Shown: piece by piece, positions 1 through 64,000 of the stretch
Numbering within the stretch: position 1 is the first letter of the stretch
How the letters are laid out: every line of letters begins with the position of its first letter
Assembly: GCA_017532345.1 (NCBI GenBank)
Contig: JAFXJJ010000005.1
Coordinates: 2,193-66,192, forward strand
Source: Erysipelotrichales bacterium
GTDB lineage: Bacteria; Bacillota_I; Bacilli_A; Erysipelotrichales; Erysipelotrichaceae
Length of the DNA: 64,000 bases
Direction: 5' to 3'
Translations under genes and position numbers: made by a program
Notes under the pieces: generated by a model
Seen by the model: the letters and a program-made list of their open reading frames with translations, nothing else
The model's database searches: none
What the model was told of the DNA's origin: nothing

Positions 1-614
1 GGATGACCTGTCTTCTCTACATGATGTGCCTTAACATTTGGAATTTCCCAAACATCTGAAGGATTTTTGCCTAAAGGATTACCACTTAATTTACCTTTAT
101 TAGGTCCTTTGTAATGTCTTTTCCCCGGATATTTTTGTGGAATTCTAACTTCATCCAAATTAAAAATATATTCTTTTCCTTTTGTAAACCACAATATAGT
201 TTCATGTCTCCCACTAAAACGTTGAGTACTATTCAAACCATGTCCAAATGTCCAAATTATTCTGTTTCTAAGTATGAATGGATATTTCAATTGATGATTT
301 TGCGATGTAAAAATCTCATAAATTAAATAATCTAATGGAATGATTGAACAATCTGTCACGTGATAACCAGTTTGCCAACATACACTTCCGCCTGGTTTCA
401 AAATTCTATAAATTTCTTCAAATATCTCATTGTGCAAGTTTTTGAAGGTGTTTATATCATCACTTGGGTCCTCGTAAGCTTTCTTCATACAATAAGGAGG
501 CGACGTGACAATCAAATCAACTGCTTCATCAGGAATCTCCTTCAGCAAATTCAAACAATTGCCATTATACAATGTCATTTGATTTTCATTTTTATAATGT
601 TTATATATTCTCAT
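1..614 (-). CDS. DNA methyltransferase (N4-cytosine/N6-adenine, beta-class, SPPY motif); 3' end runs off the window
   Basis: Absent from the ORF track because no stop lies inside the window. Hand translation of the minus strand from ATG at 614-612 gives MRIYKHYKNENQMTLYNGNCLNLLKEIPDEAVDLIVTSPPYCMKKAYED...ILKPGGSVCWQTG...RHETILWFTKG...SDVWEIPNVKAHHVEKTGHP. DLIVTSPPY is the catalytic motif IV of N-4/N-6 MTases. Plus-strand ORFs 114..326 and 360..635 are antisense artefacts. Confidence 0.8.
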   Translation of the reverse strand, partial: MRIYKHYKNENQMTLYNGNCLNLLKEIPDEAVDLIVTSPPYCMKKAYEDPSDDINTFKNLHNEIFEEIYRILKPGGSVCWQTGYHVTDCSIIPLDYLIYEIFTSQNHQLKYPFILRNRIIWTFGHGLNSTQRFSGRHETILWFTKGKEYIFNLDEVRIPQKYPGKRHYKGPNKGKLSGNPLGKNPSDVWEIPNVKAHHVEKTGH

Positions 615-904
615 TTAATTCCCTACTCTCTTTAAATAATTAGGCTTAGTATAATTTTATTATAACACAATCTTATAAATATCCAATAAATCATTATTAC
701 TGATGTGTTTGTTTGAAAACTTAGTTTTAAATACACAAAATACGATACAACTTAAGAATATACGCTTATTTTATAAATATTTCAAAAACTCAATTAAATT
801 AGCAAATAAAAAGGATTGATCCTTTATAAACTTAGAACCAATCCTCAATGATTTTCAATTAACTTGTTAAACTCCTTCAACCATCTATTAGTTTTTATTT
901 TATA

Positions 905-1564
905 CTATCCCCCATAAATCTCTTCAGATGCAGTAGCAGCATCTTTAAAGAATGTATCGAAGTCATCAGTATCTGGATTACCAAAGAAACAGAATGCTAC
1001 ATCCTCTGCCTTAGAGAAGCTTAGATAAATATATACTAACTTACCTGTACAGCATTCATATTCAAAGCAACAATGTCTAAAGTTCTCTGAATCTCCAATA
1101 GATACCTTCATAGATGATAATACGATATTAGCTAATGAAGAGAAGTATATACGCTTAGCTTCTTCAACATCTTCTGCTATTCCATCATCTACTAATGAAT
1201 CTATTAATAAAAATGCTTCATAATAATATCCTTCATATAATAATAACTTCTTAGCAGCTGCTATATCTTGAGATAATGCGATAAGTATATCTGATTCTTT
1301 ACCTTCTTTATCTTCTTGATTATGAGCTACTAACTGGATATCTGCTAATGAACTAAATACTTGATTAGTTACATAATCTTCTACTGTTAAGTCTTCATCA
1401 ATATATGTAACTAACTCTTTAGCATCTACACTACTCTCATATGTCATTTCTATTAGTTTATTAGCATGATCTAGATATGGTACTTTTACTTCATCATCAA
1501 TCTTATCTTTAATCATTGCTAATTCTGAATTAGTTTGTTTTAATACTGTGTATTGGTTAATCAT
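905..1564 (-). CDS. hypothetical, strongly acidic protein with HCCFEYECC cysteine cluster (partner of the KAP NTPase)
   Basis: Track ORF 905..1618. The likely start is MINQYT at 1564, preceded by AAGGAA. My hand count is about 44 D/E versus 17 K/R over 219 aa. It lies 82 nt downstream of the KAP NTPase on the same strand. I recognise no family. Confidence 0.6.
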   Translation of the reverse strand: MINQYTVLKQTNSELAMIKDKIDDEVKVPYLDHANKLIEMTYESSVDAKELVTYIDEDLTVEDYVTNQVFSSLADIQLVAHNQEDKEGKESDILIALSQDIAAAKKLLLYEGYYYEAFLLIDSLVDDGIAEDVEEAKRIYFSSLANIVLSSMKVSIGDSENFRHCCFEYECCTGKLVYIYLSFSKAEDVAFCFFGNPDTDDFDTFFKDAATASEEIYGG

Positions 1565-1646
1565 GATTGTTAATTCCTTTCGCAGAAACATTATACACTC
1601 AATTGTTGAGTAACACAATCAATTATAAACGACTTAAAATGTAAAA

Positions 1647-3425
1647 TTATAATTTTCGATAATTGTAACTTAAATTAAAGTAATCATCTAAATCTTTTAT
1701 AATACAACTTACTGTTTTTTTATTTATTTTTCCTTGTACTTCTGTTTCTGATAACAATTTATTTAATAATTTTGCATTATCACAATCATCAGGAAATATT
1801 TCATAACTAGCTCCTCTTTGATACAATAAACTAAGTGCATTTCGAAATTCTGTTAATTGTAGATTACTAGATTCTATCATCACATTATACAGTTTATTTA
1901 TATCAAAATAATATAAAAATCTTCTTTCATTTACAAAATCATTTCGATAATTCTTTAAATAACAAAAAATAGATTCTCCCCAATTTTGATTTTCCATAAA
2001 TAAATTTAACCCATTTCTTCTAGCATTTATATAATTATTTTTCGAAATAGTATCAAATTCACATAAAGTAGTTTTTAATAATAATATTGACTCTTCTGAT
2101 AAATTAGCGGCTAATCCAGAGAATTCAAAATGATAATACTCTCTTTTTGATATATTATTTTTCATTATATTTATTACTTCTTCTATGGAATTTCCATATT
2201 TATTTTTGAATCCCAACTCACTCAAAATTAAACTCGTTCTCAATATCTCTTGATATAAAGATAATTCATATTCATCATTAATTAAAATATCCATCATTTT
2301 ATCATAATTTAATTGTAAATCTTCATCTTCCATCTTATACCAATCTTTTAAAACTATGTGAGGTGACAACTCACCATCAAATTTAAGCATATTAATATAA
2401 TAATCTATTGATTTTAAAATATATTGCTCATCAAATTTTCCTTCACGAATAATTTCATGAATGAACCTAAAAGAATATTCATAGTTATCATAATTTTTAT
2501 CAAATAAAAATAAATCATAATAATTATTATTCTCCACAAACATACTATCTATTTTTTCATTATTTTTAACATAAAATTGCTCAATTCTATAAATATCTAA
2601 TACAATTGTCTTATATATAAGTTCTTGTATCATATCATTTTCACTGTTTACTAGTGATTTAATTAAATGATAAACTTCATTAGAGATTATAATCGTACTT
2701 TGAATCGTCCTTAAATTTCCATCAAAAATTCTAAGTATTTCTTTTTTTATGATATCCCACAGCATTTCACCAATTTTCAAATCATTTTCATTACAAAATG
2801 ATCTTAAATAAAGTTCTGATAAAAAAGAATCAATATCAGATTTAAATTCTAGTGTTCTAGAAATGAACTTTTCCTTTATCTTTTTATAATCATCTTTTTT
2901 ACCCACTTCGATTTCATTCGCAACAATTATACATTTACAATTTTTATGTTCAATCAAATCATTAATAATCCCCAATGAATTTGACGTTTCCATACTACAA
3001 CGTTCAAAATCATCAAAAACAAAAACTGCATCTTTTAATAATTTACTAGTTAATAATTTTTTTGTTTTCCCTAAAATATTAAATAAAAGATTTGTATTTA
3101 GTAAAAGATTTTCTTCTTCGATTAACGCATCTATTCCAGTAATAAAACTAGCAATATCATCTTTATCTTCTTTTTCTAAATTAAATCTAATAACAGCGGC
3201 ATTTATTCTTTTTTGCAATTCATCACTTGAAGAAACTCCATTCATTGTAACATAATAATATTTTTTTCTTCTATTTTTGTTTTTTAGTTTAGGCAATAAT
3301 ACATTCTTGATAAAATAACTTTTTCCACTTCCCCAATTGCCATTTATCATAACAGCAGCAGCTTCAATTTTTGTATTCCAAATATATTTATCTATATAAT
3401 CTATAATATATTCATTATTCGCCAT
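1647..3425 (-). CDS. KAP-family P-loop NTPase, soluble (no transmembrane insert seen)
   Basis: Walker A is NGNWGSGKSYF and Walker B is AVFVFDDFERCS, matching the KAP pattern GxWGxGKS / DDLDR. The likely start is MANNEY at 3425, after GAGGA. The C-terminal ~400 aa have no recognisable domain and no long hydrophobic segments. Confidence 0.7.
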   Translation of the reverse strand: MANNEYIIDYIDKYIWNTKIEAAAVMINGNWGSGKSYFIKNVLLPKLKNKNRRKKYYYVTMNGVSSSDELQKRINAAVIRFNLEKEDKDDIASFITGIDALIEEENLLLNTNLLFNILGKTKKLLTSKLLKDAVFVFDDFERCSMETSNSLGIINDLIEHKNCKCIIVANEIEVGKKDDYKKIKEKFISRTLEFKSDIDSFLSELYLRSFCNENDLKIGEMLWDIIKKEILRIFDGNLRTIQSTIIISNEVYHLIKSLVNSENDMIQELIYKTIVLDIYRIEQFYVKNNEKIDSMFVENNNYYDLFLFDKNYDNYEYSFRFIHEIIREGKFDEQYILKSIDYYINMLKFDGELSPHIVLKDWYKMEDEDLQLNYDKMMDILINDEYELSLYQEILRTSLILSELGFKNKYGNSIEEVINIMKNNISKREYYHFEFSGLAANLSEESILLLKTTLCEFDTISKNNYINARRNGLNLFMENQNWGESIFCYLKNYRNDFVNERRFLYYFDINKLYNVMIESSNLQLTEFRNALSLLYQRGASYEIFPDDCDNAKLLNKLLSETEVQGKINKKTVSCIIKDLDDYFNLSYNYRKL

Positions 3426-3473
3426 ATTTTCATTCCTCACATCTAACAAAATTATATATGTTCTTATATAAAT

Positions 3474-3508
3474 ACAAAAGAAAGCATTGTGAAACTACAA
3501 TACTTTCC
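3474..3508 (-). terminator. intrinsic terminator after hsdR
   Basis: On the minus strand the sequence reads GAAAGUAUUGU-aguuuc-ACAAUGCUUUC, an 11-bp stem with one G-U pair, followed by UUUUGU. It separates hsdR from the KAP module, which therefore needs its own promoter (TATAAT-like boxes follow). Confidence 0.6.
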
Positions 3509-3516
3509 CATGTAAA

Positions 3517-6500
3517 TTACACCCCAAAATACTTATCAAAGAATACTAATAATTTATCAATAACTACTTGCTTCTTATCAGCTCTATTTCCACCACCAAA
3601 TAACGACATAGCAGGTAAAATAGAACTAATCTCAGTTCCTGTAGTCTTTAAATATCCATCACGGAAACAATCATCTAAGAACTTACGTGTAGGTTCATCT
3701 TTTAATTTTTCTTCAGAAATAATCTTAGAAATTTCTTTTTCTTTTTGTTCAGCAATATATGTTTTCCAATCTTGACCAATATCACTAGATGCATTTAAGT
3801 TATTTAGGAACTCTTCAATCAATTGTTTCTTACTACGTAATTGAGGACTAGAACCTAATGTTTTAGAAATCTTTAATGATATTTCTTTATTCGTACAATT
3901 TTCACTATGATACTTTTCAACTAAAGCAAGAATATAATCAATATTTATATCTACTTGTTTAATTAATTCCATTTCAAATTCAATATCATCAATAATATCA
4001 ACACGTTCCTTTTTAGTCGATGGAACAATCACATTTCTTATATCTAAATATTTACTTTGATAATCTTGGAACTCTCCAATTAACATAGTATCATCTTCTG
4101 CAAATTGGTCAAAATCTGTTAAGATATTTCTTACTCTTAATAGTGCATTGAATAAAGAAATAAATTTCTTCATATTCTCCTCACCAATTATTTCATCATT
4201 TACAGGGAATAATTCATGAAGCTTATTTAATAATTCAGCATATCCATCATGATGAACACCTTTTTCATCATCATAACCATAATAGTAAGAATCATAATCT
4301 TTAAGTAATATTACACCACCAGCTTCTTTATCACCGAATAATGATATTGCATCATCAGTAGCTTTTTGTAAATCTCTAAAACATACAATATTACCATATG
4401 TTTTAACTGCATTTAAAATACGATTAGTACGCGAAAATGCTTGAATTAATCCATGCATTTTTAAGTTCTTATCAACCCATAAAGTGTTCATAGTAGTAGC
4501 ATCAAATCCTGTTAAGAACATATTAACTACAATTACTAAGTCAACCTCACGTTTCTTCATACGCTGTGATAAGTCTTTATAATAGTTATGAAACTTATCT
4601 GAAGATGTATCATAATTTGTATGAAATTCCATGTTGTAATCCATAATTGCTTCTTCTAAGAAATCACGGTCATTCTTATCTAATGATTCAGTATCAAAAC
4701 TTTCTTCTTCATCATCATTTGCACCATAACTATAAATAACAGCAATAGATAATCTCTGATTATCTGGTAATTCTGCCATTTGTTTCTTAAATTCATAATA
4801 ATACTTCTTTGCTACTGGAATAGAAGATACAGCAAATAGTGAGTTAAACCCATTAACTCTTTTCCCTTCTAATGTATAATAAGCACCACCAGTACGTTTT
4901 GTTTTTTGGTCAAAATGATCAAGAATATATTTAGTTACTTCACTAATACGTTCAGGTGCAGATAGAGCCTTTTCTGTATTGATAGCTTCTACTTCACTAT
5001 CGCTCATATTTTCTTTGCTCTTAATTGTATTAATATAATCAATACGGAATGGAAGTACATTTCCATCATTAATCGCATCTACTATTGTATAAATATGTAG
5101 TTTATCACCAAATGCTTGTTCTGTAGTCTTTAAATCTGGCATCCCTCCCATACTTGCATTAGCAGTAAATATTGGAGTACCAGTAAAGCCAAAGATATGA
5201 TAATTCTTAAAATTCTTTATAATAGCTGTATGCATTGTACCAAATTGAGAACGATGACATTCGTCAAATATTAAAACTACATGCTTCTTGAAAATCTCAT
5301 GTCCTTTATTTTTTGAAATGAATACAGATAATTTTTGAATTGTTGTTATTATGATTTTCGCATTAGGATCTTCTAATTGTTGTTGAAGTATCTTAGTTGA
5401 TTTATTACTATTAGCGGCACCTTTTTGGAATCTATCATATTCTTTCATTGTTTGATAGTCTAAGTCTGCTCTATCAACTACGAATAATACTTTCTCAATA
5501 CTATCTAATTGTGTTACTAATTGAGCAGTCTTAAAGGAAGTAAGCGTTTTACCAGAACCAGTAGTATGCCATACATACCCACCAGCTTCTACACTTCCTG
5601 TTCTCTTATAATTTGTAGATATTTTAATACGTTGAATAATAGCTTCTGTAGCAGCTATTTGATATGGACGCATTACTAATAAAATATCTTGAGTAGTAAA
5701 TATACAATAACGAGTAAGAATACTTAAAATAGTATGTTTGGCAAAGAATGTTTTAGTAAAATCAACTAAATCAACAATAGTTTTATTTTTACTATCAGCC
5801 CAATAACTAGTAAATTCAAAACTATTACTAGTTTTCTTACTATTCTTTTTAGCACTATTATCTTTCTCTTCTTTAATACGTGATTCACGTGTTGTATTAG
5901 AATAATACTTAGTATGTGTACCATTTGAAATCACAAATATTTGTATATATTCATATAAACCACTACCAGCCCAAAAACTATCACGTTGATAACGATTTAT
6001 TTGATTAAAAGCTTCTTTTAAAGCTACTCCACGACGTTTTAATTCAACATGCACCAAAGGTAAACCATTTACTAAAATAGTTACATCATAACGATTATCA
6101 TATTTAGCACCATCATTAGAACTTACTTCATATTGATTAATAACTTGTAAACGATTATTATGAATATTCTTTTTATCAATCAATGAAATATTCATACTAG
6201 TACCATCATCACGCTTCAACACTTGAACATAATCTTCTTGTATTCTTCTAGTTTTCTCTACAATACCTTCATTCTTATTCGCAATCTTCTCAAAGTAAAA
6301 AGTATTCCATTCTTTCTCACTAAACTGATAATTATTTAGTAATTCTAATTGCTTACGTAAGTTAACTACTAAATCCTTCTCTTCATGAATAGAAAGATAT
6401 TCATATCCTTGTTTCTCTAAGTTTTCAATGAATTCTTTCTCTAAATCATCTTCACTTTGATAAGAATCCACATGACGAACTTCAGGTTTATACTCAGACA

Positions 6501-6546
6501 CAACTGTACTTTCATTACTTGAAGCAACTATATTATATGTACTCAT
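3517..6546 (-). CDS. hsdR: type I restriction endonuclease subunit R (EcoR124I/type IC-like)
   Basis: 1009 aa. PD-(D/E)xK nuclease motif DVTILVNGLPLVHVELKRRG, helicase motif I HTTGSGKTLTSF and motif II IFDECHRSQ. Directly follows hsdS. Confidence 0.95.
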   Translation of the reverse strand: MSTYNIVASSNESTVVSEYKPEVRHVDSYQSEDDLEKEFIENLEKQGYEYLSIHEEKDLVVNLRKQLELLNNYQFSEKEWNTFYFEKIANKNEGIVEKTRRIQEDYVQVLKRDDGTSMNISLIDKKNIHNNRLQVINQYEVSSNDGAKYDNRYDVTILVNGLPLVHVELKRRGVALKEAFNQINRYQRDSFWAGSGLYEYIQIFVISNGTHTKYYSNTTRESRIKEEKDNSAKKNSKKTSNSFEFTSYWADSKNKTIVDLVDFTKTFFAKHTILSILTRYCIFTTQDILLVMRPYQIAATEAIIQRIKISTNYKRTGSVEAGGYVWHTTGSGKTLTSFKTAQLVTQLDSIEKVLFVVDRADLDYQTMKEYDRFQKGAANSNKSTKILQQQLEDPNAKIIITTIQKLSVFISKNKGHEIFKKHVVLIFDECHRSQFGTMHTAIIKNFKNYHIFGFTGTPIFTANASMGGMPDLKTTEQAFGDKLHIYTIVDAINDGNVLPFRIDYINTIKSKENMSDSEVEAINTEKALSAPERISEVTKYILDHFDQKTKRTGGAYYTLEGKRVNGFNSLFAVSSIPVAKKYYYEFKKQMAELPDNQRLSIAVIYSYGANDDEEESFDTESLDKNDRDFLEEAIMDYNMEFHTNYDTSSDKFHNYYKDLSQRMKKREVDLVIVVNMFLTGFDATTMNTLWVDKNLKMHGLIQAFSRTNRILNAVKTYGNIVCFRDLQKATDDAISLFGDKEAGGVILLKDYDSYYYGYDDEKGVHHDGYAELLNKLHELFPVNDEIIGEENMKKFISLFNALLRVRNILTDFDQFAEDDTMLIGEFQDYQSKYLDIRNVIVPSTKKERVDIIDDIEFEMELIKQVDINIDYILALVEKYHSENCTNKEISLKISKTLGSSPQLRSKKQLIEEFLNNLNASSDIGQDWKTYIAEQKEKEISKIISEEKLKDEPTRKFLDDCFRDGYLKTTGTEISSILPAMSLFGGGNRADKKQVVIDKLLVFFDKYFGV

Positions 6547-6550
6547 ATGC

Positions 6551-7807
6551 TTACTCCTTTGGTAATTCTTTGAATGTTAATAACTTATCTCTATAATACT
6601 CATACTGTTTTTGTCTTGCCGCATATTCATCAGAAAGACTTACTGAAATATCATTATAAAGGGTATCAATGTGGTCAAGTGCAATGACAATTCTTTGTTG
6701 TTCTTCAAGTGATGGTATAGGAATATCCAAAGTCACCAATCCTTGTTGCGTTAAATGCGGTATCGTCGACCCCGTTTTAACACTTTCAACAAAATCTTTA
6801 AAATATTTAGAAGTAAAATAATGATACATATATCGTGGAATAACAATATCTTGGTTTAACTTAACTCTAAACACCCCACTGTTTAATGTAGTTGGTTTTA
6901 TCGGTTCTTCCTCCAATATCGCAATTTTTCCCAGAGTTCCATCCTTAGTAATTAAAATATCATCTTTATGGACAATAATATTCTCATCCATTTCATATCG
7001 CTCTTTTGTTACAAATACGCAAGAATCAAAATTAATATGTCCATCCGCAAGAAAATCTGTTCCTGTTATCAGGAAATAGTCTCCAGTCTCTAAGTACTCT
7101 GCTCTTGTTAATCTTTGCCATCCTACACGAGCTTTTAATAAAGCTATGTCAGTTATATGCATGATTTGTTTATTTTTTGCTGTTTCAAACACTAGATGTT
7201 TATGATACTCATACTGTTTCTTTCTCGCTGAGACTTCTGCTGTTAGCTCTGCTATAAGCTCTGCTGTTAGTTCTGTGAAATTATCTAAGATACGAACGAT
7301 TTCTTGCTGTACAGGAAGTGGAGGTACAGGGATTAACAATTCATCAAAAGAGGCGAGATTAAGATTATTTCTATCACTGATGGTCTTTGACGTAATCTGT
7401 TCTTTACACAAATGAGAATTAAGATATTTACAAAGAAATTCTGGTGTAATTTCTTCGCGATTTCGAATTCTTGAAGATATGGTTGTAAATCCGATAGTCC
7501 CATCATACTCAGAAGTAATAACTGCTGAAGTTCCTACATCCCCAGTATGAATAGTAATAACATCGTTTTTTCTTAGTATTTTTTTCGAGTTTCGTCGAGC
7601 AAAATCTTCCGTAATATATTCAATGTTCTTAACAACAATTTTTCCATCTTTAATATCCGAATTATGCAGCAGCAGTACACCGTTTTCTGCTTTATACTTT
7701 GTTACAGACGTCGCTAACCCAATGAACGTTTCAGCAATATCTGATATTTTCTTATAAATAACCCCATTCGGGCATAATTCTTCTATCAGTCTTTCTAATT
7801 CACTCAT
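6551..7807 (-). CDS. hsdS: type I restriction-modification specificity subunit S
   Basis: 418 aa with two target-recognition halves. Each half ends in a conserved helix: central ...TAEVSARKKQYEYHKHLVF and C-terminal ...EYAARQKQYEYYRDKLL. Lies between hsdM and hsdR. Confidence 0.9.
   Translation of the reverse strand: MSELERLIEELCPNGVIYKKISDIAETFIGLATSVTKYKAENGVLLLHNSDIKDGKIVVKNIEYITEDFARRNSKKILRKNDVITIHTGDVGTSAVITSEYDGTIGFTTISSRIRNREEITPEFLCKYLNSHLCKEQITSKTISDRNNLNLASFDELLIPVPPLPVQQEIVRILDNFTELTAELIAELTAEVSARKKQYEYHKHLVFETAKNKQIMHITDIALLKARVGWQRLTRAEYLETGDYFLITGTDFLADGHINFDSCVFVTKERYEMDENIIVHKDDILITKDGTLGKIAILEEEPIKPTTLNSGVFRVKLNQDIVIPRYMYHYFTSKYFKDFVESVKTGSTIPHLTQQGLVTLDIPIPSLEEQQRIVIALDHIDTLYNDISVSLSDEYAARQKQYEYYRDKLLTFKELPKE
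7235..7270 (-). repeat. three tandem 12-nt units encoding LTAE-LIAE-LTAE in the central conserved region of hsdS
   Basis: Minus strand reads CTAACAGCAGAG CTTATAGCAGAG CTAACAGCAGAA, corresponding to protein FTE-LTAE-LIAE-LTAE-VS. Confidence 0.85.
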
Positions 7808-7810
7808 ATA

Positions 7811-9376
7811 TTATTGCACCTCGATTTCTGCAATAATTCTATCAATTTCATCACGGAGCACCTGCTCTCTAGCTACAATTTCTTTTATTTTAGCATTTAA
7901 CTTTACAATATCAATTACTTCTCTTGTATCTTCTTGTTCTACATATGTAGATATAGATAGATTATAGTCATTTTCTTTAATTTCATGATATGATGCTAAT
8001 TTAGAAATATAGTCTTTATCTTCTCTTGCTTTATATACTTCAAGAATATGCTGAATATTATCTGAAGTTAATTGATTTGAATTAGTAACTTTGATACATT
8101 CTTTTGAAGCATCAATGAATAGAATACTATTATCTTTCTTAGCTTTCTTTAATACCATGATACAAGTAGCAATAGAAGTGCCAAAGAATAGATTGTCTGG
8201 TAATTGAATAACACAATCAATGAAGTTATTATCAACTAAGTATTTACGAATCTTTTGTTCTGCACCACCACGATACATAATACCAGGGAAACATACAATA
8301 GAAGCTACACCATCACTAGCTAACCATGATAATGAATGCATTATGAAAGCAAGGTCAGCTTTAGATTTAGGTGCTAAAACACCTGCAGGTGAGAAACGTG
8401 GGTCATTAATTAATGTACCATTATCATCGCCTTCCCATTTAATACTATATGGAGGATTAGATACAATCACTTCAAATGGTTCATCATCCCAATGTTTAGG
8501 CTCAGTTAATGTATCTGCATTAGCAATATCAAACTTATCATAGTTTACATCATGTAAGAACATATTAATACGACATAAGTTGTATGTAGTAATATTAATT
8601 TCTTGACCATAATAACCATTTCTTACTTTATCAGTTCCTAAAATCTTAGCAGTTTGAAGAAGTAATGAGCCAGAACCACAAGCTGGATCATATACTTTAT
8701 TAACAGTTTCTTTACCAATTAAAGCAATTCTAGTTAATAATTCTGATACTTCTTGTGGAGTATAATATTCTCCACCACTCTTACCAGCATTAGAAGCATA
8801 CATCCCCATTAAATATTCATAAGCATCACCGAATAAATCAGTAGAATTATTTTGATAATTACCAAAATTCATTTCACCAATACCATTTAATAATTTAACA
8901 AGCTTTGCATTTCTATTAGCTACTGTATTACCTAGTTTATTACTATTTACATCAATATCATCAAATAGACCAGCAAAGTTCTTTTCAGAATTAGTACCTT
9001 TTGATGAAGCTTCAATATTCTTAAATATTCTTTCTAATGTCATATTTAAGTTTTCATCTTTATCAGCATTCTTCTTTACATTACAGAATAATTCAGATGG
9101 TAAAATAAAGAACCCTTTTTCATTAACCATTTGTTCACGTGCTAATTCAGCCATTTCATCAGAAATATCTGCATAAACAAAATCAGTTTCTCCAGCTTCT
9201 TTTTGAATCTTCTCAATATATTGAGACATATTCTCTGAAATAAAGCGATAGAAAAGCATCCCAAGTACATAAGACTTGAAATCCCATCCATCTACGCTAC
9301 CTCTAAGGTCATTAGCAATACCCCAAATAGTACGATATAACTCTGAACGTTCTTGAACGCTTTTATTGTCTGCCAT
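7811..9376 (-). CDS. hsdM: type I restriction-modification N6-adenine DNA methyltransferase subunit M
   Basis: 521 aa. SAM motif VYDPACGSGSLLL and catalytic motif VSNPPYSIKW. First gene of the hsdM-hsdS-hsdR string, with 3-4 nt gaps between genes. Confidence 0.95.
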   Translation of the reverse strand: MADNKSVQERSELYRTIWGIANDLRGSVDGWDFKSYVLGMLFYRFISENMSQYIEKIQKEAGETDFVYADISDEMAELAREQMVNEKGFFILPSELFCNVKKNADKDENLNMTLERIFKNIEASSKGTNSEKNFAGLFDDIDVNSNKLGNTVANRNAKLVKLLNGIGEMNFGNYQNNSTDLFGDAYEYLMGMYASNAGKSGGEYYTPQEVSELLTRIALIGKETVNKVYDPACGSGSLLLQTAKILGTDKVRNGYYGQEINITTYNLCRINMFLHDVNYDKFDIANADTLTEPKHWDDEPFEVIVSNPPYSIKWEGDDNGTLINDPRFSPAGVLAPKSKADLAFIMHSLSWLASDGVASIVCFPGIMYRGGAEQKIRKYLVDNNFIDCVIQLPDNLFFGTSIATCIMVLKKAKKDNSILFIDASKECIKVTNSNQLTSDNIQHILEVYKAREDKDYISKLASYHEIKENDYNLSISTYVEQEDTREVIDIVKLNAKIKEIVAREQVLRDEIDRIIAEIEVQ

Positions 9377-9696
9377 TATTAATTCCTCGTTTCTTAATAA
9401 ATATATTATATCATTTTGTAATTTATTATTAAACTAAATTAACTACTATTATTATTTTTAAAATTTAAATTTATGCATCCTTAAAACTATAAAAACTAGC
9501 AATGAGAAATCATATAAATATCTACTGCTAGTTTATTTATTCATTTAGAGATTCCAATCATAACAATAAGCATCAAATTTCGATATTATTTATACTGCAC
9601 TAATTCTTACGTTATTTATGCTATTACTTAATAACATAGCTAAAATATTCTATATAATATTTTTATTAAGATAATATCAAACTTTATTCGTGATGA

Positions 9697-10527
9697 TTAA
9701 GCGAACATCAAAATATCATCACAATCAATTAAATCATATTCTTCTTTATTTTTATGATATGCTAAAATTAACATTTGCTGTAATATTTTCTCATTATATA
9801 CTATTGGATTATCATTTGAAATTTCTTTCTTCGTCAATAGACTCAAACAATTAATCAAATCATGACCATTGCAAACATATTCCTTGTCATAATTTTTACT
9901 TCTAAAGTCATTAAGTTTACCATTAACCTCATTTCGCATCTCAACACTTAATCTCATTTTCGAAACAAAATACTCTACAAATCTTTCTTCTCCTTTAAAT
10001 AGATTTTTATATTCAATATCTTCGAACGAAAAGTTATACTTTTCAATATCATTGAGTAATCTTAATAACCCTAATATATATACATCGCTATAAATAATAT
10101 TCCGTAAATCTAAATCAGATTTCTTTTTTTTCTTAGAAGAAATACAAGTATTTACTTCAGAAAATGCTCTCGATTGTATCAGAACATTTTCTAAATCTAT
10201 GTATTTGTAATAATATAGATTTTCTTGGCCACTGCAAGTTCCCCTTAAATAGTCATAATCATAATCAACAATTCCAACTACATTCTTTTTATTTCTTTTA
10301 TTCATAAGACACACTACTTTTTCCACGTATTCTTTATTGCTATTACAATTTTTTTTGCAAGCAACCTTAATATCCTTTTTTCGAAGTCCATCATTTTGCA
10401 AATGTTCCCAAAAAAGTCTATCAGTCTCACCTTCAACTAATAAGTAGTTCACTTTTGAATTCATCGATAATTCATCAGCCAGTTCACTAGGACTGAGTAA
10501 CATATCCTCTTTATTTTTTATTTTCAT
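9697..10527 (-). CDS. ariB: TOPRIM-like DUF4435-type effector, PARIS AriB-like
   Basis: 276 aa. N-terminal LLVEGETDRLFW matches the acidic TOPRIM/DUF4435 signature (xEGxxD). The start overlaps the stop of the upstream ABC-type ATPase (TAATG). Family assignment is from motif memory, not an HMM search. Confidence 0.6.
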   Translation of the reverse strand: MKIKNKEDMLLSPSELADELSMNSKVNYLLVEGETDRLFWEHLQNDGLRKKDIKVACKKNCNSNKEYVEKVVCLMNKRNKKNVVGIVDYDYDYLRGTCSGQENLYYYKYIDLENVLIQSRAFSEVNTCISSKKKKKSDLDLRNIIYSDVYILGLLRLLNDIEKYNFSFEDIEYKNLFKGEERFVEYFVSKMRLSVEMRNEVNGKLNDFRSKNYDKEYVCNGHDLINCLSLLTKKEISNDNPIVYNEKILQQMLILAYHKNKEEYDLIDCDDILMFA

Positions 10528-11846
10528 TAATCAAATTCCCCTAATTCTTCAACTAAATCCCAATTATCATTTATTATTTGAGGAGAATGAGTAGCAACTA
10601 ATATTGCTATATTATTAATACTTATTATCTTCTTGATATCTTCTATAAAATCTCGTTGCCATCTAACATTCAAAGAAATCTCTGGTTCATCTAGCAAAAC
10701 ACATTTATTTTCTCTTCCTTTAAATATTAAATTATATAATAAGACAATTTCATGTTGCTCACCAGATGATAAATCTTTTAAATTGATTTTGTAATCTTTG
10801 CTTTTTTGTATTATACTAATACCATTTTCTTTATCTACTAAAACTTCTTTCTTATTACTTAATTTATTATTTATGATACTTTTAAATAAAATAATCCTAT
10901 CAGAAATATCATTCAATGATTCCATTTTTATCTTTAAATCTAAGTAATATTCGTAAAGAATAGTTGATGTTTTTATATCCAATTGTTCAATTTCAAATTT
11001 TCCACTTAAAGAATCGCCTTTATTGTCTTCTAAAATCCCAGAATTTATATGTTTTTCACGTAAACTACTTGTATTTTCTATATTTTGTTTCAATTCATCA
11101 ATAGAGAAACATTTCTTATCTTCTATACTTTTTATCACTTTAAACGGAAATTTTTCATCCAATATCTGTGCAATATTAGCATATTCAGATAAACAGTTTT
11201 TTATTTTGTTCTTTAATTCAAGTGAACACTCTTCAACAGCATATTTCCAAGTAGTTCTAATGCTCTCAGCATTTTGGCATTCCAGCTTCAATCTGTCAGT
11301 TGTAATCAATTCAACTGATACTTTCTTTAAAATATTATATACTTCGTTAGGAATTGGAAAAACCTGTTCTTTTAATTCGTCATCTAATTCATCATAATAT
11401 TTACTAATTACTTCACTTATTCTTAAAACTTCATTGCTTTGTGTATCAACTAGAGTATCTCGCGTTTTTCTTCTTAATGATGGAATGTTATTACTCCAAA
11501 ACAATGGTGAATTAATTCTACTATTATTTTTATAATCACCAATATATTTTCCATCAATAAAGTACTTTAAGCAGACTTGATGTAAATCATCTTCTTCATC
11601 GTCTTCAATTGTTTTAATAAATTTCTCAACCTTGATAATATTATCATCAATTTCGCACTCAATATAATCAAAATCATATCCCAACAATAATTCATGATTT
11701 TGGGAAAATAATATCGAAATCATTCGTAAAACTGTAGTTTTCCCACTTCCATTTTGGCCAACAACAATAGTTATCCCATCATCTCTAAAATTTATTTCAC
11801 TATCAAAAGTTTGGAATAAATTCTTAACAAAAAATTTTTTCAACAT
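10527..11846 (-). CDS. ariA: ABC/AAA_15-21-type ATPase, PARIS AriA-like
   Basis: Walker A VVGQNGSGKTT, signature-like LSSGEQHE, Walker B VLLDEPEISL and H-loop VATHSP. The probable start is MLKKFF at 11846 after AAAGGA; the ORF maximum reaches 11867. Translationally coupled to the DUF4435-like gene. Confidence 0.65.
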   Translation of the reverse strand: MLKKFFVKNLFQTFDSEINFRDDGITIVVGQNGSGKTTVLRMISILFSQNHELLLGYDFDYIECEIDDNIIKVEKFIKTIEDDEEDDLHQVCLKYFIDGKYIGDYKNNSRINSPLFWSNNIPSLRRKTRDTLVDTQSNEVLRISEVISKYYDELDDELKEQVFPIPNEVYNILKKVSVELITTDRLKLECQNAESIRTTWKYAVEECSLELKNKIKNCLSEYANIAQILDEKFPFKVIKSIEDKKCFSIDELKQNIENTSSLREKHINSGILEDNKGDSLSGKFEIEQLDIKTSTILYEYYLDLKIKMESLNDISDRIILFKSIINNKLSNKKEVLVDKENGISIIQKSKDYKINLKDLSSGEQHEIVLLYNLIFKGRENKCVLLDEPEISLNVRWQRDFIEDIKKIISINNIAILVATHSPQIINDNWDLVEELGEFD

Positions 11847-11920
11847 AAAATCGCATCCTTTTCTCATATATCAAATTTGCTAAAATTTTTATTAAAATCA
11901 TCACTTTATAATTATTAATG

Positions 11921-14245
11921 TTATTTGTTAAATATTCTTAATAAAAAATCTCTTTCAAATTCATCTAATTGTTTAATCAACACTAAATTTCCAGTTAATA
12001 ATCTAGATTTAAATTCGTCAATTTCTAATTCCATTTCAACAGAATTTTTAGTTTCCAACTCTTTAACAGTAATGTTAGGATAACCTTTGTTTATCAAATA
12101 CGTACCAATTTTAGTAAATACACCAGTCTCATAATAATTAATAATTTTTTCAATACAAGTTTCATTTATTTCTATCTCTTTTAGCTTACAAACATAAACA
12201 AAAATAGCAAAATGTAGATTTAAATATTTCGGAACTTTATATTCGACAATTTCATTCATTTTCTTTAAAGCATTCCTAAAACATGTACTATATTCTTTGA
12301 AATCTAACTCTTTTTTGTTACTAGTTTCCTTTTTGCTTTTTATTTCGTAGGATATTAATCCACGAAATCCTAAATATGAAAATGTTTTGGCTATTGCAGG
12401 ATAAATTTTAGCTTCAAAACTTTCTATAATACCAGCCTCTAACAAATCATAAAAAATAAATTCTAAACTATTATTATCCTTACTAATAAAAATATGTAGA
12501 GATTCATATTTTTCTTTATATTTTAGTAACTCATTCTTACTTTTTGAATTTAAACCATTAAATAATTCAATTTGTTTTATCCAATCTATTGCTCTATTTT
12601 TCTCAAATACACTATTTGGAATTGAACTTTGCTCTATTTTTGTTTGTCTACTTTCTTTTAATTGTTTATTTCTCCCTATCAGATCATTAACATCTGTATT
12701 ATCAATATCCTCTACACTTATCGGCTTGTCTGTAAAAGTAATAAAATCTAATTTTTCAGTTGATGCTAAATTATTTTTCTCTTCAATCTCTTTGTCAAAT
12801 ATATAAATATTTCCTACAAAGTGATGATAATATCGACCAGCTCTTCCAATAATATTTTTAACATCAAAGACTTTTAGAGATTTTCTTCCTTTTTTATTAC
12901 CATAAAATATTAAATTTTTTGCATTTGTATTCACTCCTTCTGTTATTGAAGTAGTTGATAATATTAAATCCACATTACCTTTATTAAATAAATTTATCAT
13001 CTCATTTTGAATATACTTTGGCAATGAACCATAATGCACCGCAATGTTATTTTCTAAATATGATTTTATTGACCAATCAACTTTTAAACTACCATCTAAA
13101 TAACTATACCTATTATCTAAATGATTTATAAAGTTTCTAAGCTCGTTTGAAACTTGTCTATCTGAATAATTACTAATTTCCTTAATTTGAATCGCTAGTC
13201 TATCTATTTCATCTTTAGAAGAACAGTATATTAACGTGGAGCCAGCATCTTTGGATAATATGGTTTTCACTAATTCAATGGTAGTTTTTTTCTTTTCTGC
13301 ATAGTATCTTACAGGAATCTCATTTATAGAAATATTAGCATCCCAGCATTTAATTATATTTTTAACAACTAATTCTTCATCAATTTGAACTAATTTTACT
13401 TCATACCTATTAATAAACTCCTGTAACCCATCACCCATTTTTTGTAAATTAACATACGGTCCAGCTAAATAAAACGACTCAACTTCCTTTGATAAAATGT
13501 ACAAAACAATTCTAAAAATCTTGTCGCGATTATTTTCTTCAATGCCATCAGATTTATCAATAAAACTATTATCTATTTTATATATTTCATCCATAAAGAA
13601 AAAATCTATTTTTAATGATGGTATTTCATTCCTTAGTTTCAAATATCTCTCTGGTGTTAAAACATATATTGTTTTACTTGAAGTTTTTTCATTTGAATTT
13701 GTACTATTAATAATTTGATAGCCTAAGTTGTGTTCAATATTGAATTTATCAAGTTCATCAAAATTCTCAAACAACAACGCATTTGTAGGGAAAATTAGAA
13801 CTATTGTTTCATAACGATATTTAAAAATAATTTCTCGCAATAATCTAGTTTTACCAAATGAAGTTGGGGCACTAACAATAATTTTTTTAGACTCCAATTC
13901 ATCATAAGTATTAATCACTTTCCTTTGCTTATAATCCAATAAAGTTCCGCTCTCACTAGTATATGTTGCTTTAATAAAATCATCTTTTAGCAATTGAAAT
14001 TCGCTTAAATAAAAATTTTGAATATACTCATCATCAAAACCGTTCATATCGTTATATCCAAATATTCGCAACTTTTGAGCTGCAACATATAGTAATTCAT
14101 TCAAAAATTCATCATTTTCCTCACGTTTTTTTCTATCAGAAATTTTACACAGTATATTTCTTAATTGAATAAATGATTCAATTGATTCATCATCATAATT
14201 ATTGATAGCATGTACTAGTTCTTTTTTTGCAGTATTATTCATCAA
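11921..14245 (-). CDS. hamB: SF2 DEAD/DEAH-type helicase, Hachiman HamB-like
   Basis: 774 aa. Motif I SAPTSFGKTRL, motif II FFMDEIYKID, later motifs STTSITEGVN and IIGRAGR. Overlaps the upstream 307-aa gene by 11 nt. Confidence 0.65.
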   Translation of the reverse strand: MMNNTAKKELVHAINNYDDESIESFIQLRNILCKISDRKKREENDEFLNELLYVAAQKLRIFGYNDMNGFDDEYIQNFYLSEFQLLKDDFIKATYTSESGTLLDYKQRKVINTYDELESKKIIVSAPTSFGKTRLLREIIFKYRYETIVLIFPTNALLFENFDELDKFNIEHNLGYQIINSTNSNEKTSSKTIYVLTPERYLKLRNEIPSLKIDFFFMDEIYKIDNSFIDKSDGIEENNRDKIFRIVLYILSKEVESFYLAGPYVNLQKMGDGLQEFINRYEVKLVQIDEELVVKNIIKCWDANISINEIPVRYYAEKKKTTIELVKTILSKDAGSTLIYCSSKDEIDRLAIQIKEISNYSDRQVSNELRNFINHLDNRYSYLDGSLKVDWSIKSYLENNIAVHYGSLPKYIQNEMINLFNKGNVDLILSTTSITEGVNTNAKNLIFYGNKKGRKSLKVFDVKNIIGRAGRYYHHFVGNIYIFDKEIEEKNNLASTEKLDFITFTDKPISVEDIDNTDVNDLIGRNKQLKESRQTKIEQSSIPNSVFEKNRAIDWIKQIELFNGLNSKSKNELLKYKEKYESLHIFISKDNNSLEFIFYDLLEAGIIESFEAKIYPAIAKTFSYLGFRGLISYEIKSKKETSNKKELDFKEYSTCFRNALKKMNEIVEYKVPKYLNLHFAIFVYVCKLKEIEINETCIEKIINYYETGVFTKIGTYLINKGYPNITVKELETKNSVEMELEIDEFKSRLLTGNLVLIKQLDEFERDFLLRIFNK

Positions 14246-15158
14246 TTCCCATTCCCTTTCTCAAGTCTGATTTGCTGTATATTGGAAAAAACATAAACAT
14301 CAATTTAGTATTTAAATTTAATGCACATTTATAGTCTTTAACTGAATTTATTATAGACTTAATTTCAGCTTCAAATTGATTGTCGAAATCTTGTGTATAT
14401 ATCGATTTTTTCTCATAAGCTAATAAGCAAGGTACAATTATATTTATATTTTTCATTTCAAAATATTTTTCTAATTCATCACGTCTTTCTTCAACGCTTT
14501 TATCGACTAAATCAAAAAATAAGTCATTTAATTCACTAAGTATGTCTTTAATTTCACTATCTACACATAGTCTTTTATCTACAATAAATGTTAGTTCATC
14601 ATAAGTATAAAGAAAATCCATTTTTTCTAAATCTTCTTTAATCTTATTAATACAATACGTTCTATCTCCTAATTTAGCTTGACCTAATATTAATAAAATT
14701 TCATTTTTATTTTTCAGCATATGTACAGAATCAAAACCTTTAATTTCATTATTATCAGTTCTTTGTCTGTGAACTGTACGTATACAGGCTTTCTTGGTGT
14801 TTGGATTTTTTAACATAATTAGTAAATCTAAAAGTGTTTCACTATAAATCCCATTTTGATCGCCATGACGATTAGGCAATCTATTCTTTTTTATCACTTT
14901 AATCATTTTGTCCAAATCATCAAATTGTCCTTTTTCATACCATTCAATAAACTCTTGTTCACTATATACACAATAAGGTAAGTATTCTTTTAGTAAATTT
15001 CCAATTTTTGATGAAGCATCTTCATTATTTTCATGATGATATTTATTATATTTACCATTTTTTAAATCATACTCAATAAAAATAAGATGCTCTAATACCC
15101 TATCCTTAATTCTTTCACAAAAAATTTCATAAAACTCTGCCATACTCCCCACCACCAT
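14235..15158 (-). CDS. hamA: DUF1837-like protein, Hachiman HamA-like (putative PD-(D/E)xK-type effector)
   Basis: 307 aa, immediately upstream of and overlapping the helicase, which is the canonical hamA-hamB order. It has a possible nuclease-like D...(Q)xK stretch: DSVHMLKNKNEILLILGQAKLGD. The call rests on architecture plus weak motif evidence. Confidence 0.5.
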   Translation of the reverse strand: MVVGSMAEFYEIFCERIKDRVLEHLIFIEYDLKNGKYNKYHHENNEDASSKIGNLLKEYLPYCVYSEQEFIEWYEKGQFDDLDKMIKVIKKNRLPNRHGDQNGIYSETLLDLLIMLKNPNTKKACIRTVHRQRTDNNEIKGFDSVHMLKNKNEILLILGQAKLGDRTYCINKIKEDLEKMDFLYTYDELTFIVDKRLCVDSEIKDILSELNDLFFDLVDKSVEERRDELEKYFEMKNINIIVPCLLAYEKKSIYTQDFDNQFEAEIKSIINSVKDYKCALNLNTKLMFMFFPIYSKSDLRKGMGIDE

Positions 15159-15480
15159 TGTAAATTAATTATAAATATAATACATTTTCCCTACCATACC
15201 ACCTTATATATAAACAGTCATTGTAGTCTTACATCGACAAATTAAAGGATATTTGCTATAATTAAATATTACGTATTAATCATTACTATTACCTTTATTA
15301 TTCATTACATTTCTAGTAATTATTTACTCTCTTTATTGATAAATAAAGTAATAGAAGTCACTAAAAAACCTCATTATTTCAACCTTTTAAACATCATATT
15401 TATTTCTAGATAATCATGTTATTAAAAAGTAACATGATTATTATTTTATATACATCATAATTATAACTGTATTAACTAAA

Positions 15481-15514
15481 TAAAAATGCGATATATCATA
15501 TAACCATATCGCAC
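15481..15514 (-). terminator. intrinsic terminator downstream of hicB
   Basis: UGCGAUAU-11 nt-AUAUCGCA followed by UUUUUAUUU on the minus strand. Confidence 0.55.
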
Positions 15515-15555
15515 TTATTGTTAATTAAAGTTTTTTTTATCTTTCAACTAGATAG

Positions 15556-15774
15556 TCATTCACTTGGAGTCATAATAGTATATCCATTTTCTAATGCAGT
15601 TTCTAACCAACATCTTTTCGCATCCCGTGCATTTACAATCGCACTTTCAATTGTTTCTCCACAAGTAATGCAACCAGGTAATTCTGGAAATGAAACTACA
15701 TAGCCACCCTCATCTTTATCTTTGACTATTTCCATACGATAAGATAAAGTCAGATAATCAGCTAATTTACGCAC
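15556..15774 (-). CDS. hicB: HicB-family antitoxin (UPF0150), no hicA partner visible
   Basis: 72 aa containing GGYVVSFPELPGCITCGETIESAIVNARDA, the classic HicB N-terminal fold motif. The 108 nt upstream contain no HicA-sized ORF. Confidence 0.75.
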   Translation of the reverse strand: MRKLADYLTLSYRMEIVKDKDEGGYVVSFPELPGCITCGETIESAIVNARDAKRCWLETALENGYTIMTPSE

Positions 15775-15882
15775 ATTCTCTTTCCTCGCTCTCTAACATA
15801 TCTTTAATCATGAAAATCACTATAATAAAAAATAATTAATTATTCTTTTTATTATAGCTACAAAGTATATCTTCCATTAACA

Positions 15883-16197
15883 TTAACTATTTAAAGCTTT
15901 TTCAACATAATCTAATTCTAGATTTAATGTACTTGCAATTTGCTCAGCTGTAAAGTCATTTGAAAACATTATTTTAATGAACTCACGCGCTTTTTCTTCT
16001 CCACCTTCTCGATGAATTCCTTTAAGTTCTTGATAATCCCAATATTCTTTTATTAACCTTTCACGTGATGATTCATCGGAATTTAGAAAATCAACTTTTT
16101 CTACTATTTTATCTAATCCTTCCATAAGTTTACCAGTTCTTCTCATTATGTATTCATTTATCTTTTCTTGTATATCTTTATCGCTTTTATTATACAT
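15883..16197 (-). CDS. small protein resembling the C-terminal region of Rpn/YhgA-like nucleases (RpnS-like candidate)
   Basis: 104 aa. ...HREGGEEKAREFIKIMFSNDFTAEQIASTLNLELDYVEKAL parallels the C-terminus of the neighbouring Rpn ORF, ...EEGRGEGITIGEANMLKKNIIQMASRGLQYEVIADYLGVDIQEVEKIL. Confidence 0.45.
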   Translation of the reverse strand: MYNKSDKDIQEKINEYIMRRTGKLMEGLDKIVEKVDFLNSDESSRERLIKEYWDYQELKGIHREGGEEKAREFIKIMFSNDFTAEQIASTLNLELDYVEKALNS

Positions 16198-16226
16198 TAC
16201 CTCAATGTTCTGCAGAATAATACATA

Positions 16227-17183
16227 TTAATTAGTTACATTTGCACTTAATATTTTCTCAACCTCTTGTATATCAACACCTAGATAATCAGCTATCACTT
16301 CATACTGCAATCCTCTACTAGCCATTTGTATAATATTTTTCTTCAACATATTAGCCTCACCAATTGTTATTCCTTCTCCTCTTCCTTCTTCTAGACCTTC
16401 TTTTCTTCCTCTTTCCATTCCATTATCAATTCGTTCTAATATTTCTCTTTCTTTTAGCGCTTCTCTCGTCAAACGATCTATCTCTTCTTCATTTGTATTT
16501 AATTTTTGTATTTGACTAACTAAACTTTCTAATCGTTCCATATGTACATTTGCATCTCCTTCTATATACTTCTTTACTTTCTTCATAAATTCCTCATCAT
16601 TTTCATTGTATAGTAGTCTTACTACTATCTTTAATATGTTTTCTCTATCATACTTAGTAAAATCTATTTCTTCTTTTTGATAATTCTTTAAATATACACG
16701 ATACTCATCTGGATATGCTCCATGCTTTCTAATATTACTGTACATCATTTCATAATTTTCAATTTTCTCATTTAAACCAACATCGTTAAACTCATATTCA
16801 TTTATTAAAGATATTACTACTACATTTATTAACTTATCATAACTATCCCCCTTTCTTAGTTGTGTCACAATTTCGCACGCACCATAGTATGCCATTCGTT
16901 TAATAAATCTATCAGTTGCATTATTCTGCATTTCTACAACTACTCTTAATTTCCCATCTACGTTTACCCTAATATCTGATATAGTTTTCTTTTCTTCATA
17001 CCTTTCTGGTGATAATTCTTCAATCGTAGTTCCTTCAATACCCGTTACTACATACAGTAACAGTAAAATTACATTTCTACCGTTCACTGTACCTGGATCA
17101 CATATCTTATGAAATCCATAATCACTTTACGGTGCTTCTTTTAGCACACCCTCCTTAGTAAGTTCTTGTCTTAATTCAATCAT
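16227..17183 (-). pseudogene. Rpn family recombination-promoting nuclease / putative transposase (YhgA-like, PD-(D/E)xK), interrupted by an in-frame TAA
   Basis: Track ORF 16227..17087 contains DIRVNVDGKLRVVVEMQNN, the Rpn core. The same frame continues upstream: ATG at 17183, MIELRQELTKEGVLKEAP, TAA at 17127-17129, then SDYGFHKICDPGTVNGRNV. The upstream stretch resembles the conserved Rpn N-terminus (SDxxFKxxFG). Confidence 0.65.
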
Positions 17184-17300
17184 TCAATTCTACCTTTCTT
17201 ATCAATAAGTCTTTTATAATCACCATCATATTCTTGCCTCCCTTCATATTACTATTGTCATCAAAATATGAAATGCCCAAAAATTTATATAAAAACATAT

Positions 17301-17348
17301 AAAAAGCATCCTAATTACTAATTATTAGTAACTAAGATGCTTTTTTTA
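17301..17348. terminator. bidirectional intrinsic terminator at the end of the sugar operon
   Basis: AAAAAGCATCCTAATTACTA...TAGTAACTAAGATGCTTTTTTT, a long imperfect hairpin flanked by A and T runs. It abuts the GH3 stop codon. Confidence 0.7.
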
Positions 17349-19814
17349 TTTATTCTTATATTCTCTTTGGATATTACTATCTAATGTTTGTGTAATTACT
17401 CTACTAGCACATAATCGTAAGTCATCCTTTGATATCTTACCTGTAAGTAATCCTACATACATGAATACTCTAAACATTCTTCCACCAGGCATAAGTAAAT
17501 CATTACCTGCTTTCATACATAATGATGTACTTGCTTGTGTTGGTGCAGTTGAGAACCAATCGGTCATCACTACTCCATCAAACTTCCATTCATTACGTAA
17601 GATTTTCGTACATAAATCATAGCTATTTGGTGCATATACATCATTAACTCTATTGTATGATGACATAACACTCTTACCTTTACCATCACTTATAACCATC
17701 TTAAATGCCTTAAGATAGATTTCACGCAATGCTCTCTCCCCAACTACACTAGATACTAGGTTACGATTATCCTCTTGGTTGTTGCAAGCGTAGTGCTTCA
17801 CAGTTACATAATAACCATCTTCTTGTTGAACACCTTTTGTTAAGGCACTCGCTAATGCTCCAGTCAGATATGGATCTTCAGAGAAATATTCAAAGTTTCT
17901 ACCACACAATGTGTTACGATGAATATTAATCGCTGGTGCTAACCAATATGTACATCCATATTCCTTCATCTCACTATAAATAGCTTTACCTACTTCATAT
18001 AGTAAATCACTATTCCAAGTTTGTGCTAATACAGTAGTTACTGGAAAAGCTGTAGTATACTGATATAAAATCTCCTTGTCAGTACTATCATCAACTAAGA
18101 ACTTACGAATAAACTTAGGTAACATATCATACATTGACATCGACATACCAATACCTTTTATCTTACCATTACTTGTGATTGTAGATTGTTGTTGAATTCT
18201 AAGTCCTGCTGGACCATCACATAGCGTCATATTCGCAAGTCCCTTATCCCAGAACTTTGAAGTTGTATTACCTACCGAACCAGGTAGTGTAAATGATGTC
18301 TTACCACCGAATTGTCCAATACCACATACAATATGAATCATATCAGTTAATGATAGCTTATCAAGCCATGCTCTGACATCTTCTCTTTCCGTAATAGCAG
18401 GCTTCTCATACGTATATGTAACTGTATTATAATCACTTAAATCAATCGCATATCGTACAGCACTAACATCTATTACTTCAATTCTTACTTCACCTACAAG
18501 CTCATCAAACTTCTCAGGTAATGCACATACACTAGTATGCTTAGAAATCACAACATCACTTGCTAATACACCTACACCAACTACACTAGTATTACGTGAT
18601 GAATTTCCAACACGCACTACATATTCACCTTTCTCTAAGATATAACTAGCTGTTTTTTCATCATAGCTAGCAACATCCTTAAAGTCAAAGCTAACATTAA
18701 TAACTTCACTTTCATTAGGCTTTAAACTACTAGTCTTCTTAAATCCTACTAATTCTTGGTATACCTTATGAAGCTTTCCACTAGGTGCACTTACATACAC
18801 TTCTACTACTTCCTTACCTTCATAAGTACCAGTATTAACTACTTCTACACCTATATTACACTTACTACCATTAATACTCATCGTAGTATTTCTTAATTCA
18901 AAGGTAGTATAGCTTAATCCATATCCAAATGGATATAATACTTCTTTATTAAAGCTATCATAATAACGATAACCTACATAAATACCTTCCTTATAATATT
19001 CACGCTTTAAATTACCATTTAAATAACTATATTCATTTCCATAAGGAATATCTTCATACTTCTTAACCCATGTATCTGTTAATTTTCCTGAAGGATTTAC
19101 TTTACCAGTTAATACATCAGCTAACGCATAACCACCTTGCATTCCTAATTGACAAATATACAAAATAGCACCAATCTTAGTATTATCCTTTAAAGGAGAT
19201 AAATCTAAATAAGCTCCTGAATTAATTACTAGAATGAAGTTCTTATAATGCTCACTACATATATTAATGGAAGCAATTTCTTCATCAGTTAATAAATAAT
19301 CACCTTGTTTTAAACGTCGATCATTACCTTCTCCTGCTTGTCTAGTAACTACATATACACACGTATCAGTATCACTATTAGTAAGATCTTCTTCACTTAC
19401 TACTCTACCACTAGTAGGGATATAATTCGCAAACATCATTGAGATAATGTAGCGAATATTGAATGTTAATAAGGATTTTGTACGCTTCTCATTAAATGCT
19501 CTTTCTCCTTCAAGATAGACCTTTTCATAGTCTTCAATCCACTTCTTAGTAGTAATCGTAAAGCCACGATTCTCTAGCCCTTCTAAGACATTGACACTAT
19601 GACGTTCATTAACTTCACCAGAGCCTGTACCACCCTTACTAGTACGAGTTGCTCCAGCACCATATAATGCTAACTTCTTCGTAGTAAGTGGTAATACTCC
19701 TTTATTTTCAAGTAAAACAATACCTTCTACAGCAGCATTATACGCTATCTCAGCATTCGCCTTTTCTCTTGTTGATTCTATATTTGAATAACTAGCTTTC
19801 GTTAAGATACTCAT
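17346..19814 (-). CDS. glycoside hydrolase family 3 beta-glucosidase with reversed (circularly permuted) domain order
   Basis: The N-terminal half carries GH3 C-domain and Fn3-like motifs (VLLENKGVLPL, EGNDRR, YPFGYGLSYTTF, VEVVNTGTYEGKEVVEVYVS). The C-terminal half carries GH3 catalytic N-domain motifs (DGPAGLR, KHYACNNQE, nucleophile GVVMTDW). Likely start is MSILTK at 19814 after AGGTGA. Confidence 0.9.
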   Translation of the reverse strand: MSILTKASYSNIESTREKANAEIAYNAAVEGIVLLENKGVLPLTTKKLALYGAGATRTSKGGTGSGEVNERHSVNVLEGLENRGFTITTKKWIEDYEKVYLEGERAFNEKRTKSLLTFNIRYIISMMFANYIPTSGRVVSEEDLTNSDTDTCVYVVTRQAGEGNDRRLKQGDYLLTDEEIASINICSEHYKNFILVINSGAYLDLSPLKDNTKIGAILYICQLGMQGGYALADVLTGKVNPSGKLTDTWVKKYEDIPYGNEYSYLNGNLKREYYKEGIYVGYRYYDSFNKEVLYPFGYGLSYTTFELRNTTMSINGSKCNIGVEVVNTGTYEGKEVVEVYVSAPSGKLHKVYQELVGFKKTSSLKPNESEVINVSFDFKDVASYDEKTASYILEKGEYVVRVGNSSRNTSVVGVGVLASDVVISKHTSVCALPEKFDELVGEVRIEVIDVSAVRYAIDLSDYNTVTYTYEKPAITEREDVRAWLDKLSLTDMIHIVCGIGQFGGKTSFTLPGSVGNTTSKFWDKGLANMTLCDGPAGLRIQQQSTITSNGKIKGIGMSMSMYDMLPKFIRKFLVDDSTDKEILYQYTTAFPVTTVLAQTWNSDLLYEVGKAIYSEMKEYGCTYWLAPAINIHRNTLCGRNFEYFSEDPYLTGALASALTKGVQQEDGYYVTVKHYACNNQEDNRNLVSSVVGERALREIYLKAFKMVISDGKGKSVMSSYNRVNDVYAPNSYDLCTKILRNEWKFDGVVMTDWFSTAPTQASTSLCMKAGNDLLMPGGRMFRVFMYVGLLTGKISKDDLRLCASRVITQTLDSNIQREYKNK

Positions 19815-19823
19815 AGTAATCAC

Positions 19824-21671
19824 CTATTTATTAACCCAAATTCTAGCTTCATAAGCTGATAATACATCACTATGATCAATTGATTCAGGATATACTAGCT
19901 TATAGTTTGTTGTATCGTATGCTTTCTTAGTTTCCTTCGTTAAGTTACAATCAACAATATATTCCTTACCGTTAAGTGTACGACTATATACAAAGCGTCC
20001 CTTCGTATCATTTAAAACCTTGAAATCACCATACACTAATGTCTTATCACTCTTACGTAAAGCAATTAGCTTACGATACATTTCAGTAATATTATAACGT
20101 ATAGGTTGACGCATTTCTTCTCTAAAATCACTAGGATACGTATTCCATGGTAATAAGATACGTGTATGCTCTCTAGTACCTGCTAGAATTGTCTTTAAAA
20201 TTTCTTCTTCACTAATACCCTTAGCACGTAGTTCAGCTACATAACCCTTAGCCTCTACATCTGTTACTTCATCTACTGATTTAAATGGATAATTAACTAA
20301 GCCCATTTCATCACCTTGGAAAATAAATGGTGTACCCTTTAATGTCAACTGCATAATAGCTAATAGCTTTTCAATTGCTTCTGTATACTTAGGATCCATA
20401 CTAATCTTACTAACCATTCTTGGATTATCATGGTTATTATAGAATAATGACATCCAACAATTATTACCATAATGAAGCATCCAATCTGTAATATACTTCT
20501 TATAATAATCTAAATCATATTCATAATCATCCCATCTTACATGACCTGGTGTTTCTAATTGGTCAAATGAGAATACCATATCTAATTCTTGTCGTTCTTC
20601 ACCAGTAATTAGCTTTGCCATTTCCATCCCAATACCTGGTGTTTCACCAACGGAGAAGGCCTTGTGAGGTGCAAAGGCTTTTTCATGTACTTCATGTAAG
20701 TATTTATGAAGATTAGGTCCATAGTAGTAGTGTTCAATACCTGGATATCCCATCATACTACCAATTGTTTCATCACCCATTGGTAAGCCTTCTTCCTTAG
20801 ATATATAGTTGATAACGTCCATTCTAAAGCCATCAACACCCTTATCTAACCACCAATTCACCATCTTAATTACTTCTTCTCGAACTTCAGGATTATCCCA
20901 ATTTAAATCCATTTGTTTCTTAGAGAATAAATGTAATGCCCATTCATCATTTTGTTCATAGTAATTCCATGCAGGTCCAGAGAAGAATGATGTCCAGTTA
21001 TTTGGTACAGTATGAGTACCATCATCCTTTCTAAACATATAATAATCATGATATTTACTAGTAGGATCTTCTAATGCTTTCTTAAACCATTCATGTTCAT
21101 CTGATGTATGATTAACTACTAGATCCATAATTAAACGCATACCTCGAGCATGAATTCCTGCTAGTAATTCATCGAAGTCTTCCATTGTCCCAAATTCAGT
21201 CATTATCTTATGATAATCACGAATATCATAACCATTATCATCATTAGGTGAATCATAGATTGGTGATAACCAAAGACATGTGATACCTAGATCCTTTAAG
21301 TAATCTAACTTCTCAATAATACCACGTAAATCACCAATACCATCACCATTAGTATCACAGAAGCTACGTGGATAGATTTGGTAGAACACCGCTTCCTTCC
21401 ACCAAGTTTCAGTAATTTCACCCTTACCATCAGCTGGTACATCCTTCTCACTATTAATTAGGTGTAGTAATGTATCAAAGAAACCACTACCTAGTTTAGA
21501 CTTTGTTAGGTTAGCTAAAGTACGTAGCTTTAAATTACCTACTACAGGATTCGTGATAGCGAAATCAGAAATACCTAGTTGTAGTAATACTTTCCCAATT
21601 GTATCATGACCTATTGGTGTACGATATAAATCTTTAATCTTACTATCTAACGTTACTTTGTTTTCTTTCAT
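19824..21671 (-). CDS. GH13 alpha-glucosidase / oligo-1,6-glucosidase-like with ~88-aa N-terminal extension
   Basis: WWKEAVFYQIYPRSF, DLVVNHTSDEH, GFRMDVINYI and FYNNHDNPR are GH13 conserved regions. The canonical WWKEAV start motif only appears at about residue 90. Confidence 0.9.
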   Translation of the reverse strand: MKENKVTLDSKIKDLYRTPIGHDTIGKVLLQLGISDFAITNPVVGNLKLRTLANLTKSKLGSGFFDTLLHLINSEKDVPADGKGEITETWWKEAVFYQIYPRSFCDTNGDGIGDLRGIIEKLDYLKDLGITCLWLSPIYDSPNDDNGYDIRDYHKIMTEFGTMEDFDELLAGIHARGMRLIMDLVVNHTSDEHEWFKKALEDPTSKYHDYYMFRKDDGTHTVPNNWTSFFSGPAWNYYEQNDEWALHLFSKKQMDLNWDNPEVREEVIKMVNWWLDKGVDGFRMDVINYISKEEGLPMGDETIGSMMGYPGIEHYYYGPNLHKYLHEVHEKAFAPHKAFSVGETPGIGMEMAKLITGEERQELDMVFSFDQLETPGHVRWDDYEYDLDYYKKYITDWMLHYGNNCWMSLFYNNHDNPRMVSKISMDPKYTEAIEKLLAIMQLTLKGTPFIFQGDEMGLVNYPFKSVDEVTDVEAKGYVAELRAKGISEEEILKTILAGTREHTRILLPWNTYPSDFREEMRQPIRYNITEMYRKLIALRKSDKTLVYGDFKVLNDTKGRFVYSRTLNGKEYIVDCNLTKETKKAYDTTNYKLVYPESIDHSDVLSAYEARIWVNK

Positions 21672-23010
21672 TTAATTCACCTACAATCTGTGCATATTTT
21701 TCTTCATCTAAAATATATTTAGATTTATAAATTAAGAAGCTTACAACAATACAAATTAATGGTAATACCATCATCGCAATCTTTAAAATTAATAAACCTT
21801 CACTAGTCATATCGGCTGCTGTTTCAGCTACCTTCATACCTGATAAGATAACTGTAGCACCAGTGATACCACTAGCAACCGCACCACCCATTTTGTTGAT
21901 GAATGGTTGTAGTGATAATGTTACACTATCATTACGTTTACCACTCTTCCATTCGCCATATTCTACTGAGTCAGTTAAGAACATCAGCATCATTACTTGA
22001 ATGAAGGCTTGACCAACAAATAATAAGATACCAGCAATACCAATAAACAACATTGTATTTGTAGGTGCAAAGAAGAAAATCACATAACCAGCAAAGACTA
22101 ATAATGTTGCGAATGTGAATAAATCCTTACGCTTATATTTCTTACCTAATTTAGGGAAGATTGATAAGGCTGTGATTTGCGATACTCCTAGAATCACTGC
22201 AAAGATTGTATACATTCCTTCATCACCATATACATATTTAAAGTAATATAAACCAAAGCTAGTAGTTGTACAGTATCCAATCATAAATAAAGCCATTGAT
22301 ACAGCTGCTACTAATAATTGATCATTACCAAAGATAACCTTTAATAATTCCCCTAATGATGTATGATCATTTTCATTAGATAATTCACGATTTTCATGCA
22401 CACCAATTAATGTGATGCTTTGGAATGCCAACATAATCACAACAATAATAACAGATAACGCAAACCATCCCTTTTGTAAGCTACCAAGCATACCGCCTAA
22501 TGCTTCTGTTACTGGAATAATTAATGCTACTACCATAAACATCCCAACACTTGCGCAAATACGAGCTACTGAACCAATTTCTTCACGTTCCTTTTGATCT
22601 TGCGAAAGTGCAGGAAGTAATGACCAATATGAAATATCATTCATTGTGAAACAAATACCCCATGCAAGATAAATAACTGCAAATGATGCAACATAGCCCC
22701 TACCAGTTAATCCAAAGTCTGTGAATAGTAATATTGTCAGAATACTAGCAAGCACTGCACCAATTAAAATCCAAGGTTTAAACTTACCATATTTACTTTT
22801 TGTATTATCTACAATAACTCCCATAATAGGGTCATTACATGCATCAAATACTCTAGCAACTAACATAATCCCAGTAATCCACCATAATGCTGTAGTATCA
22901 ACATTAATGACATCAGTTAAGTAAAACATTAGATAGGAAGCTACCATTGAATAAAGCATATCTCTACCAACAGTACCTAGTCCAAAAGTATACTTATTAT
23001 TGTTTTTTAT
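21643..23010 (-). CDS. GPH-family (MelB-like) glycoside-pentoside-hexuronide:cation symporter
   Basis: Track ORF 21643..22959 starts at MLYSMV, in the middle of the conserved N-terminal motif. The same frame is open upstream: (I)(I)KNNNKYTFGLGTVGRD-MLYSMVASYLMFYLTDV. That stretch has no ATG/GTG/TTG. ATA codons at 23010 and 23013 follow GGAGG at 23022-23018. Confidence 0.85.
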   Translation of the reverse strand: MKNNNKYTFGLGTVGRDMLYSMVASYLMFYLTDVINVDTTALWWITGIMLVARVFDACNDPIMGVIVDNTKSKYGKFKPWILIGAVLASILTILLFTDFGLTGRGYVASFAVIYLAWGICFTMNDISYWSLLPALSQDQKEREEIGSVARICASVGMFMVVALIIPVTEALGGMLGSLQKGWFALSVIIVVIMLAFQSITLIGVHENRELSNENDHTSLGELLKVIFGNDQLLVAAVSMALFMIGYCTTTSFGLYYFKYVYGDEGMYTIFAVILGVSQITALSIFPKLGKKYKRKDLFTFATLLVFAGYVIFFFAPTNTMLFIGIAGILLFVGQAFIQVMMLMFLTDSVEYGEWKSGKRNDSVTLSLQPFINKMGGAVASGITGATVILSGMKVAETAADMTSEGLLILKIAMMVLPLICIVVSFLIYKSKYILDEEKYAQIVGELNERKQSNVR

Positions 23011-23261
23011 TATTTTTCCTCCATTAAATCATTATTCAATTTATTATACCATGATTTACGTATTAGTAAAACGATTAATAGAGCATTATATCAATATTAT
23101 TATAATATATATAATCTTTGATATAATTATTGGCATATTAATTGTAATTGTATTAATTCTATTGTATTATTTACCTAGATAGTTATTTATTTCACTAAAG
23201 ATTTACCAAAATTTCATAATAGTTTAGTAAGTCTTTTTTCTTTAATTGAGGAGGATAATAT

Positions 23262-24953
23262 ATGAAGAAAAAATTATCAAAGAATGCGAAAGCCCGAAAT
23301 TTAGCGATTTTCACTATTTGTATGTCTATTTTGTCATCTCTTACTATTTATGGTATGACATTAGCAAATAAATATTTACAAAATCATTTAAAGAATCAAC
23401 GTGATTTAATTGTTTATGCAGATCAATTTGGTGATGCTTCTGCATACTTGACAGATGAGGTACGTTCATATGCTGTGACTGGTGATAAGCAATATTACGA
23501 TAATTATTGGAATGAAGTAAATGTTGCGAAGAATCGCGATAATACCGTTGCAGCCATGAAAGAAATTGGTTTAGAGCCAAATGAATTAGAAATGATTGAT
23601 ACTATTTTCAAATTATCTAATAACTTAGTACCATTAGAAGAAGAAGCTATGCGTTTAGCTGAAATGGGTGACCATGAAAGTGCTTATGGGATTCTATATG
23701 GTGATGAGTACTGTACAGGACTAGCTGAGATTCAACAAATCATTGAGGAGTTCGATGAAGCTGTGGTATACCGTACAGATAAACGTATTGGTGAATTAGA
23801 AGGTTATATAGTAATGTTTAAAGTTGTTGTATATACTGCAGGCTTCTTAGTTCTATTGATGATTTGTACGATGGCATTATTTAGTACTCGTGAATTAATT
23901 AAACCAATTGTCAAGGTTCGCGATCAAATGTTACATTTATCCGAAGGTAATTTAAATGTAGAACTTGATATGGATGTGGATACAACTGAAATTGGTACTA
24001 CAGTTAAAGCAATCAAAGAATTACAAGATTTCCAAAGTGCTATTATTGAAGATATCGATTACTTATTAGGCGAAATGGCTAATGGTAATTTCCGTTTAAC
24101 AACTAGATGTGAAGAAAAGTATGTTGGTGATTATCGAAACATTTTATTATCAGTACGTCAAATCAATCGTCGCTTAAGTTCTACATTATCAGAGATTAAA
24201 CAAGCATCACATCAAGTTGATGATGGTGCAAATCAAGTAGCTAATGCTTCTCAAAGCTTGGCACAAGGTGCAACTGAACAAGCAGCAAGTGTTGAGGAAT
24301 TAAGTGCAACAGTTAATGATATTTACGAACAAGTACGTATGAATACTGAAAATTCAAGAGTAGCAGCAGAAAAGGTAAATGAAGCTGGTAATGAAATTGA
24401 ATCAAGTAATACACAAATGAATGAATTAATGAGAGCAATGGAAGATATTACTAATAAGTCTAATGAAATCAGTAAGATTGTTAAGACAATTGATGATATC
24501 GCCTTCCAAACAAACATCCTAGCATTAAACGCAGCTGTAGAAGCAGCAAGAGCTGGAGCGGCAGGTAAGGGCTTCGCAGTTGTAGCTGATGAAGTACGTA
24601 ACTTAGCTAGTAAGTCGGCAGAAGCAGCTAAGAATACAACAGCGCTTATCGAACAAACTACTGAGGCTATCGCTAATGGTAGTCAAATCGCTAGTAAGAC
24701 AGCTACAGCTCTTCAAGGTGTAGTAACAACAACAGAAGAAGCAGTAGAGTTAGTTAACCAAATTTCAGAAGCTAGTGAAGCACAATCAAGTGCTATTTCA
24801 CAAGTAACAATGGGAATCGAACAAATTTCTGCAGTAGTACAAACTAATAGTGCTACAAGTGAAGAAAGTGCTGCGGCTAGTGAACAGTTAAGTGGACAAG
24901 CTAATGCTTTAGAAACATTAATTAATCAATTTACATTAAGAGATGATAATTAA
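23262..24953 (+). CDS. methyl-accepting chemotaxis protein (N-terminal sensor, HAMP, MA domain)
   Basis: 563 aa. [37 protein letters not shown] is the MCP signalling hairpin. Two TM segments flank a periplasmic-type sensor. GAGGAGG RBS. Confidence 0.9.
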
Positions 24954-24956
24954 TCT

Positions 24957-24998
24957 AAAAAGACCAAGTTGATATACCTTCAACTTGGTTTTCTTTTC
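24957..24998 (+). terminator. intrinsic terminator after MCP gene
   Basis: ACCAAGTTGA-tatacc-TCAACTTGGT followed by TTTCTTTTC. Confidence 0.75.
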
Positions 24999-25147
24999 TT
25001 CAAAATCATCTAATAACCACCATTATAAATATCATATTTTTTAAAACAACATGACATTTATAAATTCAACATTAATTACTATTTATTAGAAATGATATTA
25101 AATAGCCTGTATTTATGCATATTTTCTGCACCTACAGGCTTTCTTCA

Positions 25148-25402
25148 TTATTCATTTGTAGTACTGATTATAGTTGCCGTACATCCAGCATCTTCAATTG
25201 TATAGATTAATAGTGATTGGTAATTACTATTTAGCTTAGAATCGATTATCTCAAATTCATATTTCGGATTTTCACTTAATACATCATATAATGCATCTAA
25301 GTTACAACCATAATATGATGGGAACTCACATTCTTCTTTAAGCCATAAATGAAATGATTTCATATCTTCGAATAAATCTAAATTAATACTAATCTTCTTC
25401 AT
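25148..25402 (-). CDS. barstar-family ribonuclease inhibitor
   Basis: MKKISINLDLFEDMKSFHLWLKEECEFPSYYGCNLDALYDVLS aligns with barstar (..LPEYYGENLDALWDCLT..). The start at 25402 overlaps the end of the RNase gene. Confidence 0.85.
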   Translation of the reverse strand: MKKISINLDLFEDMKSFHLWLKEECEFPSYYGCNLDALYDVLSENPKYEFEIIDSKLNSNYQSLLIYTIEDAGCTATIISTTNE

Positions 25403-25835
25403 ATATAATCTCCTCAAAGCTCTCATAATGATCTTCTGTGTAATATATTAATCCATCATTAGAATATACAATACGCTTCGCATTACGATATCCACCTTCA
25501 TAGTCAATATCACATTCATAATATTGTCTACCTTTTTCTTTAGGTAATAAGCCCTCACGATTACCAAACTTATCACCACCAATTGACATTCCTTCAGCAA
25601 CTTCCCAAAGATTTCCTTTTTCACTATCCCATCCTAATTCTCTAGCTTCTTGCTTCGTAATATAGTTATCTGGTAATTCACCATATGTATAAATATATAA
25701 TGATACTTCTTCTTTACTGCTATACCAACCATCTTCACTAATACCACTCTCTACTGTAGGTGTACTAGGTTTACTACATCCTATAATTAGTAATATTAGT
25801 GATATTGGAAGTAAAAACTTTAGTAGTTTCTTCAT
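25389..25835 (-). CDS. barnase-family secreted ribonuclease, lipoprotein signal
   Basis: LPDNYITKQEARELGWDSEKGNLWEVAEGMSIGGDKFGNREGLLPKEKGRQYYECDIDYEGGYRNAKRIVYSNDGLIYYTEDHYESF closely parallels B. amyloliquefaciens barnase. The N-terminus MKKLLKFLLPISLILLIIGCS has a lipobox. Confidence 0.9.
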   Translation of the reverse strand: MKKLLKFLLPISLILLIIGCSKPSTPTVESGISEDGWYSSKEEVSLYIYTYGELPDNYITKQEARELGWDSEKGNLWEVAEGMSIGGDKFGNREGLLPKEKGRQYYECDIDYEGGYRNAKRIVYSNDGLIYYTEDHYESFEEIIYEED

Positions 25836-26027
25836 ATTACTCACCAACCTTTATATACGTATTGTAACATATAAAAATAATAAAACCTATGCTTATCAAT
25901 GATTGTATGTGATTATAATTACTTTCTTCATTAATTAATTATTATAAAATTACTAAATATTTACTTTTTGTATTCTTTATACTGTTAATTTATGGTAGAA
26001 TTTTCTTATGTGTTAGGGGTGTTTTAT

Positions 26028-27440
26028 ATGTCTTTAAGTGAATTTGTGAAATATTTAAAAGATATTGCATGGGGACCATATATGCTTACTTTATTAGTAT
26101 GTACAGGTGTATTCTTAAGCTATCGCGTTGGTTTTATTCAGCTTACTAAGTTTAGATACATAATGAAAAATACTATAGGTAAGATATTTGAGAAAAAGCA
26201 AGCTGATGAAGGTGAAATATCACCATTCCAAGCTATGACAACAGCCTTAGCTGCTACGGTAGGCACTGGTAACATTGCTGGTGTTACAGGTGCGATTGCA
26301 ATTGGTGGACCAGGTGCGGTATTCTGGATGTGGTTATCAGCCTTCTTTGGAATGGTTACGAAATACACAGAAGTTGTATTAGCTGTTAAGTATCGTGAAA
26401 AGAATGAGCAAGGTGAATGGGTTGGTGGCCCTATGTACTATATTAAGAATGGGTTAGGTCCTAAGTTCAAATGGTTAGCTTCCTTATTCTGTGTACTTGG
26501 TGCACTAGCAGCCTTTGGGATTGGAAATATGACCCAAATTAATACCATCGCCAGTTCAATGAATACTTTATTTAAGTCATTTGGCTTTACTTCTGGTACC
26601 TTTACAGTGCTAGGTGAAGTTATTCCATTCACTAGTTTAATAATTGGTGTAATCGCTGCTTTATTAGTTGCATTAGTATTATTTGGTGGTATTAAACGTA
26701 TTGGTAGTGTTACAGAAATGTTAGTACCATTCATGGCATTATTATATGTAGTTACTGCTATCATACTTATTATCTTTAATATCCATTTAATTGATGATAT
26801 CTTCATTATGATTATCAAAGGTGCATTTAATGCTGATGCTGCTTTAGGTGGAATATTTGGTATCACAATCATGAAAACTATTCGTAATGGTATTGGACGT
26901 GGGGTATTCTCTAACGAAGCGGGTTTAGGATCGGCCCCTATGGCCCATGCTTCTACATCAGAAACAAATCCTATTAAACAAGGATTCTATGGTGTATTTG
27001 AAGTATTTATGGATACTATTGTAGTTTGTTCGATGACATCATTTGTATTGTTATGTGGCTATCTAAATGGAGTCACAATCACATGGGGTCAAAGTGCTGG
27101 TGCTGAATTAATTTCATTAAGTATGGGTACTGTTTATGGTAATCAAATAGGTTCATTAATTATAGCTATTTGTATTAGTCTATTTGCATTATCCACTTTA
27201 CTAAGCTGGTCCTTATATGGTACTAGATGTTGTGAATTCTTATTTGGTACTCGTTTCAACGTTATTTACCAAGTAATCTTTATTATCTTTATTGTGGTTG
27301 GGGCATGCGCTAAGCTAGATTTAGTATGGGATATTGCTGATACTTTAAATGGTTTCATGGCAATACCTAACTTAATCGCCTTACTAGGATTATCAAATAT
27401 TGTTGTGAACGCAACTAAAGAATATTTTAAGCATAACTAA
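26028..27440 (+). CDS. alanine/glycine:cation symporter (AGCS family)
   Basis: ATVGTGNIAGVTGAIAIGGPGAVFWMW signature in a multi-TM protein. Likely start is MSLSEF at 26028 after AGGGGTG. Confidence 0.85.
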   Translation: MSLSEFVKYLKDIAWGPYMLTLLVCTGVFLSYRVGFIQLTKFRYIMKNTIGKIFEKKQADEGEISPFQAMTTALAATVGTGNIAGVTGAIAIGGPGAVFWMWLSAFFGMVTKYTEVVLAVKYREKNEQGEWVGGPMYYIKNGLGPKFKWLASLFCVLGALAAFGIGNMTQINTIASSMNTLFKSFGFTSGTFTVLGEVIPFTSLIIGVIAALLVALVLFGGIKRIGSVTEMLVPFMALLYVVTAIILIIFNIHLIDDIFIMIIKGAFNADAALGGIFGITIMKTIRNGIGRGVFSNEAGLGSAPMAHASTSETNPIKQGFYGVFEVFMDTIVVCSMTSFVLLCGYLNGVTITWGQSAGAELISLSMGTVYGNQIGSLIIAICISLFALSTLLSWSLYGTRCCEFLFGTRFNVIYQVIFIIFIVVGACAKLDLVWDIADTLNGFMAIPNLIALLGLSNIVVNATKEYFKHN

Positions 27441-27476
27441 AAGGAGAAGTTCATTCATTGAACTTCCCCTTTTTTA
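27441..27476. terminator. bidirectional terminator between convergent AGCS and MATE genes
   Basis: GGAGAAGTTCA-ttca-TGAACTTCCCC followed by TTTTTT. Confidence 0.7.
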
Positions 27477-28814
27477 ATCAAACTTTTCTTTCTTTAAGAA
27501 TGAGATAATAAATGGAATACTAATTAATCCTGCGACAATATCCGCAAATGGTTGAGATATTTGAATACCTACTAAACCAAATAAATTAGTTGAGATTATT
27601 AACATTGGGATGAATAATAAACCATTACGTAAGATTGATAAGAATGATGCGATTTTAGGTTGTCTAGTACTTTGGTACAGCATATTTACTGGTACTGATA
27701 ATGTCATGAATATTACTCCAAAGCATGCTGCACGTAAGGCGAAACGACCGATGGCGATTACTTCTTGATCCTTTTGGAATAAACGCACAACTGTTTCTGG
27801 GAACATCATGCCAGGAACCGCAAGGATACAAATGAAGACAATTGATATCCCCATAGTAACAAGTAATCCCTTCTTAACACGATCATATTCCTTAGCTTGA
27901 TAGTTAAATGAAGCAACTGGTTGGAATCCTTGACCAACACCTAAACCTACGCACATTACGAATGCACTGAAACGATTTACTACACTCATAGCTGCAATTG
28001 CTGCATCACCAAATGGTCTAGTAATGTTGTTTAATAAACCATTAGATAATGAATTTAAACCTTGACGAATTAATGAAGGGAAACCTACTGTACAGATAGC
28101 TTGGTAGATTTTTAAATCCTTACTAAAGTATTTAAAGCTTATATTTCCTTGTGCCATCTTAAAGTGGAACCATAATAGAATGGTAAAGCTAATACATTGT
28201 GATACGGCAGTAGCAATACCTGCTCCTAGTACACCTAATGAAATAATACTTATCAATAGATAATCTCCAAAAATATTAATAATTCCACCTATTGTAAGTC
28301 CAATCATCGCATAAAATGATTGCCCTTCATACCGTAGATTATTATTTAAAACAAATGAACCAATCATAATCGGACATGTTAATACTACACAAATTCCATA
28401 TTGCTTAGCATAAGGCAAGATAGTTTCTGTACTACCTAGCATCATCATTAATGGTTCTAAGAAGATAACCCCTAATGTTAATAAGATAATACCTAATGAT
28501 ATCCCTACTATAAAGGCTGAGGATACATAAGTTGATGCTTCATCTACATCCTTATCTGCCAATGCTTTAGATACTAATGTGCCTGAACCTTGACCTAGCA
28601 TAAAGGCCACTGCTTGAATGATACATTGTAACGTAAATAGAATACCAGTAGCTGCTTGCTGACTTGGTCCTAGTGTTCCTACGAAATATGTATCAACCAT
28701 ATTGTAGATATTAGTCACTAACATAGAAATAGTTGTAGGAATACCTAAACTAACTATTAATCGTGTTAGTGGTGTTTTCGTCATTTTCTCATAATATGCA
28801 TTTGTTTCAGTCAT
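27474..28814 (-). CDS. MATE-family efflux transporter
   Basis: 446 aa, 12-TM-like. The N-terminus LTRLIVSLGIPTTISMLVTNIYNMVDTYFVGTLG is typical of MATE proteins. Confidence 0.8.
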   Translation of the reverse strand: MTETNAYYEKMTKTPLTRLIVSLGIPTTISMLVTNIYNMVDTYFVGTLGPSQQAATGILFTLQCIIQAVAFMLGQGSGTLVSKALADKDVDEASTYVSSAFIVGISLGIILLTLGVIFLEPLMMMLGSTETILPYAKQYGICVVLTCPIMIGSFVLNNNLRYEGQSFYAMIGLTIGGIINIFGDYLLISIISLGVLGAGIATAVSQCISFTILLWFHFKMAQGNISFKYFSKDLKIYQAICTVGFPSLIRQGLNSLSNGLLNNITRPFGDAAIAAMSVVNRFSAFVMCVGLGVGQGFQPVASFNYQAKEYDRVKKGLLVTMGISIVFICILAVPGMMFPETVVRLFQKDQEVIAIGRFALRAACFGVIFMTLSVPVNMLYQSTRQPKIASFLSILRNGLLFIPMLIISTNLFGLVGIQISQPFADIVAGLISIPFIISFLKKEKFD

Positions 28815-28910
28815 AATAAGCCCCCTAATATTTGGTTATTATACCATTTTTCATACAAAATAAAAAGATTCCTAATCACATTTTAAGAATCTTTCTATCT
28901 TGATTTCTAA

Positions 28911-30104
28911 TTAAACTAATTGGAAAATATAGAACTTCAAATATGATGTTTCTTCCATTGTCCATAAAATTGGGTGGTCAGCATTTTGTTGTGTTACCGA
29001 TACTTGTTTAAGTGTAACTCCAGCCTCTAATGCTGCCTCTCTTAACATCTTCTCAAAGTTATCGATTTCCATGAAGCGTGAGCATGTGCAAGTTATTAAA
29101 TAACCTCCCTTATTTAATAATTCCATAGCTCTTTTATTTATACGCTTGTAGCCACTATACGCATGGTCTACTGTTCTTCTTGACTTCGTGAATGCTGGTG
29201 GGTCTAGTACAATTAAATCAAATTGTCCCTTCTTACATTCCTCTAAATATTCAAATACATCGGCCTTCACAAATGCCATACGTTCTTCTAAATGATTAAG
29301 TACGGCATTACGATATGCTTGGTCTAACGCTGTTTGCGATACATCTACTGCAGTTACATGCGCTGCATTGCCATATGCCGCATTAAGGGCAAATCCTCCT
29401 GTATGTGTAAAGCAATCACAGATTTTCTTACCATGAGCAATCTTTCTTAGTAATACACGATTACTCTTTTGGTCTAAGAAATACCCAGTCTTTTGACCAT
29501 TCTCAATATCAATATGTAACTTAAGACCATTCTCATCAATGATTGTCTTAGTTGGAAGACTCACATTACCATAGAAACCTTTATATTGTTCTAGTCCCTC
29601 TTTAGTACGTACCTGAATATCATTTCTTTCATATATTCCCTTAACATCTTGACCATCTTCTCTTAATACTTCAAGTAATACATCATATACCATATCCTTA
29701 ATCTTATCTAAACCATAAGAACTAATTTGAGCTACTAAGATATCATTGTATCGATCTACAGTAAGACCTGGTAATTGATCAGCTTCGCCAAAGATAAGTC
29801 TACAATTAGAAAGATTATCATATTCTACTGTCTTTCTAAATTCATAAGCAAAACGTATTCTTTCCTTAAAGAACTCACGGTTAATAACTTCATCTCTATT
29901 TTTAGTTAAGATACGCACTAATATATGACTTTGCATTGAGATAAAACCACTACCCAAGTATTCGTTACCAGTAGTTAGAATATCTACTACTGAGCCATTT
30001 TCAATCGTTTCATCTAAATCTACAACATTGTTTCTATACATCCACATTTGACCTTTTTTAAGCCAAACTTCTCCCTCTGGAGAAATAGTTACAAACTTTC
30101 TCAT
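28911..30104 (-). CDS. rlmI: class I SAM-dependent rRNA (cytosine-C5) methyltransferase, RlmI-like (PUA + MTase)
   Basis: 397 aa with GGFALNAA SAM-binding and VLDPPAFTKS catalytic motifs, plus an N-terminal PUA-like region. Confidence 0.75.
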   Translation of the reverse strand: MRKFVTISPEGEVWLKKGQMWMYRNNVVDLDETIENGSVVDILTTGNEYLGSGFISMQSHILVRILTKNRDEVINREFFKERIRFAYEFRKTVEYDNLSNCRLIFGEADQLPGLTVDRYNDILVAQISSYGLDKIKDMVYDVLLEVLREDGQDVKGIYERNDIQVRTKEGLEQYKGFYGNVSLPTKTIIDENGLKLHIDIENGQKTGYFLDQKSNRVLLRKIAHGKKICDCFTHTGGFALNAAYGNAAHVTAVDVSQTALDQAYRNAVLNHLEERMAFVKADVFEYLEECKKGQFDLIVLDPPAFTKSRRTVDHAYSGYKRINKRAMELLNKGGYLITCTCSRFMEIDNFEKMLREAALEAGVTLKQVSVTQQNADHPILWTMEETSYLKFYIFQLV

Positions 30105-30163
30105 CGAATATCCTCCAACTCTTACTAATCAAATCTTACTATAAATCTCTTAATTTCTCAATC

Positions 30164-30997
30164 TTAGATATTTAATAATCCTAACGCAATAATAATTAAT
30201 ATAAGGGCACAAAGCTTTTTCTTACTAATAGCTTCATGAAAGCCTAAGATACCTACAAGTGTAATAAGTACTAGGGTTGCAATACTGTACATTGGATATA
30301 CTAGTACAGCATTAACACTACTAAGTGCTAACAACAAAAATCTAGCAGAAAAATAATTAGGTATACCTACTAACATACCATATAAAATATCACTTTTAGC
30401 TGTTTTTTCTTTACTAACAATTGATGATAGTAATGCTAGTAAGAAGGCTACTAGAAAAGTAATCAATAAATAAGCATCTTTACCACTCGCACTACCAAAT
30501 TGTTCATATACATTGGCCATGGCATCTGTAATCCCACCACCAATAAGTAATAGTAGTAACCATACCTTCTTATTACCTTGAGTAATTGCTTCCTTTTCAA
30601 AATGAATAGTAATGATTGCGATGATGGATAGAATAATCCCAATTACTTGCGTCCATCTAGGTATTTCATGGAATACCACAACCGCCATAATGGTAGGTAT
30701 TAACACCCCTAATTTCATAAAGGTAGATGATAATACTACACCATTATGAGTAATATTCCATTTTAAAAGCATAAAGCTTCCTAAATAAAGAAAACCACTA
30801 AGTATTCCTAACATAAGGGCAACACTATCTATCGCTAATAGTGAAGTATCTAGCTTCATAAACATCATAGATAATATGACACAAATACCATAATTAGCCA
30901 TAAACATTGACATTTGATTTTTAATATGTGATTCACCTATTCTCATAAAAATTGAAACAAAGGCACTACTAAGTATTGCTAGTAATAAATAAAACAT
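30164..30997 (-). CDS. polytopic membrane protein (DMT/EamA-like guess)
   Basis: 277 aa, hydrophobic throughout, with about 9-10 TM segments by eye. No diagnostic motif recognised. Confidence 0.4.
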   Translation of the reverse strand: MFYLLLAILSSAFVSIFMRIGESHIKNQMSMFMANYGICVILSMMFMKLDTSLLAIDSVALMLGILSGFLYLGSFMLLKWNITHNGVVLSSTFMKLGVLIPTIMAVVVFHEIPRWTQVIGIILSIIAIITIHFEKEAITQGNKKVWLLLLLIGGGITDAMANVYEQFGSASGKDAYLLITFLVAFLLALLSSIVSKEKTAKSDILYGMLVGIPNYFSARFLLLALSSVNAVLVYPMYSIATLVLITLVGILGFHEAISKKKLCALILIIIALGLLNI

Positions 30998-31143
30998 AAA
31001 ATACTCCTTTATAATCTATCTTATTATACCATTACCATCATAAATAATCATCTATAACAGTATCAAACATATGGTGTACATTCCTTGACACGCTTCTGTT
31101 TAGTAGTATAAAATTAGTATGATAGAATTTGGAGTGATAATAA

Positions 31144-32793
31144 ATGCTGAATTCCATACATAATAAATATACAACAGTGATGACACTGGCTTTAATAATA
31201 TGTACCTTGTTTATTGGCGGTATCGGTATTACTACTACACAAGAAGTAATAGATAGAGATTCAGTACAACTAATGAGTTTCCTTTGTGCGAAAGAGGCCC
31301 AAGAAATTAATGATACCCTTGGTAGAATCGAACAATCTGTTAATATCTTTGCAGTTCATGCGATTAATGAATTAGAAAGTGTAGACCGTCTTTTAAATGA
31401 TAAAGAATACCAAGATAGCTATTCGCATAAAATGGTTGAATTGGCTGATACAATTGCTACTGAGACAGAAGGAGCAACGACTATCTTTTTGAAATTTGAC
31501 CCTGCCATAAATATTTCAAATCCTGGATTTTTTAGAATCAAAAATACTGAAACAGGTATATTTGAATATTATAATACAACTAATCTTACTTCCTATAATT
31601 CTGAAAGTATTAAGGCTTTTGGATGGATCTATGATCAAAAAAAAGAAGGTAAACCTGTTTGGATTGAACCTTATTATAATGACAATATTGGTGTAGAACT
31701 AATATCTTATGTAGTTCCGATATACAAAGATAATGTAATGATAGGTTTTGTTGGTATAGATATTGATTACCAAATTATAAAAAATAAAGTAGATAGTCTT
31801 TCATTATACTATACAGGATATGCCTATTTAGTAGATAATGAATTTAAAACAATATACGACAAAACTCAAAGTAATTCTCAAGTTTCACATACATATCAGG
31901 AAGCACTAACAGTAAAAAGAGATTTAGAAGAAAATGGTGCAGATACTTTATATAGTTATGAACTGGATGGTGACGAATATCGCGTTGCATTTGCAGAATT
32001 AGACAATAGTATGAAGTTAGCAGTAACTGCTTCATTAGATGAAATTGATGCCGTAAAACGTCAATTACAAGTAAAAATTATCATTAGTGCTATTGTCATT
32101 ACATTCATCTTCTGGGTAGTTAGTTGGTTAATGGCAATACCTGTCATTAGACCATTAAAGGCATTAGATAAAGCTGCCAAAGAAATAGCTAATGGAAATT
32201 TCGATGTACAGTTAAGTTATGATACTAACGATGAAGTAGGTACATTATCAAGAAGTCTACAAGAAACAGTAAACCAATTAAAGAAAAGAATTGAATATAT
32301 TAATAGTCTTGCTTATACTGATAAACTAACAGGTACAAAGAATAACACTTCTTATTTATACGAATTGACTAATATAAAAGATAATCTAAATACAAAATTA
32401 AATAATTTGGCAGTTTTCGTTATAGATTTAAATGGACTAAAACATATCAATGACAAGCATGGACATAATGTAGGTAATAAATTAATTATTTCTGCATCTA
32501 CTTCTCTTATAAAAGTATTTGGTGAAGAACACGTATATCGTGTAGGTGGAGATGAGTTCATAGTTTTACTTGATAACGCTAGCCATGATATATGTAAGAT
32601 GTTAGAAGAAAAGTTTATTAAACGATTATCAACATCATCTAGTGAGCTTAAAGTATCAGCAGCTATTGGTTACGCAATATATAATCCTGAATTAGATAGC
32701 GATTATGAAGATCTATTCGCGAGAGCTGATGAAAACATGTATAAAAAGAAACTGGAAATGAAAGAAGCAGGGGAAATATCTAAGTTATTATAA
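31144..32793 (+). CDS. diguanylate cyclase with extracellular Cache-like sensor and HAMP domain
   Basis: RVGGDEF active site, and HAMP (IRPLKALDKAAKEIANGNFDV) following the second TM segment. Confidence 0.9.
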   Translation: MLNSIHNKYTTVMTLALIICTLFIGGIGITTTQEVIDRDSVQLMSFLCAKEAQEINDTLGRIEQSVNIFAVHAINELESVDRLLNDKEYQDSYSHKMVELADTIATETEGATTIFLKFDPAINISNPGFFRIKNTETGIFEYYNTTNLTSYNSESIKAFGWIYDQKKEGKPVWIEPYYNDNIGVELISYVVPIYKDNVMIGFVGIDIDYQIIKNKVDSLSLYYTGYAYLVDNEFKTIYDKTQSNSQVSHTYQEALTVKRDLEENGADTLYSYELDGDEYRVAFAELDNSMKLAVTASLDEIDAVKRQLQVKIIISAIVITFIFWVVSWLMAIPVIRPLKALDKAAKEIANGNFDVQLSYDTNDEVGTLSRSLQETVNQLKKRIEYINSLAYTDKLTGTKNNTSYLYELTNIKDNLNTKLNNLAVFVIDLNGLKHINDKHGHNVGNKLIISASTSLIKVFGEEHVYRVGGDEFIVLLDNASHDICKMLEEKFIKRLSTSSSELKVSAAIGYAIYNPELDSDYEDLFARADENMYKKKLEMKEAGEISKLL

Positions 32794-32837
32794 ACTGGAG
32801 TATTTCTCCTTTTCTTTTATATTATCTATTTAATAGC

Positions 32838-32868
32838 TTGACCGGTAGTAACTAATAGGTGATATAAT
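32838..32868 (+). promoter_or_regulatory. promoter with 19-nt spacer (TTGACC-N19-TATAAT) carrying a conserved dyad box
   Basis: TTGACC at 32838-32843, spacer GGTAGTAACTAATAGGTGA, TATAAT at 32863-32868. Lies 38 nt upstream of the aldo/keto reductase ATG. The same architecture and box recur at 35386..35416 on the other strand. Confidence 0.6.
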
Positions 32869-32905
32869 AGTTATATATTTATAATCTAAGGGGGAATATA
32901 ATCCA

Positions 32906-34090
32906 ATGATTTACAATACTGTTAATAATGAGAAACTATCATTATTAGGATTTGGTACAATGCGTTTACCTACAAATGATGATGGTAGTATTAATGAAGA
33001 ACAAACTAAAGCTATGACGCGTTATGCGATAGAGCATGGTGTTAATTACTTTGATACTGCTTATCCATATCATGGTGGTGATTCAGAACGTGTGATGGGA
33101 CGAGTATTAAGTGAATATCCTAGAGATAGTTATTATCTAGCTACTAAATATCCTGGGCATCAAATCTTATCAAATGGCTACAATCCAGCAGAAATCTTTG
33201 AAGAACAGCTACAAAAATGTGGTGTTGAGTACTTTGATTACTATTTACTACATAATGTATATGAGAAGTCAATTGAAACATATCTAGATCCTAGATGGGG
33301 AATTATTGATTACTTTAAAGAACAAAAACGCTTAGGACGTATCAAACATCTAGGCTTCAGTACACATGCGCAAACAGAATGTTTAAAGGAATTCTTAGAT
33401 GCATATGGTGATGACATGGAATTCTGTCAGATTCAATTAAATTACTTAGATTGGACACTTCAAGATGCGAAAGCTAAGTATGATTTATTAACTGAACGAA
33501 ATATTCCTGTATGGGTAATGGAACCAGTACGTGGCGGTCGATTAGCAAAACTAAGTGATGAAGACGAGACACTTTTAAAAACTGTTAGACCTGAGGAAAC
33601 AATTGCAGCATGGAGCTTCCGTTTTCTTCAAGGATTACCTAATGTGAAGATGGTATTAAGTGGTATGTCTAATATGGAACAAATGCAGGACAACATCAAA
33701 ACATTCACTACAAGTGATCCATTATCAAAAGAAGAATTAGACTTAATACTAGAAATTGCAGAAGGTATGAAGGATTCAGTTCCTTGTACTGGTTGCCGAT
33801 ATTGCACAGAAGGATGTCCAATGTCACTAGATATTCCAATGTTCCTAAGTACATACAATGAGATGCGATTCTCTCCAAATATCAACTCAGCAATGCGCAT
33901 TGAGTTTATGAAGGAAAATGAGAAACCATCTGCTTGTATTGGCTGTGGTAAATGTACACGTGTATGTCCACAAAACATTAATATTCCAGAAGCTTTAACT
34001 GACTTAACTAAAATATTAAATGAGCTACCTAGTTGGGCAGAAATAAGTCGCCAACGTGAAGAGGCTGCAAGAAAAAATAATGGAGGATAA
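32906..34090 (+). CDS. aldo/keto reductase with C-terminal 2x[4Fe-4S] ferredoxin-type domain
   Basis: AKR N-terminus (LGFGTMRLP..., YFDTAYPYHGGDSE) and the cysteine clusters CTGCRYCTEGCP and CIGCGKCTRVCP. Confidence 0.85.
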   Translation: MIYNTVNNEKLSLLGFGTMRLPTNDDGSINEEQTKAMTRYAIEHGVNYFDTAYPYHGGDSERVMGRVLSEYPRDSYYLATKYPGHQILSNGYNPAEIFEEQLQKCGVEYFDYYLLHNVYEKSIETYLDPRWGIIDYFKEQKRLGRIKHLGFSTHAQTECLKEFLDAYGDDMEFCQIQLNYLDWTLQDAKAKYDLLTERNIPVWVMEPVRGGRLAKLSDEDETLLKTVRPEETIAAWSFRFLQGLPNVKMVLSGMSNMEQMQDNIKTFTTSDPLSKEELDLILEIAEGMKDSVPCTGCRYCTEGCPMSLDIPMFLSTYNEMRFSPNINSAMRIEFMKENEKPSACIGCGKCTRVCPQNINIPEALTDLTKILNELPSWAEISRQREEAARKNNGG

Positions 34091-34094
34091 TCAT

Positions 34095-34571
34095 ATGAGT
34101 AAAGCATTAGTTGCTTATTTCTCAGCTAGTGGTGTAACTGCTAAGGTCGCTAGTAAATTAGCAGAAGCAACAAATGCTGATCTTTATGAAATCAAACCAG
34201 AAGTACCTTATACTAAAGCAGATTTAAATTGGATGGATAAGAAGTCACGTAGTTCAGTTGAGATGAATGATCTAACATTCCGCCCTGCTATCGCAGATAA
34301 AAAGGCGAATATCGCTAATTATGATGTAGTCTATATTGGCTTCCCTATTTGGTGGTACATTGCACCAACAATCATCAACACATTCTTAGAAGCATATGAT
34401 TTTACTGGTAAGAAAATCGTTCTATTCGCTACATCTGGTGGAAGTAAGTTTGGGAAAACAGTTAATAAATTAAAAGGTAGCTGTCCTGGTGCTGAAATTA
34501 AAGAAGGCTGTGTCTTTAAAGCTAATATAACTAAAGAAGAATTAATTAACTGGTTAGAAAACAACAAGTAA
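34095..34571 (+). CDS. flavodoxin
   Basis: MSKALVAYFSASGVT... flavodoxin FMN-binding start. GGAGGA RBS at 34083-34088. Track ORF 34056..34571 starts too early. Confidence 0.8.
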   Translation: MSKALVAYFSASGVTAKVASKLAEATNADLYEIKPEVPYTKADLNWMDKKSRSSVEMNDLTFRPAIADKKANIANYDVVYIGFPIWWYIAPTIINTFLEAYDFTGKKIVLFATSGGSKFGKTVNKLKGSCPGAEIKEGCVFKANITKEELINWLENNK

Positions 34572-34606
34572 AAAAATAAAGCCATCCGTTATGATGGCTT
34601 TTATAT
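34572..34606. terminator. bidirectional terminator between convergent flavodoxin genes
   Basis: AAAGCCATC-cgttat-GATGGCTTT flanked by A and T runs. Confidence 0.7.
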
Positions 34607-35358
34607 TACTTATTATCTGGATGTTGATATTGACCATGATTCTTAGTCTTATCATCATATTGAATGGCAAACTTAGGACAACGGTGTAAGCAACCTAAAC
34701 ACATTGCACAGTTTTTCTTAGTCCATACTGGTTTACCATCTTTCATTGTAATGACATTAACAGGACAATTCTTCTCACATAGACCACAGCCAATACAAGT
34801 ATCCTCAACATGAAGATGAATAGTCTTACTTAATGATTTATAGAAACCAGGATATATGAACTCCATTTTCTTTCCTAGCTTATCCTTAACATGATCTCCT
34901 ACAATACCATTCTTAATCATCTGTGTAATCATGTCAATCTCTTCATCAGCCTTTCGATTAATTTCAGCTACCTCTTCTGCATTCGTTAAATCAAATACTG
35001 GAGTCCAGTTATCCGGCATCTTGACACTAAACATCGCATCAAATGTACGTCCTGTATTCTTTTTGAAATACTTAGTAGCAATACTATCACTTGCACCAGT
35101 ATTATTACCATAAGTAATGATTAAGATTAGCTTTGCTGCTGAAGCAAGCGAGAACTTATTGTTTTGTAGGAATTCACGTATTACTGAAGGAACTCCACCA
35201 CAATAATTAGGATAAACAATAATAAGCTTTTCGTTATCCTTTATACTTATTTCAGTATTTAATACATCAACTACTGAGACACATTCTTCATTTAATTCTT
35301 TACTTAATACATTCGCAACATGTTTACTATTACCAGTCGCGGAAAAATAATAAATCAT
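34606..35358 (-). CDS. flavodoxin-like / 4Fe-4S ferredoxin fusion (EFR1-type ferredoxin)
   Basis: MIYYFSATGNSKHVA flavodoxin-like start. C-terminal CIGCGLCEKNCP and CAMCLGCLHRCP. Confidence 0.75.
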   Translation of the reverse strand: MIYYFSATGNSKHVANVLSKELNEECVSVVDVLNTEISIKDNEKLIIVYPNYCGGVPSVIREFLQNNKFSLASAAKLILIITYGNNTGASDSIATKYFKKNTGRTFDAMFSVKMPDNWTPVFDLTNAEEVAEINRKADEEIDMITQMIKNGIVGDHVKDKLGKKMEFIYPGFYKSLSKTIHLHVEDTCIGCGLCEKNCPVNVITMKDGKPVWTKKNCAMCLGCLHRCPKFAIQYDDKTKNHGQYQHPDNK

Positions 35359-35385
35359 TAATACTCCTCCTTTATCATTTCTTAA

Positions 35386-35416
35386 ATCATAACACCCGTG
35401 AGTTACTGCCGGTCAA
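35386..35416 (-). promoter_or_regulatory. second copy of the TTGACC-N19-TATNAT promoter with the conserved dyad box
   Basis: Minus strand reads TTGACC (35416-35411), GGCAGTAACTCACGGGTGT, TATGAT (35391-35386). Lies upstream of the 34606..35358 gene. Confidence 0.6.
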
Positions 35417-35435
35417 GTGCTTTACATGCATTTAC

Positions 35436-35466
35436 AAATAAAAACACTGATTTCTCAGTGTTTTAA
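35436..35466 (-). terminator. intrinsic terminator after the serpin gene
   Basis: AAAACACTGA-gaaa-TCAGTGTTTT followed by TATTT on the minus strand. Confidence 0.7.
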
Positions 35467-35507
35467 TATAAATCTATTCATCATAACTTTTAACAATTTA
35501 CATAATA

Positions 35508-37019
35508 TCAATATTCAACTTCCATATCACTTGGTTGGTATACTTCTCCAATAAACCAAACTTCATTACTCTTCTTATCACGAATTAAATATACGAAAGG
35601 TTTGTTGAAGGTTAAGTCAATATCAATAATCTTTGGTTCATACATATATTCGAAGTAACAACCATCTGCTCCCATTCCACCAAGGGTAGCTACGGCAGCT
35701 GCAGTTATTCCCTCATTTGAGAATTCAATAGTTGTTTTATGAGTAGCACTATCAATAAATTCTTTTTGCTCACTAAGATTACTTAAATCAGCTTTAGTTT
35801 CATCAAATACATCTATAATACCTAAGCTTTGCAGCTCTTTGACTAAATTTAATTCATAATCGTATTTGAATAGCGGAATACCACCAGTAATTCTTGTGAT
35901 ATAACCCGTTTCAAATTCATCGTAATCAATCTTTCTTAATTTAGAAATTAATGTATTGATTTCATCTGCATTTGTTTCAGCTATAAAATTTTCAAGAGAA
36001 GTTGTCTTAGGCATAATACCAATATATTGTAACTCTAGTTCATCATACACTTTTAAATCCTTCGCAAACATCTTAACTGTTTCATCATCATAGAATTCAA
36101 AATCAGTTGATGAACTTAAATCGCCATAACTAGAATCAATCTCCTTAATATAATGATCTAAATACTCTTGGGTACTTTCATAATCTTCAAGTCCACAAGC
36201 TCCATCGCTAATCCATTCATCATAAGCTTCTCCCACTTCTTGACGAATATTTTCTTCACCAAGAATAGTTACAATATCATATTTATTAATGGTAGCAGCT
36301 ATCTGAAGACCACCTATTCTTTTAGTTTCATCATTCGTGAAATCAAATAGATGATATCCACCACCTTCAAGTGCATCTACATAGTTATAAAATCTAATAT
36401 GTGGATAACTAACACGATATGCATCATCAAATGAAATTGGATTAATTACCTTTTTCCAATCCATATCAATCGCTAGCGCATTAACCAAAACAAAATCATT
36501 GTTAGAAATATCTTCTACAATTTGCTTGATTAAGTTAAAGGTTTTATCACTTACCCAGTTATTCACTAGACTCGGAGTACTAAAATCTCCCACTTCAACA
36601 GCTGCATTAAATTTAGTTTGTAACGACTCCTTGTATGTTTCTTTAAGAACATCATGCTTTTCATTGACAAATAAAGCATTGGCAAAGGATACATTATTAG
36701 AATTCTTATACTTTTTAAAAGTATATGTACCTAAAACATCAGCTATTTGTTTATAACTCTCTCCATTAGCTCCTTCTAGTAACATTCCAAGAGCATATTT
36801 GATAGATATAGGACTATAAACTTTATTTGTTTTGTCGTTGTTTAATTGTAGGAATACTAAATCAAAATCAGATAAGGCATTACTTTGCATAGCATCAAGC
36901 TCTATGACAGGACCTTTTTCTATTTCTTCTTGTTCCTTATTCTTATCACTACTGCAAGCTGTTAGCATTATAAACAATGTACTAACTAAAATACATTTTA
37001 AAATGGATTTCATATACAT
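35508..37019 (-). CDS. serpin-family protease inhibitor, lipoprotein
   Basis: Lipobox LTACSS. Serpin N-terminal motif NKVYSPISIKYALGMLLEGANGES. Hinge and reactive-centre region FSNEGITAAAVATLGGMG, and C-terminal FNKPFVYLIRD. Confidence 0.8.
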   Translation of the reverse strand: MYMKSILKCILVSTLFIMLTACSSDKNKEQEEIEKGPVIELDAMQSNALSDFDLVFLQLNNDKTNKVYSPISIKYALGMLLEGANGESYKQIADVLGTYTFKKYKNSNNVSFANALFVNEKHDVLKETYKESLQTKFNAAVEVGDFSTPSLVNNWVSDKTFNLIKQIVEDISNNDFVLVNALAIDMDWKKVINPISFDDAYRVSYPHIRFYNYVDALEGGGYHLFDFTNDETKRIGGLQIAATINKYDIVTILGEENIRQEVGEAYDEWISDGACGLEDYESTQEYLDHYIKEIDSSYGDLSSSTDFEFYDDETVKMFAKDLKVYDELELQYIGIMPKTTSLENFIAETNADEINTLISKLRKIDYDEFETGYITRITGGIPLFKYDYELNLVKELQSLGIIDVFDETKADLSNLSEQKEFIDSATHKTTIEFSNEGITAAAVATLGGMGADGCYFEYMYEPKIIDIDLTFNKPFVYLIRDKKSNEVWFIGEVYQPSDMEVEY

Positions 37020-37052
37020 TCTCCAATATATATTCTAATATATCAATTCATA

Positions 37053-38273
37053 TTAATGTCTAATAGGGAATTTATTAGTGCATGCAAGTACTTCTTCTTT
37101 GATTCTTGATAATTCCTCAGGTTTATCTTTATTCTTGATAGTACGAGCAATCCAGTGCCCTAATTGCTTGAATTCTGCTTCTTTAAAGCCTCGTGTAGTC
37201 ATAGCTGCACTACCTAGACGAATACCACTAGTTACCATAGGCTTTTGCTTATCAAAAGGAATAGAATTCTTGTTGCAAGTGATACAAACTTCATCTAGTA
37301 ATTTCTCAGCTTCCTTACCAGTTACACCTTGAGATAATACATCAACTAAAATTAAGTGATTATCAGTTCCACCACTTACAATTCTAAAGCCTTCTTCTTG
37401 TAGTGTATCTGATAAAGCTTTACAGTTATCAATTACTTGCTTTGCATACTCTTTAAATGCTGGTTGTAAAGCTTCACCAAAGCATACTGCCTTACCTGCA
37501 ACTACATGCATTAGTGGTCCACCTTGAATACCTGGGAATAAATGTTTATCTAATTCCTTGGCATATTTTTCCTTACATAATACAATCCCACCTCTAGGAC
37601 CACGTAAAGTCTTATGTGTTGTACTTGTCACAAAGTCACAATATGGTACAGGAGATGGATGCAAGCCTGTTGCTACTAACCCTGCAATATGAGCCATATC
37701 ACACATTAAATATGCTCCTACTTCATCTGCAATTTCTCTAAATTTCTTAAAGTCAATAATTCTAGGATATGCACTAGCACCAGCAACAATTAGTTTAGGT
37801 CTTTCTCTTAAGGCAATTTCACGTACTTCATCATAATCAATCATTTCAGTTTCTTTATTTACACCATAACTAACAAAGTTATATAAAGTTCCCGAGAAAT
37901 TTAATGGATGTCCATGTGTTAAATGTCCACCACTAGCTAAGTCCATTCCTAATACTTTATCTCCCGGATTCAAGATTGTGAAGTAAACAGCCATATTAGC
38001 TTGTGATCCTGAGTGTGGTTGTACATTGGCATGCTCAGCATTATATAATTCCATTAATCGTTGACGTGCAATATTTTCAACCTCATCAACATACTCACAA
38101 CCACCATAATAACGTTTACTAGGGTAACCCTCTGCATATTTATTAGTAAGCACACTACCTACTGCTTCTAACACATCATTAGAAACATAATTCTCACTAG
38201 CAATACACTCTATATTATTTAATTGTCTTGTTTCTTCTTTAGTAATTGCATTTAATACTTGAATATCTTTCAT
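37053..38273 (-). CDS. glyA: serine hydroxymethyltransferase
   Basis: 406 aa. [17 protein letters not shown]-lysine motif, and [11 protein letters not shown]. Confidence 0.95.
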
Positions 38274-38438
38274 ATTATACCTCCTATATTGCCATAAATA
38301 ACTGCTTATTTTGTTATTATACCATGATACACATTACAATTAAATACTTTAACTATTTAATTATCTAAAATCATTATCTCTACACATTATCTTAAAATAC
38401 ATGGTATAATAAAGGATATTAACTAAGGAGTTCTATCT

Positions 38439-38852
38439 ATGAGCTATGATTATAATTGTGGAGTTATTGATGCTTTTAATGAAGTCGTGAAAGCTGGAGT
38501 GAAAGACTTAGCTTTAAGTCATCCAGCTACTAAAGAAGAAATAAATGAACTATTACCATTTGTTGATAGCATAACTACAAAGTACGGTACTCATTATGAA
38601 GTTGAACACGATTTACTAATTACTGATTTATTTCCATATTCTGCCAACAAAGGAAAAACAGTTATCTTATTTTGGAAGAATGATGAAATTATTGATAAGT
38701 ATCATGAACTAAAAGTAAGAAAAGAACAGGCTTTAAAGAATGGTACTTACAATAGTATAAGAGAAGAAATCGCTAAAGCCTTTGGCTTATTATTATCATA
38801 TAGTGAAGAAGCGATAGAACACTATATTAATACCAATACAGAGAAAGAATGA
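38439..38852 (+). CDS. hypothetical protein
   Basis: 137-aa ORF with GGAG RBS. Its TGA stop overlaps the next ORF. No family recognised. Confidence 0.5.
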   Translation: MSYDYNCGVIDAFNEVVKAGVKDLALSHPATKEEINELLPFVDSITTKYGTHYEVEHDLLITDLFPYSANKGKTVILFWKNDEIIDKYHELKVRKEQALKNGTYNSIREEIAKAFGLLLSYSEEAIEHYINTNTEKE

Positions 38853-38863
38853 GGGGGAATATT

Positions 38864-40072
38864 ATGAACAACAAGATGATTCGCAAATATGCGAGAATGC
38901 TAGCAACTGTAGGTATCAACGTTCAGAAGGGACAAAAGGTACTAGTAGAAGCATGTATTGAAGGATATGCTTTCGCTAATATCTTTGCAGAGGAATGTTA
39001 CGAATGTGGAGCTAGTGAGGTAATTATTAATTATTTAGATTTACCATTCTTAAAGACTAAGGCAAAATACCAAAGTTCAGAAGATGTACGTAAAATTGAA
39101 AATTGGGAATATGAACGTTATCAAAAAGCACTAGATGAAGGTGCTTGCACAATCCGCCTTGAAGGCGTTAACCCTAAGCTTATGGAGGATGCTACAGAAG
39201 CACAAGCTAATTCCATCTTTGCTTATGTAGATAATATGCGTAATATTATGCGTAAAGCTTCAAGAGAAAAACATTGTCAATGGTGTATCGCAATGGTACC
39301 AACTGTAGAGTGGGCTACACTAATGTTCCCTGAACTTAATGAGTAAGAAGCTTTAGATAAACTATGGGATATTTTATTTAAACTATGCTACTTAACAGAG
39401 GATAATGACATTGTAGAAGTATGGAAACAAAAGAGTATTGAAAGAAATGAGAATGGGAAAAAGATAGACGCTTTAAAGCTTAAAGCCTTCCATTATACTG
39501 CAAGCAATGGTACTGACTTAACAGTGGAATTAACACCAGAAAGTCGCTTTGGTTATGATATGCCTAAAAATGCACCTAAAGATTTCATATCTTTCAGTCC
39601 AAATATTCCTACCGAAGAAGTTTGTACTTCACCTTACAAGTTTGGTACAAATGGTGTCGTTTATGCTAGCCGTCCATTAATTCTTGGTGGTAAGAAAGTA
39701 GAGAACTTTGGCTTTAGATTTGAGAAAGGTAAGGTTGTTGAAGTTATTGCTAATGAAGGTAAAGAAATGCTTGAAGCATTAATCAATACTGATGAAAATG
39801 CAGGTTATCTAGGTGAATGTGCATTAGTAGAATACAGCTCTCCAATCTCTCAATCTGGCTTAGTATACTATAATACCTTAATTGATGAAAATGCTAGTTG
39901 CCATTTAGCACTAGGTAGAGCATTAACTAATACAACTGGTAAGGAAGATATCTATAATAATTCTACCATTCACATTGACTTCATGATGGGTACTAGTGAT
40001 ATGAATATTGATGGTCTTCAAGAAGATGGTACATGGGTACCAATCTTTAGGAATGGTGATTTTGTAATTTAA
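38864..40072 (+). pseudogene. M29-family aminopeptidase (AmpS/PepS-like) interrupted by one in-frame TAA
   Basis: Track ORFs 38849..39346 and 39524..40072 are in the same frame (offset 675 nt). The 177 nt between them translate without further stops: NE-TAA-EALDKLWDILFKLCYLTEDNDIVEVWKQ...TDLTVELTPESRF. This is contiguous M29 sequence. The TAA is at 39344-39346. Confidence 0.75.
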
Positions 40073-40078
40073 GATAAA

Positions 40079-40113
40079 TAACGTGTAAGTGATATTCAGC
40101 TTACACGTTTTTA
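40079..40113 (+). terminator. intrinsic terminator after the aminopeptidase gene
   Basis: ACGTGTAAG-tgatattcag-CTTACACGT followed by TTTTT. Confidence 0.75.
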
Positions 40114-40341
40114 GTATTTAGAAAGATTACTAATTCATAAATATTTAATTATTATTTTGAAATAAAAAGCTTAGCTACATAGTATACGAATAGGATGCAA
40201 CGAGAATGAGGATACTATCACTTTAACGATACCATGAAAGATTTGATTACAGGTGGCAAAGAACACTTAGAAAAGTCTTTGAAAGTATAGTAAAAAACTA
40301 TTTTAAGAACATAATAAAAAGCATCTTGCGATGCTTTTTAA

Positions 40342-41271
40342 TTATCCAACTACACTATCAACAAACTTAATGATACCAGCTTCTACTTCATCCTTTAAGT
40401 CTTTATAATTATGGATTTCATGGCGATATCCTTCGTATAGCTTAGTTTCAACCTTATGACCAGATTCTTCTAACCACTTAGTTACTAGCTTAACACCCTC
40501 ACCAAATGAACCACATGGGTCCTCATCACCAGCAATATTATAAATTGGTAATGCTTTAGGAACGGCATTTGCCCATTCAACAGTATTAACTTCTTTAATC
40601 ATTTCAATGAATTGTAGTAATGAACCATTAGAAGTTGGTTTAGTAAATGCATCAAATGGATCTTGTGCATGATCTAATTGTACATATACATCATGGCAAA
40701 TCCATTCATTGCCTAACTTAACTTCTTCAATACGAGAGAATAAACCACCTAGTAAATTACCAAGCATTGCTGGATCTGATTCATCTGCTTTACCAGCATC
40801 TACAAGAGGCTTCAATAATTCAATACCTTTGTCGCAAGGAACTGCATCAGGACCAACTGTACCACAAATAATTGCACCTGCTAATTCATCTCCATACTTA
40901 GCCATAAATTGACGTAGAATGATAGAGCCCATACTATGACCATAGATGAAATATGGTAAATCAGGATATTTTTCTTGAACTAACTTCTTAAATGTATGCT
41001 CATCTTCCATCATTGTTTCACAACCACGATGACCCCAATTACCCCAAGTATCATTTTCAACTGCAGTCTTACCATGGCCTACATGGTCATCAGCAGCTAC
41101 AATGTACCCAGCTTCCATTAGCTTCACAATCATATGGAAATATCTTCTAGAATGCTCACCAAAACCATGTACTAATTGAATAATACCTTTTGGTTTAGCT
41201 GCTGGAACATAAATCCACCCATATACATTATCACGCTCATTGTACGAAAGAAAACTTATTTCATGTAACAT
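40342..41271 (-). CDS. alpha/beta hydrolase (lysophospholipase / monoacylglycerol-lipase-like)
   Basis: VHGFGEHSRRY and the nucleophile elbow GHSMGS. An AAAAAGCATC-ttgc-GATGCTTTTT terminator lies at 40315-40340. Confidence 0.8.
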   Translation of the reverse strand: MLHEISFLSYNERDNVYGWIYVPAAKPKGIIQLVHGFGEHSRRYFHMIVKLMEAGYIVAADDHVGHGKTAVENDTWGNWGHRGCETMMEDEHTFKKLVQEKYPDLPYFIYGHSMGSIILRQFMAKYGDELAGAIICGTVGPDAVPCDKGIELLKPLVDAGKADESDPAMLGNLLGGLFSRIEEVKLGNEWICHDVYVQLDHAQDPFDAFTKPTSNGSLLQFIEMIKEVNTVEWANAVPKALPIYNIAGDEDPCGSFGEGVKLVTKWLEESGHKVETKLYEGYRHEIHNYKDLKDEVEAGIIKFVDSVVG

Positions 41272-41413
41272 AAATTGTACCTCCTCCTATAAATATTTCT
41301 TTCTTCTACCCTCATAATAACACTTCAATTATAGATGTCAACTACATGATTATCATTCTTTCATTTCTTAAAGCTAAGTGCTATACATAAATGGAAAAAG
41401 AGGTGAGTAATTT

Positions 41414-42256
41414 ATGCAAAAGACCCTACGTCGTTATCCATATTTCATTGGAATTATCATCTTATGTATAATCTCAATCATCGTACAAATATTAGTGATA
41501 TATGATTGCTTTAATCCACTATTAACATTTGAAGTTGATGCTGTTAGTAGCGTAATGTCTACTTGTAGTGAAGTTATTGCTGGTTTATATGGTATCACAT
41601 TAACTGGTTATATTTTCTTTGCAGATCGTTTCCAAAACACTTCTAAAGAAGATGTAAGCTTATATGATGCCGTTCAAGCATTATTACTACGTTATAACCA
41701 CTTAGCTGGTATTATTTCATTAATGTGTCTATTATGTACTGTTAGTGCTGAATTAGTAGTACTATATGGTAACAATACCCTACTACATCCAATTGCATAT
41801 CGCTTTTGGGTAGATGAAACGCTACTATTCTTCTTCTGGAACTTCAACTTCATTTTATATTTCGTCATTAGTGTTTTAGACCCGCAAAAAGTTAGTCGTA
41901 TTAGTAAACAAAAGCGTGAAAAGCTTAGTGCTGATAAAGCACCTGGAGATGCTGATGAATTTATGAAAGATTGGCAAGCAATTGAAGAAATATTGTATGG
42001 TCTTCGTGATAAGCTTGCTGCATCTATCCGTCATATTCCTACTTCCTTCTCTAAAAATAAACCTGAAATTGTTCATACTTTAGAAAACTTAAGAAACTAT
42101 GGGCGTATCAGTAATGGACTATGGAAAAAGCTAAATAAGCTACGTCAATACTATTATTTATCAATGCATGATCCTAATGCTACTATTACACAAGATATGT
42201 GTAAGCTAGCACAAGAGGTTAGAAAAGAATTAGAAGAAAAATATACAAATAAATAA
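41414..42256 (+). CDS. hypothetical membrane protein (4 TM N-terminal half, soluble helical C-terminal half)
   Basis: 280-aa ORF with GAGGTGAG RBS. Hydrophobic segments run to about residue 155, followed by a charged helical tail. Terminator AGACTGTT-15 nt-AACAGTCT-TTTATTTT at 42266-42308. Confidence 0.5.
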   Translation: MQKTLRRYPYFIGIIILCIISIIVQILVIYDCFNPLLTFEVDAVSSVMSTCSEVIAGLYGITLTGYIFFADRFQNTSKEDVSLYDAVQALLLRYNHLAGIISLMCLLCTVSAELVVLYGNNTLLHPIAYRFWVDETLLFFFWNFNFILYFVISVLDPQKVSRISKQKREKLSADKAPGDADEFMKDWQAIEEILYGLRDKLAASIRHIPTSFSKNKPEIVHTLENLRNYGRISNGLWKKLNKLRQYYYLSMHDPNATITQDMCKLAQEVRKELEEKYTNK

Positions 42257-42460
42257 ACTGATAATCTAGACTGTTTGAAAATACATAACCAACAGTCTTT
42301 TATTTTATAATACATACAAGATATTGACTAAATCAGTTCACTATAATTAATATAGGTATGCTTTATATGTTTAGTATAATAACAACCAATCTTAAATTTG
42401 TTACTAGTATAAAGATTTATTCTCATGTATAATGTAAAGGTAAAAATGAAGGAGTATTGT

Positions 42461-43714
42461 ATGATATTAAAACAAATTGATAACGATTTATTAGAAATGG
42501 CTAAACAATCAGATATAGATTTAAAAGAAGTATATGATGAGATTGATAATATATGCTTATATAATTCTAATCGTATTCTATCTGCTTTTATTGAAAATAG
42601 AGTTTCTTATTCAGACTTCGCAGATATCAATGGATACGGTAATTATGATACAGGAAGAGATAAGCTAGAGAAAATCTTCGCATCTGTTTTAGGGTGTGAA
42701 GATGCCTTAGTTCGTCCACATATCATGAGTGGTACTAATGCATTATATCTTGCCTTCTCAGCTTTATTAAAGCATGGAGATACGATGATTTCACTTACTG
42801 GTACGCCTTATGATTCTTTACAAGAAATGATTGGTCTTTGTGGTGAGTCTAGTCAATCTTTAAAAGCACATGGTGTCAAATATGAACAAATTGATTTAGT
42901 AAACAATGAATTTGATGCAGAGAAGATTGTGAATCGTTTAAAAGAAAATAACGTGAAACTAGTTGAAATTCAACGTTCGCGTGGTTATTCTGATAGAGAA
43001 TCTTTATGCTTAGCGAAAATTGAAGAAATGATTTCGAAGATTCGTGAAGTTAATAAAGAAGTAATCATCATGGTTGATAACTGTTATGGTGAATTAGTAG
43101 AAACAAGAGAACCAGGTCATATTGGTGCTGATATTGTTGTTGGTTCACTAATGAAGAATCTTGGTGGTGGGGTTGCTGCTACTGGTGGATACATTGCTGG
43201 TCGTGCCGATTTAATTCAAATGGTGGCTGAACGCTTAACAGCTCCTGGTATTGGGAAAGAATTAGGTGCAAACTTTAACTTAAATAACTCGTTCTTTAAG
43301 GGTCTATTCATGGCACCTAATGCTGTTAAGGGAGCTTTAAAAACAGCTGTATTCTCAGCTTATATGCTAGAGAAACTAGGATTTAATAATGTAGCACCAA
43401 AATATAATGATTATCGTACAGATATCATTCAAACAGTAGAATTAGGTACTAAGGATAATCTAGTTAAGTTTACACAAGGTATCCAAGAATCTTCACCTGT
43501 TGATTCATTTGTTCATGTTATGCCTGCTCCAATGCCTGGCTATCCATTTGATGAAGTTATGGCATGCGGTAGCTTTACACAAGGTAGTACTATTGAATTA
43601 AGTGCTGATGCTCCAGTAATTGAACCATATACTTTATTTATGCAAGGTGGCTTATCTTTAGAATATGGGAAATTATCTATTCTATTAGCACTTACAAAAA
43701 TCAGACAAAAATAG
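42461..43714 (+). CDS. methionine gamma-lyase family (YnbB-like, PLP-dependent) protein
   Basis: Start MILKQIDN after AAGGAG. Sequence resembles the aluminium-resistance / Cys-Met-metabolism PLP family (..SGTNALYLAFSALLKHGD.., ..GSLMKNLGGG..). Confidence 0.65.
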   Translation: MILKQIDNDLLEMAKQSDIDLKEVYDEIDNICLYNSNRILSAFIENRVSYSDFADINGYGNYDTGRDKLEKIFASVLGCEDALVRPHIMSGTNALYLAFSALLKHGDTMISLTGTPYDSLQEMIGLCGESSQSLKAHGVKYEQIDLVNNEFDAEKIVNRLKENNVKLVEIQRSRGYSDRESLCLAKIEEMISKIREVNKEVIIMVDNCYGELVETREPGHIGADIVVGSLMKNLGGGVAATGGYIAGRADLIQMVAERLTAPGIGKELGANFNLNNSFFKGLFMAPNAVKGALKTAVFSAYMLEKLGFNNVAPKYNDYRTDIIQTVELGTKDNLVKFTQGIQESSPVDSFVHVMPAPMPGYPFDEVMACGSFTQGSTIELSADAPVIEPYTLFMQGGLSLEYGKLSILLALTKIRQK

Positions 43715-43715
43715 T

Positions 43716-43744
43716 AAAAGCGAGGAATTATCCTCGCTTTTTGA
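43716..43744. terminator. bidirectional terminator
   Basis: AAAGCGAGGA-atta-TCCTCGCTTT followed by TTG. Confidence 0.75.
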
Positions 43745-43756
43745 TTACTATTCTAT

Positions 43757-44503
43757 TTAGTAAGAGCCTTGTTGTCCACCATCAATACGAATAACACTAT
43801 TGTTTATAAAGTTAGCTTCATCACTTATTAAGAATTTAACTAAATAAGCTACTTCTTCTGGTTTTCCATATCGATTCACTAAGATTTTCTCTTGTTCTGA
43901 TTTCAAGAATTCTTCATCATATCCATCTAATTCTGATTCTGTTCCAATAAATCCAGGTGCAATCGCATTTACATTAACATAAGGTGCAAATTGCATTGAT
44001 AAGTTATGTGTTAAAGATATTAATGCTGCCTTGGAAGCATCATAGTCAAAGCACATTGGATAATATGTATTAATACCATTAGTAGATGAAATATTAATAA
44101 TTCTTCCATATTCTTGATGTAGCATATGCTTATATACTCTCTTACTACAATTATAAGCACCTACTAAATTTACATCTAACGTTCTTCGAAATTCTTCAGC
44201 CGTTTTTAAATGAAATAAATTAGCTGGATCAATAGCTGCATTATTTATTAATACATCTACTCCACCAAGTTCTTTTTCAATTGTAGCTACCATAGTATCT
44301 ACTTCATCTTCTTTAGAAACATCAGCTTGTAGTGCTAGACATCTAACACCATAAGTATTTACAATTGTTTCTTGAAGTTGTTCTGCTTTTTCTTTTGATG
44401 TTAGATAATTAATCACAATATCATAATTATGCCTCGCCAATTCTAAAGCAATCGCTGCACCAATTCCTTTGGCACCACCTGTAACTAATACAACTTTTCT
44501 CAT
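43757..44503 (-). CDS. SDR-family oxidoreductase (FabG-like)
   Basis: VTGGAKGIG cofactor motif and YDASKAA catalytic YxxxK. Confidence 0.85.
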   Translation of the reverse strand: MRKVVLVTGGAKGIGAAIALELARHNYDIVINYLTSKEKAEQLQETIVNTYGVRCLALQADVSKEDEVDTMVATIEKELGGVDVLINNAAIDPANLFHLKTAEEFRRTLDVNLVGAYNCSKRVYKHMLHQEYGRIINISSTNGINTYYPMCFDYDASKAALISLTHNLSMQFAPYVNVNAIAPGFIGTESELDGYDEEFLKSEQEKILVNRYGKPEEVAYLVKFLISDEANFINNSVIRIDGGQQGSY

Positions 44504-44521
44504 AATATGGAAAAAGAGCTA

Positions 44522-45079
44522 TTAAGCTCTTCCTGAATACTTTCCATCAGCTGTAGAAACAACAATTTTTTCGCCTTCTTCAATGAATTGAGGAACACGT
44601 AATGTTAAGCCTGTTTCTGTAACAGCATCTTTTGTTTGAGTTGTTGGTGCACCTTTGATAGCTGGAGCAGTTTCTGTAACTGTTAATTCTACCTTTTCTG
44701 GGATAGCTACATCTAATACTGCACCTTCAAAGAATACTAGTGATACTTCCATACCATCTACGATGTAGTACTTGTTATCACCTAAAAGTTCACCTGCTAA
44801 TTCATATTGTTCATATGATTGCATATCCATGAAGTAGTAAGTAGAGTCTGCTTCATAAGAATATTGAACTGTTTTCTTTTCGATTTGTGCTTGTTCAAAC
44901 TTTGTAGATGCATTGAAGTTTCTTTCTTGTGTAGAACCTGTTTTTAAGTTCTTCATTTTTGTTTTTAAAATCGCAGCACCTTTACCTGGTTTAACGTGTT
45001 GGAAATCTAATACTACCCATGGATCTCCATCAACGATAAGTGTTAATCCTGTTCTGAAATCTCCTGATTCAATTGCCAT
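44522..45079 (-). CDS. efp: translation elongation factor P
   Basis: 185 aa. FQHVKPGKGAAILKTKMKNL is the EF-P loop motif. Confidence 0.95.
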   Translation of the reverse strand: MAIESGDFRTGLTLIVDGDPWVVLDFQHVKPGKGAAILKTKMKNLKTGSTQERNFNASTKFEQAQIEKKTVQYSYEADSTYYFMDMQSYEQYELAGELLGDNKYYIVDGMEVSLVFFEGAVLDVAIPEKVELTVTETAPAIKGAPTTQTKDAVTETGLTLRVPQFIEEGEKIVVSTADGKYSGRA

Positions 45080-45337
45080 AATAATTCTCCTTTAAATATA
45101 TCCCTATTGATTATATCATTTTTATTTAAAATATACAACTAAATCCTTACTTTACTATATATTAGTATGTGAAATTAATGTGTATATAGTACAAAATTAA
45201 TTTAATTTCAACATTCATAATTGAGAAATTTCTCATATTTTTATAGAAATTCTTTATATCTTATGTTATTATCAATAAGGATGCTGTAAGAAAATCAAGT
45301 AATTTTAAACAGCAAATTAATAAAAGGGGGAACTTTT

Positions 45338-46249
45338 ATGTGGTTATTCTTTACCCTAGCAACGACTTTAATATGGGGTATAGCAGAACTTTTCTATAAG
45401 AAAGGTTCATATGAAAATGAGAAATACGACCATTTGAGAGTATGTATTCTAGTAGGTGCAGTTATGGGTATCCATGCGATATTTACACTTCTAACTTCAG
45501 ATATAGTATATAATCCAATGAATCTAATTATGTATTTACCTGTTTCACTATGTTACATAGTATCAATGGCATGTTCTTTCTTTGGAATCAGATTCATTGA
45601 AGAATCATTAGCAGATCCAATTGAAAATACTGCTGGTGCAATGTGTTCACTTCTATGCGTAATCTTTTTAGGAGAAAGTATTCCACCTATGGTTTGGGTT
45701 GCGATTGCCGTAATCACAATCGGTATCATGGGCGTTTCAAAAACAGAAAACAGTGCTGAAGTAAATAGAAAGCAAAAGCTTGGAAAGAAACTAGCTATTA
45801 TTGCTTTCGCTATGCCATTCTGTTATGCATTCATCGATGCACTAGGAAGTTTCTTAGATATCTTCTTCCTAGAAATGGAAACTAGTCCATTAATTGGAGT
45901 TACAGTTGACAACATTGAATTAGTAGCTAATATTTCTTATGAATTGACTTTCGCAATAGTTGGATTAATCTTATTTGCTTTCATGAAATGGAAACGTGTG
46001 AAATTCGAATTAGCTAAACAAAAGGATAAAACTATCGCAGCTATATGTGAAACAGCTGGTCAATTAACTTATGTATATGCTATGAGTGGAAATGGTGCTA
46101 TCGCTGCTCCTATTCTTTCAAGTGTATGTGTTGTATCATTATTATTATCAAGAATCTTCTTAAAGGAAAAGCTTACAAAGAAACAATACTTATTTATTAG
46201 TATCATTATTGCTGGTATACTAATGCTTGCAGTACTTGAAGGTGAATAG
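45338..46249 (+). CDS. EamA/DMT-family transporter
   Basis: 303 aa, 10-TM-like, with two-repeat architecture. Confidence 0.6.
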   Translation: MWLFFTLATTLIWGIAELFYKKGSYENEKYDHLRVCILVGAVMGIHAIFTLLTSDIVYNPMNLIMYLPVSLCYIVSMACSFFGIRFIEESLADPIENTAGAMCSLLCVIFLGESIPPMVWVAIAVITIGIMGVSKTENSAEVNRKQKLGKKLAIIAFAMPFCYAFIDALGSFLDIFFLEMETSPLIGVTVDNIELVANISYELTFAIVGLILFAFMKWKRVKFELAKQKDKTIAAICETAGQLTYVYAMSGNGAIAAPILSSVCVVSLLLSRIFLKEKLTKKQYLFISIIIAGILMLAVLEGE

Positions 46250-46281
46250 TTCTAGTTTATACAAAGCTTTAAATATCAAAA

Positions 46282-46322
46282 ATAAGACGTAGGGTCATCA
46301 TGATGCTCTACGTCTTTTCTTT
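46282..46322 (+). terminator. intrinsic terminator after the DMT transporter gene
   Basis: AAGACGTAG-GGT-CATCATGATG-CT-CTACGTCTT followed by TTCTTTTTC. Confidence 0.75.
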
Positions 46323-46406
46323 TTCTATAATTAAGCATACTTTTCATTACATAAATTACAAATATTAATTATACTTATTATCTTTAAGTATATTTATGAT
46401 ATATCA

Positions 46407-47012
46407 TCATTTTATTCCTAAAGCTTCCCTTATCATCTCTTTTGTAAGATTAAATTTATTTTCTTTTTTCAAATGTATTGTTTCTAAATCCCTGCGAATA
46501 CAGAATAAATATTCTTCTTCTCTAGTCCAAATTTCAAATTGAAGATTATGATCTTCTTCTGGCCAAGTACTTACAACATACTTTAATACTTCTGATACTT
46601 CAACCATCTTGCATTTTTTACCATAAATCGGTCCATAATCATAGTCTTGCGGTATAGCATATCCTCTAATTTCAATATCTACATTTTTAAAATCTTCTAC
46701 AGAATTAATTATTATTTTATTTCTTTCCTTCGCGTCATCAAAGTATTCTTTACAAATCTCTTTAATAATAGATTCATATTCTATATATTCCTCATTTACA
46801 GAATAATGATTTTTAAGAAACCCGTTAAAGCTAATTATAAGCTTACCTCCTTTTTTCGCGAAAATTTGTACATATGTTCTTTGTAGAATCTTTGAATGAC
46901 GTTCACAAAGCTCTCTAATCTCATTAAAATATTCTTCTAAGGTTGTTTGACTTACTATAACATTAGATGGAATATCATGTTCAGGATAAAAATAAGCTAC
47001 AATTTCTGTCAT
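46407..47012 (-). CDS. hypothetical protein, paralog family A (copy 1)
   Basis: 201 aa. Shares IVxYFxP..TLEExF..., IRGYAxP, KCKxxEVSEVL and C-terminal FNLTKEM(I/V)(R/K)EALG with ORF 49132..49725. Confidence 0.7.
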   Translation of the reverse strand: MTEIVAYFYPEHDIPSNVIVSQTTLEEYFNEIRELCERHSKILQRTYVQIFAKKGGKLIISFNGFLKNHYSVNEEYIEYESIIKEICKEYFDDAKERNKIIINSVEDFKNVDIEIRGYAIPQDYDYGPIYGKKCKMVEVSEVLKYVVSTWPEEDHNLQFEIWTREEEYLFCIRRDLETIHLKKENKFNLTKEMIREALGIK

Positions 47013-47106
47013 ATATATCCTCCTATTTTATTCATTAAACATTTATAATTACAACTAGTAAACAAATCAAGAACAAAGACTATTTTGAAAAAAGTATTTT
47101 GCTTTC

Positions 47107-47385
47107 TCAATACATATTTTCCGCAAAATATGTATTACAAATCTCCAAAATAATAGGTTCTAAATATTCGTACCCCTCCTTTATTTGGTAAAGGCCACAT
47201 CCTGATATATCAAACATAGGCTTATCATCTGCCGAATAAACCATAAATTCAAAATATCTTAAATCCTCTTTATAATATTCACAAACGTTTCTTATTTCAT
47301 CAAAACACTCCTCAAGTGTATATATTCCTCCAAAACGAAGTGTTTCTCTTAGGTCAGGTCAAAACGTTAATTTAACTTTATCCAT
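47107..47385 (-). pseudogene. truncated family A copy (N-terminal half only) with in-frame TGA
   Basis: Hand translation gives MDKVKLTF-TGA(47359-47361)-PDLRETLRFGGIYTLEECFDEIRNVCEYYKEDLRYFEFMVYSADDKPMFDISG...NMY-stop. It aligns to the first ~90 aa of family A (YTLEECFEKISIFCEKYKD...). Confidence 0.6.
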
Positions 47386-47408
47386 TATAACCTCCATTCA
47401 ATTTAGTC

Positions 47409-47858
47409 TTATTTATACAACTTTAAAATAATTTCTTCTGGTTCTCCTACTATGACTTGATAATCATCCTCAGTCACATTACATGCTTTACTATGTAATT
47501 CCACTGCATAATGCTGATATTCACAGAAGAATATATACAGTAATTCTCGATATAGATAATGTACTTTTCTAATGTTGTCATTCTTAAAATGGGTATCAGC
47601 TTCATCAAGCTTTTCTTTATTTAGAAGATTTCTTAACTCCTTTAAAGCATCTTCGTATTCTTGTTCATTATTTAGCGCATACTCTTTTAATAAGGCATTA
47701 ATTTCAATAGATACCCTTTCTTCCATTGGTTCTTCTATATTCTCTAAACCTAATTTAGCGATATCATCTAAAACTATTTCTAAATCCTTAATAGCACTTT
47801 CTACAAATAAACTATTATTTGGGAAAGTATCTAATATAAATGCTTTTATTGTCTTCAT
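47409..47858 (-). CDS. hypothetical protein
   Basis: 149-aa acidic helical ORF in the minus-strand string. No family recognised. Confidence 0.55.
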   Translation of the reverse strand: MKTIKAFILDTFPNNSLFVESAIKDLEIVLDDIAKLGLENIEEPMEERVSIEINALLKEYALNNEQEYEDALKELRNLLNKEKLDEADTHFKNDNIRKVHYLYRELLYIFFCEYQHYAVELHSKACNVTEDDYQVIVGEPEEIILKLYK

Positions 47859-47941
47859 AGTAACATTTCTCCTATTATGACGTGGCTACCACTAGTATAG
47901 TATCCGTTTATATACATCAACCTTTAAATAGTGGGAGTATC

Positions 47942-48208
47942 TTATTCTTTTGTTTTATCTGTAGGTTTTACTACAAAAGATGCTTTCCAAGCAGCCATTT
48001 TCTCATGATCCTTCTTTTCAAGATTCTTCTCCAGCTCTTCAATATCTTTTTTTGTGAAAATCCATTGTGGATTCTCCTCAGTAGAGCTAGGTAACTCTGT
48101 ACCTGGCAATATTCCCCTTCTTGCAAAAAGAAGTATATTAATTGGATTTATCTTAAACAATACAGCAACCTCTTCTACAGTATACACTTTATTTTCATCT
48201 AAATTCAT
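47942..48208 (-). CDS. small helix-turn-helix protein (excisionase/MerR-superfamily-type HTH)
   Basis: 88 aa. YTVEEVAVLFKINPINILLFARRGILPG is an HTH_17-like motif. Confidence 0.55.
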   Translation of the reverse strand: MNLDENKVYTVEEVAVLFKINPINILLFARRGILPGTELPSSTEENPQWIFTKKDIEELEKNLEKKDHEKMAAWKASFVVKPTDKTKE

Positions 48209-48229
48209 AATTCTACTCTCCTTCTCTAA

Positions 48230-48643
48230 TTAAAATTTATCGATATGCACATCTATTTTCACACCTGGCAAGAATTGTTCTTCCTCAGCAAGCCAAGTAA
48301 TTCCATAAACATTTTTGAAAAACTCCTTTTTCAAATAAATATATTCATTTCTTGATATCTCCATGTAATCTATATTATATTCTTCTAAAATGTTATGAAA
48401 TTCATCACACTTATCAAAATAATCCTGTGATGTGAAATAACCACCTTTTCTATATTCAGGAAGTAAATAATCATCTTTATTCCACGCTGGAACGGGTGGT
48501 TTATTATCATCAAACAATCCTAATTCATGACATTCTAAGAGATTATTCCATCTTTCGAATTCTCTTTCATCAGTACAGCCATTTGCTTCTAACTCAGCAA
48601 GTTTATCTTTTATTTCTTTTATGCATTCCTCTCTGCGATTCAT
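48230..48643 (-). CDS. hypothetical protein
   Basis: Start MNRREE at 48643 after a strong GGAGG. 137 aa, acidic and aromatic-rich. Confidence 0.55.
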   Translation of the reverse strand: MNRREECIKEIKDKLAELEANGCTDEREFERWNNLLECHELGLFDDNKPPVPAWNKDDYLLPEYRKGGYFTSQDYFDKCDEFHNILEEYNIDYMEISRNEYIYLKKEFFKNVYGITWLAEEEQFLPGVKIDVHIDKF

Positions 48644-48763
48644 AAATAACCTCCTAATACTGATAATACTATTCATACATCTTCACTCAGAGCTAAATAC
48701 TTTTTCTTATAAACAAGCTAACTATCATTACTACATATTATACCATAATACATGTATCATACG

Positions 48764-49105
48764 TCAGTTTGTCCATTCAATTTCTTCAGAGCCTTCAAAT
48801 ATATCTTTGTTGTAGATACCATCATCTCCTTCCATTTGTTTATATAAAGTGTAATCTACTAATTCTGCACATGGTTTGTTGTTTGCATCTGTTTTCGTAA
48901 CTGAATAATCCCATGTTCTGATAGTATATTTAGTACCATCGATTATTAAGTAAATTCTTTTATTAACCTCAATACCCTCAATAATTGCTTCTTTATAGCT
49001 AATATTACTTTTTTCTAAAACTGTTTCTACAAAGGAATCAATCCATTTAATATAGCTTGATTCCTCCAATTTATTAATAATTCCTTTACTAGTTTCTTTC
49101 TCCAT
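48764..49105 (-). CDS. hypothetical protein
   Basis: 113-aa ORF in the same-strand string. Confidence 0.5.
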   Translation of the reverse strand: MEKETSKGIINKLEESSYIKWIDSFVETVLEKSNISYKEAIIEGIEVNKRIYLIIDGTKYTIRTWDYSVTKTDANNKPCAELVDYTLYKQMEGDDGIYNKDIFEGSEEIEWTN

Positions 49106-49131
49106 TAGCTTTTTCCTTTCATATTTAATAA

Positions 49132-49725
49132 TTATTCTACTCCTAATGCTTCCTTAACCATTTCCTTAGTTAGGTTAAATTCATTTATACGTGCTAAGCA
49201 TATAGTCCCAAAATCTAGTTCTCGATCAATTGAAAATAAATCTACACCATCTTCACTAGAAACATAGAAACAATGGGTTCTAGATATTTCAGGAAAATCT
49301 CTTATACTCTCTCTCAATTTCACTAAGACTTCGCTAACTTTACATTTTTCATAAAAATCAGGAGCATTATCATCTGGCATCGCATAACCTCTAATTCTCA
49401 CATTCATATTCTTTAATTCATCAACACTAATTGTTTTTTTTACTGAATGACAGTTTAGATAGTATTTATTGTAAATCTCTAAGATATTAGATTCTAACTC
49501 TTTATAGCTATCCTCTATATTATACTCTGGTGTTGTTCCCTGGAAAGAAAACATCAGCTTTTTATTTTCAGAATATACTGAGATTTTAGATTTGTATAAA
49601 CTATCTTTATATTTCTCACAGAATATACTTATTTTCTCAAAACATTCTTCCAATGTATACTCACATATTAATCTAACAAATATCTCCTGTACATCAGGAA
49701 CAAAATATACTATAACTTTACTCAT
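49132..49725 (-). CDS. hypothetical protein, paralog family A (copy 2)
   Basis: 197 aa, with clear similarity to 46407..47012 (see that entry). Confidence 0.7.
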   Translation of the reverse strand: MSKVIVYFVPDVQEIFVRLICEYTLEECFEKISIFCEKYKDSLYKSKISVYSENKKLMFSFQGTTPEYNIEDSYKELESNILEIYNKYYLNCHSVKKTISVDELKNMNVRIRGYAMPDDNAPDFYEKCKVSEVLVKLRESIRDFPEISRTHCFYVSSEDGVDLFSIDRELDFGTICLARINEFNLTKEMVKEALGVE

Positions 49726-49797
49726 AATTATCTCCTATCTAACAATATATAATTTACTATTCTTTCTTCTATCCATTAACTCATTATCTAAAGCATC

Positions 49798-50112
49798 TTA
49801 GAATGCTTCTGCTGTTATGCCGTTATCTGTTGTAGGATAATATTTAAAATAAAGATCCTCTAAGCTTACCAGTGTACCATCTTTCATTTTACAGAAGCAT
49901 CTTCGGATCGTGGATTCCTCTGTTCTACTCAAGTAACAATATCCATCACTTACTGGTCTTTTAATAATATCTAATTCTTCAAAAGGCTCTACATTAATGT
50001 GAAAGCTTACTAGTTCATTACTACTAGAGTAGATTGCCTTTTTATTCAACATATCAATCAGCTGCTGATAATTCTTACCTTCTAAATATAGAATTGCTTC
50101 TTTATTTTTCAT
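49798..50112 (-). CDS. hypothetical protein (first gene of the minus-strand arm)
   Basis: 104 aa with GGAGGAAGG RBS. Preceded by motif copy 1. Confidence 0.55.
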   Translation of the reverse strand: MKNKEAILYLEGKNYQQLIDMLNKKAIYSSSNELVSFHINVEPFEELDIIKRPVSDGYCYLSRTEESTIRRCFCKMKDGTLVSLEDLYFKYYPTTDNGITAEAF

Positions 50113-50158
50113 TACCCTTCCTCCTTATTGACACCCTTAGTATAACTAGTTATTCAGG

Positions 50159-50184
50159 TAATTAGGTCGATTACGAAGCGACAA
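50159..50184 (-). promoter_or_regulatory. conserved 26-nt motif, copy 1 (TTGTCGC-N8-CGACC-TAATTA)
   Basis: Minus strand reads TTGTCGCTTCGTAATCGACCTAATTA, about 45 nt upstream of the ATG at 50112. Confidence 0.65.
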
Positions 50185-50205
50185 GTATTAAATCATTATT
50201 ATTCA

Positions 50206-50231
50206 TTGTCGCTTTTACTACGACCCAATTA
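50206..50231 (+). promoter_or_regulatory. conserved 26-nt motif, copy 2
   Basis: TTGTCGCTTTTACTACGACCCAATTA, about 42 nt upstream of the ATG at 50274. Inverted relative to copy 1 within the divergent intergenic region. Confidence 0.65.
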
Positions 50232-50273
50232 GGATACTGAAGAAATAATATATATTTGTAAGGAGGACATTAC

Positions 50274-50621
50274 ATGTTGTTTTTTATAATTGAATTAGAT
50301 GAAGAAAGAATAAAGAAAGATGGTATTATTAATTTAGAGAAAGCCTATGAATGTATTGATGATACATTTTCCCAAAGAGATGTAACTTTATATCATAAGA
50401 AAGGATCAATTAGATTTTATACAAGGAATATTGACAAGCATGATTTTGAATATTTATGGATGGTTAACTCACCATTTAGAAATGTATCTTGGTTTCAATA
50501 TTATATTAAAACTTGGACGTTTATGGATGTTGATGATGAAACAGGCGTCGTATTCGAGGAAGAGAGTTTATTTCTTCATTGGGTAAAAAGACCAAAATCA
50601 CCATTTCCAAATAAAGAGTAA
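50274..50621 (+). CDS. hypothetical protein, paralog family B (copy 1)
   Basis: 115 aa. MLFFIIELDEERIKKDGIINLEKAYECIDDTFSQRDVTLYHKKGSIRFYTRNIDK... is near-identical to the N-terminal half of the next ORF. Confidence 0.7.
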   Translation: MLFFIIELDEERIKKDGIINLEKAYECIDDTFSQRDVTLYHKKGSIRFYTRNIDKHDFEYLWMVNSPFRNVSWFQYYIKTWTFMDVDDETGVVFEEESLFLHWVKRPKSPFPNKE

Positions 50622-50623
50622 AT

Positions 50624-50932
50624 ATGCTGTTTATTATGATTGAACTAGATGAAGAAAGAATAAAAAAAGACGGTATTATTAATTTAGACGGAGCTTATAA
50701 GTGTATTGATGATACATTTGCCCAAAGAGATGTAACTTTATATCATAAGAAAGGATCAATTAGATTTTATACTAGAAATATTGACAAAAATGACTATGCA
50801 TACCTTTGGAGTGTAAATTTGCTTTTTGAGAAAAAAGATTGGTTTTGCTACTATATAAAACAATGGAGATTTCTTGATATAGATGATAAAACAGGAGTAG
50901 TGTATACAGACGAAGATATACTGAAAGAATAG
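50624..50932 (+). CDS. hypothetical protein, paralog family B (copy 2, tandem)
   Basis: 102 aa, starting 2 nt after the copy 1 stop. MLFIMIELDEERIKKDGIINLDGAYKCIDDTFAQRDVTLYHKKGSIRFYTRNIDK... Confidence 0.7.
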   Translation: MLFIMIELDEERIKKDGIINLDGAYKCIDDTFAQRDVTLYHKKGSIRFYTRNIDKNDYAYLWSVNLLFEKKDWFCYYIKQWRFLDIDDKTGVVYTDEDILKE

Positions 50933-51009
50933 ATAGTTCGTCCTGAGAAGCCATAGTGCTTATCTTTTATTTGTGATATAATATTGTAAGTTAAACAAGG
51001 AGTGATTCT

Positions 51010-51873
51010 ATGCCTTTTATAATTATTAAAGATCAAGTGGAAGCTGGGAATGTAGATGGTATTGTATCAGAAAGAGTATCTAATTCCATGATGCCAGTTG
51101 GTAACTCTAGGTTTCAAGAAAATAAATATAGTGATTCACATCGTTATGAGTTACTTCTACTAACAAGACATAATGATACAACTAATGACGAAGAATTATA
51201 TACTTATTATCAAAAAATGCTGTTAGAAGCCAAAACACTTGAGTTAGAAAAGCTTTTAATATTTCCTCAAGCATATAGTGTTGAAATGGCTAAGAAAGCA
51301 ATAAAAGAGTTTCTACAAGATAATGAATTGATGATTTATATGGTATGTAGAGAGCCAATATCTGAAAAGCCTAAGAATGCTAATTTAGAATTATCTAAAT
51401 ATCTTGAACAACATTATTCACCACCTATCTATAGACCAATCTCTATAGACTATGGTCCAACTAACGCACCATGTATGACTCAAGCTTCTATACCAACAAA
51501 ATCTATTAGCTTAAGCGATGCTTTAAATCAAATGGATGAGAGCTTTAGTGAAATGCTACTACGATTTATTGATGAGAGTGGCATGAGTGATGCCGAGTGT
51601 TATAAAAAAGCAAATATTGACCGTAAATTATTCTCAAAAATTCGTGGGGATCGTTTCTATCGACCTAGCAAGATAACAGTGTTATCCTTTGCGATTGCTT
51701 TAGAGTTGTCATTAGATGAGACTAATGACATGTTGAAAAGTGCTGGCTATGCCTTATCCCATTCCAATAAGTTTGACGTGATTATAGAGTTCTTTATTAG
51801 TCAAGGAAACTATGATGTATATGAAATCAATGAAGCCTTATTTGAATATGATCAAGCATTATTAGGAGTATAA
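51010..51873 (+). CDS. degenerate macro-domain-like N-terminus fused to a C-terminal XRE-type HTH domain
   Basis: The C-terminus FSEMLLRFIDESGMSDAECYKKANIDRKLFSKIRGDRFYRPSKITVLSFAIALELSLDETNDMLKSAGYALSHSNKFDVII is the HTH module I recall on Firmicutes macro-domain proteins. The N-terminus MPFIIIKDQVEAGNVDGIVSE resembles the MPFxIIxxDIT..VDAIVNAAN macro start, but the Gly-rich ADP-ribose loop is not evident. Confidence 0.5.
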   Translation: MPFIIIKDQVEAGNVDGIVSERVSNSMMPVGNSRFQENKYSDSHRYELLLLTRHNDTTNDEELYTYYQKMLLEAKTLELEKLLIFPQAYSVEMAKKAIKEFLQDNELMIYMVCREPISEKPKNANLELSKYLEQHYSPPIYRPISIDYGPTNAPCMTQASIPTKSISLSDALNQMDESFSEMLLRFIDESGMSDAECYKKANIDRKLFSKIRGDRFYRPSKITVLSFAIALELSLDETNDMLKSAGYALSHSNKFDVIIEFFISQGNYDVYEINEALFEYDQALLGV

Positions 51874-51875
51874 TA

Positions 51876-51901
51876 TTGTCGCTTTCCTAACGACCTAAAT
51901 A
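51876..51901 (+). promoter_or_regulatory. conserved 26-nt motif, copy 3
   Basis: TTGTCGCTTTCCTAACGACCTAAATA, starting 3 nt after the stop of 51010..51873 and 140 nt upstream of 52042. Confidence 0.6.
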
Positions 51902-52041
51902 AGCCAAATACCTTCTATACTGTAATTGTGAGTTACAGATAGGAGGTATTTTTATTAACTGAGATAATCATTACTAATATTAATAAAGATATAAAAGATA
52001 AATGTAATTTAATATCAATTAAAGAAAAGAGGTAAAATAAT

Positions 52042-52668
52042 ATGGCTTATAAAAAAATTGGGACAATTACAGAAGTATTATATGAAGACAAAAGTGGATG
52101 GAAAATTCTTCGTAACAAGCATGGATATGCTTTATGGAAGGGAAAAGGACATCCACTAGTTCCTGAATTACTGGGATGCACGTTATCATTCTTTATGTGT
52201 AATCTTAATAACCATTGTTATGAAGAAGGAATTCTTAATTGTTTGAAGGTAGCCTTCAATCATTATGATGAATGGGTTTTTGATGAGATAATTAAAGGAG
52301 AAGAGGAACCCTTCTTTGAAAGATTTAATATAATATTCTTACTACAATCTAATCTATTTGGTGGAAACTGTAATACATATTATTTCTATGATAATGTTTA
52401 TAAATGTTATGGATTTGGTAACAAAGATGAATTAGTAAGTTGTTTTAGTTCAGGAGAAAAAGTAATGAATAAACGACCTTTAGAAAATGATAATGATGTC
52501 GTGTATTTAGAAAAAGAACTTACTACACTAACAGATTTCATCAAAGAAGTTGAATATTGTAAAAAGCTGATGGACTTGAAATTTAATAAATCTACGTATC
52601 ATTTTCAATATGATGTAGCATTAGAGTATTTATTGGCTATTGATAATAAAATTAATACCACAAATTAA
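52042..52668 (+). CDS. hypothetical protein, paralog family C (copy 1)
   Basis: 208 aa. EPFFERFNIIFLLQSNLFGGNCNTYYFYD matches EPFQERFEVLFISSAERFGGLEDFYFVYD in 52758..53318. Confidence 0.65.
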   Translation: MAYKKIGTITEVLYEDKSGWKILRNKHGYALWKGKGHPLVPELLGCTLSFFMCNLNNHCYEEGILNCLKVAFNHYDEWVFDEIIKGEEEPFFERFNIIFLLQSNLFGGNCNTYYFYDNVYKCYGFGNKDELVSCFSSGEKVMNKRPLENDNDVVYLEKELTTLTDFIKEVEYCKKLMDLKFNKSTYHFQYDVALEYLLAIDNKINTTN

Positions 52669-52671
52669 ATA

Positions 52672-52696
52672 TTGTCGCATCATGTGCGACCAATTA
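52672..52696 (+). promoter_or_regulatory. conserved motif, copy 4 (best palindrome)
   Basis: TTGTCGCATCATGTGCGACCAATTA, starting 4 nt after the stop of 52042..52668 and about 60 nt upstream of 52758. Confidence 0.6.
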
Positions 52697-52757
52697 ATCG
52701 TAAAAAAGAGTATAGTATAGATGTAAGATAAAAATAAAAGAAAGTTGAGGATAAAAG

Positions 52758-53318
52758 ATGGAAGAAATGGTAATAGAAGTAATATATGAAAATATGGCTG
52801 GGTTAAAGGTATACTACTTAGCAGAAGATAAATCATACGCAGCTATTAATGGTGATGAAGAGCTGGAAGCAAAAAACTTTGCCGTATGCTTCGATGATTT
52901 ATTAGATATTCTAAAAACAAACACTGAACTACCTGGAGGCAGATTAGCTCTAAGCTCTCTATCTAAAAAGCGTGAATATTATGTAAAACGTGAAATGGAA
53001 AAAGCAACTACTGAACCTTTCCAAGAAAGATTTGAAGTATTATTTATAAGCTCAGCAGAACGCTTTGGTGGATTAGAAGATTTCTACTTCGTATATGATA
53101 AGAAAGACCAAGGATACTTAATAAGAACATATCATGAACTAATGAATAAGTTTGAGAATAATGAAAGCTTTGATACATTATTAGAAGATATAGATGCCAT
53201 GATTGAAGATGCCAAGGAAAGAGATGGTATTGTAAAGAATCTAGCTACATCAGATACAAAGCATCGTCAATTCGAAATGGGTATTAAATACCTTGAATTA
53301 TTGAAGAATAGTAAGTAA
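52758..53318 (+). CDS. hypothetical protein, paralog family C (copy 2)
   Basis: 186 aa, similar to 52042..52668 (see above). Confidence 0.65.
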   Translation: MEEMVIEVIYENMAGLKVYYLAEDKSYAAINGDEELEAKNFAVCFDDLLDILKTNTELPGGRLALSSLSKKREYYVKREMEKATTEPFQERFEVLFISSAERFGGLEDFYFVYDKKDQGYLIRTYHELMNKFENNESFDTLLEDIDAMIEDAKERDGIVKNLATSDTKHRQFEMGIKYLELLKNSK

Positions 53319-53425
53319 TACTCATTTACTTATAAAGAATAATAGAACAAATAAACGTGTGTTTACTCCTAAAGATTAGATAATAATTTAGACACTCCAT
53401 TATATATTGGAAGTTCATTGGGCAA

Positions 53426-53466
53426 CAAAAAAGCATCAAATTCCTCCTTTGATGCTTTTTATTTTC
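53426..53466. terminator. bidirectional terminator closing the plus-strand arm
   Basis: AAAAAGCATCAAA-ttcctcc-TTTGATGCTTTTT. Confidence 0.8.
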
Positions 53467-53542
53467 TTATAAGAATAGGGTAATACTATATATTAATATT
53501 AATTAAGATAATTATAGTTTATTCAATGGTAGGTGGTCAGTT

Positions 53543-53944
53543 TTATTCAGCATAATATTGATAATATGCTTTTTCAATTTTTTCCTCATAATTAACTATA
53601 TTGTTAGATTTTGGTTCATGCTTATTTACAAAATAGAAGCCATCAATATATCCTTTTGTAAAAGCATCTTTAGTACTTTCAAATTCTGTATTATATTTCC
53701 GCCCCATATCATAATATTCCATGTATTCAGTGTTATTCTCACTACCATAACCTGAAAACCAATAAACCCAGCCTTTCTTGTATGCTAAATTGTATTCTTC
53801 TTGTTGCGAACTAAATATACCAATTTGATTAGAAATGGCAACACACTCTTGCCTTTTGCCCAGTAAATACCCTGTGAAAGCAGATACGAACATTAGCGTA
53901 ATTACTATCAATAGAGTTACAACTGAAGTTCTATTTCTTGTCAT
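53543..53944 (-). CDS. hypothetical single-pass membrane-anchored protein
   Basis: 133 aa. N-terminal TM segment SVVTLLIVITLMFVSAFTGYLL, followed by a Tyr-rich soluble domain. AAAGGAG RBS. Confidence 0.55.
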   Translation of the reverse strand: MTRNRTSVVTLLIVITLMFVSAFTGYLLGKRQECVAISNQIGIFSSQQEEYNLAYKKGWVYWFSGYGSENNTEYMEYYDMGRKYNTEFESTKDAFTKGYIDGFYFVNKHEPKSNNIVNYEEKIEKAYYQYYAE

Positions 53945-54414
53945 AATATTTCTCCTTTAATCAGCGCATTTTTTCACATAATGAGAAGCCTAATTTTTGC
54001 CCTATTCAATCTTGCTTCAGCTCCATTGCTAGCACAATTACAGCTAAAGTGAAATTTATCTCTTTCGATTCCTATAAATACGCCTTCTATCATTGTATAT
54101 TTTGTTACAAATGACATTTTCATTCAAAATAATTATATTTGTATTTAATGATTTATAAAAGTGTTTATTGAATATTATTGACAAAAATGGCAATTTTGTT
54201 CAATGAAATTTCATATTATGTTTTCAATACTCATTAAAACAAAAAGAAAAAGTACTAATCAAAATGACTAGTACTTTCAAAAACTATTATTATTCCCACT
54301 CAATAATTGAATTGTTATATTTCATTATATACTATAATAATTCATACTATCGGTTATCTAAATTATTCTATTTATTCATATTATTTAAAATTATTGACAC
54401 CAAATTGCCACCAA

Positions 54415-54452
54415 CATATAAAAAAGTTATTGCTAAGTGCAATAACTTTTAA
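54415..54452 (-). terminator. intrinsic terminator after the PTS/bgl operon
   Basis: AAAAGTTATTGC-5 nt-GCAATAACTTTT followed by a T run on the minus strand. Confidence 0.75.
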
Positions 54453-54457
54453 TTTAA

Positions 54458-54957
54458 CTATTTAATAATTGATTCTCCAACCTTAAATGAACCAAACTCT
54501 TTGAATTGAATAGTTTTACCATTTGGATTGGTGATAATGAGCATCGTAGACATATCATACTTTTCAGATAATAACTTTACATCTACTTCAACAATCGCTT
54601 CTCCTGCTTTTATAGAATCACCTTGTTTCTTTTTTAGAATTGTAAATCCTGTGCCATTACTTTCAACTGTATTAATACCACAATGAACTAAAACTTCAAC
54701 ACCATCATGCATTGTAATCCCAAAAGCATGTCCTGTAGGAAATAAAACATTTAATGTTCCATTTACAGGAGAATATAATGTAGCTTTATCACCGCTTAAT
54801 TTAAAAGCCACTCCATCTCCCATTACCTTTTGGGAGAATAATTCATCATTTACAGATGAAATATCAATCATTTCTCCATCAGTAATTGCAACAATATCTG
54901 AATTATGTACGTTTAAAGAAATTTCTTTCTTATTAAATAAACTATCAAATAACCCCA

Positions 54958-54958
<1 letters not shown>
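54458..54958 (-). CDS. PTS glucose-family EIIA component
   Basis: 166 aa. GHAFGITMHDGVEVLVHCGINTV contains the two conserved His residues. The start overlaps the GH1 stop (TAATG). Confidence 0.9.
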
Positions 54959-56481
<1,523 letters not shown>

Positions 56482-56767
56482 TCACTAGAAAAAACTATTA
56501 TTACCAATAGAATATATCTTATCTAATTGTATTTATTGTTACTTTTCTTTGATATTACATAAACAGCTTTAAAAAATTTTACTGTCTATACACTAATTAA
56601 ATCTATTCATCATAAATTATAACCTATTAAACAACATTATTTTCATTGATTACTATAAAAATTTGATTAAATGTTTATTTTCAAATAATTTAATAATAAT
56701 TCTACAGTCTTAATCTTAACAGGAGTTACTAATGAATAAACTGCTACTTTAACTTCTTCTCTAGTAA

Positions 56768-58390
<1,623 letters not shown>

Positions 58391-58438
58391 TTATAAATTC
58401 AATCAAATAAAACTACATAATTAATTTAAGTGATATAT

Positions 58439-59263
58439 TTATCTATACTGAACTCTATAAATATGTAACATTAAAAATGCCGTTTCTTCATCATTACATG
58501 TCCAATTCCACGTAGATTTTAAGTAAGAAACAATTTTTAATGCGCAATTATAAATGTTTGGATAATCTTTTGCCAATGATTTCAGCATCATTGAGTCTTT
58601 CTTTATAACTTCATTATCCGATAACTTTAATCTTTGAATAAGATAACGAATATGCATCGCAAATCGATTATAATTATAACTTGATGTATCCAATTTGATA
58701 CTTAATTGTTTTTCAATAATAGATGTAATTTGATCAGTAATTTTCAAGATTTGAATCAAATCTTTAATATCTCCATTTTCTGATTCCGCATTAATTAAAT
58801 GCATTGCAATCGTAACTGTTTCTGACTCTGGTAAGAAGATTCCAGTACATTCTGATAAAATATCCAATGCTTTTTTCGCAACAGCATATTCTCTAGCATA
58901 TAAATGTGCAATATCATATGCAATTGGTGTCGTAAGATCGACCCCTTTTTTTAATCTTTCAATCGCAAAGTGAATATGATCTGCTAAAGTAAATGGTAGA
59001 TTTGAATTTAATTCACAATCCAATTCAATTTCAGCAAATTCAACGATTTCACTACTTGCTAGCAAAATAGGTTGAGGTAATTCGTCAATTAAGCTAAAAT
59101 ACTTTGAATTTACATCATAAAACGTACGTTCAACTTTAGATAAATCTGTCAATTCATAAGGAACAGCAGGAAAACCAATACCTTTCCCAAGAACAACACA
59201 TTCTACACCATTCGAATCAATTGCAATTGCAGCTGACGTGTTAATTTTCTTTATGATTTCCAC
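58439..59263 (-). CDS. licT: BglG/LicT-family PRD-containing transcription antiterminator
   Basis: 274 aa with GTG start after AAGGAG. CAT RNA-binding domain (NTSAAIAIDSNGVECVVLGKGIGF) followed by two PRD-like regions. Confidence 0.85.
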   Translation of the reverse strand: MEIIKKINTSAAIAIDSNGVECVVLGKGIGFPAVPYELTDLSKVERTFYDVNSKYFSLIDELPQPILLASSEIVEFAEIELDCELNSNLPFTLADHIHFAIERLKKGVDLTTPIAYDIAHLYAREYAVAKKALDILSECTGIFLPESETVTIAMHLINAESENGDIKDLIQILKITDQITSIIEKQLSIKLDTSSYNYNRFAMHIRYLIQRLKLSDNEVIKKDSMMLKSLAKDYPNIYNCALKIVSYLKSTWNWTCNDEETAFLMLHIYRVQYR

Positions 59264-59279
59264 ATTACTTCTCCTTTAC

Positions 59280-59338
59280 AAAAAAAACTCCTCGTAGCAT
59301 ACTAAAAAACCTAGTTTCCAAGTAGCGCCTCGAGGAGT
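59280..59338 (-). terminator. leader terminator (probable antitermination target) upstream of licT
   Basis: Minus strand reads ACUCCUCG(59338-59331)...CGAGGAGU(59294-59287), with additional imperfect pairing inside, followed by U7-8. It lies between a TATAAT-like box near 59395 and the licT RBS. Confidence 0.6.
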
Positions 59339-59839
59339 ATCACCTTGATTAATTAATTGATTGATTTTAAGATATCGCCCACTTAAGGTAACGTTCTGTA
59401 ATTAATTATACAATAATTCTTACATATGTCAATTATTTCATTATTAAAATCAATTCAAAATTAGTTCATCTTTTATATATTTATCCTCGAATATATTTCA
59501 TTTAATTTTACTTATATTTATTAATAAGTAAGCACCCTAATAACTTTAGATATCTAAGATAATCATATCTACAATCATCTACTAAAAATATTAACCTTTT
59601 AAACACTAGAAATATATTACCAACAATTTAAAAATAATTTTCGAACTTAAAACTTATTATGGTAAGTCTATCCTTCTTTTCCATCATTCTATTTTGACTC
59701 AACTCAAATTTTTTAATATAATATTGTAAATAAATTTTATTAATTGCCATTCTATTCAATTCATAAATTAACTGAGTATTAAAAGTATACATTTTTAAAC
59801 AAAAGCAATAATAACCATTAAAGCACTAGGAGATCTGTC

Positions 59840-60784
59840 ATGGAAAAATTACGTATGCAAGAAATTTTAAATTTATATATCCAAAATACTAGTCACGCAG
59901 ATATTTTCGACATATTATCACCCCATAACATTTCTCTTGATGATTTCCATGATTATACCTTTAAAGTTCATCCTGGAGTCCAAGTTCATCTTGAAATTGA
60001 CACTATATCCTCTATCCGTCCACATCTCCATCGTTTTTATGAAGTAATCTTTGTTGTCCAAGGTGAAAATATACACTATATCCTTGATTCCCAACATTAT
60101 AAACTAAAGTCAGGAAGTATATTTTTTATACCACCTGAGCATATTCATCATCCATTATTAGACTCAACAAATACAACACCATATAAACGATATGTTATTT
60201 GGTTTGAAAGTAAATTTTTCCATCAAATCTGCGAATATTTACCTTCTGTAGGATACCTATTCAATGAATGTGAAAGAAAAAATGATTACGTATTGCAATG
60301 TTCTGATTCTGACTATATGGACCTTTTAACGTCATTACAAATTTTATGTAAAGAAAATAATCAAGATAAGTTTGGATGGAATGCCAAAATCGCTTTAGAT
60401 GCATTAGCACTTATGAATCAATTGGGTCAATCTTACTTCAATAATAGTTTAAAGATGAACACATCAACAAAGCCAACCAAATTTGATGAAGCTATCACAT
60501 TTATTAATCAACACATATGTGAACACATTACATTAGAAGATATAGCACAAGCATTATTTATAAGTAAATCTAGTTTGAGCCATTTATTTCAAAATAGTGT
60601 AGGTATTTCTGTATATCAATATATTCAACAAAAACGACTTTTAAAAGCAAAACTATTAATTTTAGAAGGAGAATCGATGGCAAACATTTGTGAACAATGT
60701 GGATTTGCTGATTATCCAACGTTCTATCGTGCTTTTAAGAAGAAATATGGAATGTCACCAAAAGAATATAAAAATACATTCTAA
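59840..60784 (+). CDS. AraC-family transcriptional regulator (cupin sensor + HTH)
   Basis: C-terminal dual HTH: LEDIAQALFISKSSLSHLFQ...GFADYPTFYRAFKKKYGMSPKEY. Confidence 0.9.
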   Translation: MEKLRMQEILNLYIQNTSHADIFDILSPHNISLDDFHDYTFKVHPGVQVHLEIDTISSIRPHLHRFYEVIFVVQGENIHYILDSQHYKLKSGSIFFIPPEHIHHPLLDSTNTTPYKRYVIWFESKFFHQICEYLPSVGYLFNECERKNDYVLQCSDSDYMDLLTSLQILCKENNQDKFGWNAKIALDALALMNQLGQSYFNNSLKMNTSTKPTKFDEAITFINQHICEHITLEDIAQALFISKSSLSHLFQNSVGISVYQYIQQKRLLKAKLLILEGESMANICEQCGFADYPTFYRAFKKKYGMSPKEYKNTF

Positions 60785-60862
60785 AAGAATCGAATTATGA
60801 AATAATATCAAAATTCTGTTCTTTTTTTATACTATCCAAAGATTAATTTATAATCCTATTTA

Positions 60863-61771
60863 TTATCTTCTATTATTCCAAGCTGATGGCATCCATGGAT
60901 ATTTAGCTTCATTTTCTTTACCATATGTTTCTAATCTCTGCATTTGTTCAACAACATGTGGCATATTAAAACGTTTTACTAACTCATCAATCATTTCTAC
61001 ACCAAGATCAGCATATTCTTTTCTAGTACTTTCATCAGGTAATGCTACTGTTGCACCATGATCATCATTTTCGCCAAAACAATATCCTATTGCTCCACTT
61101 TGATATGCTAAATTAAACAAGTCATTGAATTGTACACAACTCTGAGGTTTATTATGCTCGTATTCAGTAGTCAATGGTATATCTTCTAATCTCCCCATCA
61201 CTTCATATGCACCTATGAAAATAGCATTTGCACGTTTTACAAATTCCTTTGCTTTGGTTACATCTTGCGCATTATTCATAATTTTCTTCGATGAATCAGT
61301 GGATAATGATTCTGTCATAAAAATATCACTAGCATGTGTAAACATTTGCATAGCCATATCCATATATAAAATTGGAACACCAGTCTCATCATAAAAATCA
61401 CGAACCATAGGACTAATTGTCATATGTGCAGGGCCATGAAAACTGATATAAATTTGTCTTTTAAATCCGATACGTAAAAGGTTACGTGCAATGGCACCTA
61501 GATAATCCATCCCTTCTCTAATACTTACCTGAACAGTACTACGTCCAGAAGCTGTTGCTCCAGCGTAAAAATAAGGTAATCCTGTTAAAACAAGGCCATC
61601 ACACGCCTCTGCCATTTTAAGTGCAATTGCTTCACTTGTTACAGTTTCAACATCTAAAGGATATCCACCATGCATTTCAATTGTACCAACAGGAATAATA
61701 ATAATGTCATTACGTTTTAAATATTCTTGCACTTCACTATTTAACATTTTAGGATAAATTCTTGTACGCAT
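60863..61771 (-). CDS. creatininase-family amidohydrolase-like protein
   Basis: DIIIIPVGTIEMHGGYPLDVETV resembles the creatininase-family metal-site motif (PxGxxEQHGxHLPxxTD). Family call is moderate. Confidence 0.5.
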   Translation of the reverse strand: MRTRIYPKMLNSEVQEYLKRNDIIIIPVGTIEMHGGYPLDVETVTSEAIALKMAEACDGLVLTGLPYFYAGATASGRSTVQVSIREGMDYLGAIARNLLRIGFKRQIYISFHGPAHMTISPMVRDFYDETGVPILYMDMAMQMFTHASDIFMTESLSTDSSKKIMNNAQDVTKAKEFVKRANAIFIGAYEVMGRLEDIPLTTEYEHNKPQSCVQFNDLFNLAYQSGAIGYCFGENDDHGATVALPDESTRKEYADLGVEMIDELVKRFNMPHVVEQMQRLETYGKENEAKYPWMPSAWNNRR

Positions 61772-62025
61772 ACCTTTATTTCCTTTCCATCATACGATGT
61801 TTACATGTAGTATATTTATCATATTTTTTCATACCACATTCCATAAAAATCATATCACAGAGAATTTTACTTAAAAATTACAATTACAATCGATTATATT
61901 ACAATTCGTGCAAATTATTTATACCTATATTATGGTTTGTTAATAAAAATTTCATTTTCTTTAAGACTATATTACACATAGATACATTTTGTCACAAAAA
62001 ATGTCACTGCTCATCATCAAGACAC

Positions 62026-62062
62026 AAAAAAAAGACTGAATTACATTGTTCAGTCTTTTTTG
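62026..62062. terminator. terminator after the GMP synthase gene
   Basis: AAAAGACTGAA-8 nt-TTCAGTCTTTT flanked by A and T runs. Confidence 0.75.
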
Positions 62063-62072
62063 ATTGAATTAA

Positions 62073-63074
62073 TTATTCCCACTCGATTGTTCCAATAGGT
62101 TTAGGTGTAAGATCAAGAAGTACACGGTTAATGCCTTCTACTTCATGAGTAATACGGTGAGTAATATGATGAAGAATTGGATATGGAATTTCTTCAATAG
62201 TTGCTGACATAGCATCTTTTGTATTCACAGCACGGATAATTGCTGGCCATCCTTCATAACGACTTTCATCTTTTACACCAACACTCTTAATATCAGGTAC
62301 AGCAATAAAATATTGCCATACTTTTTCACTTAAACCATTCTTATCAAATTCTTCTCTTAAGATAGCATCTGCTTCACGTAAAGCTTCTAAACGATCACGA
62401 GTAATTGCTCCTAAGCAACGAACACCTAGTCCTGGACCTGGGAATGGTTGACGATATACCATCGCATGTGGTAAACCAAGAGCTTCACCTACAACACGAA
62501 CTTCATCTTTATATAAAAGTTTAAGAGGTTCAACAAGTTCAAATTGAAGATCTTCTGGAAGTCCACCAACATTGTGATGAGACTTAACTGCCTTTTTCCC
62601 TTCAGCAGCTTTCATTGATTCTAAAATATCAGGATAAATAGTACCTTGAGCTAAGAATGTAATATCCTCAAGTTTTCTAGCTTCTTCTGCAAATACTGTG
62701 ATAAATTCTTTACCAATTATTTTACGCTTACGCTCAGGGTCAGCTACACCAGCTAATAAATTTAAGAAATGATCTGTTGCATCCACATAAATTAAATTCG
62801 CATCTAATCCCTTTTGGAACATTTCAATAACATCCTCAGATTCACCTTTACGCATTAATCCATGATTAACATGCACACATACTAATTGTTTACCAATCGC
62901 TTTAATCAATAATGCAGCAACTACAGAAGAGTCTACACCACCAGATAAAGCTAATAATACTTTCTTATCTCCAACTTGTTCTCTAACTAAACGCACTTGT
63001 TCTTCAATAAATGCATCAGCTAATTCTTTAGTAGTAATTCTTTCCATCGATTCTGGTCTAACATTTGTACCCAT
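62073..63074 (-). CDS. guaA: GMP synthase ATP-pyrophosphatase + dimerisation domains only (no glutamine amidotransferase domain)
   Basis: 333 aa. LALSGGVDSSV PP-loop and C-terminal KPIGTIEWE. The alignment to canonical GuaA begins at about residue 190, after the GATase domain. Confidence 0.85.
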   Translation of the reverse strand: MGTNVRPESMERITTKELADAFIEEQVRLVREQVGDKKVLLALSGGVDSSVVAALLIKAIGKQLVCVHVNHGLMRKGESEDVIEMFQKGLDANLIYVDATDHFLNLLAGVADPERKRKIIGKEFITVFAEEARKLEDITFLAQGTIYPDILESMKAAEGKKAVKSHHNVGGLPEDLQFELVEPLKLLYKDEVRVVGEALGLPHAMVYRQPFPGPGLGVRCLGAITRDRLEALREADAILREEFDKNGLSEKVWQYFIAVPDIKSVGVKDESRYEGWPAIIRAVNTKDAMSATIEEIPYPILHHITHRITHEVEGINRVLLDLTPKPIGTIEWE

Positions 63075-63107
63075 ATTATTTCCTCACTTTCAATATTATA
63101 GATTTTA

Positions 63108-64000
63108 TTAATTAGTATAGTTATCAAAATAACCTTGTACTAAAACGATAGGTGTACCTTTATCTCCTGACCCACTTGTAAGGTCACATAATGATCCAAT
63201 TAAGTCAGTTAATTGGCGTGGTGTAGTACCTTGAGATGCCATATTACCTACAAGATTATTATCCTTTTCTCTAATACTCTTAGAAATAGCTTCTGTTAAT
63301 GCTTCTCCACTTAAATCTTTGAAATCATTATCAGCTAAGTATTTTAATTTTAATTCATTAGGTGTACCAATTAAGCCATCAGTAAATGCTGGTGATACAC
63401 ATGGATCAGCTAGTTCCCAAATCTTACCTTGAGGATCTCTAAATGCTCCATCGCCATATACCATAACTTCAAAGTGCTTTCCAGTTCTTTCAAGTAACAT
63501 CGATTGGATTGTAAGTACTAAGTCTTTACATTCTCTTGGGAATAATTTAATTGAATCTTCTGTAGATTTATTAGATCCTAATAATCCAAACTTTTCATTA
63601 TATCCACTACCATCAATTGATGTAGTCAAGATTTCATCTAAACTATATACCTTTTTAGCACCATTAGCTAATAAAATACGTTTTGTTCTTTTTCTAGTAT
63701 GAATATCGCAATTTAATACATATGGAGTATAATTTAAAATTGTTTTAGCTTGATTAGCAAATACAATTTCAACTTCTGCTCCTTCAGCTTTAATTAAATC
63801 TGCATAATATTCTACATAGTCTACGCCTGTAAACTCATGTTTATGATAACCGAAATATTTACGATATTCTTCTAATGATAATACATCACTATAAGGATTA
63901 AGACCTGCTTCATCAATCATATCCATTGTAACTAAAGCATTACCAACTTCATCACTTGGATAAGTAAGCATTAAAATAACTTTTTTAGCTCCTCTAGCAA
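63108..64000 (-). CDS. CofE / F420-0:gamma-glutamyl-ligase-like family protein, 5' end beyond the window
   Basis: The track ORF starts at 63971, but the frame is open to the window edge (...ARGAKKVIL-MLTYPSDEV...). The C-terminus DLTSGSGDKGTPIVLVQGY resembles the CofE-family end motif. Family call is tentative. Confidence 0.4.
   Translation of the reverse strand, partial: ARGAKKVILMLTYPSDEVGNALVTMDMIDEAGLNPYSDVLSLEEYRKYFGYHKHEFTGVDYVEYYADLIKAEGAEVEIVFANQAKTILNYTPYVLNCDIHTRKRTKRILLANGAKKVYSLDEILTTSIDGSGYNEKFGLLGSNKSTEDSIKLFPRECKDLVLTIQSMLLERTGKHFEVMVYGDGAFRDPQGKIWELADPCVSPAFTDGLIGTPNELKLKYLADNDFKDLSGEALTEAISKSIREKDNNLVGNMASQGTTPRQLTDLIGSLCDLTSGSGDKGTPIVLVQGYFDNYTN

Follow-up and report, generated by a model that had tools for sequence, protein, structure and literature searches.

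The locus is best explained, with fair probability in our judgement, by two independent genes which share a transcript here by chance: a stand-alone KAP NTPase of the family PDC-S49, and a separately mobile orphan gene as its passenger. Both lie in the 64,000-nucleotide stretch of Erysipelotrichales DNA analysed here (the window). A sequence-only reading had proposed them as a two-gene defence module, to be given up if other genomes did not keep the pair side by side. Three observations spoke against such a module. Firstly, the partner was absent at the loci of NTPase relatives. Secondly, the other context of the partner had no NTPase. Thirdly, a nonsense allele of the partner was found. Indeed, the two genes were not conserved as neighbours in independent genomes, and the two-gene appearance is an accident of island assembly.

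Layout of the locus and its defence island

Both open reading frames described previously are real, lie on the minus strand and have the coordinates assigned to them then. The locus comprises the following features.

1..614, minus strand: start of an N6/N4 DNA methyltransferase gene, running off the window (Pfam N6_N4_Mtase 2e-30)
811..846, minus strand: terminator-like hairpin and T-run closing the NTPase-partner transcription unit (13-bp stem)
905..1564, minus strand: acidic partner gene, 219 aa (ATG at 1564, stop at 905, RBS AAAGGA)
1565..1646, minus strand: NTPase-partner spacer, 82 nt (6-bp hairpin ACTCAA/TTGAGT; TTGTGT-17-TATAAT)
1647..3425, minus strand: KAP-type NTPase gene (ORF, RBS, Pfam, PDC-S49, AF2 model; alternative TTG start at 3449)
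3478..3509, minus strand: intrinsic-terminator-like hairpin closing the type I R-M operon (13-bp stem, scan match; hsdR stop at 3517)
3517..9376, minus strand: type I R-M operon hsdM-hsdS-hsdR, directly upstream of the NTPase (PADLOC REase_I E=0, Specificity_I 7e-76, MTase_I 4e-131)

The NTPase reading frame extends over 3449..1647 on the minus strand and encodes 600 aa from the TTG. The preferred start is the ATG at 3425, located 8 nt past the ribosome binding site GAGGA (3438-3434), which gives a protein of 592 aa. RNA folding gave -17.9 kcal/mol (z -6.9) for the hairpin at 3509..3478, which is followed by UUUUGUAUUU, and -15 kcal/mol (z -3.0 against shuffles) for the hairpin at 846..811 past the partner gene. 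The NTPase had been credited with a transcription unit of its own. This was upheld as far as two terminator-like hairpins bracket it together with the partner, but not for the promoter boxes: from the hsdR terminator to the NTPase start, no promoter of the sigma-70 type was listed by the consensus scan, and by eye one sees only a TATAAT whose -35 is poor. No terminator was found in the 82-nt spacer, the RNA of which folded no better than shuffles (z 0.12). The TTGTGT-17-TATAAT in the spacer, read by eye and likewise unlisted by the scan, is a possible weak internal promoter. The GC content was 22.4% in the NTPase gene, 30.3% in the partner gene and 30.4% in the window. The search for flanking repeats or recombination sites around either gene gave nothing convincing, no Rfam family was matched in positions 1-17500 and no tRNA was found across the window.

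The dense defence-island setting of the NTPase was borne out. The island contains a methyltransferase and a DGQHR-like gene, the type I R-M system, an AriA-like ATPase with a 276-aa gene, and Hachiman. The methyltransferase had been taken for an orphan, which it is not: L091, a copy of the island that is 99.9% identical and reaches further than the window, has a DGQHR/DpdB-like gene after it. This gene overlaps the methyltransferase by 23 nt, and its product of 579 aa has the motif VIDGQHR and matched DpdB at 2.6e-16.

The KAP NTPase and its relatives

The following parts were distinguished in the NTPase, from the N-terminus onwards.

3318..3341, minus strand: Walker A GNWGSGKS, aa 29-36 (W31, G32, G34 and K35 invariant across 91 relatives)
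3051..3167, minus strand: variable insert between Walker A and Walker B, aa 87-125 (pLDDT <50; amphipathic, not hydrophobic)
2997..3020, minus strand: Walker B VFDDFERC, aa 136-143 (D139, E141 and R142 invariant across 91 relatives)
1650..2645, minus strand: variable, mostly helical C-terminal region, aa 261-592 (AF2 secondary structure)

The KAP-type Walker A and Walker B are thus present as described from the sequence. The Pfam profile KAP_NTPase (PF07693) matched with 42.1 bits at a cutoff of 20, and its positions 4-283 of 293 covered aa 15-253 of the 600-aa frame (about 7-245 in the numbering of the 592-aa protein). With a score above the profile threshold and both Walker motifs in place, the predicted product of 3425..1647 is a KAP family P-loop NTPase. 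The protein was also correctly described as having no transmembrane helix, the highest Kyte-Doolittle mean over 19 residues being 1.06. Such helices, placed within or beside the NTPase domain, are reported as typical of many KAP members and are lacking in the window NTPase; its membership stands, because the feature is not universal, as seen from PifA and from the relatives, among which a hydrophobic segment was found in 6 of 91. In five of the 91 a hydrophobic 19-mer (KD >=1.6) starts at residues 86-104, in or beside the insert, the family-wide identity of which to the window NTPase is 10%. Solubility had been regarded as unusual for the family, and this did not hold: PifA is reported without transmembrane helices, QatA has been purified, and Tmn is not a KAP protein.

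The family-wide identity was 11-17% in the C-terminal region versus approximately 30% in the NTPase core. We found no Pfam domain and no recognisable effector domain in the C-terminal region, and its comparison with PDB sequences gave weak helical-repeat matches only. Hence the earlier statement that this region has no recognisable domain was right with respect to Pfam, but not with respect to the PDC-S49 profiles, which cover it. The AF2 model of the NTPase was confident, with a pLDDT of 84.8. Its fold matches were limited to ORC/Cdc6, RdrA rings, NLRC4 and Apaf-like NTPases, i.e., generic AAA+/STAND folds with TM-scores of 0.2-0.3, and the C-terminal region was unmatched. The NTPase was in addition matched by phrog_4740 at 4e-33.

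The claim that no described system matches was not sustained, since PADLOC PDC-S49 covers the NTPase end to end and single-gene KAP defences appeared in PLoS Biol in 2026. All three PDC-S49 profiles matched (E 7.9e-46, 8.6e-35 and 1.4e-20), and two of them span the protein, over aa 10-586 (7.9e-46) and aa 11-589 of 600. All 32 aligned relatives matched PDC-S49 as well, the best with an E-value of 6e-262. Unlike other members, with E-values to about 1e-262, the window NTPase reached 155 bits, and its nearest relatives are 40% identical. Judged from these profile matches, it is a divergent PDC-S49 member, from gut Erysipelotrichales. PDC-S49 is one of 145 phage defence candidates, single- or multi-gene, which derive from genes located within BREX, DISARM and type I R-M systems (Payne et al., bioRxiv 10.1101/2024.01.29.577857). 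PADLOC models it as a single gene, and we found no mention of "PDC-S49" in the literature. The window NTPase resembles the family in its length of approximately 600-690 aa, its soluble KAP core, its helical C-terminal region and its position beside a type I R-M operon.

Defence genes within two genes of the relatives (n=35) included parts of type I R-M systems in 3-4 cases and Drt2 in two; the PADLOC scan of these neighbours gives per-family counts only. The defence proteins of the island itself had few tblastn matches at the loci of relatives. The more distant relatives are chromosomal, some of them neighbours of Drt2 or of type I R-M. In this sample the association of the family with defence is real but not overwhelming.

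Approximately 88 loci of NTPase relatives (L001-L004, L007-L090), comprising 80 genome loci family-wide and 8 ICE loci, were searched by tblastn, and no partner homologue was found at any of them. Neither was any conserved upstream or downstream partner of another kind seen among these loci. The genes downstream of the relatives were heterogeneous, e.g., a hexapeptide transferase or an AbrB/SpoVT-like protein, and no relative was followed by a small acidic gene.

These observations bear directly on the possibility that the pair is a genuine lineage-restricted two-gene module, in which the newly recruited partner would regulate the NTPase, inhibit it in the manner of an antitoxin or serve as its sensor adaptor. 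The shared orientation, the spacer and the bracketing hairpins are consistent with it, and as no terminator separates the genes, they could be co-expressed and hence functionally linked at this locus. The arrangement was also identical in four other metagenome assemblies (L091, L092, L161 and L162). However, these are 99.5-99.9% identical in DNA and are therefore one lineage, the same strain as that of the window, and do not amount to independent conservation. The GC contents of the two genes differ by 8 points, and the PADLOC family model has one gene. The second copy of the partner (L005/L006, carried by the gut samples LIUQ22-1 SAMN18817839 and ERZ27317744) was 96% identical in nucleotides, with homology ending exactly at the borders of the reading frame; in L006 it lies 24 nt past a type III-like Res gene (PF19778 RE_endonuc), co-oriented and with no NTPase. 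Moreover, the partner carried a nonsense mutation at codon 168, within HCCFEYECC, in L161/L162, two samples of the same strain as the window, while the NTPase part present on these short contigs (the C-terminal 383 codons) was open. A nonsense partner persisting beside an open NTPase part argues against an antitoxin role. Altogether we regard the two-gene module as unlikely and favour independent genes.

The closest relatives of the NTPase (33-40% identity) stood alone in a variable cargo slot within the T4SS operon of a conjugative element. In those of the T. ramosa type the gene is located between TrbL_2 (VirB6-like) and PrgI, co-oriented with them and with no partner. This position is the argument for a family serving mobile elements instead of phage defence, by entry exclusion, by anti-defence in transfer or as an accessory ATPase of the T4SS, with the window copy as a remnant of cargo. 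The slot was, however, empty in >30 related elements, so that the NTPase gene does not belong to the transfer machinery, and its other occupants were GmrSD/NsnA-like, AbiJ and PDC-S27 genes. The chromosomal location of the distant relatives also speaks against such a service, as does the window copy, which is flanked by defence genes and has no T4SS gene nearby. We consider this explanation quite improbable compared with a stand-alone defence NTPase.

The T4SS operon of gut conjugative elements, as a separate observation, carries a defence-enriched cargo slot. KAP alleles that were 33% identical were found inside T4SS operons that were 89-99.6% identical. Owing to the position of the slot inside the operon, the cargo and the transfer genes would be transcribed together. 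The slot in these ICEs is perhaps the more useful result of this work, and could be mined for new systems.

The acidic partner

The partner protein has the composition counted by hand in the sequence-only reading, with 44 D+E and 17 K+R in 219 aa; its pI is 4.16, its net charge -27, and it contains 5 Cys. The cysteine cluster reported for it is likewise present:

1049..1075, minus strand: HCCFEYECC cysteine cluster, aa 164-172 (in a predicted beta hairpin)

We ranked acidity among 44 large reading frames of the window, called from the first ATG. The frame containing the partner (228 aa, ATG at 1591) had the lowest pI, 4.23, the next being 4.38, and was thus no outlier. The charge density of the partner was -0.12 per residue, and that of the next window protein -0.085.

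Searches for homologues gave near-identical copies only. The partner formed a single cluster both in 5.8 billion clustered proteins and in 1.84 billion representatives (full HMMER); beyond the near-identical copies no homologues were found in either set, in JGI metagenome data or in IMG/VR. No homologue was found by tblastn (E up to 1) among PLSDB plasmids and INPHARED phages, and no family was matched in Pfam, NCBIfam, PADLOC or PHROGs. Matches in the PDB to snake phospholipase A2 (E 2-7) were dismissed as a matter of cysteine composition. The AF2 model, made from an alignment of two sequences, had a pLDDT of 45, and at this confidence the predicted fold has a helical part in the first 150 aa, a small four-strand sheet and a terminal helix. 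In Foldseek every match of this poor model had an E-value >0.04, too weak for interpretation. The pN/pS of 0.066 indicates purifying selection. In a further locus (L158) the slot equivalent to that of the partner holds an unrelated protein. The partner is, as far as can be predicted, a lineage-restricted orphan gene encoding a cytoplasmic acidic protein. With low confidence, it may act as a small accessory or modulator by protein binding. Only two independent contexts of the partner were found, so statistics on its associations are impossible.

The partner could also be an autonomous modulator of the DNA-mimic or anti-restriction type, or a metal-binding regulator, which acts on neighbouring restriction enzymes and has no relation to the NTPase. 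Its pI and charge, the most acidic rank of its frame among the 44, and its movement as a discrete ORF-sized cassette are in line with this, and both of its contexts are downstream of restriction genes and co-oriented with them, although in the window the NTPase stands between hsdR and the partner. The partner is small, cytoplasmic, strongly acidic and restriction-associated like the DNA-mimic anti-restriction proteins Ocr and ArdA. Proteins of that type inhibit type I enzymes and have a fold which sets out acidic side chains in an array resembling DNA. Unlike theirs, its gene is in a host defence island and not in a phage or in a plasmid leading region, and no similarity to them was found in sequence or in fold (model pLDDT 45). 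The charge density of Ocr and ArdA is higher than that of the partner, which is not extreme. The partner resembled no solved structure, phage protein or plasmid protein, the confidence of its model is too low for judging the shape of the surface, and there is no obvious rationale for a host to inhibit its own restriction enzymes. With just two contexts to draw on, we give a DNA-mimic or regulatory partner a low probability. It is more doubtful still that the partner is a self-mobile "rider" cassette of a new, small kind which inserts at the 3' end of operons for NTP-dependent defence (in one genome type III restriction, in the other the KAP NTPase that follows type I R-M) and modulates their enzymes, e.g., as a protein decoy or DNA mimic tuning or gating the activity, with CC-x4-CC as a metal or redox switch.

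Under the preferred explanation of two independent genes, the partner would be a passenger of defence islands, found at the 3' end of whichever defence operon precedes it. It is an example of a lineage-restricted gene that passes from one defence operon to another as a cassette the size of its reading frame. As a subject of further work it has little to offer, having two contexts and no fold.

Proposed action of the NTPase and comparison with known systems

An immune role, as suggested before, is the best reading of the NTPase, and we infer such a function in this organism. The NTPase would not need the partner. Its conserved N-terminal core of the AAA+/STAND-like type, with Walker A, Walker B, the invariant R142, E185/K186 and the N237-x-R239 motif, would hydrolyse NTP and probably oligomerise. 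The fast-evolving, helical C-terminal two-thirds are the proposed specificity or sensor part, which may recognise the invader as nucleic acid or as a phage or plasmid protein. Driven by NTP, the protein would then assemble on the target or remodel it, and replication of the invader would be stopped. No nuclease, protease, TIR or membrane effector domain was found in the NTPase. For this reason the NTPase-driven assembly itself is proposed as the effector, and the mechanism is kept generic. The analysis removes the two-gene system as a false lead, and the NTPase belongs to a family which PADLOC already flags. No effector mechanism is known for soluble KAP NTPases, so a single-gene PDC-S49 candidate would still be informative as a test case.

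EF_KAP and three metagenomic KAP NTPases, the C-terminal regions of which have no assigned function, have been shown to act against phages as single genes, and they require both Walker B and the C-terminal region (PLoS Biol 2026, PMC13552941). The window NTPase is likened to these four by architecture, not by sequence: a P-loop NTPase is followed by a region on the scale of 300 aa. The two also have in common the single gene, the origin in gut Firmicutes and the association with defence islands or mobile elements. The model of EF_KAP, unlike the window NTPase, has two transmembrane helices. PifA of the F plasmid, a KAP member, is comparable by description, as a P-loop NTPase implicated in phage exclusion.

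Tmn (Gao et al. 2020) is likewise a P-loop NTPase implicated in phage exclusion. It belongs to the YobI family, distinct from KAP. Two transmembrane helices are inserted into its P-loop domain, and it acts by Mg2+ export and plasmolysis. We rejected Tmn/YobI as the identity of the window NTPase, which has no transmembrane helices and gave no Tmn model among PADLOC matches at E up to 1. A membrane mechanism similar to that of Tmn is implausible for this soluble protein.

An identity with QatABCD was rejected too. The PADLOC match to QatA was marginal and N-terminal only (E 0.017, aa 9-48, 40 residues), and no genes for QatB, QatC (QueC-like) or QatD (TatD) were found beside the window NTPase, the neighbours of which are R-M, the methyltransferase and the partner. 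QatA has been purified, binds both ssDNA and dsDNA and forms heptamers or octamers, and it is a useful model of how a soluble KAP NTPase may act.

Reading frames and transcription signals

The KAP-type NTPase and its small acidic partner are encoded one after the other, with the following features.

Features of the NTPase and partner genes
3449..1647, minus strand: open reading frame of the NTPase; likely start ATG at 3425, 8 bases after GAGGA, giving 592 aa
1618..905, minus strand: open reading frame of the partner; likely start ATG at 1564, after AAAGGA, giving 219 aa
NTPase aa 29-36: Walker A motif GNWGSGKS, in the sequence
NTPase aa 136-143: Walker B motif VFDDFERC, in the sequence
3509..3478, minus strand: strong hairpin with U-run 3' of hsdR (-17.9 kcal/mol, z -6.9)
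846..811, minus strand: hairpin 3' of the partner gene (-15 kcal/mol, z -3.0)
L161:1237-1740 and L162:1241-1744 (other metagenome assemblies of the strain), equal to window 1564..1061: nonsense allele of the partner, a strain variant

Both Walker motifs and the absence of transmembrane helices noted in the sequence-only reading were borne out, with no stretch of the NTPase near transmembrane strength (best 19-residue Kyte-Doolittle mean 1.06). Its hand counts for the partner, about 44 D/E against 17 K/R, were exact; the pI is 4.16, and four of the five cysteines lie within HCCFEYECC (aa 164-172). With hairpins at both ends and an 82-nt spacer that folds no better than shuffled sequence, the two genes form one terminator-bracketed unit in this strain. 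The transcription unit of its own claimed for the NTPase gene stands as regards the hsdR terminator at 3509..3478, but not as regards the promoter boxes, as a consensus scan found no promoter ahead of the gene. GC content is 22.4% in the NTPase gene, 30.3% in the partner gene and 30.4% in the window, and the difference between the two genes points to separate histories.

The partner as an orphan gene

The nearest relatives of the NTPase (33-40% identical, from Thomasclavelia ramosa and gut metagenomes) are found inside the T4SS operon of conjugative elements, with TrbL_2 (VirB6-like) before and PrgI directly after; for more distant relatives, 80 genome loci were fetched. A tblastn search with the partner against about 88 loci carrying an NTPase relative, together with the partner's own two, returned its own copies only. 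Genes downstream of the relatives vary in size, strand and charge, and those that recur encode a hexapeptide-repeat transferase or an AbrB/SpoVT-like protein. Every further assembly in which the genes are adjacent (L091, L092, L161 and L162) is 99.5-99.9% identical to the window, so these copies represent one lineage with it. The proposal of an undescribed two-gene module thus failed its own check on neighbour conservation, the genes not being kept adjacent in independent loci. No evidence of a two-gene system was found, and the partner is an orphan passenger unrelated to the NTPase.

Searches of 5.8 billion clustered proteins and, with HMMER over the full set, of 1.84 billion representatives each yielded a single cluster for the partner; JGI metagenomes, IMG/VR, plasmids, phages, PDB and all profile libraries gave no match. 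The only independent second copy (L005/L006; protein 98%, DNA 96.4% identical) lies 24 nt 3' of a gene whose product has a PF19778 restriction-endonuclease domain at its end. It resembles the window in DNA sequence from the ATG to the last codons only, and even the ribosome-binding sites differ. The next gene in L005 belongs to a small unannotated family that elsewhere is paired with a SEC-C protein; in L158, a related island, an unrelated non-acidic protein of 206/227 aa is found between a type III-like Res gene and the SEC-C pair. With 19 synonymous and 5 non-synonymous differences between its copies (pN/pS 0.066), the partner is a real gene under selection. The nonsense allele (codon 168 of the cysteine cluster, GAA changed to TAA) comes from two different samples, and both contigs leave the NTPase gene open over the 383 C-terminal codons they carry. 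Decay of an antitoxin-like or obligatory partner is not expected beside a working NTPase gene, so the allele counts against such a role. The partner is a selected, cytoplasmic, acidic protein which moves between defence operons as an ORF-sized cassette; calling it a modulator or decoy would be a guess.

A separate, recurrent two-gene pair, in which an unannotated protein of 230-332 aa (family P0122-P0135, without a Pfam match) accompanies one of 480-567 aa, was observed at L157:2424-4780, L158:6730-9086, L159:5420-7815 and L160:7001-9399, and also downstream of the partner's second copy in L005. Of the four larger proteins, three have a SEC-C motif, and the C-terminal tail of the one in L158 gives weak matches to PDC-S12 and E2 models. 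The pair adjoins type III-like R-M in L158 and probably in L157, and lies beside DUF4238, Zn_ribbon_recom or DUF2971 genes in L159 and L160.

Family, cargo slot and defence island of the NTPase

Pfam KAP_NTPase matches aa 15-253 of the 600-aa ORF (about 7-245 in the 592-aa numbering) with 42 bits at a cutoff of 20. Three PADLOC PDC-S49 profiles match the whole NTPase (best E 7.9e-46, aa 10-586) and all 32 aligned relatives, with E down to about 1e-262. The PDC set holds 145 single- or multi-gene 'phage defence candidates', drawn from genes lying inside BREX, DISARM and type I R-M systems (Payne et al., bioRxiv 10.1101/2024.01.29.577857); the 'S' denotes a single-gene candidate. In the window a type I R-M operon directly precedes the NTPase gene; of 35 chromosomal relatives, 3-4 have type I R-M parts no more than two genes away, and 2 have Drt2 at that distance. 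One PHROG family without known function also matches (E 4e-33). The NTPase adds a divergent new member to a known family of candidate single-gene defences. Its place in that family and its standing as a single gene are far better founded than the mechanism. The sequence-only reading was accurate in its observations and only partly right in its interpretation: the NTPase as a candidate defence protein and its exact features stand, but the partner as a functional second gene and the novelty of the NTPase's kind do not. That no described system matches is not borne out for the NTPase, and its C-terminal region, described as having no recognisable domain and indeed yielding no effector domain, is covered by the PDC-S49 profiles.

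Two conjugative elements with 89-99.6% identity in the flanking T4SS proteins have NTPase alleles that share only 33% identity. DNA identity between L001:6001-7800 and L008:6001-7773 covers the first ~170 nt (through Walker A) and resumes at PrgI, which suggests a recombination breakpoint inside the gene, the variable part probably being swapped behind a constant N-terminus. The TrbL_2-PrgI junction was examined in 64 related metagenome elements. More than 30 of these have it empty, at 13-14 nt; in closer relatives it holds 0.3-3.6 kb of co-oriented, mutually unrelated cargo. Ten scanned cargo proteins included one each of GmrSD/NsnA-like, PDC-S27 (ATPase_2 + DUF234 + Mrr_cat), AbiJ, a marginal DUF3800 match, a SAM methyltransferase and a glycosidase (GH1). 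The slot is a variable, defence-enriched hot spot, and its cargo would be transcribed together with the transfer genes. Since the junction is often empty and other defence genes occupy it, the NTPase is dispensable cargo outside the transfer machinery. The slot was seen in gut Firmicute elements L001-L004, L007-L010 and L093-L156 (examples L001:5923-7851, L093:4187-6244, L117:1395-2974 and L101:5828-8205), and its occupants include several unannotated proteins, among them one of 601 aa in L095 and one of 353 aa in L154.

Around the window's genes, the methyltransferase earlier called orphan (window 1-614, minus strand; L091:12812-15464) is followed, with a 23-nt overlap, by the gene of a 579-aa protein with a DGQHR motif, a weak Pfam DndB match and a PADLOC DpdB match (2.6e-16). 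This looks like a methyltransferase and DGQHR-protein module of unclear type. Within the central conserved region of hsdS (6551-7807), a 12-nt unit repeated in tandem (3.3 copies, 7236-7275) encodes LTAE/LIAE repeats. In EcoR124-type enzymes the number of copies of such a repeat determines how long the recognition-site spacer is, and by analogy this one could be a specificity-switching repeat. At 9697-11867 (minus strand) lies a PtuA-like AAA_15/AAA_21 ATPase of 446 aa (PADLOC AriA 1.7e-29, partial), whose stop is overlapped by the start of a 276-aa protein with no PADLOC match and a sub-threshold DUF3226 match only; the two may form a PARIS- or Septu-like pair whose second component is not a recognised one. 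Hachiman follows at 11921-15158 (minus strand; HamA 307 aa, 7.9e-15; HamB 774 aa, 1.3e-116). The defence island reaches from the left edge of the window to about 15.2 kb, since Hachiman ends there and is succeeded by a PD-(D/E)XK_2 transposase-like gene (16227-17087) and housekeeping genes (GH3, amylase, MFS).

Proposed mechanism and known KAP-type proteins

The AlphaFold2 model of the NTPase, built from 91 sequences, is confident (pLDDT 84.8, pTM 0.72) and predicts an AAA+/STAND-like core, an insert, and a mostly helical C-terminal two-thirds. The insert (aa 87-125, between Walker A and Walker B) is disordered; because 5 of 91 relatives have a hydrophobic segment in or beside it, starting at residues 86-104, it looks like a reduced counterpart of the membrane hairpin in other KAP proteins. 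Foldseek returned only ORC4/Cdc6, RdrA rings, NLRC4 and Dark/CED-4, at TM-scores of 0.2-0.3, and no nuclease, protease, TIR or membrane domain was found with Pfam, Foldseek or PDB sequences. Identity across the family is about 30% in the core and 10-17% in the insert and C-terminal region, with W31, G32, G34, K35, D139, E141, R142, K186 and R239 invariant.

We propose, with moderate confidence as a whole, that the core may oligomerise NTP-dependently, given the N237-x-R239 Arg motif, the ORC/STAND-like fold and the QatA precedent. The helical C-terminal region is a candidate recogniser of an invader component, because it diverges fast and characterised KAP proteins need theirs. As a separate effector domain was not found, the assembly itself may bind or remodel DNA or a phage protein and in this way disturb replication.

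Four KAP NTPases, one from Enterococcus and three from metagenomes, carry different C-terminal regions of unknown function, and each by itself shields E. faecalis from phages; protection depends on Walker B as well as on the C-terminal region, and signs of abortive infection are absent (PLoS Biology 2026, PMC13552941). The earlier comparison with Tmn mixed two families, as Tmn belongs to YobI, separate from KAP. Nor is solubility, which had been taken as unusual, a novelty for KAP-type NTPases, because PifA, like the window NTPase, is reported without transmembrane helices, and QatA of QatABCD, which forms heptamers or octamers and binds ssDNA and dsDNA, is a further precedent.

What the first reader, a model, noticed from the sequence alone, without database searches (positions are those of the whole stretch)
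46407..53318. Divergent cluster of ~13 small uncharacterised proteins with three internal paralog families: possible novel system
A 7-kb block with no recognisable enzyme, toxin, integrase or phage structural gene is organised as two divergent arms from a 160-nt control region (50113-50273). The block contains three paralog families:
- Family A: 46407..47012 and 49132..49725, plus a decayed N-terminal copy at 47107..47385.
- Family B: a tandem pair, 50274..50621 and 50624..50932.
- Family C: 52042..52668 and 52758..53318.

It also holds two HTH proteins: an 88-aa excisionase/MerR-type protein at 47942..48208 and a degenerate macro-like + XRE-HTH protein at 51010..51873. The proteins are small, cytoplasmic, acidic and aromatic-rich. 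That composition and the paralog expansion are typical of immunity-protein or antitoxin arrays and anti-defence gene sets. No cognate toxin or secretion gene is in view. Strong terminators at 46282-46322 and 53426-53466 bracket the block, suggesting an inserted module.
Basis: partly seen in the sequence, partly recalled or inferred. Interest (0 to 1): 0.7.

Follow-up and report, generated by a model that had tools for sequence, protein, structure and literature searches.

The report
Co-regulated island of dead-enzyme proteins
A 7-kb pair of back-to-back operons in an uncultured gut Clostridia bacterium encodes twelve small cytoplasmic proteins, including inactivated copies of a toxin nuclease and of an ADP-ribose hydrolase, all behind one repeated DNA palindrome; it is probably a set of toxin-neutralising proteins, but its function is unproven.

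Summary
There are twelve intact small genes plus one pseudogene in two divergent arms, the three paralog families are real, no known enzyme, toxin or mobility gene is present, and both flanking terminators exist.

What the tools added:
- **Family B** is VapW-like: a catalytically dead VapD/Cas2-fold protein, known as the antitoxin of VapD. No vapD was detected in the 64-kb window.
- **The 287-aa protein** descends from MacroD-type Macro + HTH proteins, but both ADP-ribose-binding loops are deleted.
- **Family A** is an internal duplication of a ~95-aa domain with a confident model and no known fold match. In relatives the domain occurs alone, tripled, or fused to an ADP-ribosylglycohydrolase.
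- **A palindrome**, GTCGC-N7-rCGAC, occurs four times in the window. All four are in the block, ahead of each transcription unit, and at the same places in sister genomes.
- **Selection**: all genes tested are under purifying selection (dN/dS 0.07-0.26) and diverge like flanking chromosomal genes. GC is not anomalous. The block sits elsewhere in a sister genome.

Best reading, at confidence 0.33: a self-regulated island of orphan toxin-neutralising proteins. A non-conflict regulon is nearly as likely. This is a new variant of a known kind, of moderate interest.

The parts
46283..46321 (.). Hairpin terminator between the convergent DMT transporter gene and A1 (left boundary)
   Evidence: RNA fold -15.1 kcal/mol, z -4.0; sequence with an A-run before and a T-run after the stem
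46407..47012 (-). A1: two-domain family A protein (201 aa)
   Evidence: 35% identical to A2, E 3e-32; ribosome-binding site GGAGG
47107..47385 (-). Stand-alone family A N-type domain gene, broken by one TGA at codon 9 (47359-47361) where relatives have Trp
   Evidence: own ribosome-binding site GGAGG; intact 96-aa counterpart P0114
47409..47858 (-). 149-aa acidic protein with no recognisable family
   Evidence: present in the same-species contig L001 and absent from the sister locus L002
47942..48208 (-). 88-aa MerR/excisionase-type HTH (HTH_17-like, sub-threshold); candidate regulator
   Evidence: Pfam HTH_17 E 0.001, 19.7 bits against a cut-off of 27; orthologs follow family A genes in L002 (74%) and L004 (46%)
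48230..48676 (-). 148-aa acidic protein with no family. The real start may be 48643, which gives 137 aa as called in L001
48764..49105 (-). 113-aa protein with no family; conserved next to A in the sister species
   Evidence: 61% identical ortholog in L002; dN/dS 0.26
49132..49725 (-). A2: two-domain family A protein (197 aa), an internal duplication of a novel ~95-aa alpha/beta domain
   Evidence: hhalign N-domain against C-domain probability 89%, E 2e-6; AF2 pLDDT 88.5; no significant fold match; only about 17 clusters at E<1e-10 among 1.84 billion representatives, a count that includes matches to P0005's unrelated extension
49798..50112 (-). 104-aa protein, first gene of the minus arm, no family
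   Evidence: 74% identical ortholog in L002; dN/dS 0.14
50166..50224 (.). Two inverted copies of the GTCGC-N7-nCGAC element (50166-50182 on the minus strand, 50208-50224 on the plus strand). They form the core of a ~90-nt segmented palindrome between the divergent start codons and are the putative operator
   Evidence: (DNA fold z -3.7); sister-genome contigs L002 and L086 both end here and share an inverted 24-mer
50274..50621 (+). B1: VapW-like pseudo-nuclease (VapD/Cas2 fold), 115 aa
   Evidence: AF2 pLDDT 90; Foldseek best hits 9kan_B/D (VapW), then VapD 6zn8 and 3ui3; profile against 9kan_B E 1.5e-7; the catalytic Asp column holds Glu
50624..50932 (+). B2: VapW-like paralog, 102 aa, ended by a TAG that replaces a conserved Trp. 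The vestigial tail is still readable to 50953
   Evidence: 72% identical to B1
51010..51873 (+). Pseudo-Macro + XRE-like HTH protein (287 aa); candidate regulator
   Evidence: 41% identical (E 2e-57) to a phage protein with a bona fide Macro domain (Pfam E 3e-42); 27-aa and 9-aa deletions remove both ADP-ribose loops, also in the L086 ortholog; HTH support is only sub-threshold
51878..51894 (+). Third copy of the GTCGC-N7-ACGAC element, 5 nt after the stop of the 287-aa gene and upstream of C1
   Evidence: conserved at the same place in L086, L089 and L090
52042..52668 (+). C1: family C protein (208 aa), no known family
   Evidence: only 4 homolog clusters among 5.8 billion proteins; no PDB sequence hit with the profile; dN/dS 0.09-0.16
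52674..52690 (+). Fourth copy of the element (GTCGC-N7-GCGAC), 6 nt after the C1 stop and 68 nt before C2
   Evidence: conserved in L086, L088, L089 and L090
52758..53318 (+). C2: family C paralog (186 aa)
   Evidence: 27% identical to C1, E 1e-8; orthologs 74-84% identical
53428..53460 (+). Intrinsic terminator ending the plus arm (right boundary)
   Evidence: 13-bp stem plus a T-run

Best explanation
The block is a chromosomal, self-regulated island of small cytoplasmic binder proteins that neutralise toxins made elsewhere. That is an orphan antitoxin or immunity set.

**Shown**
- Two divergent operons share a block-specific palindrome, GTCGC-N7-rCGAC. It is present twice between the divergent starts and once ahead of each of C1 and C2.
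- Two gene products are inactivated descendants of conflict-system enzymes. B1 and B2 are VapW-type dead VapD nucleases. The 287-aa protein is a MacroD-type macro domain with both ADP-ribose loops deleted, fused to an HTH-type domain.
- The remaining genes are novel small alpha/beta proteins that duplicate and shuffle as domains.

**Inferred**
- One of the two HTH proteins, more likely the pseudo-Macro-HTH, binds the palindromes as a dimer and sets expression of both arms.
- B1 and B2 bind and disable VapD-type nucleases, as C. jejuni VapW does by blocking VapD oligomerisation.
- Families A and C and the singletons act likewise by stoichiometric binding of other toxins. These may include ADP-ribosylating ones, given the ADP-ribosylglycohydrolase fusion of the A domain in a relative.
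For: - **Family B is VapW-like.** The AF2 model has pLDDT 90. The top Foldseek hits are VapW and then VapD. The profile matches the VapW antitoxin 9kan_B at E 1.5e-7. The catalytic Asp and Ser columns are not conserved.
- **VapW is a proven antitoxin and prone to duplication** (PMC11980593).
- **A close B relative is a real partner.** One 64%-identical relative overlaps a fused VapD-VapD gene (L107).
- **No vapD was detected in the window**.
- **The pseudo-macro is conserved as such** in two species, with dN/dS 0.23.
- **The A domain is fused to ADP_ribosyl_GH** in P0096 (Pfam E 5.6e-76). It also occurs as single, double and N-C-N forms, as immunity domains do (PMC3482391).
- **One regulon.** The motif occurs 4 times against 0.35 expected, all within the block, and at orthologous positions in L002, L086, L089 and L090.
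- **The sister genome places the block next to barnase-barstar**.
- **All products are acidic and cytoplasmic**.
Against: - No toxin target is identified, and no family matches any Imm or SUKH family.
- Family B is unusually conserved for an antitoxin: 60-87% identity across genomes of 30-54% GC.
- In some genomes B is a single gene inside recA-recX-miaB-HD-pgsA-[B]-cysS.
- The genes diverge like housekeeping neighbours, with no sign of an arms race.
- Content is fairly stable between species, unlike classical polyimmunity loci.
- The ADP-ribose link rests on one fusion protein, one degenerate domain and one gene fragment.
- Which HTH protein binds the palindrome is untested.
Confidence: 0.33

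Rival explanations
1. It is a lineage-specific cellular regulon with no conflict role, for example in stress, stationary phase or development. The VapW-like and pseudo-macro proteins have been co-opted as regulatory or RNA/protein-binding factors, and the palindrome is their operator.
For: - Purifying selection and divergence equal those of neighbouring chromosomal genes.
- GC is not anomalous.
- There are no mobility genes, and no A, B or C homolog in phages or plasmids.
- B relatives are embedded in a housekeeping operon in two contigs or sit as singletons between housekeeping genes.
- B is very highly conserved.
Against: - Families A and C are extremely rare and patchy.
- The block lies at a different place and orientation in the sister genome.
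- Paralog expansion, pseudogenisation and domain shuffling are typical of conflict genes.
- B relatives also sit in defence islands.
- One B relative is a canonical vapW next to vapD.
Confidence: 0.28
2. It is a complete toxin-antitoxin or defence system whose toxin or effector is among the unrecognised proteins: family C, family A or one of the four singletons. The VapW-like and HTH proteins would be its antitoxin or regulator components.
For: - Operon layout with HTH proteins and an autoregulation-type palindrome.
- VapW-type proteins normally have a partner (PMC11980593).
- Most genes have no assignable fold.
- C1 and C2 each have their own operator copy.
Against: - No nuclease, NTase, ART, pore-forming or other effector signature was found in Pfam or PADLOC.
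- No VapD-like sequence was found.
- All proteins are acidic, soluble and small.
- Nothing here tests toxicity.
Confidence: 0.17
3. It is the remnant cargo of a phage or conjugative element: an anti-defence or early-gene set that became fixed in the chromosome.
For: - Intact Macro-HTH homologs lie in a gut phage next to a large methyltransferase, and in a Vescimonas megaplasmid next to a DNA methylase.
- There are weak single-domain resemblances of family A to AcrIF9 and to small phage proteins of unknown function.
- Terminators bracket the block.
- Its position differs in the sister genome.
Against: - No integrase, structural gene, att-like repeat or tRNA is present.
- A, B and C are absent from 2.9 million viral contigs or 50,697 phage records and from 72,556 plasmids.
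- The fold matches are not significant (E >= 0.02-0.08).
- Composition and divergence look chromosomal.
- Exact motif matches in viral contigs are not near any block homolog.
Confidence: 0.12

Closest known systems
VapW antitoxin of the VapWD type II toxin-antitoxin system (Gilep et al. 2025, PMC11980593; PDB 9kan)
   Same: B1 and B2 share the VapD/Cas2 ferredoxin-like fold and detectable sequence homology with VapW. They lack the catalytic Asp and Ser. They are tandemly duplicated, as vapW genes often are. A 64%-identical relative precedes a vapD gene (L107).
   Different: - No vapD is detectable in the window or in most related loci, so these are orphans.
- The Clostridia family is far more conserved than typical antitoxins.
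- It also occurs inside a housekeeping operon, or in arrays of up to 9.
- Here it is followed by a pseudo-Macro-HTH gene instead of a toxin.
MacroD-type Macro domain + C-terminal HTH proteins (annotated 'O-acetyl-ADP-ribose deacetylase' in Clostridia; phage PV036457 XPP57999)
   Same: The 287-aa protein aligns end to end with these proteins (41% identity). The C-terminal ~120-aa domain is 64-69% identical.
   Different: Both ADP-ribose-binding loops (the GGG loop and PLISSGIYG) are deleted and the NAAN motif is lost. The protein fails the Pfam Macro model, so it cannot be an ADP-ribose hydrolase.
Heterogeneous polyimmunity loci of polymorphic toxin systems (Zhang et al. 2012, PMC3482391)
   Same: - Tandem small cytoplasmic alpha+beta proteins from several unrelated families, with paralogs.
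- Domain duplication and fusion (the A domain, including a fusion to ADP-ribosylglycohydrolase, compare Imm-ARG and the Imm35 fusions).
- No toxin gene in the operons.
   Different: - None of the families is a known Imm, SUKH or SuFu family.
- The two arms are divergent, with HTH genes and a dedicated operator.
- No recombinase lies nearby.
- Content is largely conserved between species and under ordinary purifying selection.
Orphan antitoxins / anti-addiction modules
   Same: An antitoxin-type gene is kept on the chromosome without its toxin. This would plausibly protect against toxins carried by incoming elements.
   Different: Known cases are single genes. Here the orphan antitoxin homologs are embedded in a 12-gene co-regulated block of otherwise unknown proteins.

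Membership tests
VapW (inactivated VapD homolog, antitoxin) | VapD/Cas2-type modified ferredoxin fold | tested here: met
   AF2 pLDDT 90. Foldseek hits: 9kan_B/D E 3e-4, TM 0.64-0.66; VapD 6zn8 and 3ui3 TM 0.57-0.73
VapW (inactivated VapD homolog, antitoxin) | Sequence homology to characterised VapW | tested here: met
   The 52-sequence profile matches 9kan_B 'VapW antitoxin' at E 1.5e-7. Identity to the Campylobacterota-type VapW of L097 is 33-35%
VapW (inactivated VapD homolog, antitoxin) | Catalytic Asp and/or Ser of VapD replaced | tested here: met
   The Asp column holds E, Q, R, K or V and the Ser column is not conserved
VapW (inactivated VapD homolog, antitoxin) | Adjacent cognate vapD toxin gene | tested here: not met
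   No VapD-like sequence or motif was found in the 64-kb window. One is present only in the related loci L107/L108
VapW (inactivated VapD homolog, antitoxin) | Binds and neutralises VapD | not testable with these tools
   Needs co-expression or pull-down experiments
Macro domain (PF01661) ADP-ribose binding/hydrolase | Passes the Pfam Macro model | tested here: not met
   No Macro hit at E<=1. The homolog in phage L105 scores E 3e-42
Macro domain (PF01661) ADP-ribose binding/hydrolase | Intact ADP-ribose-binding loops (GGG loop; GIYG/diphosphate loop; NAAN) | tested here: not met
   27-aa and 9-aa deletions remove both loops, and NAAN is replaced by SERV
Macro domain (PF01661) ADP-ribose binding/hydrolase | Homologous descent from Macro-HTH proteins | tested here: met
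   BLASTP E 2e-57, 41% identity over 263 columns; alignment
Polyimmunity locus (Zhang et al. 2012) | Genes belong to recognised immunity families (SUKH, SuFu, Imm1-74 and others) | tested here: not met
   Pfam at E<=1 gives only Imm7 at E 0.18, 12.6 bits, for C1
Polyimmunity locus (Zhang et al. 2012) | Tandem co-directional small genes without a toxin gene | tested here: inconclusive
   No toxin is recognisable, but there are two divergent arms containing HTH genes
Polyimmunity locus (Zhang et al. 2012) | Strong content variation between close strains; recombinase nearby | tested here: inconclusive
   The minus arm has 8 genes here against 4 in the sister species, while the plus arm is the same. 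No recombinase is present. No same-species strain lacking the block was available
Prophage / integrative element | Integrase, att repeats, tRNA target, phage or conjugation genes, compositional shift | tested here: not met
Known anti-phage defence systems (PADLOC-DB 2.0) | Any component model matched | tested here: not met
   0 hits at E<=0.1 for the 10 block proteins scanned (A2 and B2, paralogs of scanned proteins, were not scanned)
HTH_17 / MerR-excisionase type HTH (88-aa protein) | Passes the Pfam model | tested here: inconclusive
   E 0.001, 19.7 bits against a cut-off of 27; MerR_1 E 0.012; no PDB sequence relative

The most novel reading that the evidence does not exclude
The block is an undescribed kind of multi-component conflict module built largely from pseudo-enzymes (dead VapD, dead macro) and a new-fold, shuffling ~95-aa domain (family A). 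It would be wired as one regulon by the GTCGC-N7-GCGAC operator and would neutralise nuclease and ADP-ribosylating toxins from mobile elements or competitors. Family A would then be a new immunity or anti-toxin fold associated with ADP-ribosylation reversal.
Probability: 0.15. Interest if true: 0.75.

Novelty: new variant of a known kind. Interest (0 to 1): 0.5.

Why it matters
If the neutraliser reading is right, four things follow.
- VapW would extend from a paired antitoxin to a widespread orphan family in gut Clostridia.
- It would be a second example, after VapW, of a conflict enzyme kept as an inactive scaffold: a macro domain without its ligand loops.
- Two new protein families (A and C) would gain a testable role.
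- The conserved palindrome and the two HTH candidates make regulation of the block directly testable.

If the non-conflict reading is right, the block shows antitoxin-type proteins being co-opted into ordinary cell physiology. Either way, nothing in the block is annotated today.

Tried and rejected
**Synteny test.** I scanned 185,579 species genomes with the DMT transporter to see whether the block is present or absent between DMT and bgl. The scan returned 80 loci with a DMT 65-89% identical (most 83-89%), but no shared flanks and no block. The test could not be done.

**Stop-codon recoding.** I considered it because two Trp positions are stops. I rejected it: one is TGA and the other TAG, and both codons end ordinary genes in the window.

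**All small proteins as diverged VapD/VapW domains.** hhalign finds only the A-N to A-C relation, and nothing links A, C or the singletons to B.

**Phage origin of the palindrome.** One copy lies near the intact Macro-HTH gene of phage L105. However, the 21 exact viral-contig matches are unrelated to any block protein.

**A link between B and ADP-ribosylglycohydrolase in L109.** The ARH there is only a C-terminal gene fragment without an A domain.

**RNA elements.** Rfam returned no hit.

**Searches that returned nothing useful.** These were PDB sequence searches for the 287-aa protein alone, for family C and for the 88-aa HTH protein, and a viral scan with the family A alignment, which was not conserved enough to run.

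Full report
**1. The observation**

The ORF map matches the finding. Eight reading frames lie on the minus strand from 50112 down to 46407, one of them broken. Five lie on the plus strand from 50274 to 53318. A 161-nt gap (50113-50273) separates the arms.

BLASTP confirms all three paralog families:
- A1/A2: 35% identity, E 3e-32.
- B1/B2: 72% identity, E 4e-54.
- C1/C2: 27% identity, E 1e-8.

The proteins are acidic (net charge -2 to -15) and aromatic-rich. None has a membrane-type segment.

Pfam, PHROGs, NCBIfam and PADLOC give no significant hit. The only exceptions are a sub-threshold HTH_17 match for the 88-aa protein and a PHROG match to the C-terminus of the 287-aa protein.

Both bracketing terminators exist. 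Most genes have a recognisable Shine-Dalgarno sequence.

**2. Family B is VapW-like**

B has 82 homolog clusters, all unannotated. A 52-sequence alignment gave an AlphaFold model with pLDDT 90.

The best PDB matches are chains B and D of 9kan, followed by VapD structures 6zn8 and 3ui3. The sequence profile alone hits 9kan_B, deposited as 'VapW antitoxin', at E 1.5e-7.

Gilep et al. (PMC11980593) showed three things about VapW:
- It is a VapD homolog that has lost the catalytic Asp and Ser.
- It binds VapD through the hexamerisation interface.
- It acts as the antitoxin of VapD, and vapW and vapD duplicate readily.

In family B the Asp column holds E, Q, R or K, and the Ser column is not conserved.

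One relative, P0058, is 64% identical to B1. It overlaps a 272-aa gene made of two fused VapD domains (L107/L108). The family therefore includes genuine vapW-vapD pairs. More distant canonical repeats appear in L097.

No VapD-like sequence is detectable in the whole window. None is detectable in most other B loci either. Those loci are:
- a nine-gene B array beside BlaI/BlaR1, Sel1 proteins and a type III-A CRISPR locus (L091);
- a divergent array with three further diverged paralogs (L103);
- a copy next to an ADP-ribosylglycohydrolase fragment in a McrBC/AbiE island (L109);
- singletons between housekeeping genes (L094);
- a single gene inside recA-recX-miaB-HD-pgsA-[B]-cysS (L101/L102).

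B2 ends at a TAG that replaces a conserved Trp. The old tail, IVRPEKP, is still readable after the stop.

**3. The 287-aa protein is a pseudo-macro fused to an HTH-type domain**

tblastn found a 344-aa protein in a human-gut phage. It has a bona fide Macro domain (Pfam E 3e-42) and is 41% identical to the window protein (E 2e-57). A Vescimonas homolog is annotated as O-acetyl-ADP-ribose deacetylase.

The alignment shows that the window protein and its ortholog in L086 lack two segments:
- a 27-residue segment containing the GGG loop;
- the 9-residue PLISSGIYG loop.

The NAAN motif is also gone. The C-terminal 120 residues are 64-69% identical to the intact proteins.

Evidence that this C-terminal domain is XRE-like is weak but consistent. 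The L086 ortholog scores HTH_26 at E 0.0012, and the best PDB sequence hits are XRE-type repressors at E 0.3-0.8.

**4. Family A is a duplicated novel domain**

Only 5 clusters among 5.8 billion proteins, and about 17 among 1.84 billion representatives (E<1e-10; this count includes matches to P0005's unrelated extension), are related to family A.

The N and C halves are homologous to each other (hhalign probability 89%, E 2e-6). Relatives carry the domain in several forms:
- the N half alone, about 90-97 aa;
- the C half alone;
- an N-C-N arrangement;
- the C half fused to an unknown 235-aa extension;
- the C half fused to a complete ADP_ribosyl_GH domain (P0096, E 5.6e-76).

The 'decayed copy' at 47107-47385 is such a single-domain gene. 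It has its own ribosome-binding site and one TGA where relatives have Trp.

The AlphaFold model of A2 is confident (pLDDT 88.5). It has no significant match in PDB or BFVD. The best hits are AcrIF9 at E 0.08, ERH, and small phage proteins of unknown function.

Family C has 4 homolog clusters and no profile hit in PDB. The four singletons have no detectable relatives outside this lineage and no profile relation to A, B or C.

**5. The block is one regulon**

The gap between the arms folds as a segmented palindrome. Its core element, GTCGC-N7-nCGAC with A/T-rich symmetric flanks, recurs 5 nt after the stop of the 287-aa gene and 6 nt after the stop of C1.

The relaxed pattern has 4 matches in 64 kb against 0.35 expected, and all four are inside the block. 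The strict core occurs nowhere else in the window.

The same element sits at the orthologous positions in sister genomes:
- upstream of B, after the 287-aa gene and after C1 in L086/L087;
- after the 287-aa gene and after C1 in L089/L090;
- upstream of the first minus-arm gene in L002.

Metagenome contigs of two species break exactly at these palindromes. The spacing fits a dimeric HTH operator, and the binder is inferred to be one of the two HTH proteins. An RNA-level role cannot be excluded, because all copies point in the direction of transcription.

**6. Evolutionary behaviour**

A sister species carries two gene sets on separate contigs that end in the same palindrome:
- first minus-arm gene, A, the 113-aa gene and the HTH gene;
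- B, the pseudo-macro gene, C1 and C2.

In that species the minus arm abuts purC-purF-glnA. The plus arm abuts barnase-barstar, an ABC transporter, an MFS transporter and an amylase.

The barnase, MFS and amylase genes are found in the window at 18.6-25.8 kb, at 70-90% identity. The block therefore lies at a different place and orientation in the two genomes.

Block genes have dN/dS of 0.07-0.26 with dS near 1. The flanking barnase, MFS and amylase genes give 0.05-0.14. GC is 29.4% in the block against 30.4% for the window.

No A, B or C homolog is found in viral contigs, phage records or plasmids. The block is therefore an old, selected component of this lineage. It is not a recent insertion, although it is not positionally fixed.

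**7. Interpretation**

The only interpretable proteins are inactivated derivatives of enzymes from conflict systems. One of them belongs to a family whose proven role is to neutralise a toxin by binding it.

Four further features fit an orphan antitoxin or immunity-type island:
- paralog expansion;
- domain shuffling;
- a fusion to ADP-ribosylglycohydrolase, which is the one known enzymatic immunity domain (Imm-ARG, PMC3482391);
- the absence of any recognisable toxin.

This makes such an island the best single explanation (0.33). Three observations keep a non-conflict regulon almost as likely (0.28): the very high conservation of B, its housekeeping contexts elsewhere, and the ordinary evolutionary rates. 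A hidden toxin among the unknown proteins (0.17) and fixed mobile-element cargo (0.12) remain possible.

**8. Novelty and score**

The parts are new: orphan VapW-type genes in Clostridia, a loop-deleted Macro-HTH, two unknown families of which one has no fold match, and a dedicated palindrome. The kind of thing most probably is not new, since it resembles an antitoxin or immunity set under HTH control. I rate it a new variant of a known kind, with interest 0.5.

Noticed in passing
window 45338-46249 (+): The DMT/EamA-type transporter next to the block is 65-89% identical (most 83-89%) at the protein level in 80 MAG loci. The flanks of those loci range from 36 to 63% GC and share no synteny with the window. 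The gene is either exceptionally conserved or widely transferred horizontally among gut Clostridia.
   Followed up: partly
window 25389-25847 (-); L086 2966-3650: The window's barnase-like gene is the 77%-identical ortholog of a barnase that, with barstar, lies directly downstream of C2 in the sister genome. In the window it is about 20 kb away and in the opposite relative orientation.
   Followed up: partly
window 47359-47361 and 50930-50932: There are two independent Trp-to-stop changes inside the block: TGG to TGA in the stand-alone A-domain gene and TGG to TAG in B2. Both codons are ordinary stops elsewhere in the window, so this is decay and not recoding.
   Followed up: yes
L091 8930-14928: A Clostridiales MAG carries nine tandem VapW-like (family B) paralogs. 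They are flanked by Sel1-repeat proteins, a 1315-aa STAND-type NTPase, BlaI/BlaR1 and a type III-A CRISPR-Cas locus.
   Followed up: partly
L103 2940-11738: A family B gene faces a divergent operon holding three more diverged VapW-like paralogs and a membrane protein. Next to it lie a Sel1-like 640-aa protein, a 1020-aa multi-AAA+ protein and an Hsp70-like protein. This could be a separate uncharacterised system.
   Followed up: no
L107 5001-6127: A VapW-like gene overlaps a 272-aa gene made of two fused VapD domains. I did not see this tandem-VapD architecture in the parts of the VapWD paper that I read.
   Followed up: partly
L101 3808-4140; L102 8001-8333: A 74%-identical family B gene sits 10 nt after pgsA in a recA-recX-miaB-like-HD-pgsA-[B]-cysS arrangement in two independent contigs. 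This is an unexpectedly housekeeping-like setting for an antitoxin homolog.
   Followed up: partly
window 53543-53944 (-): A membrane-anchored, very aromatic (19.5%) 133-aa ORF lies between the block's right terminator and the bgl operon. It has no recognisable family and is present in the same-species contig L088.
   Followed up: no
L105 7128-7144: The gut phage that carries the intact Macro-HTH homolog has one GTCGC-N7-GCGAC palindrome 4 nt after the gene that follows it. This may be chance, because other viral matches to the motif are unrelated to block proteins.
   Followed up: partly
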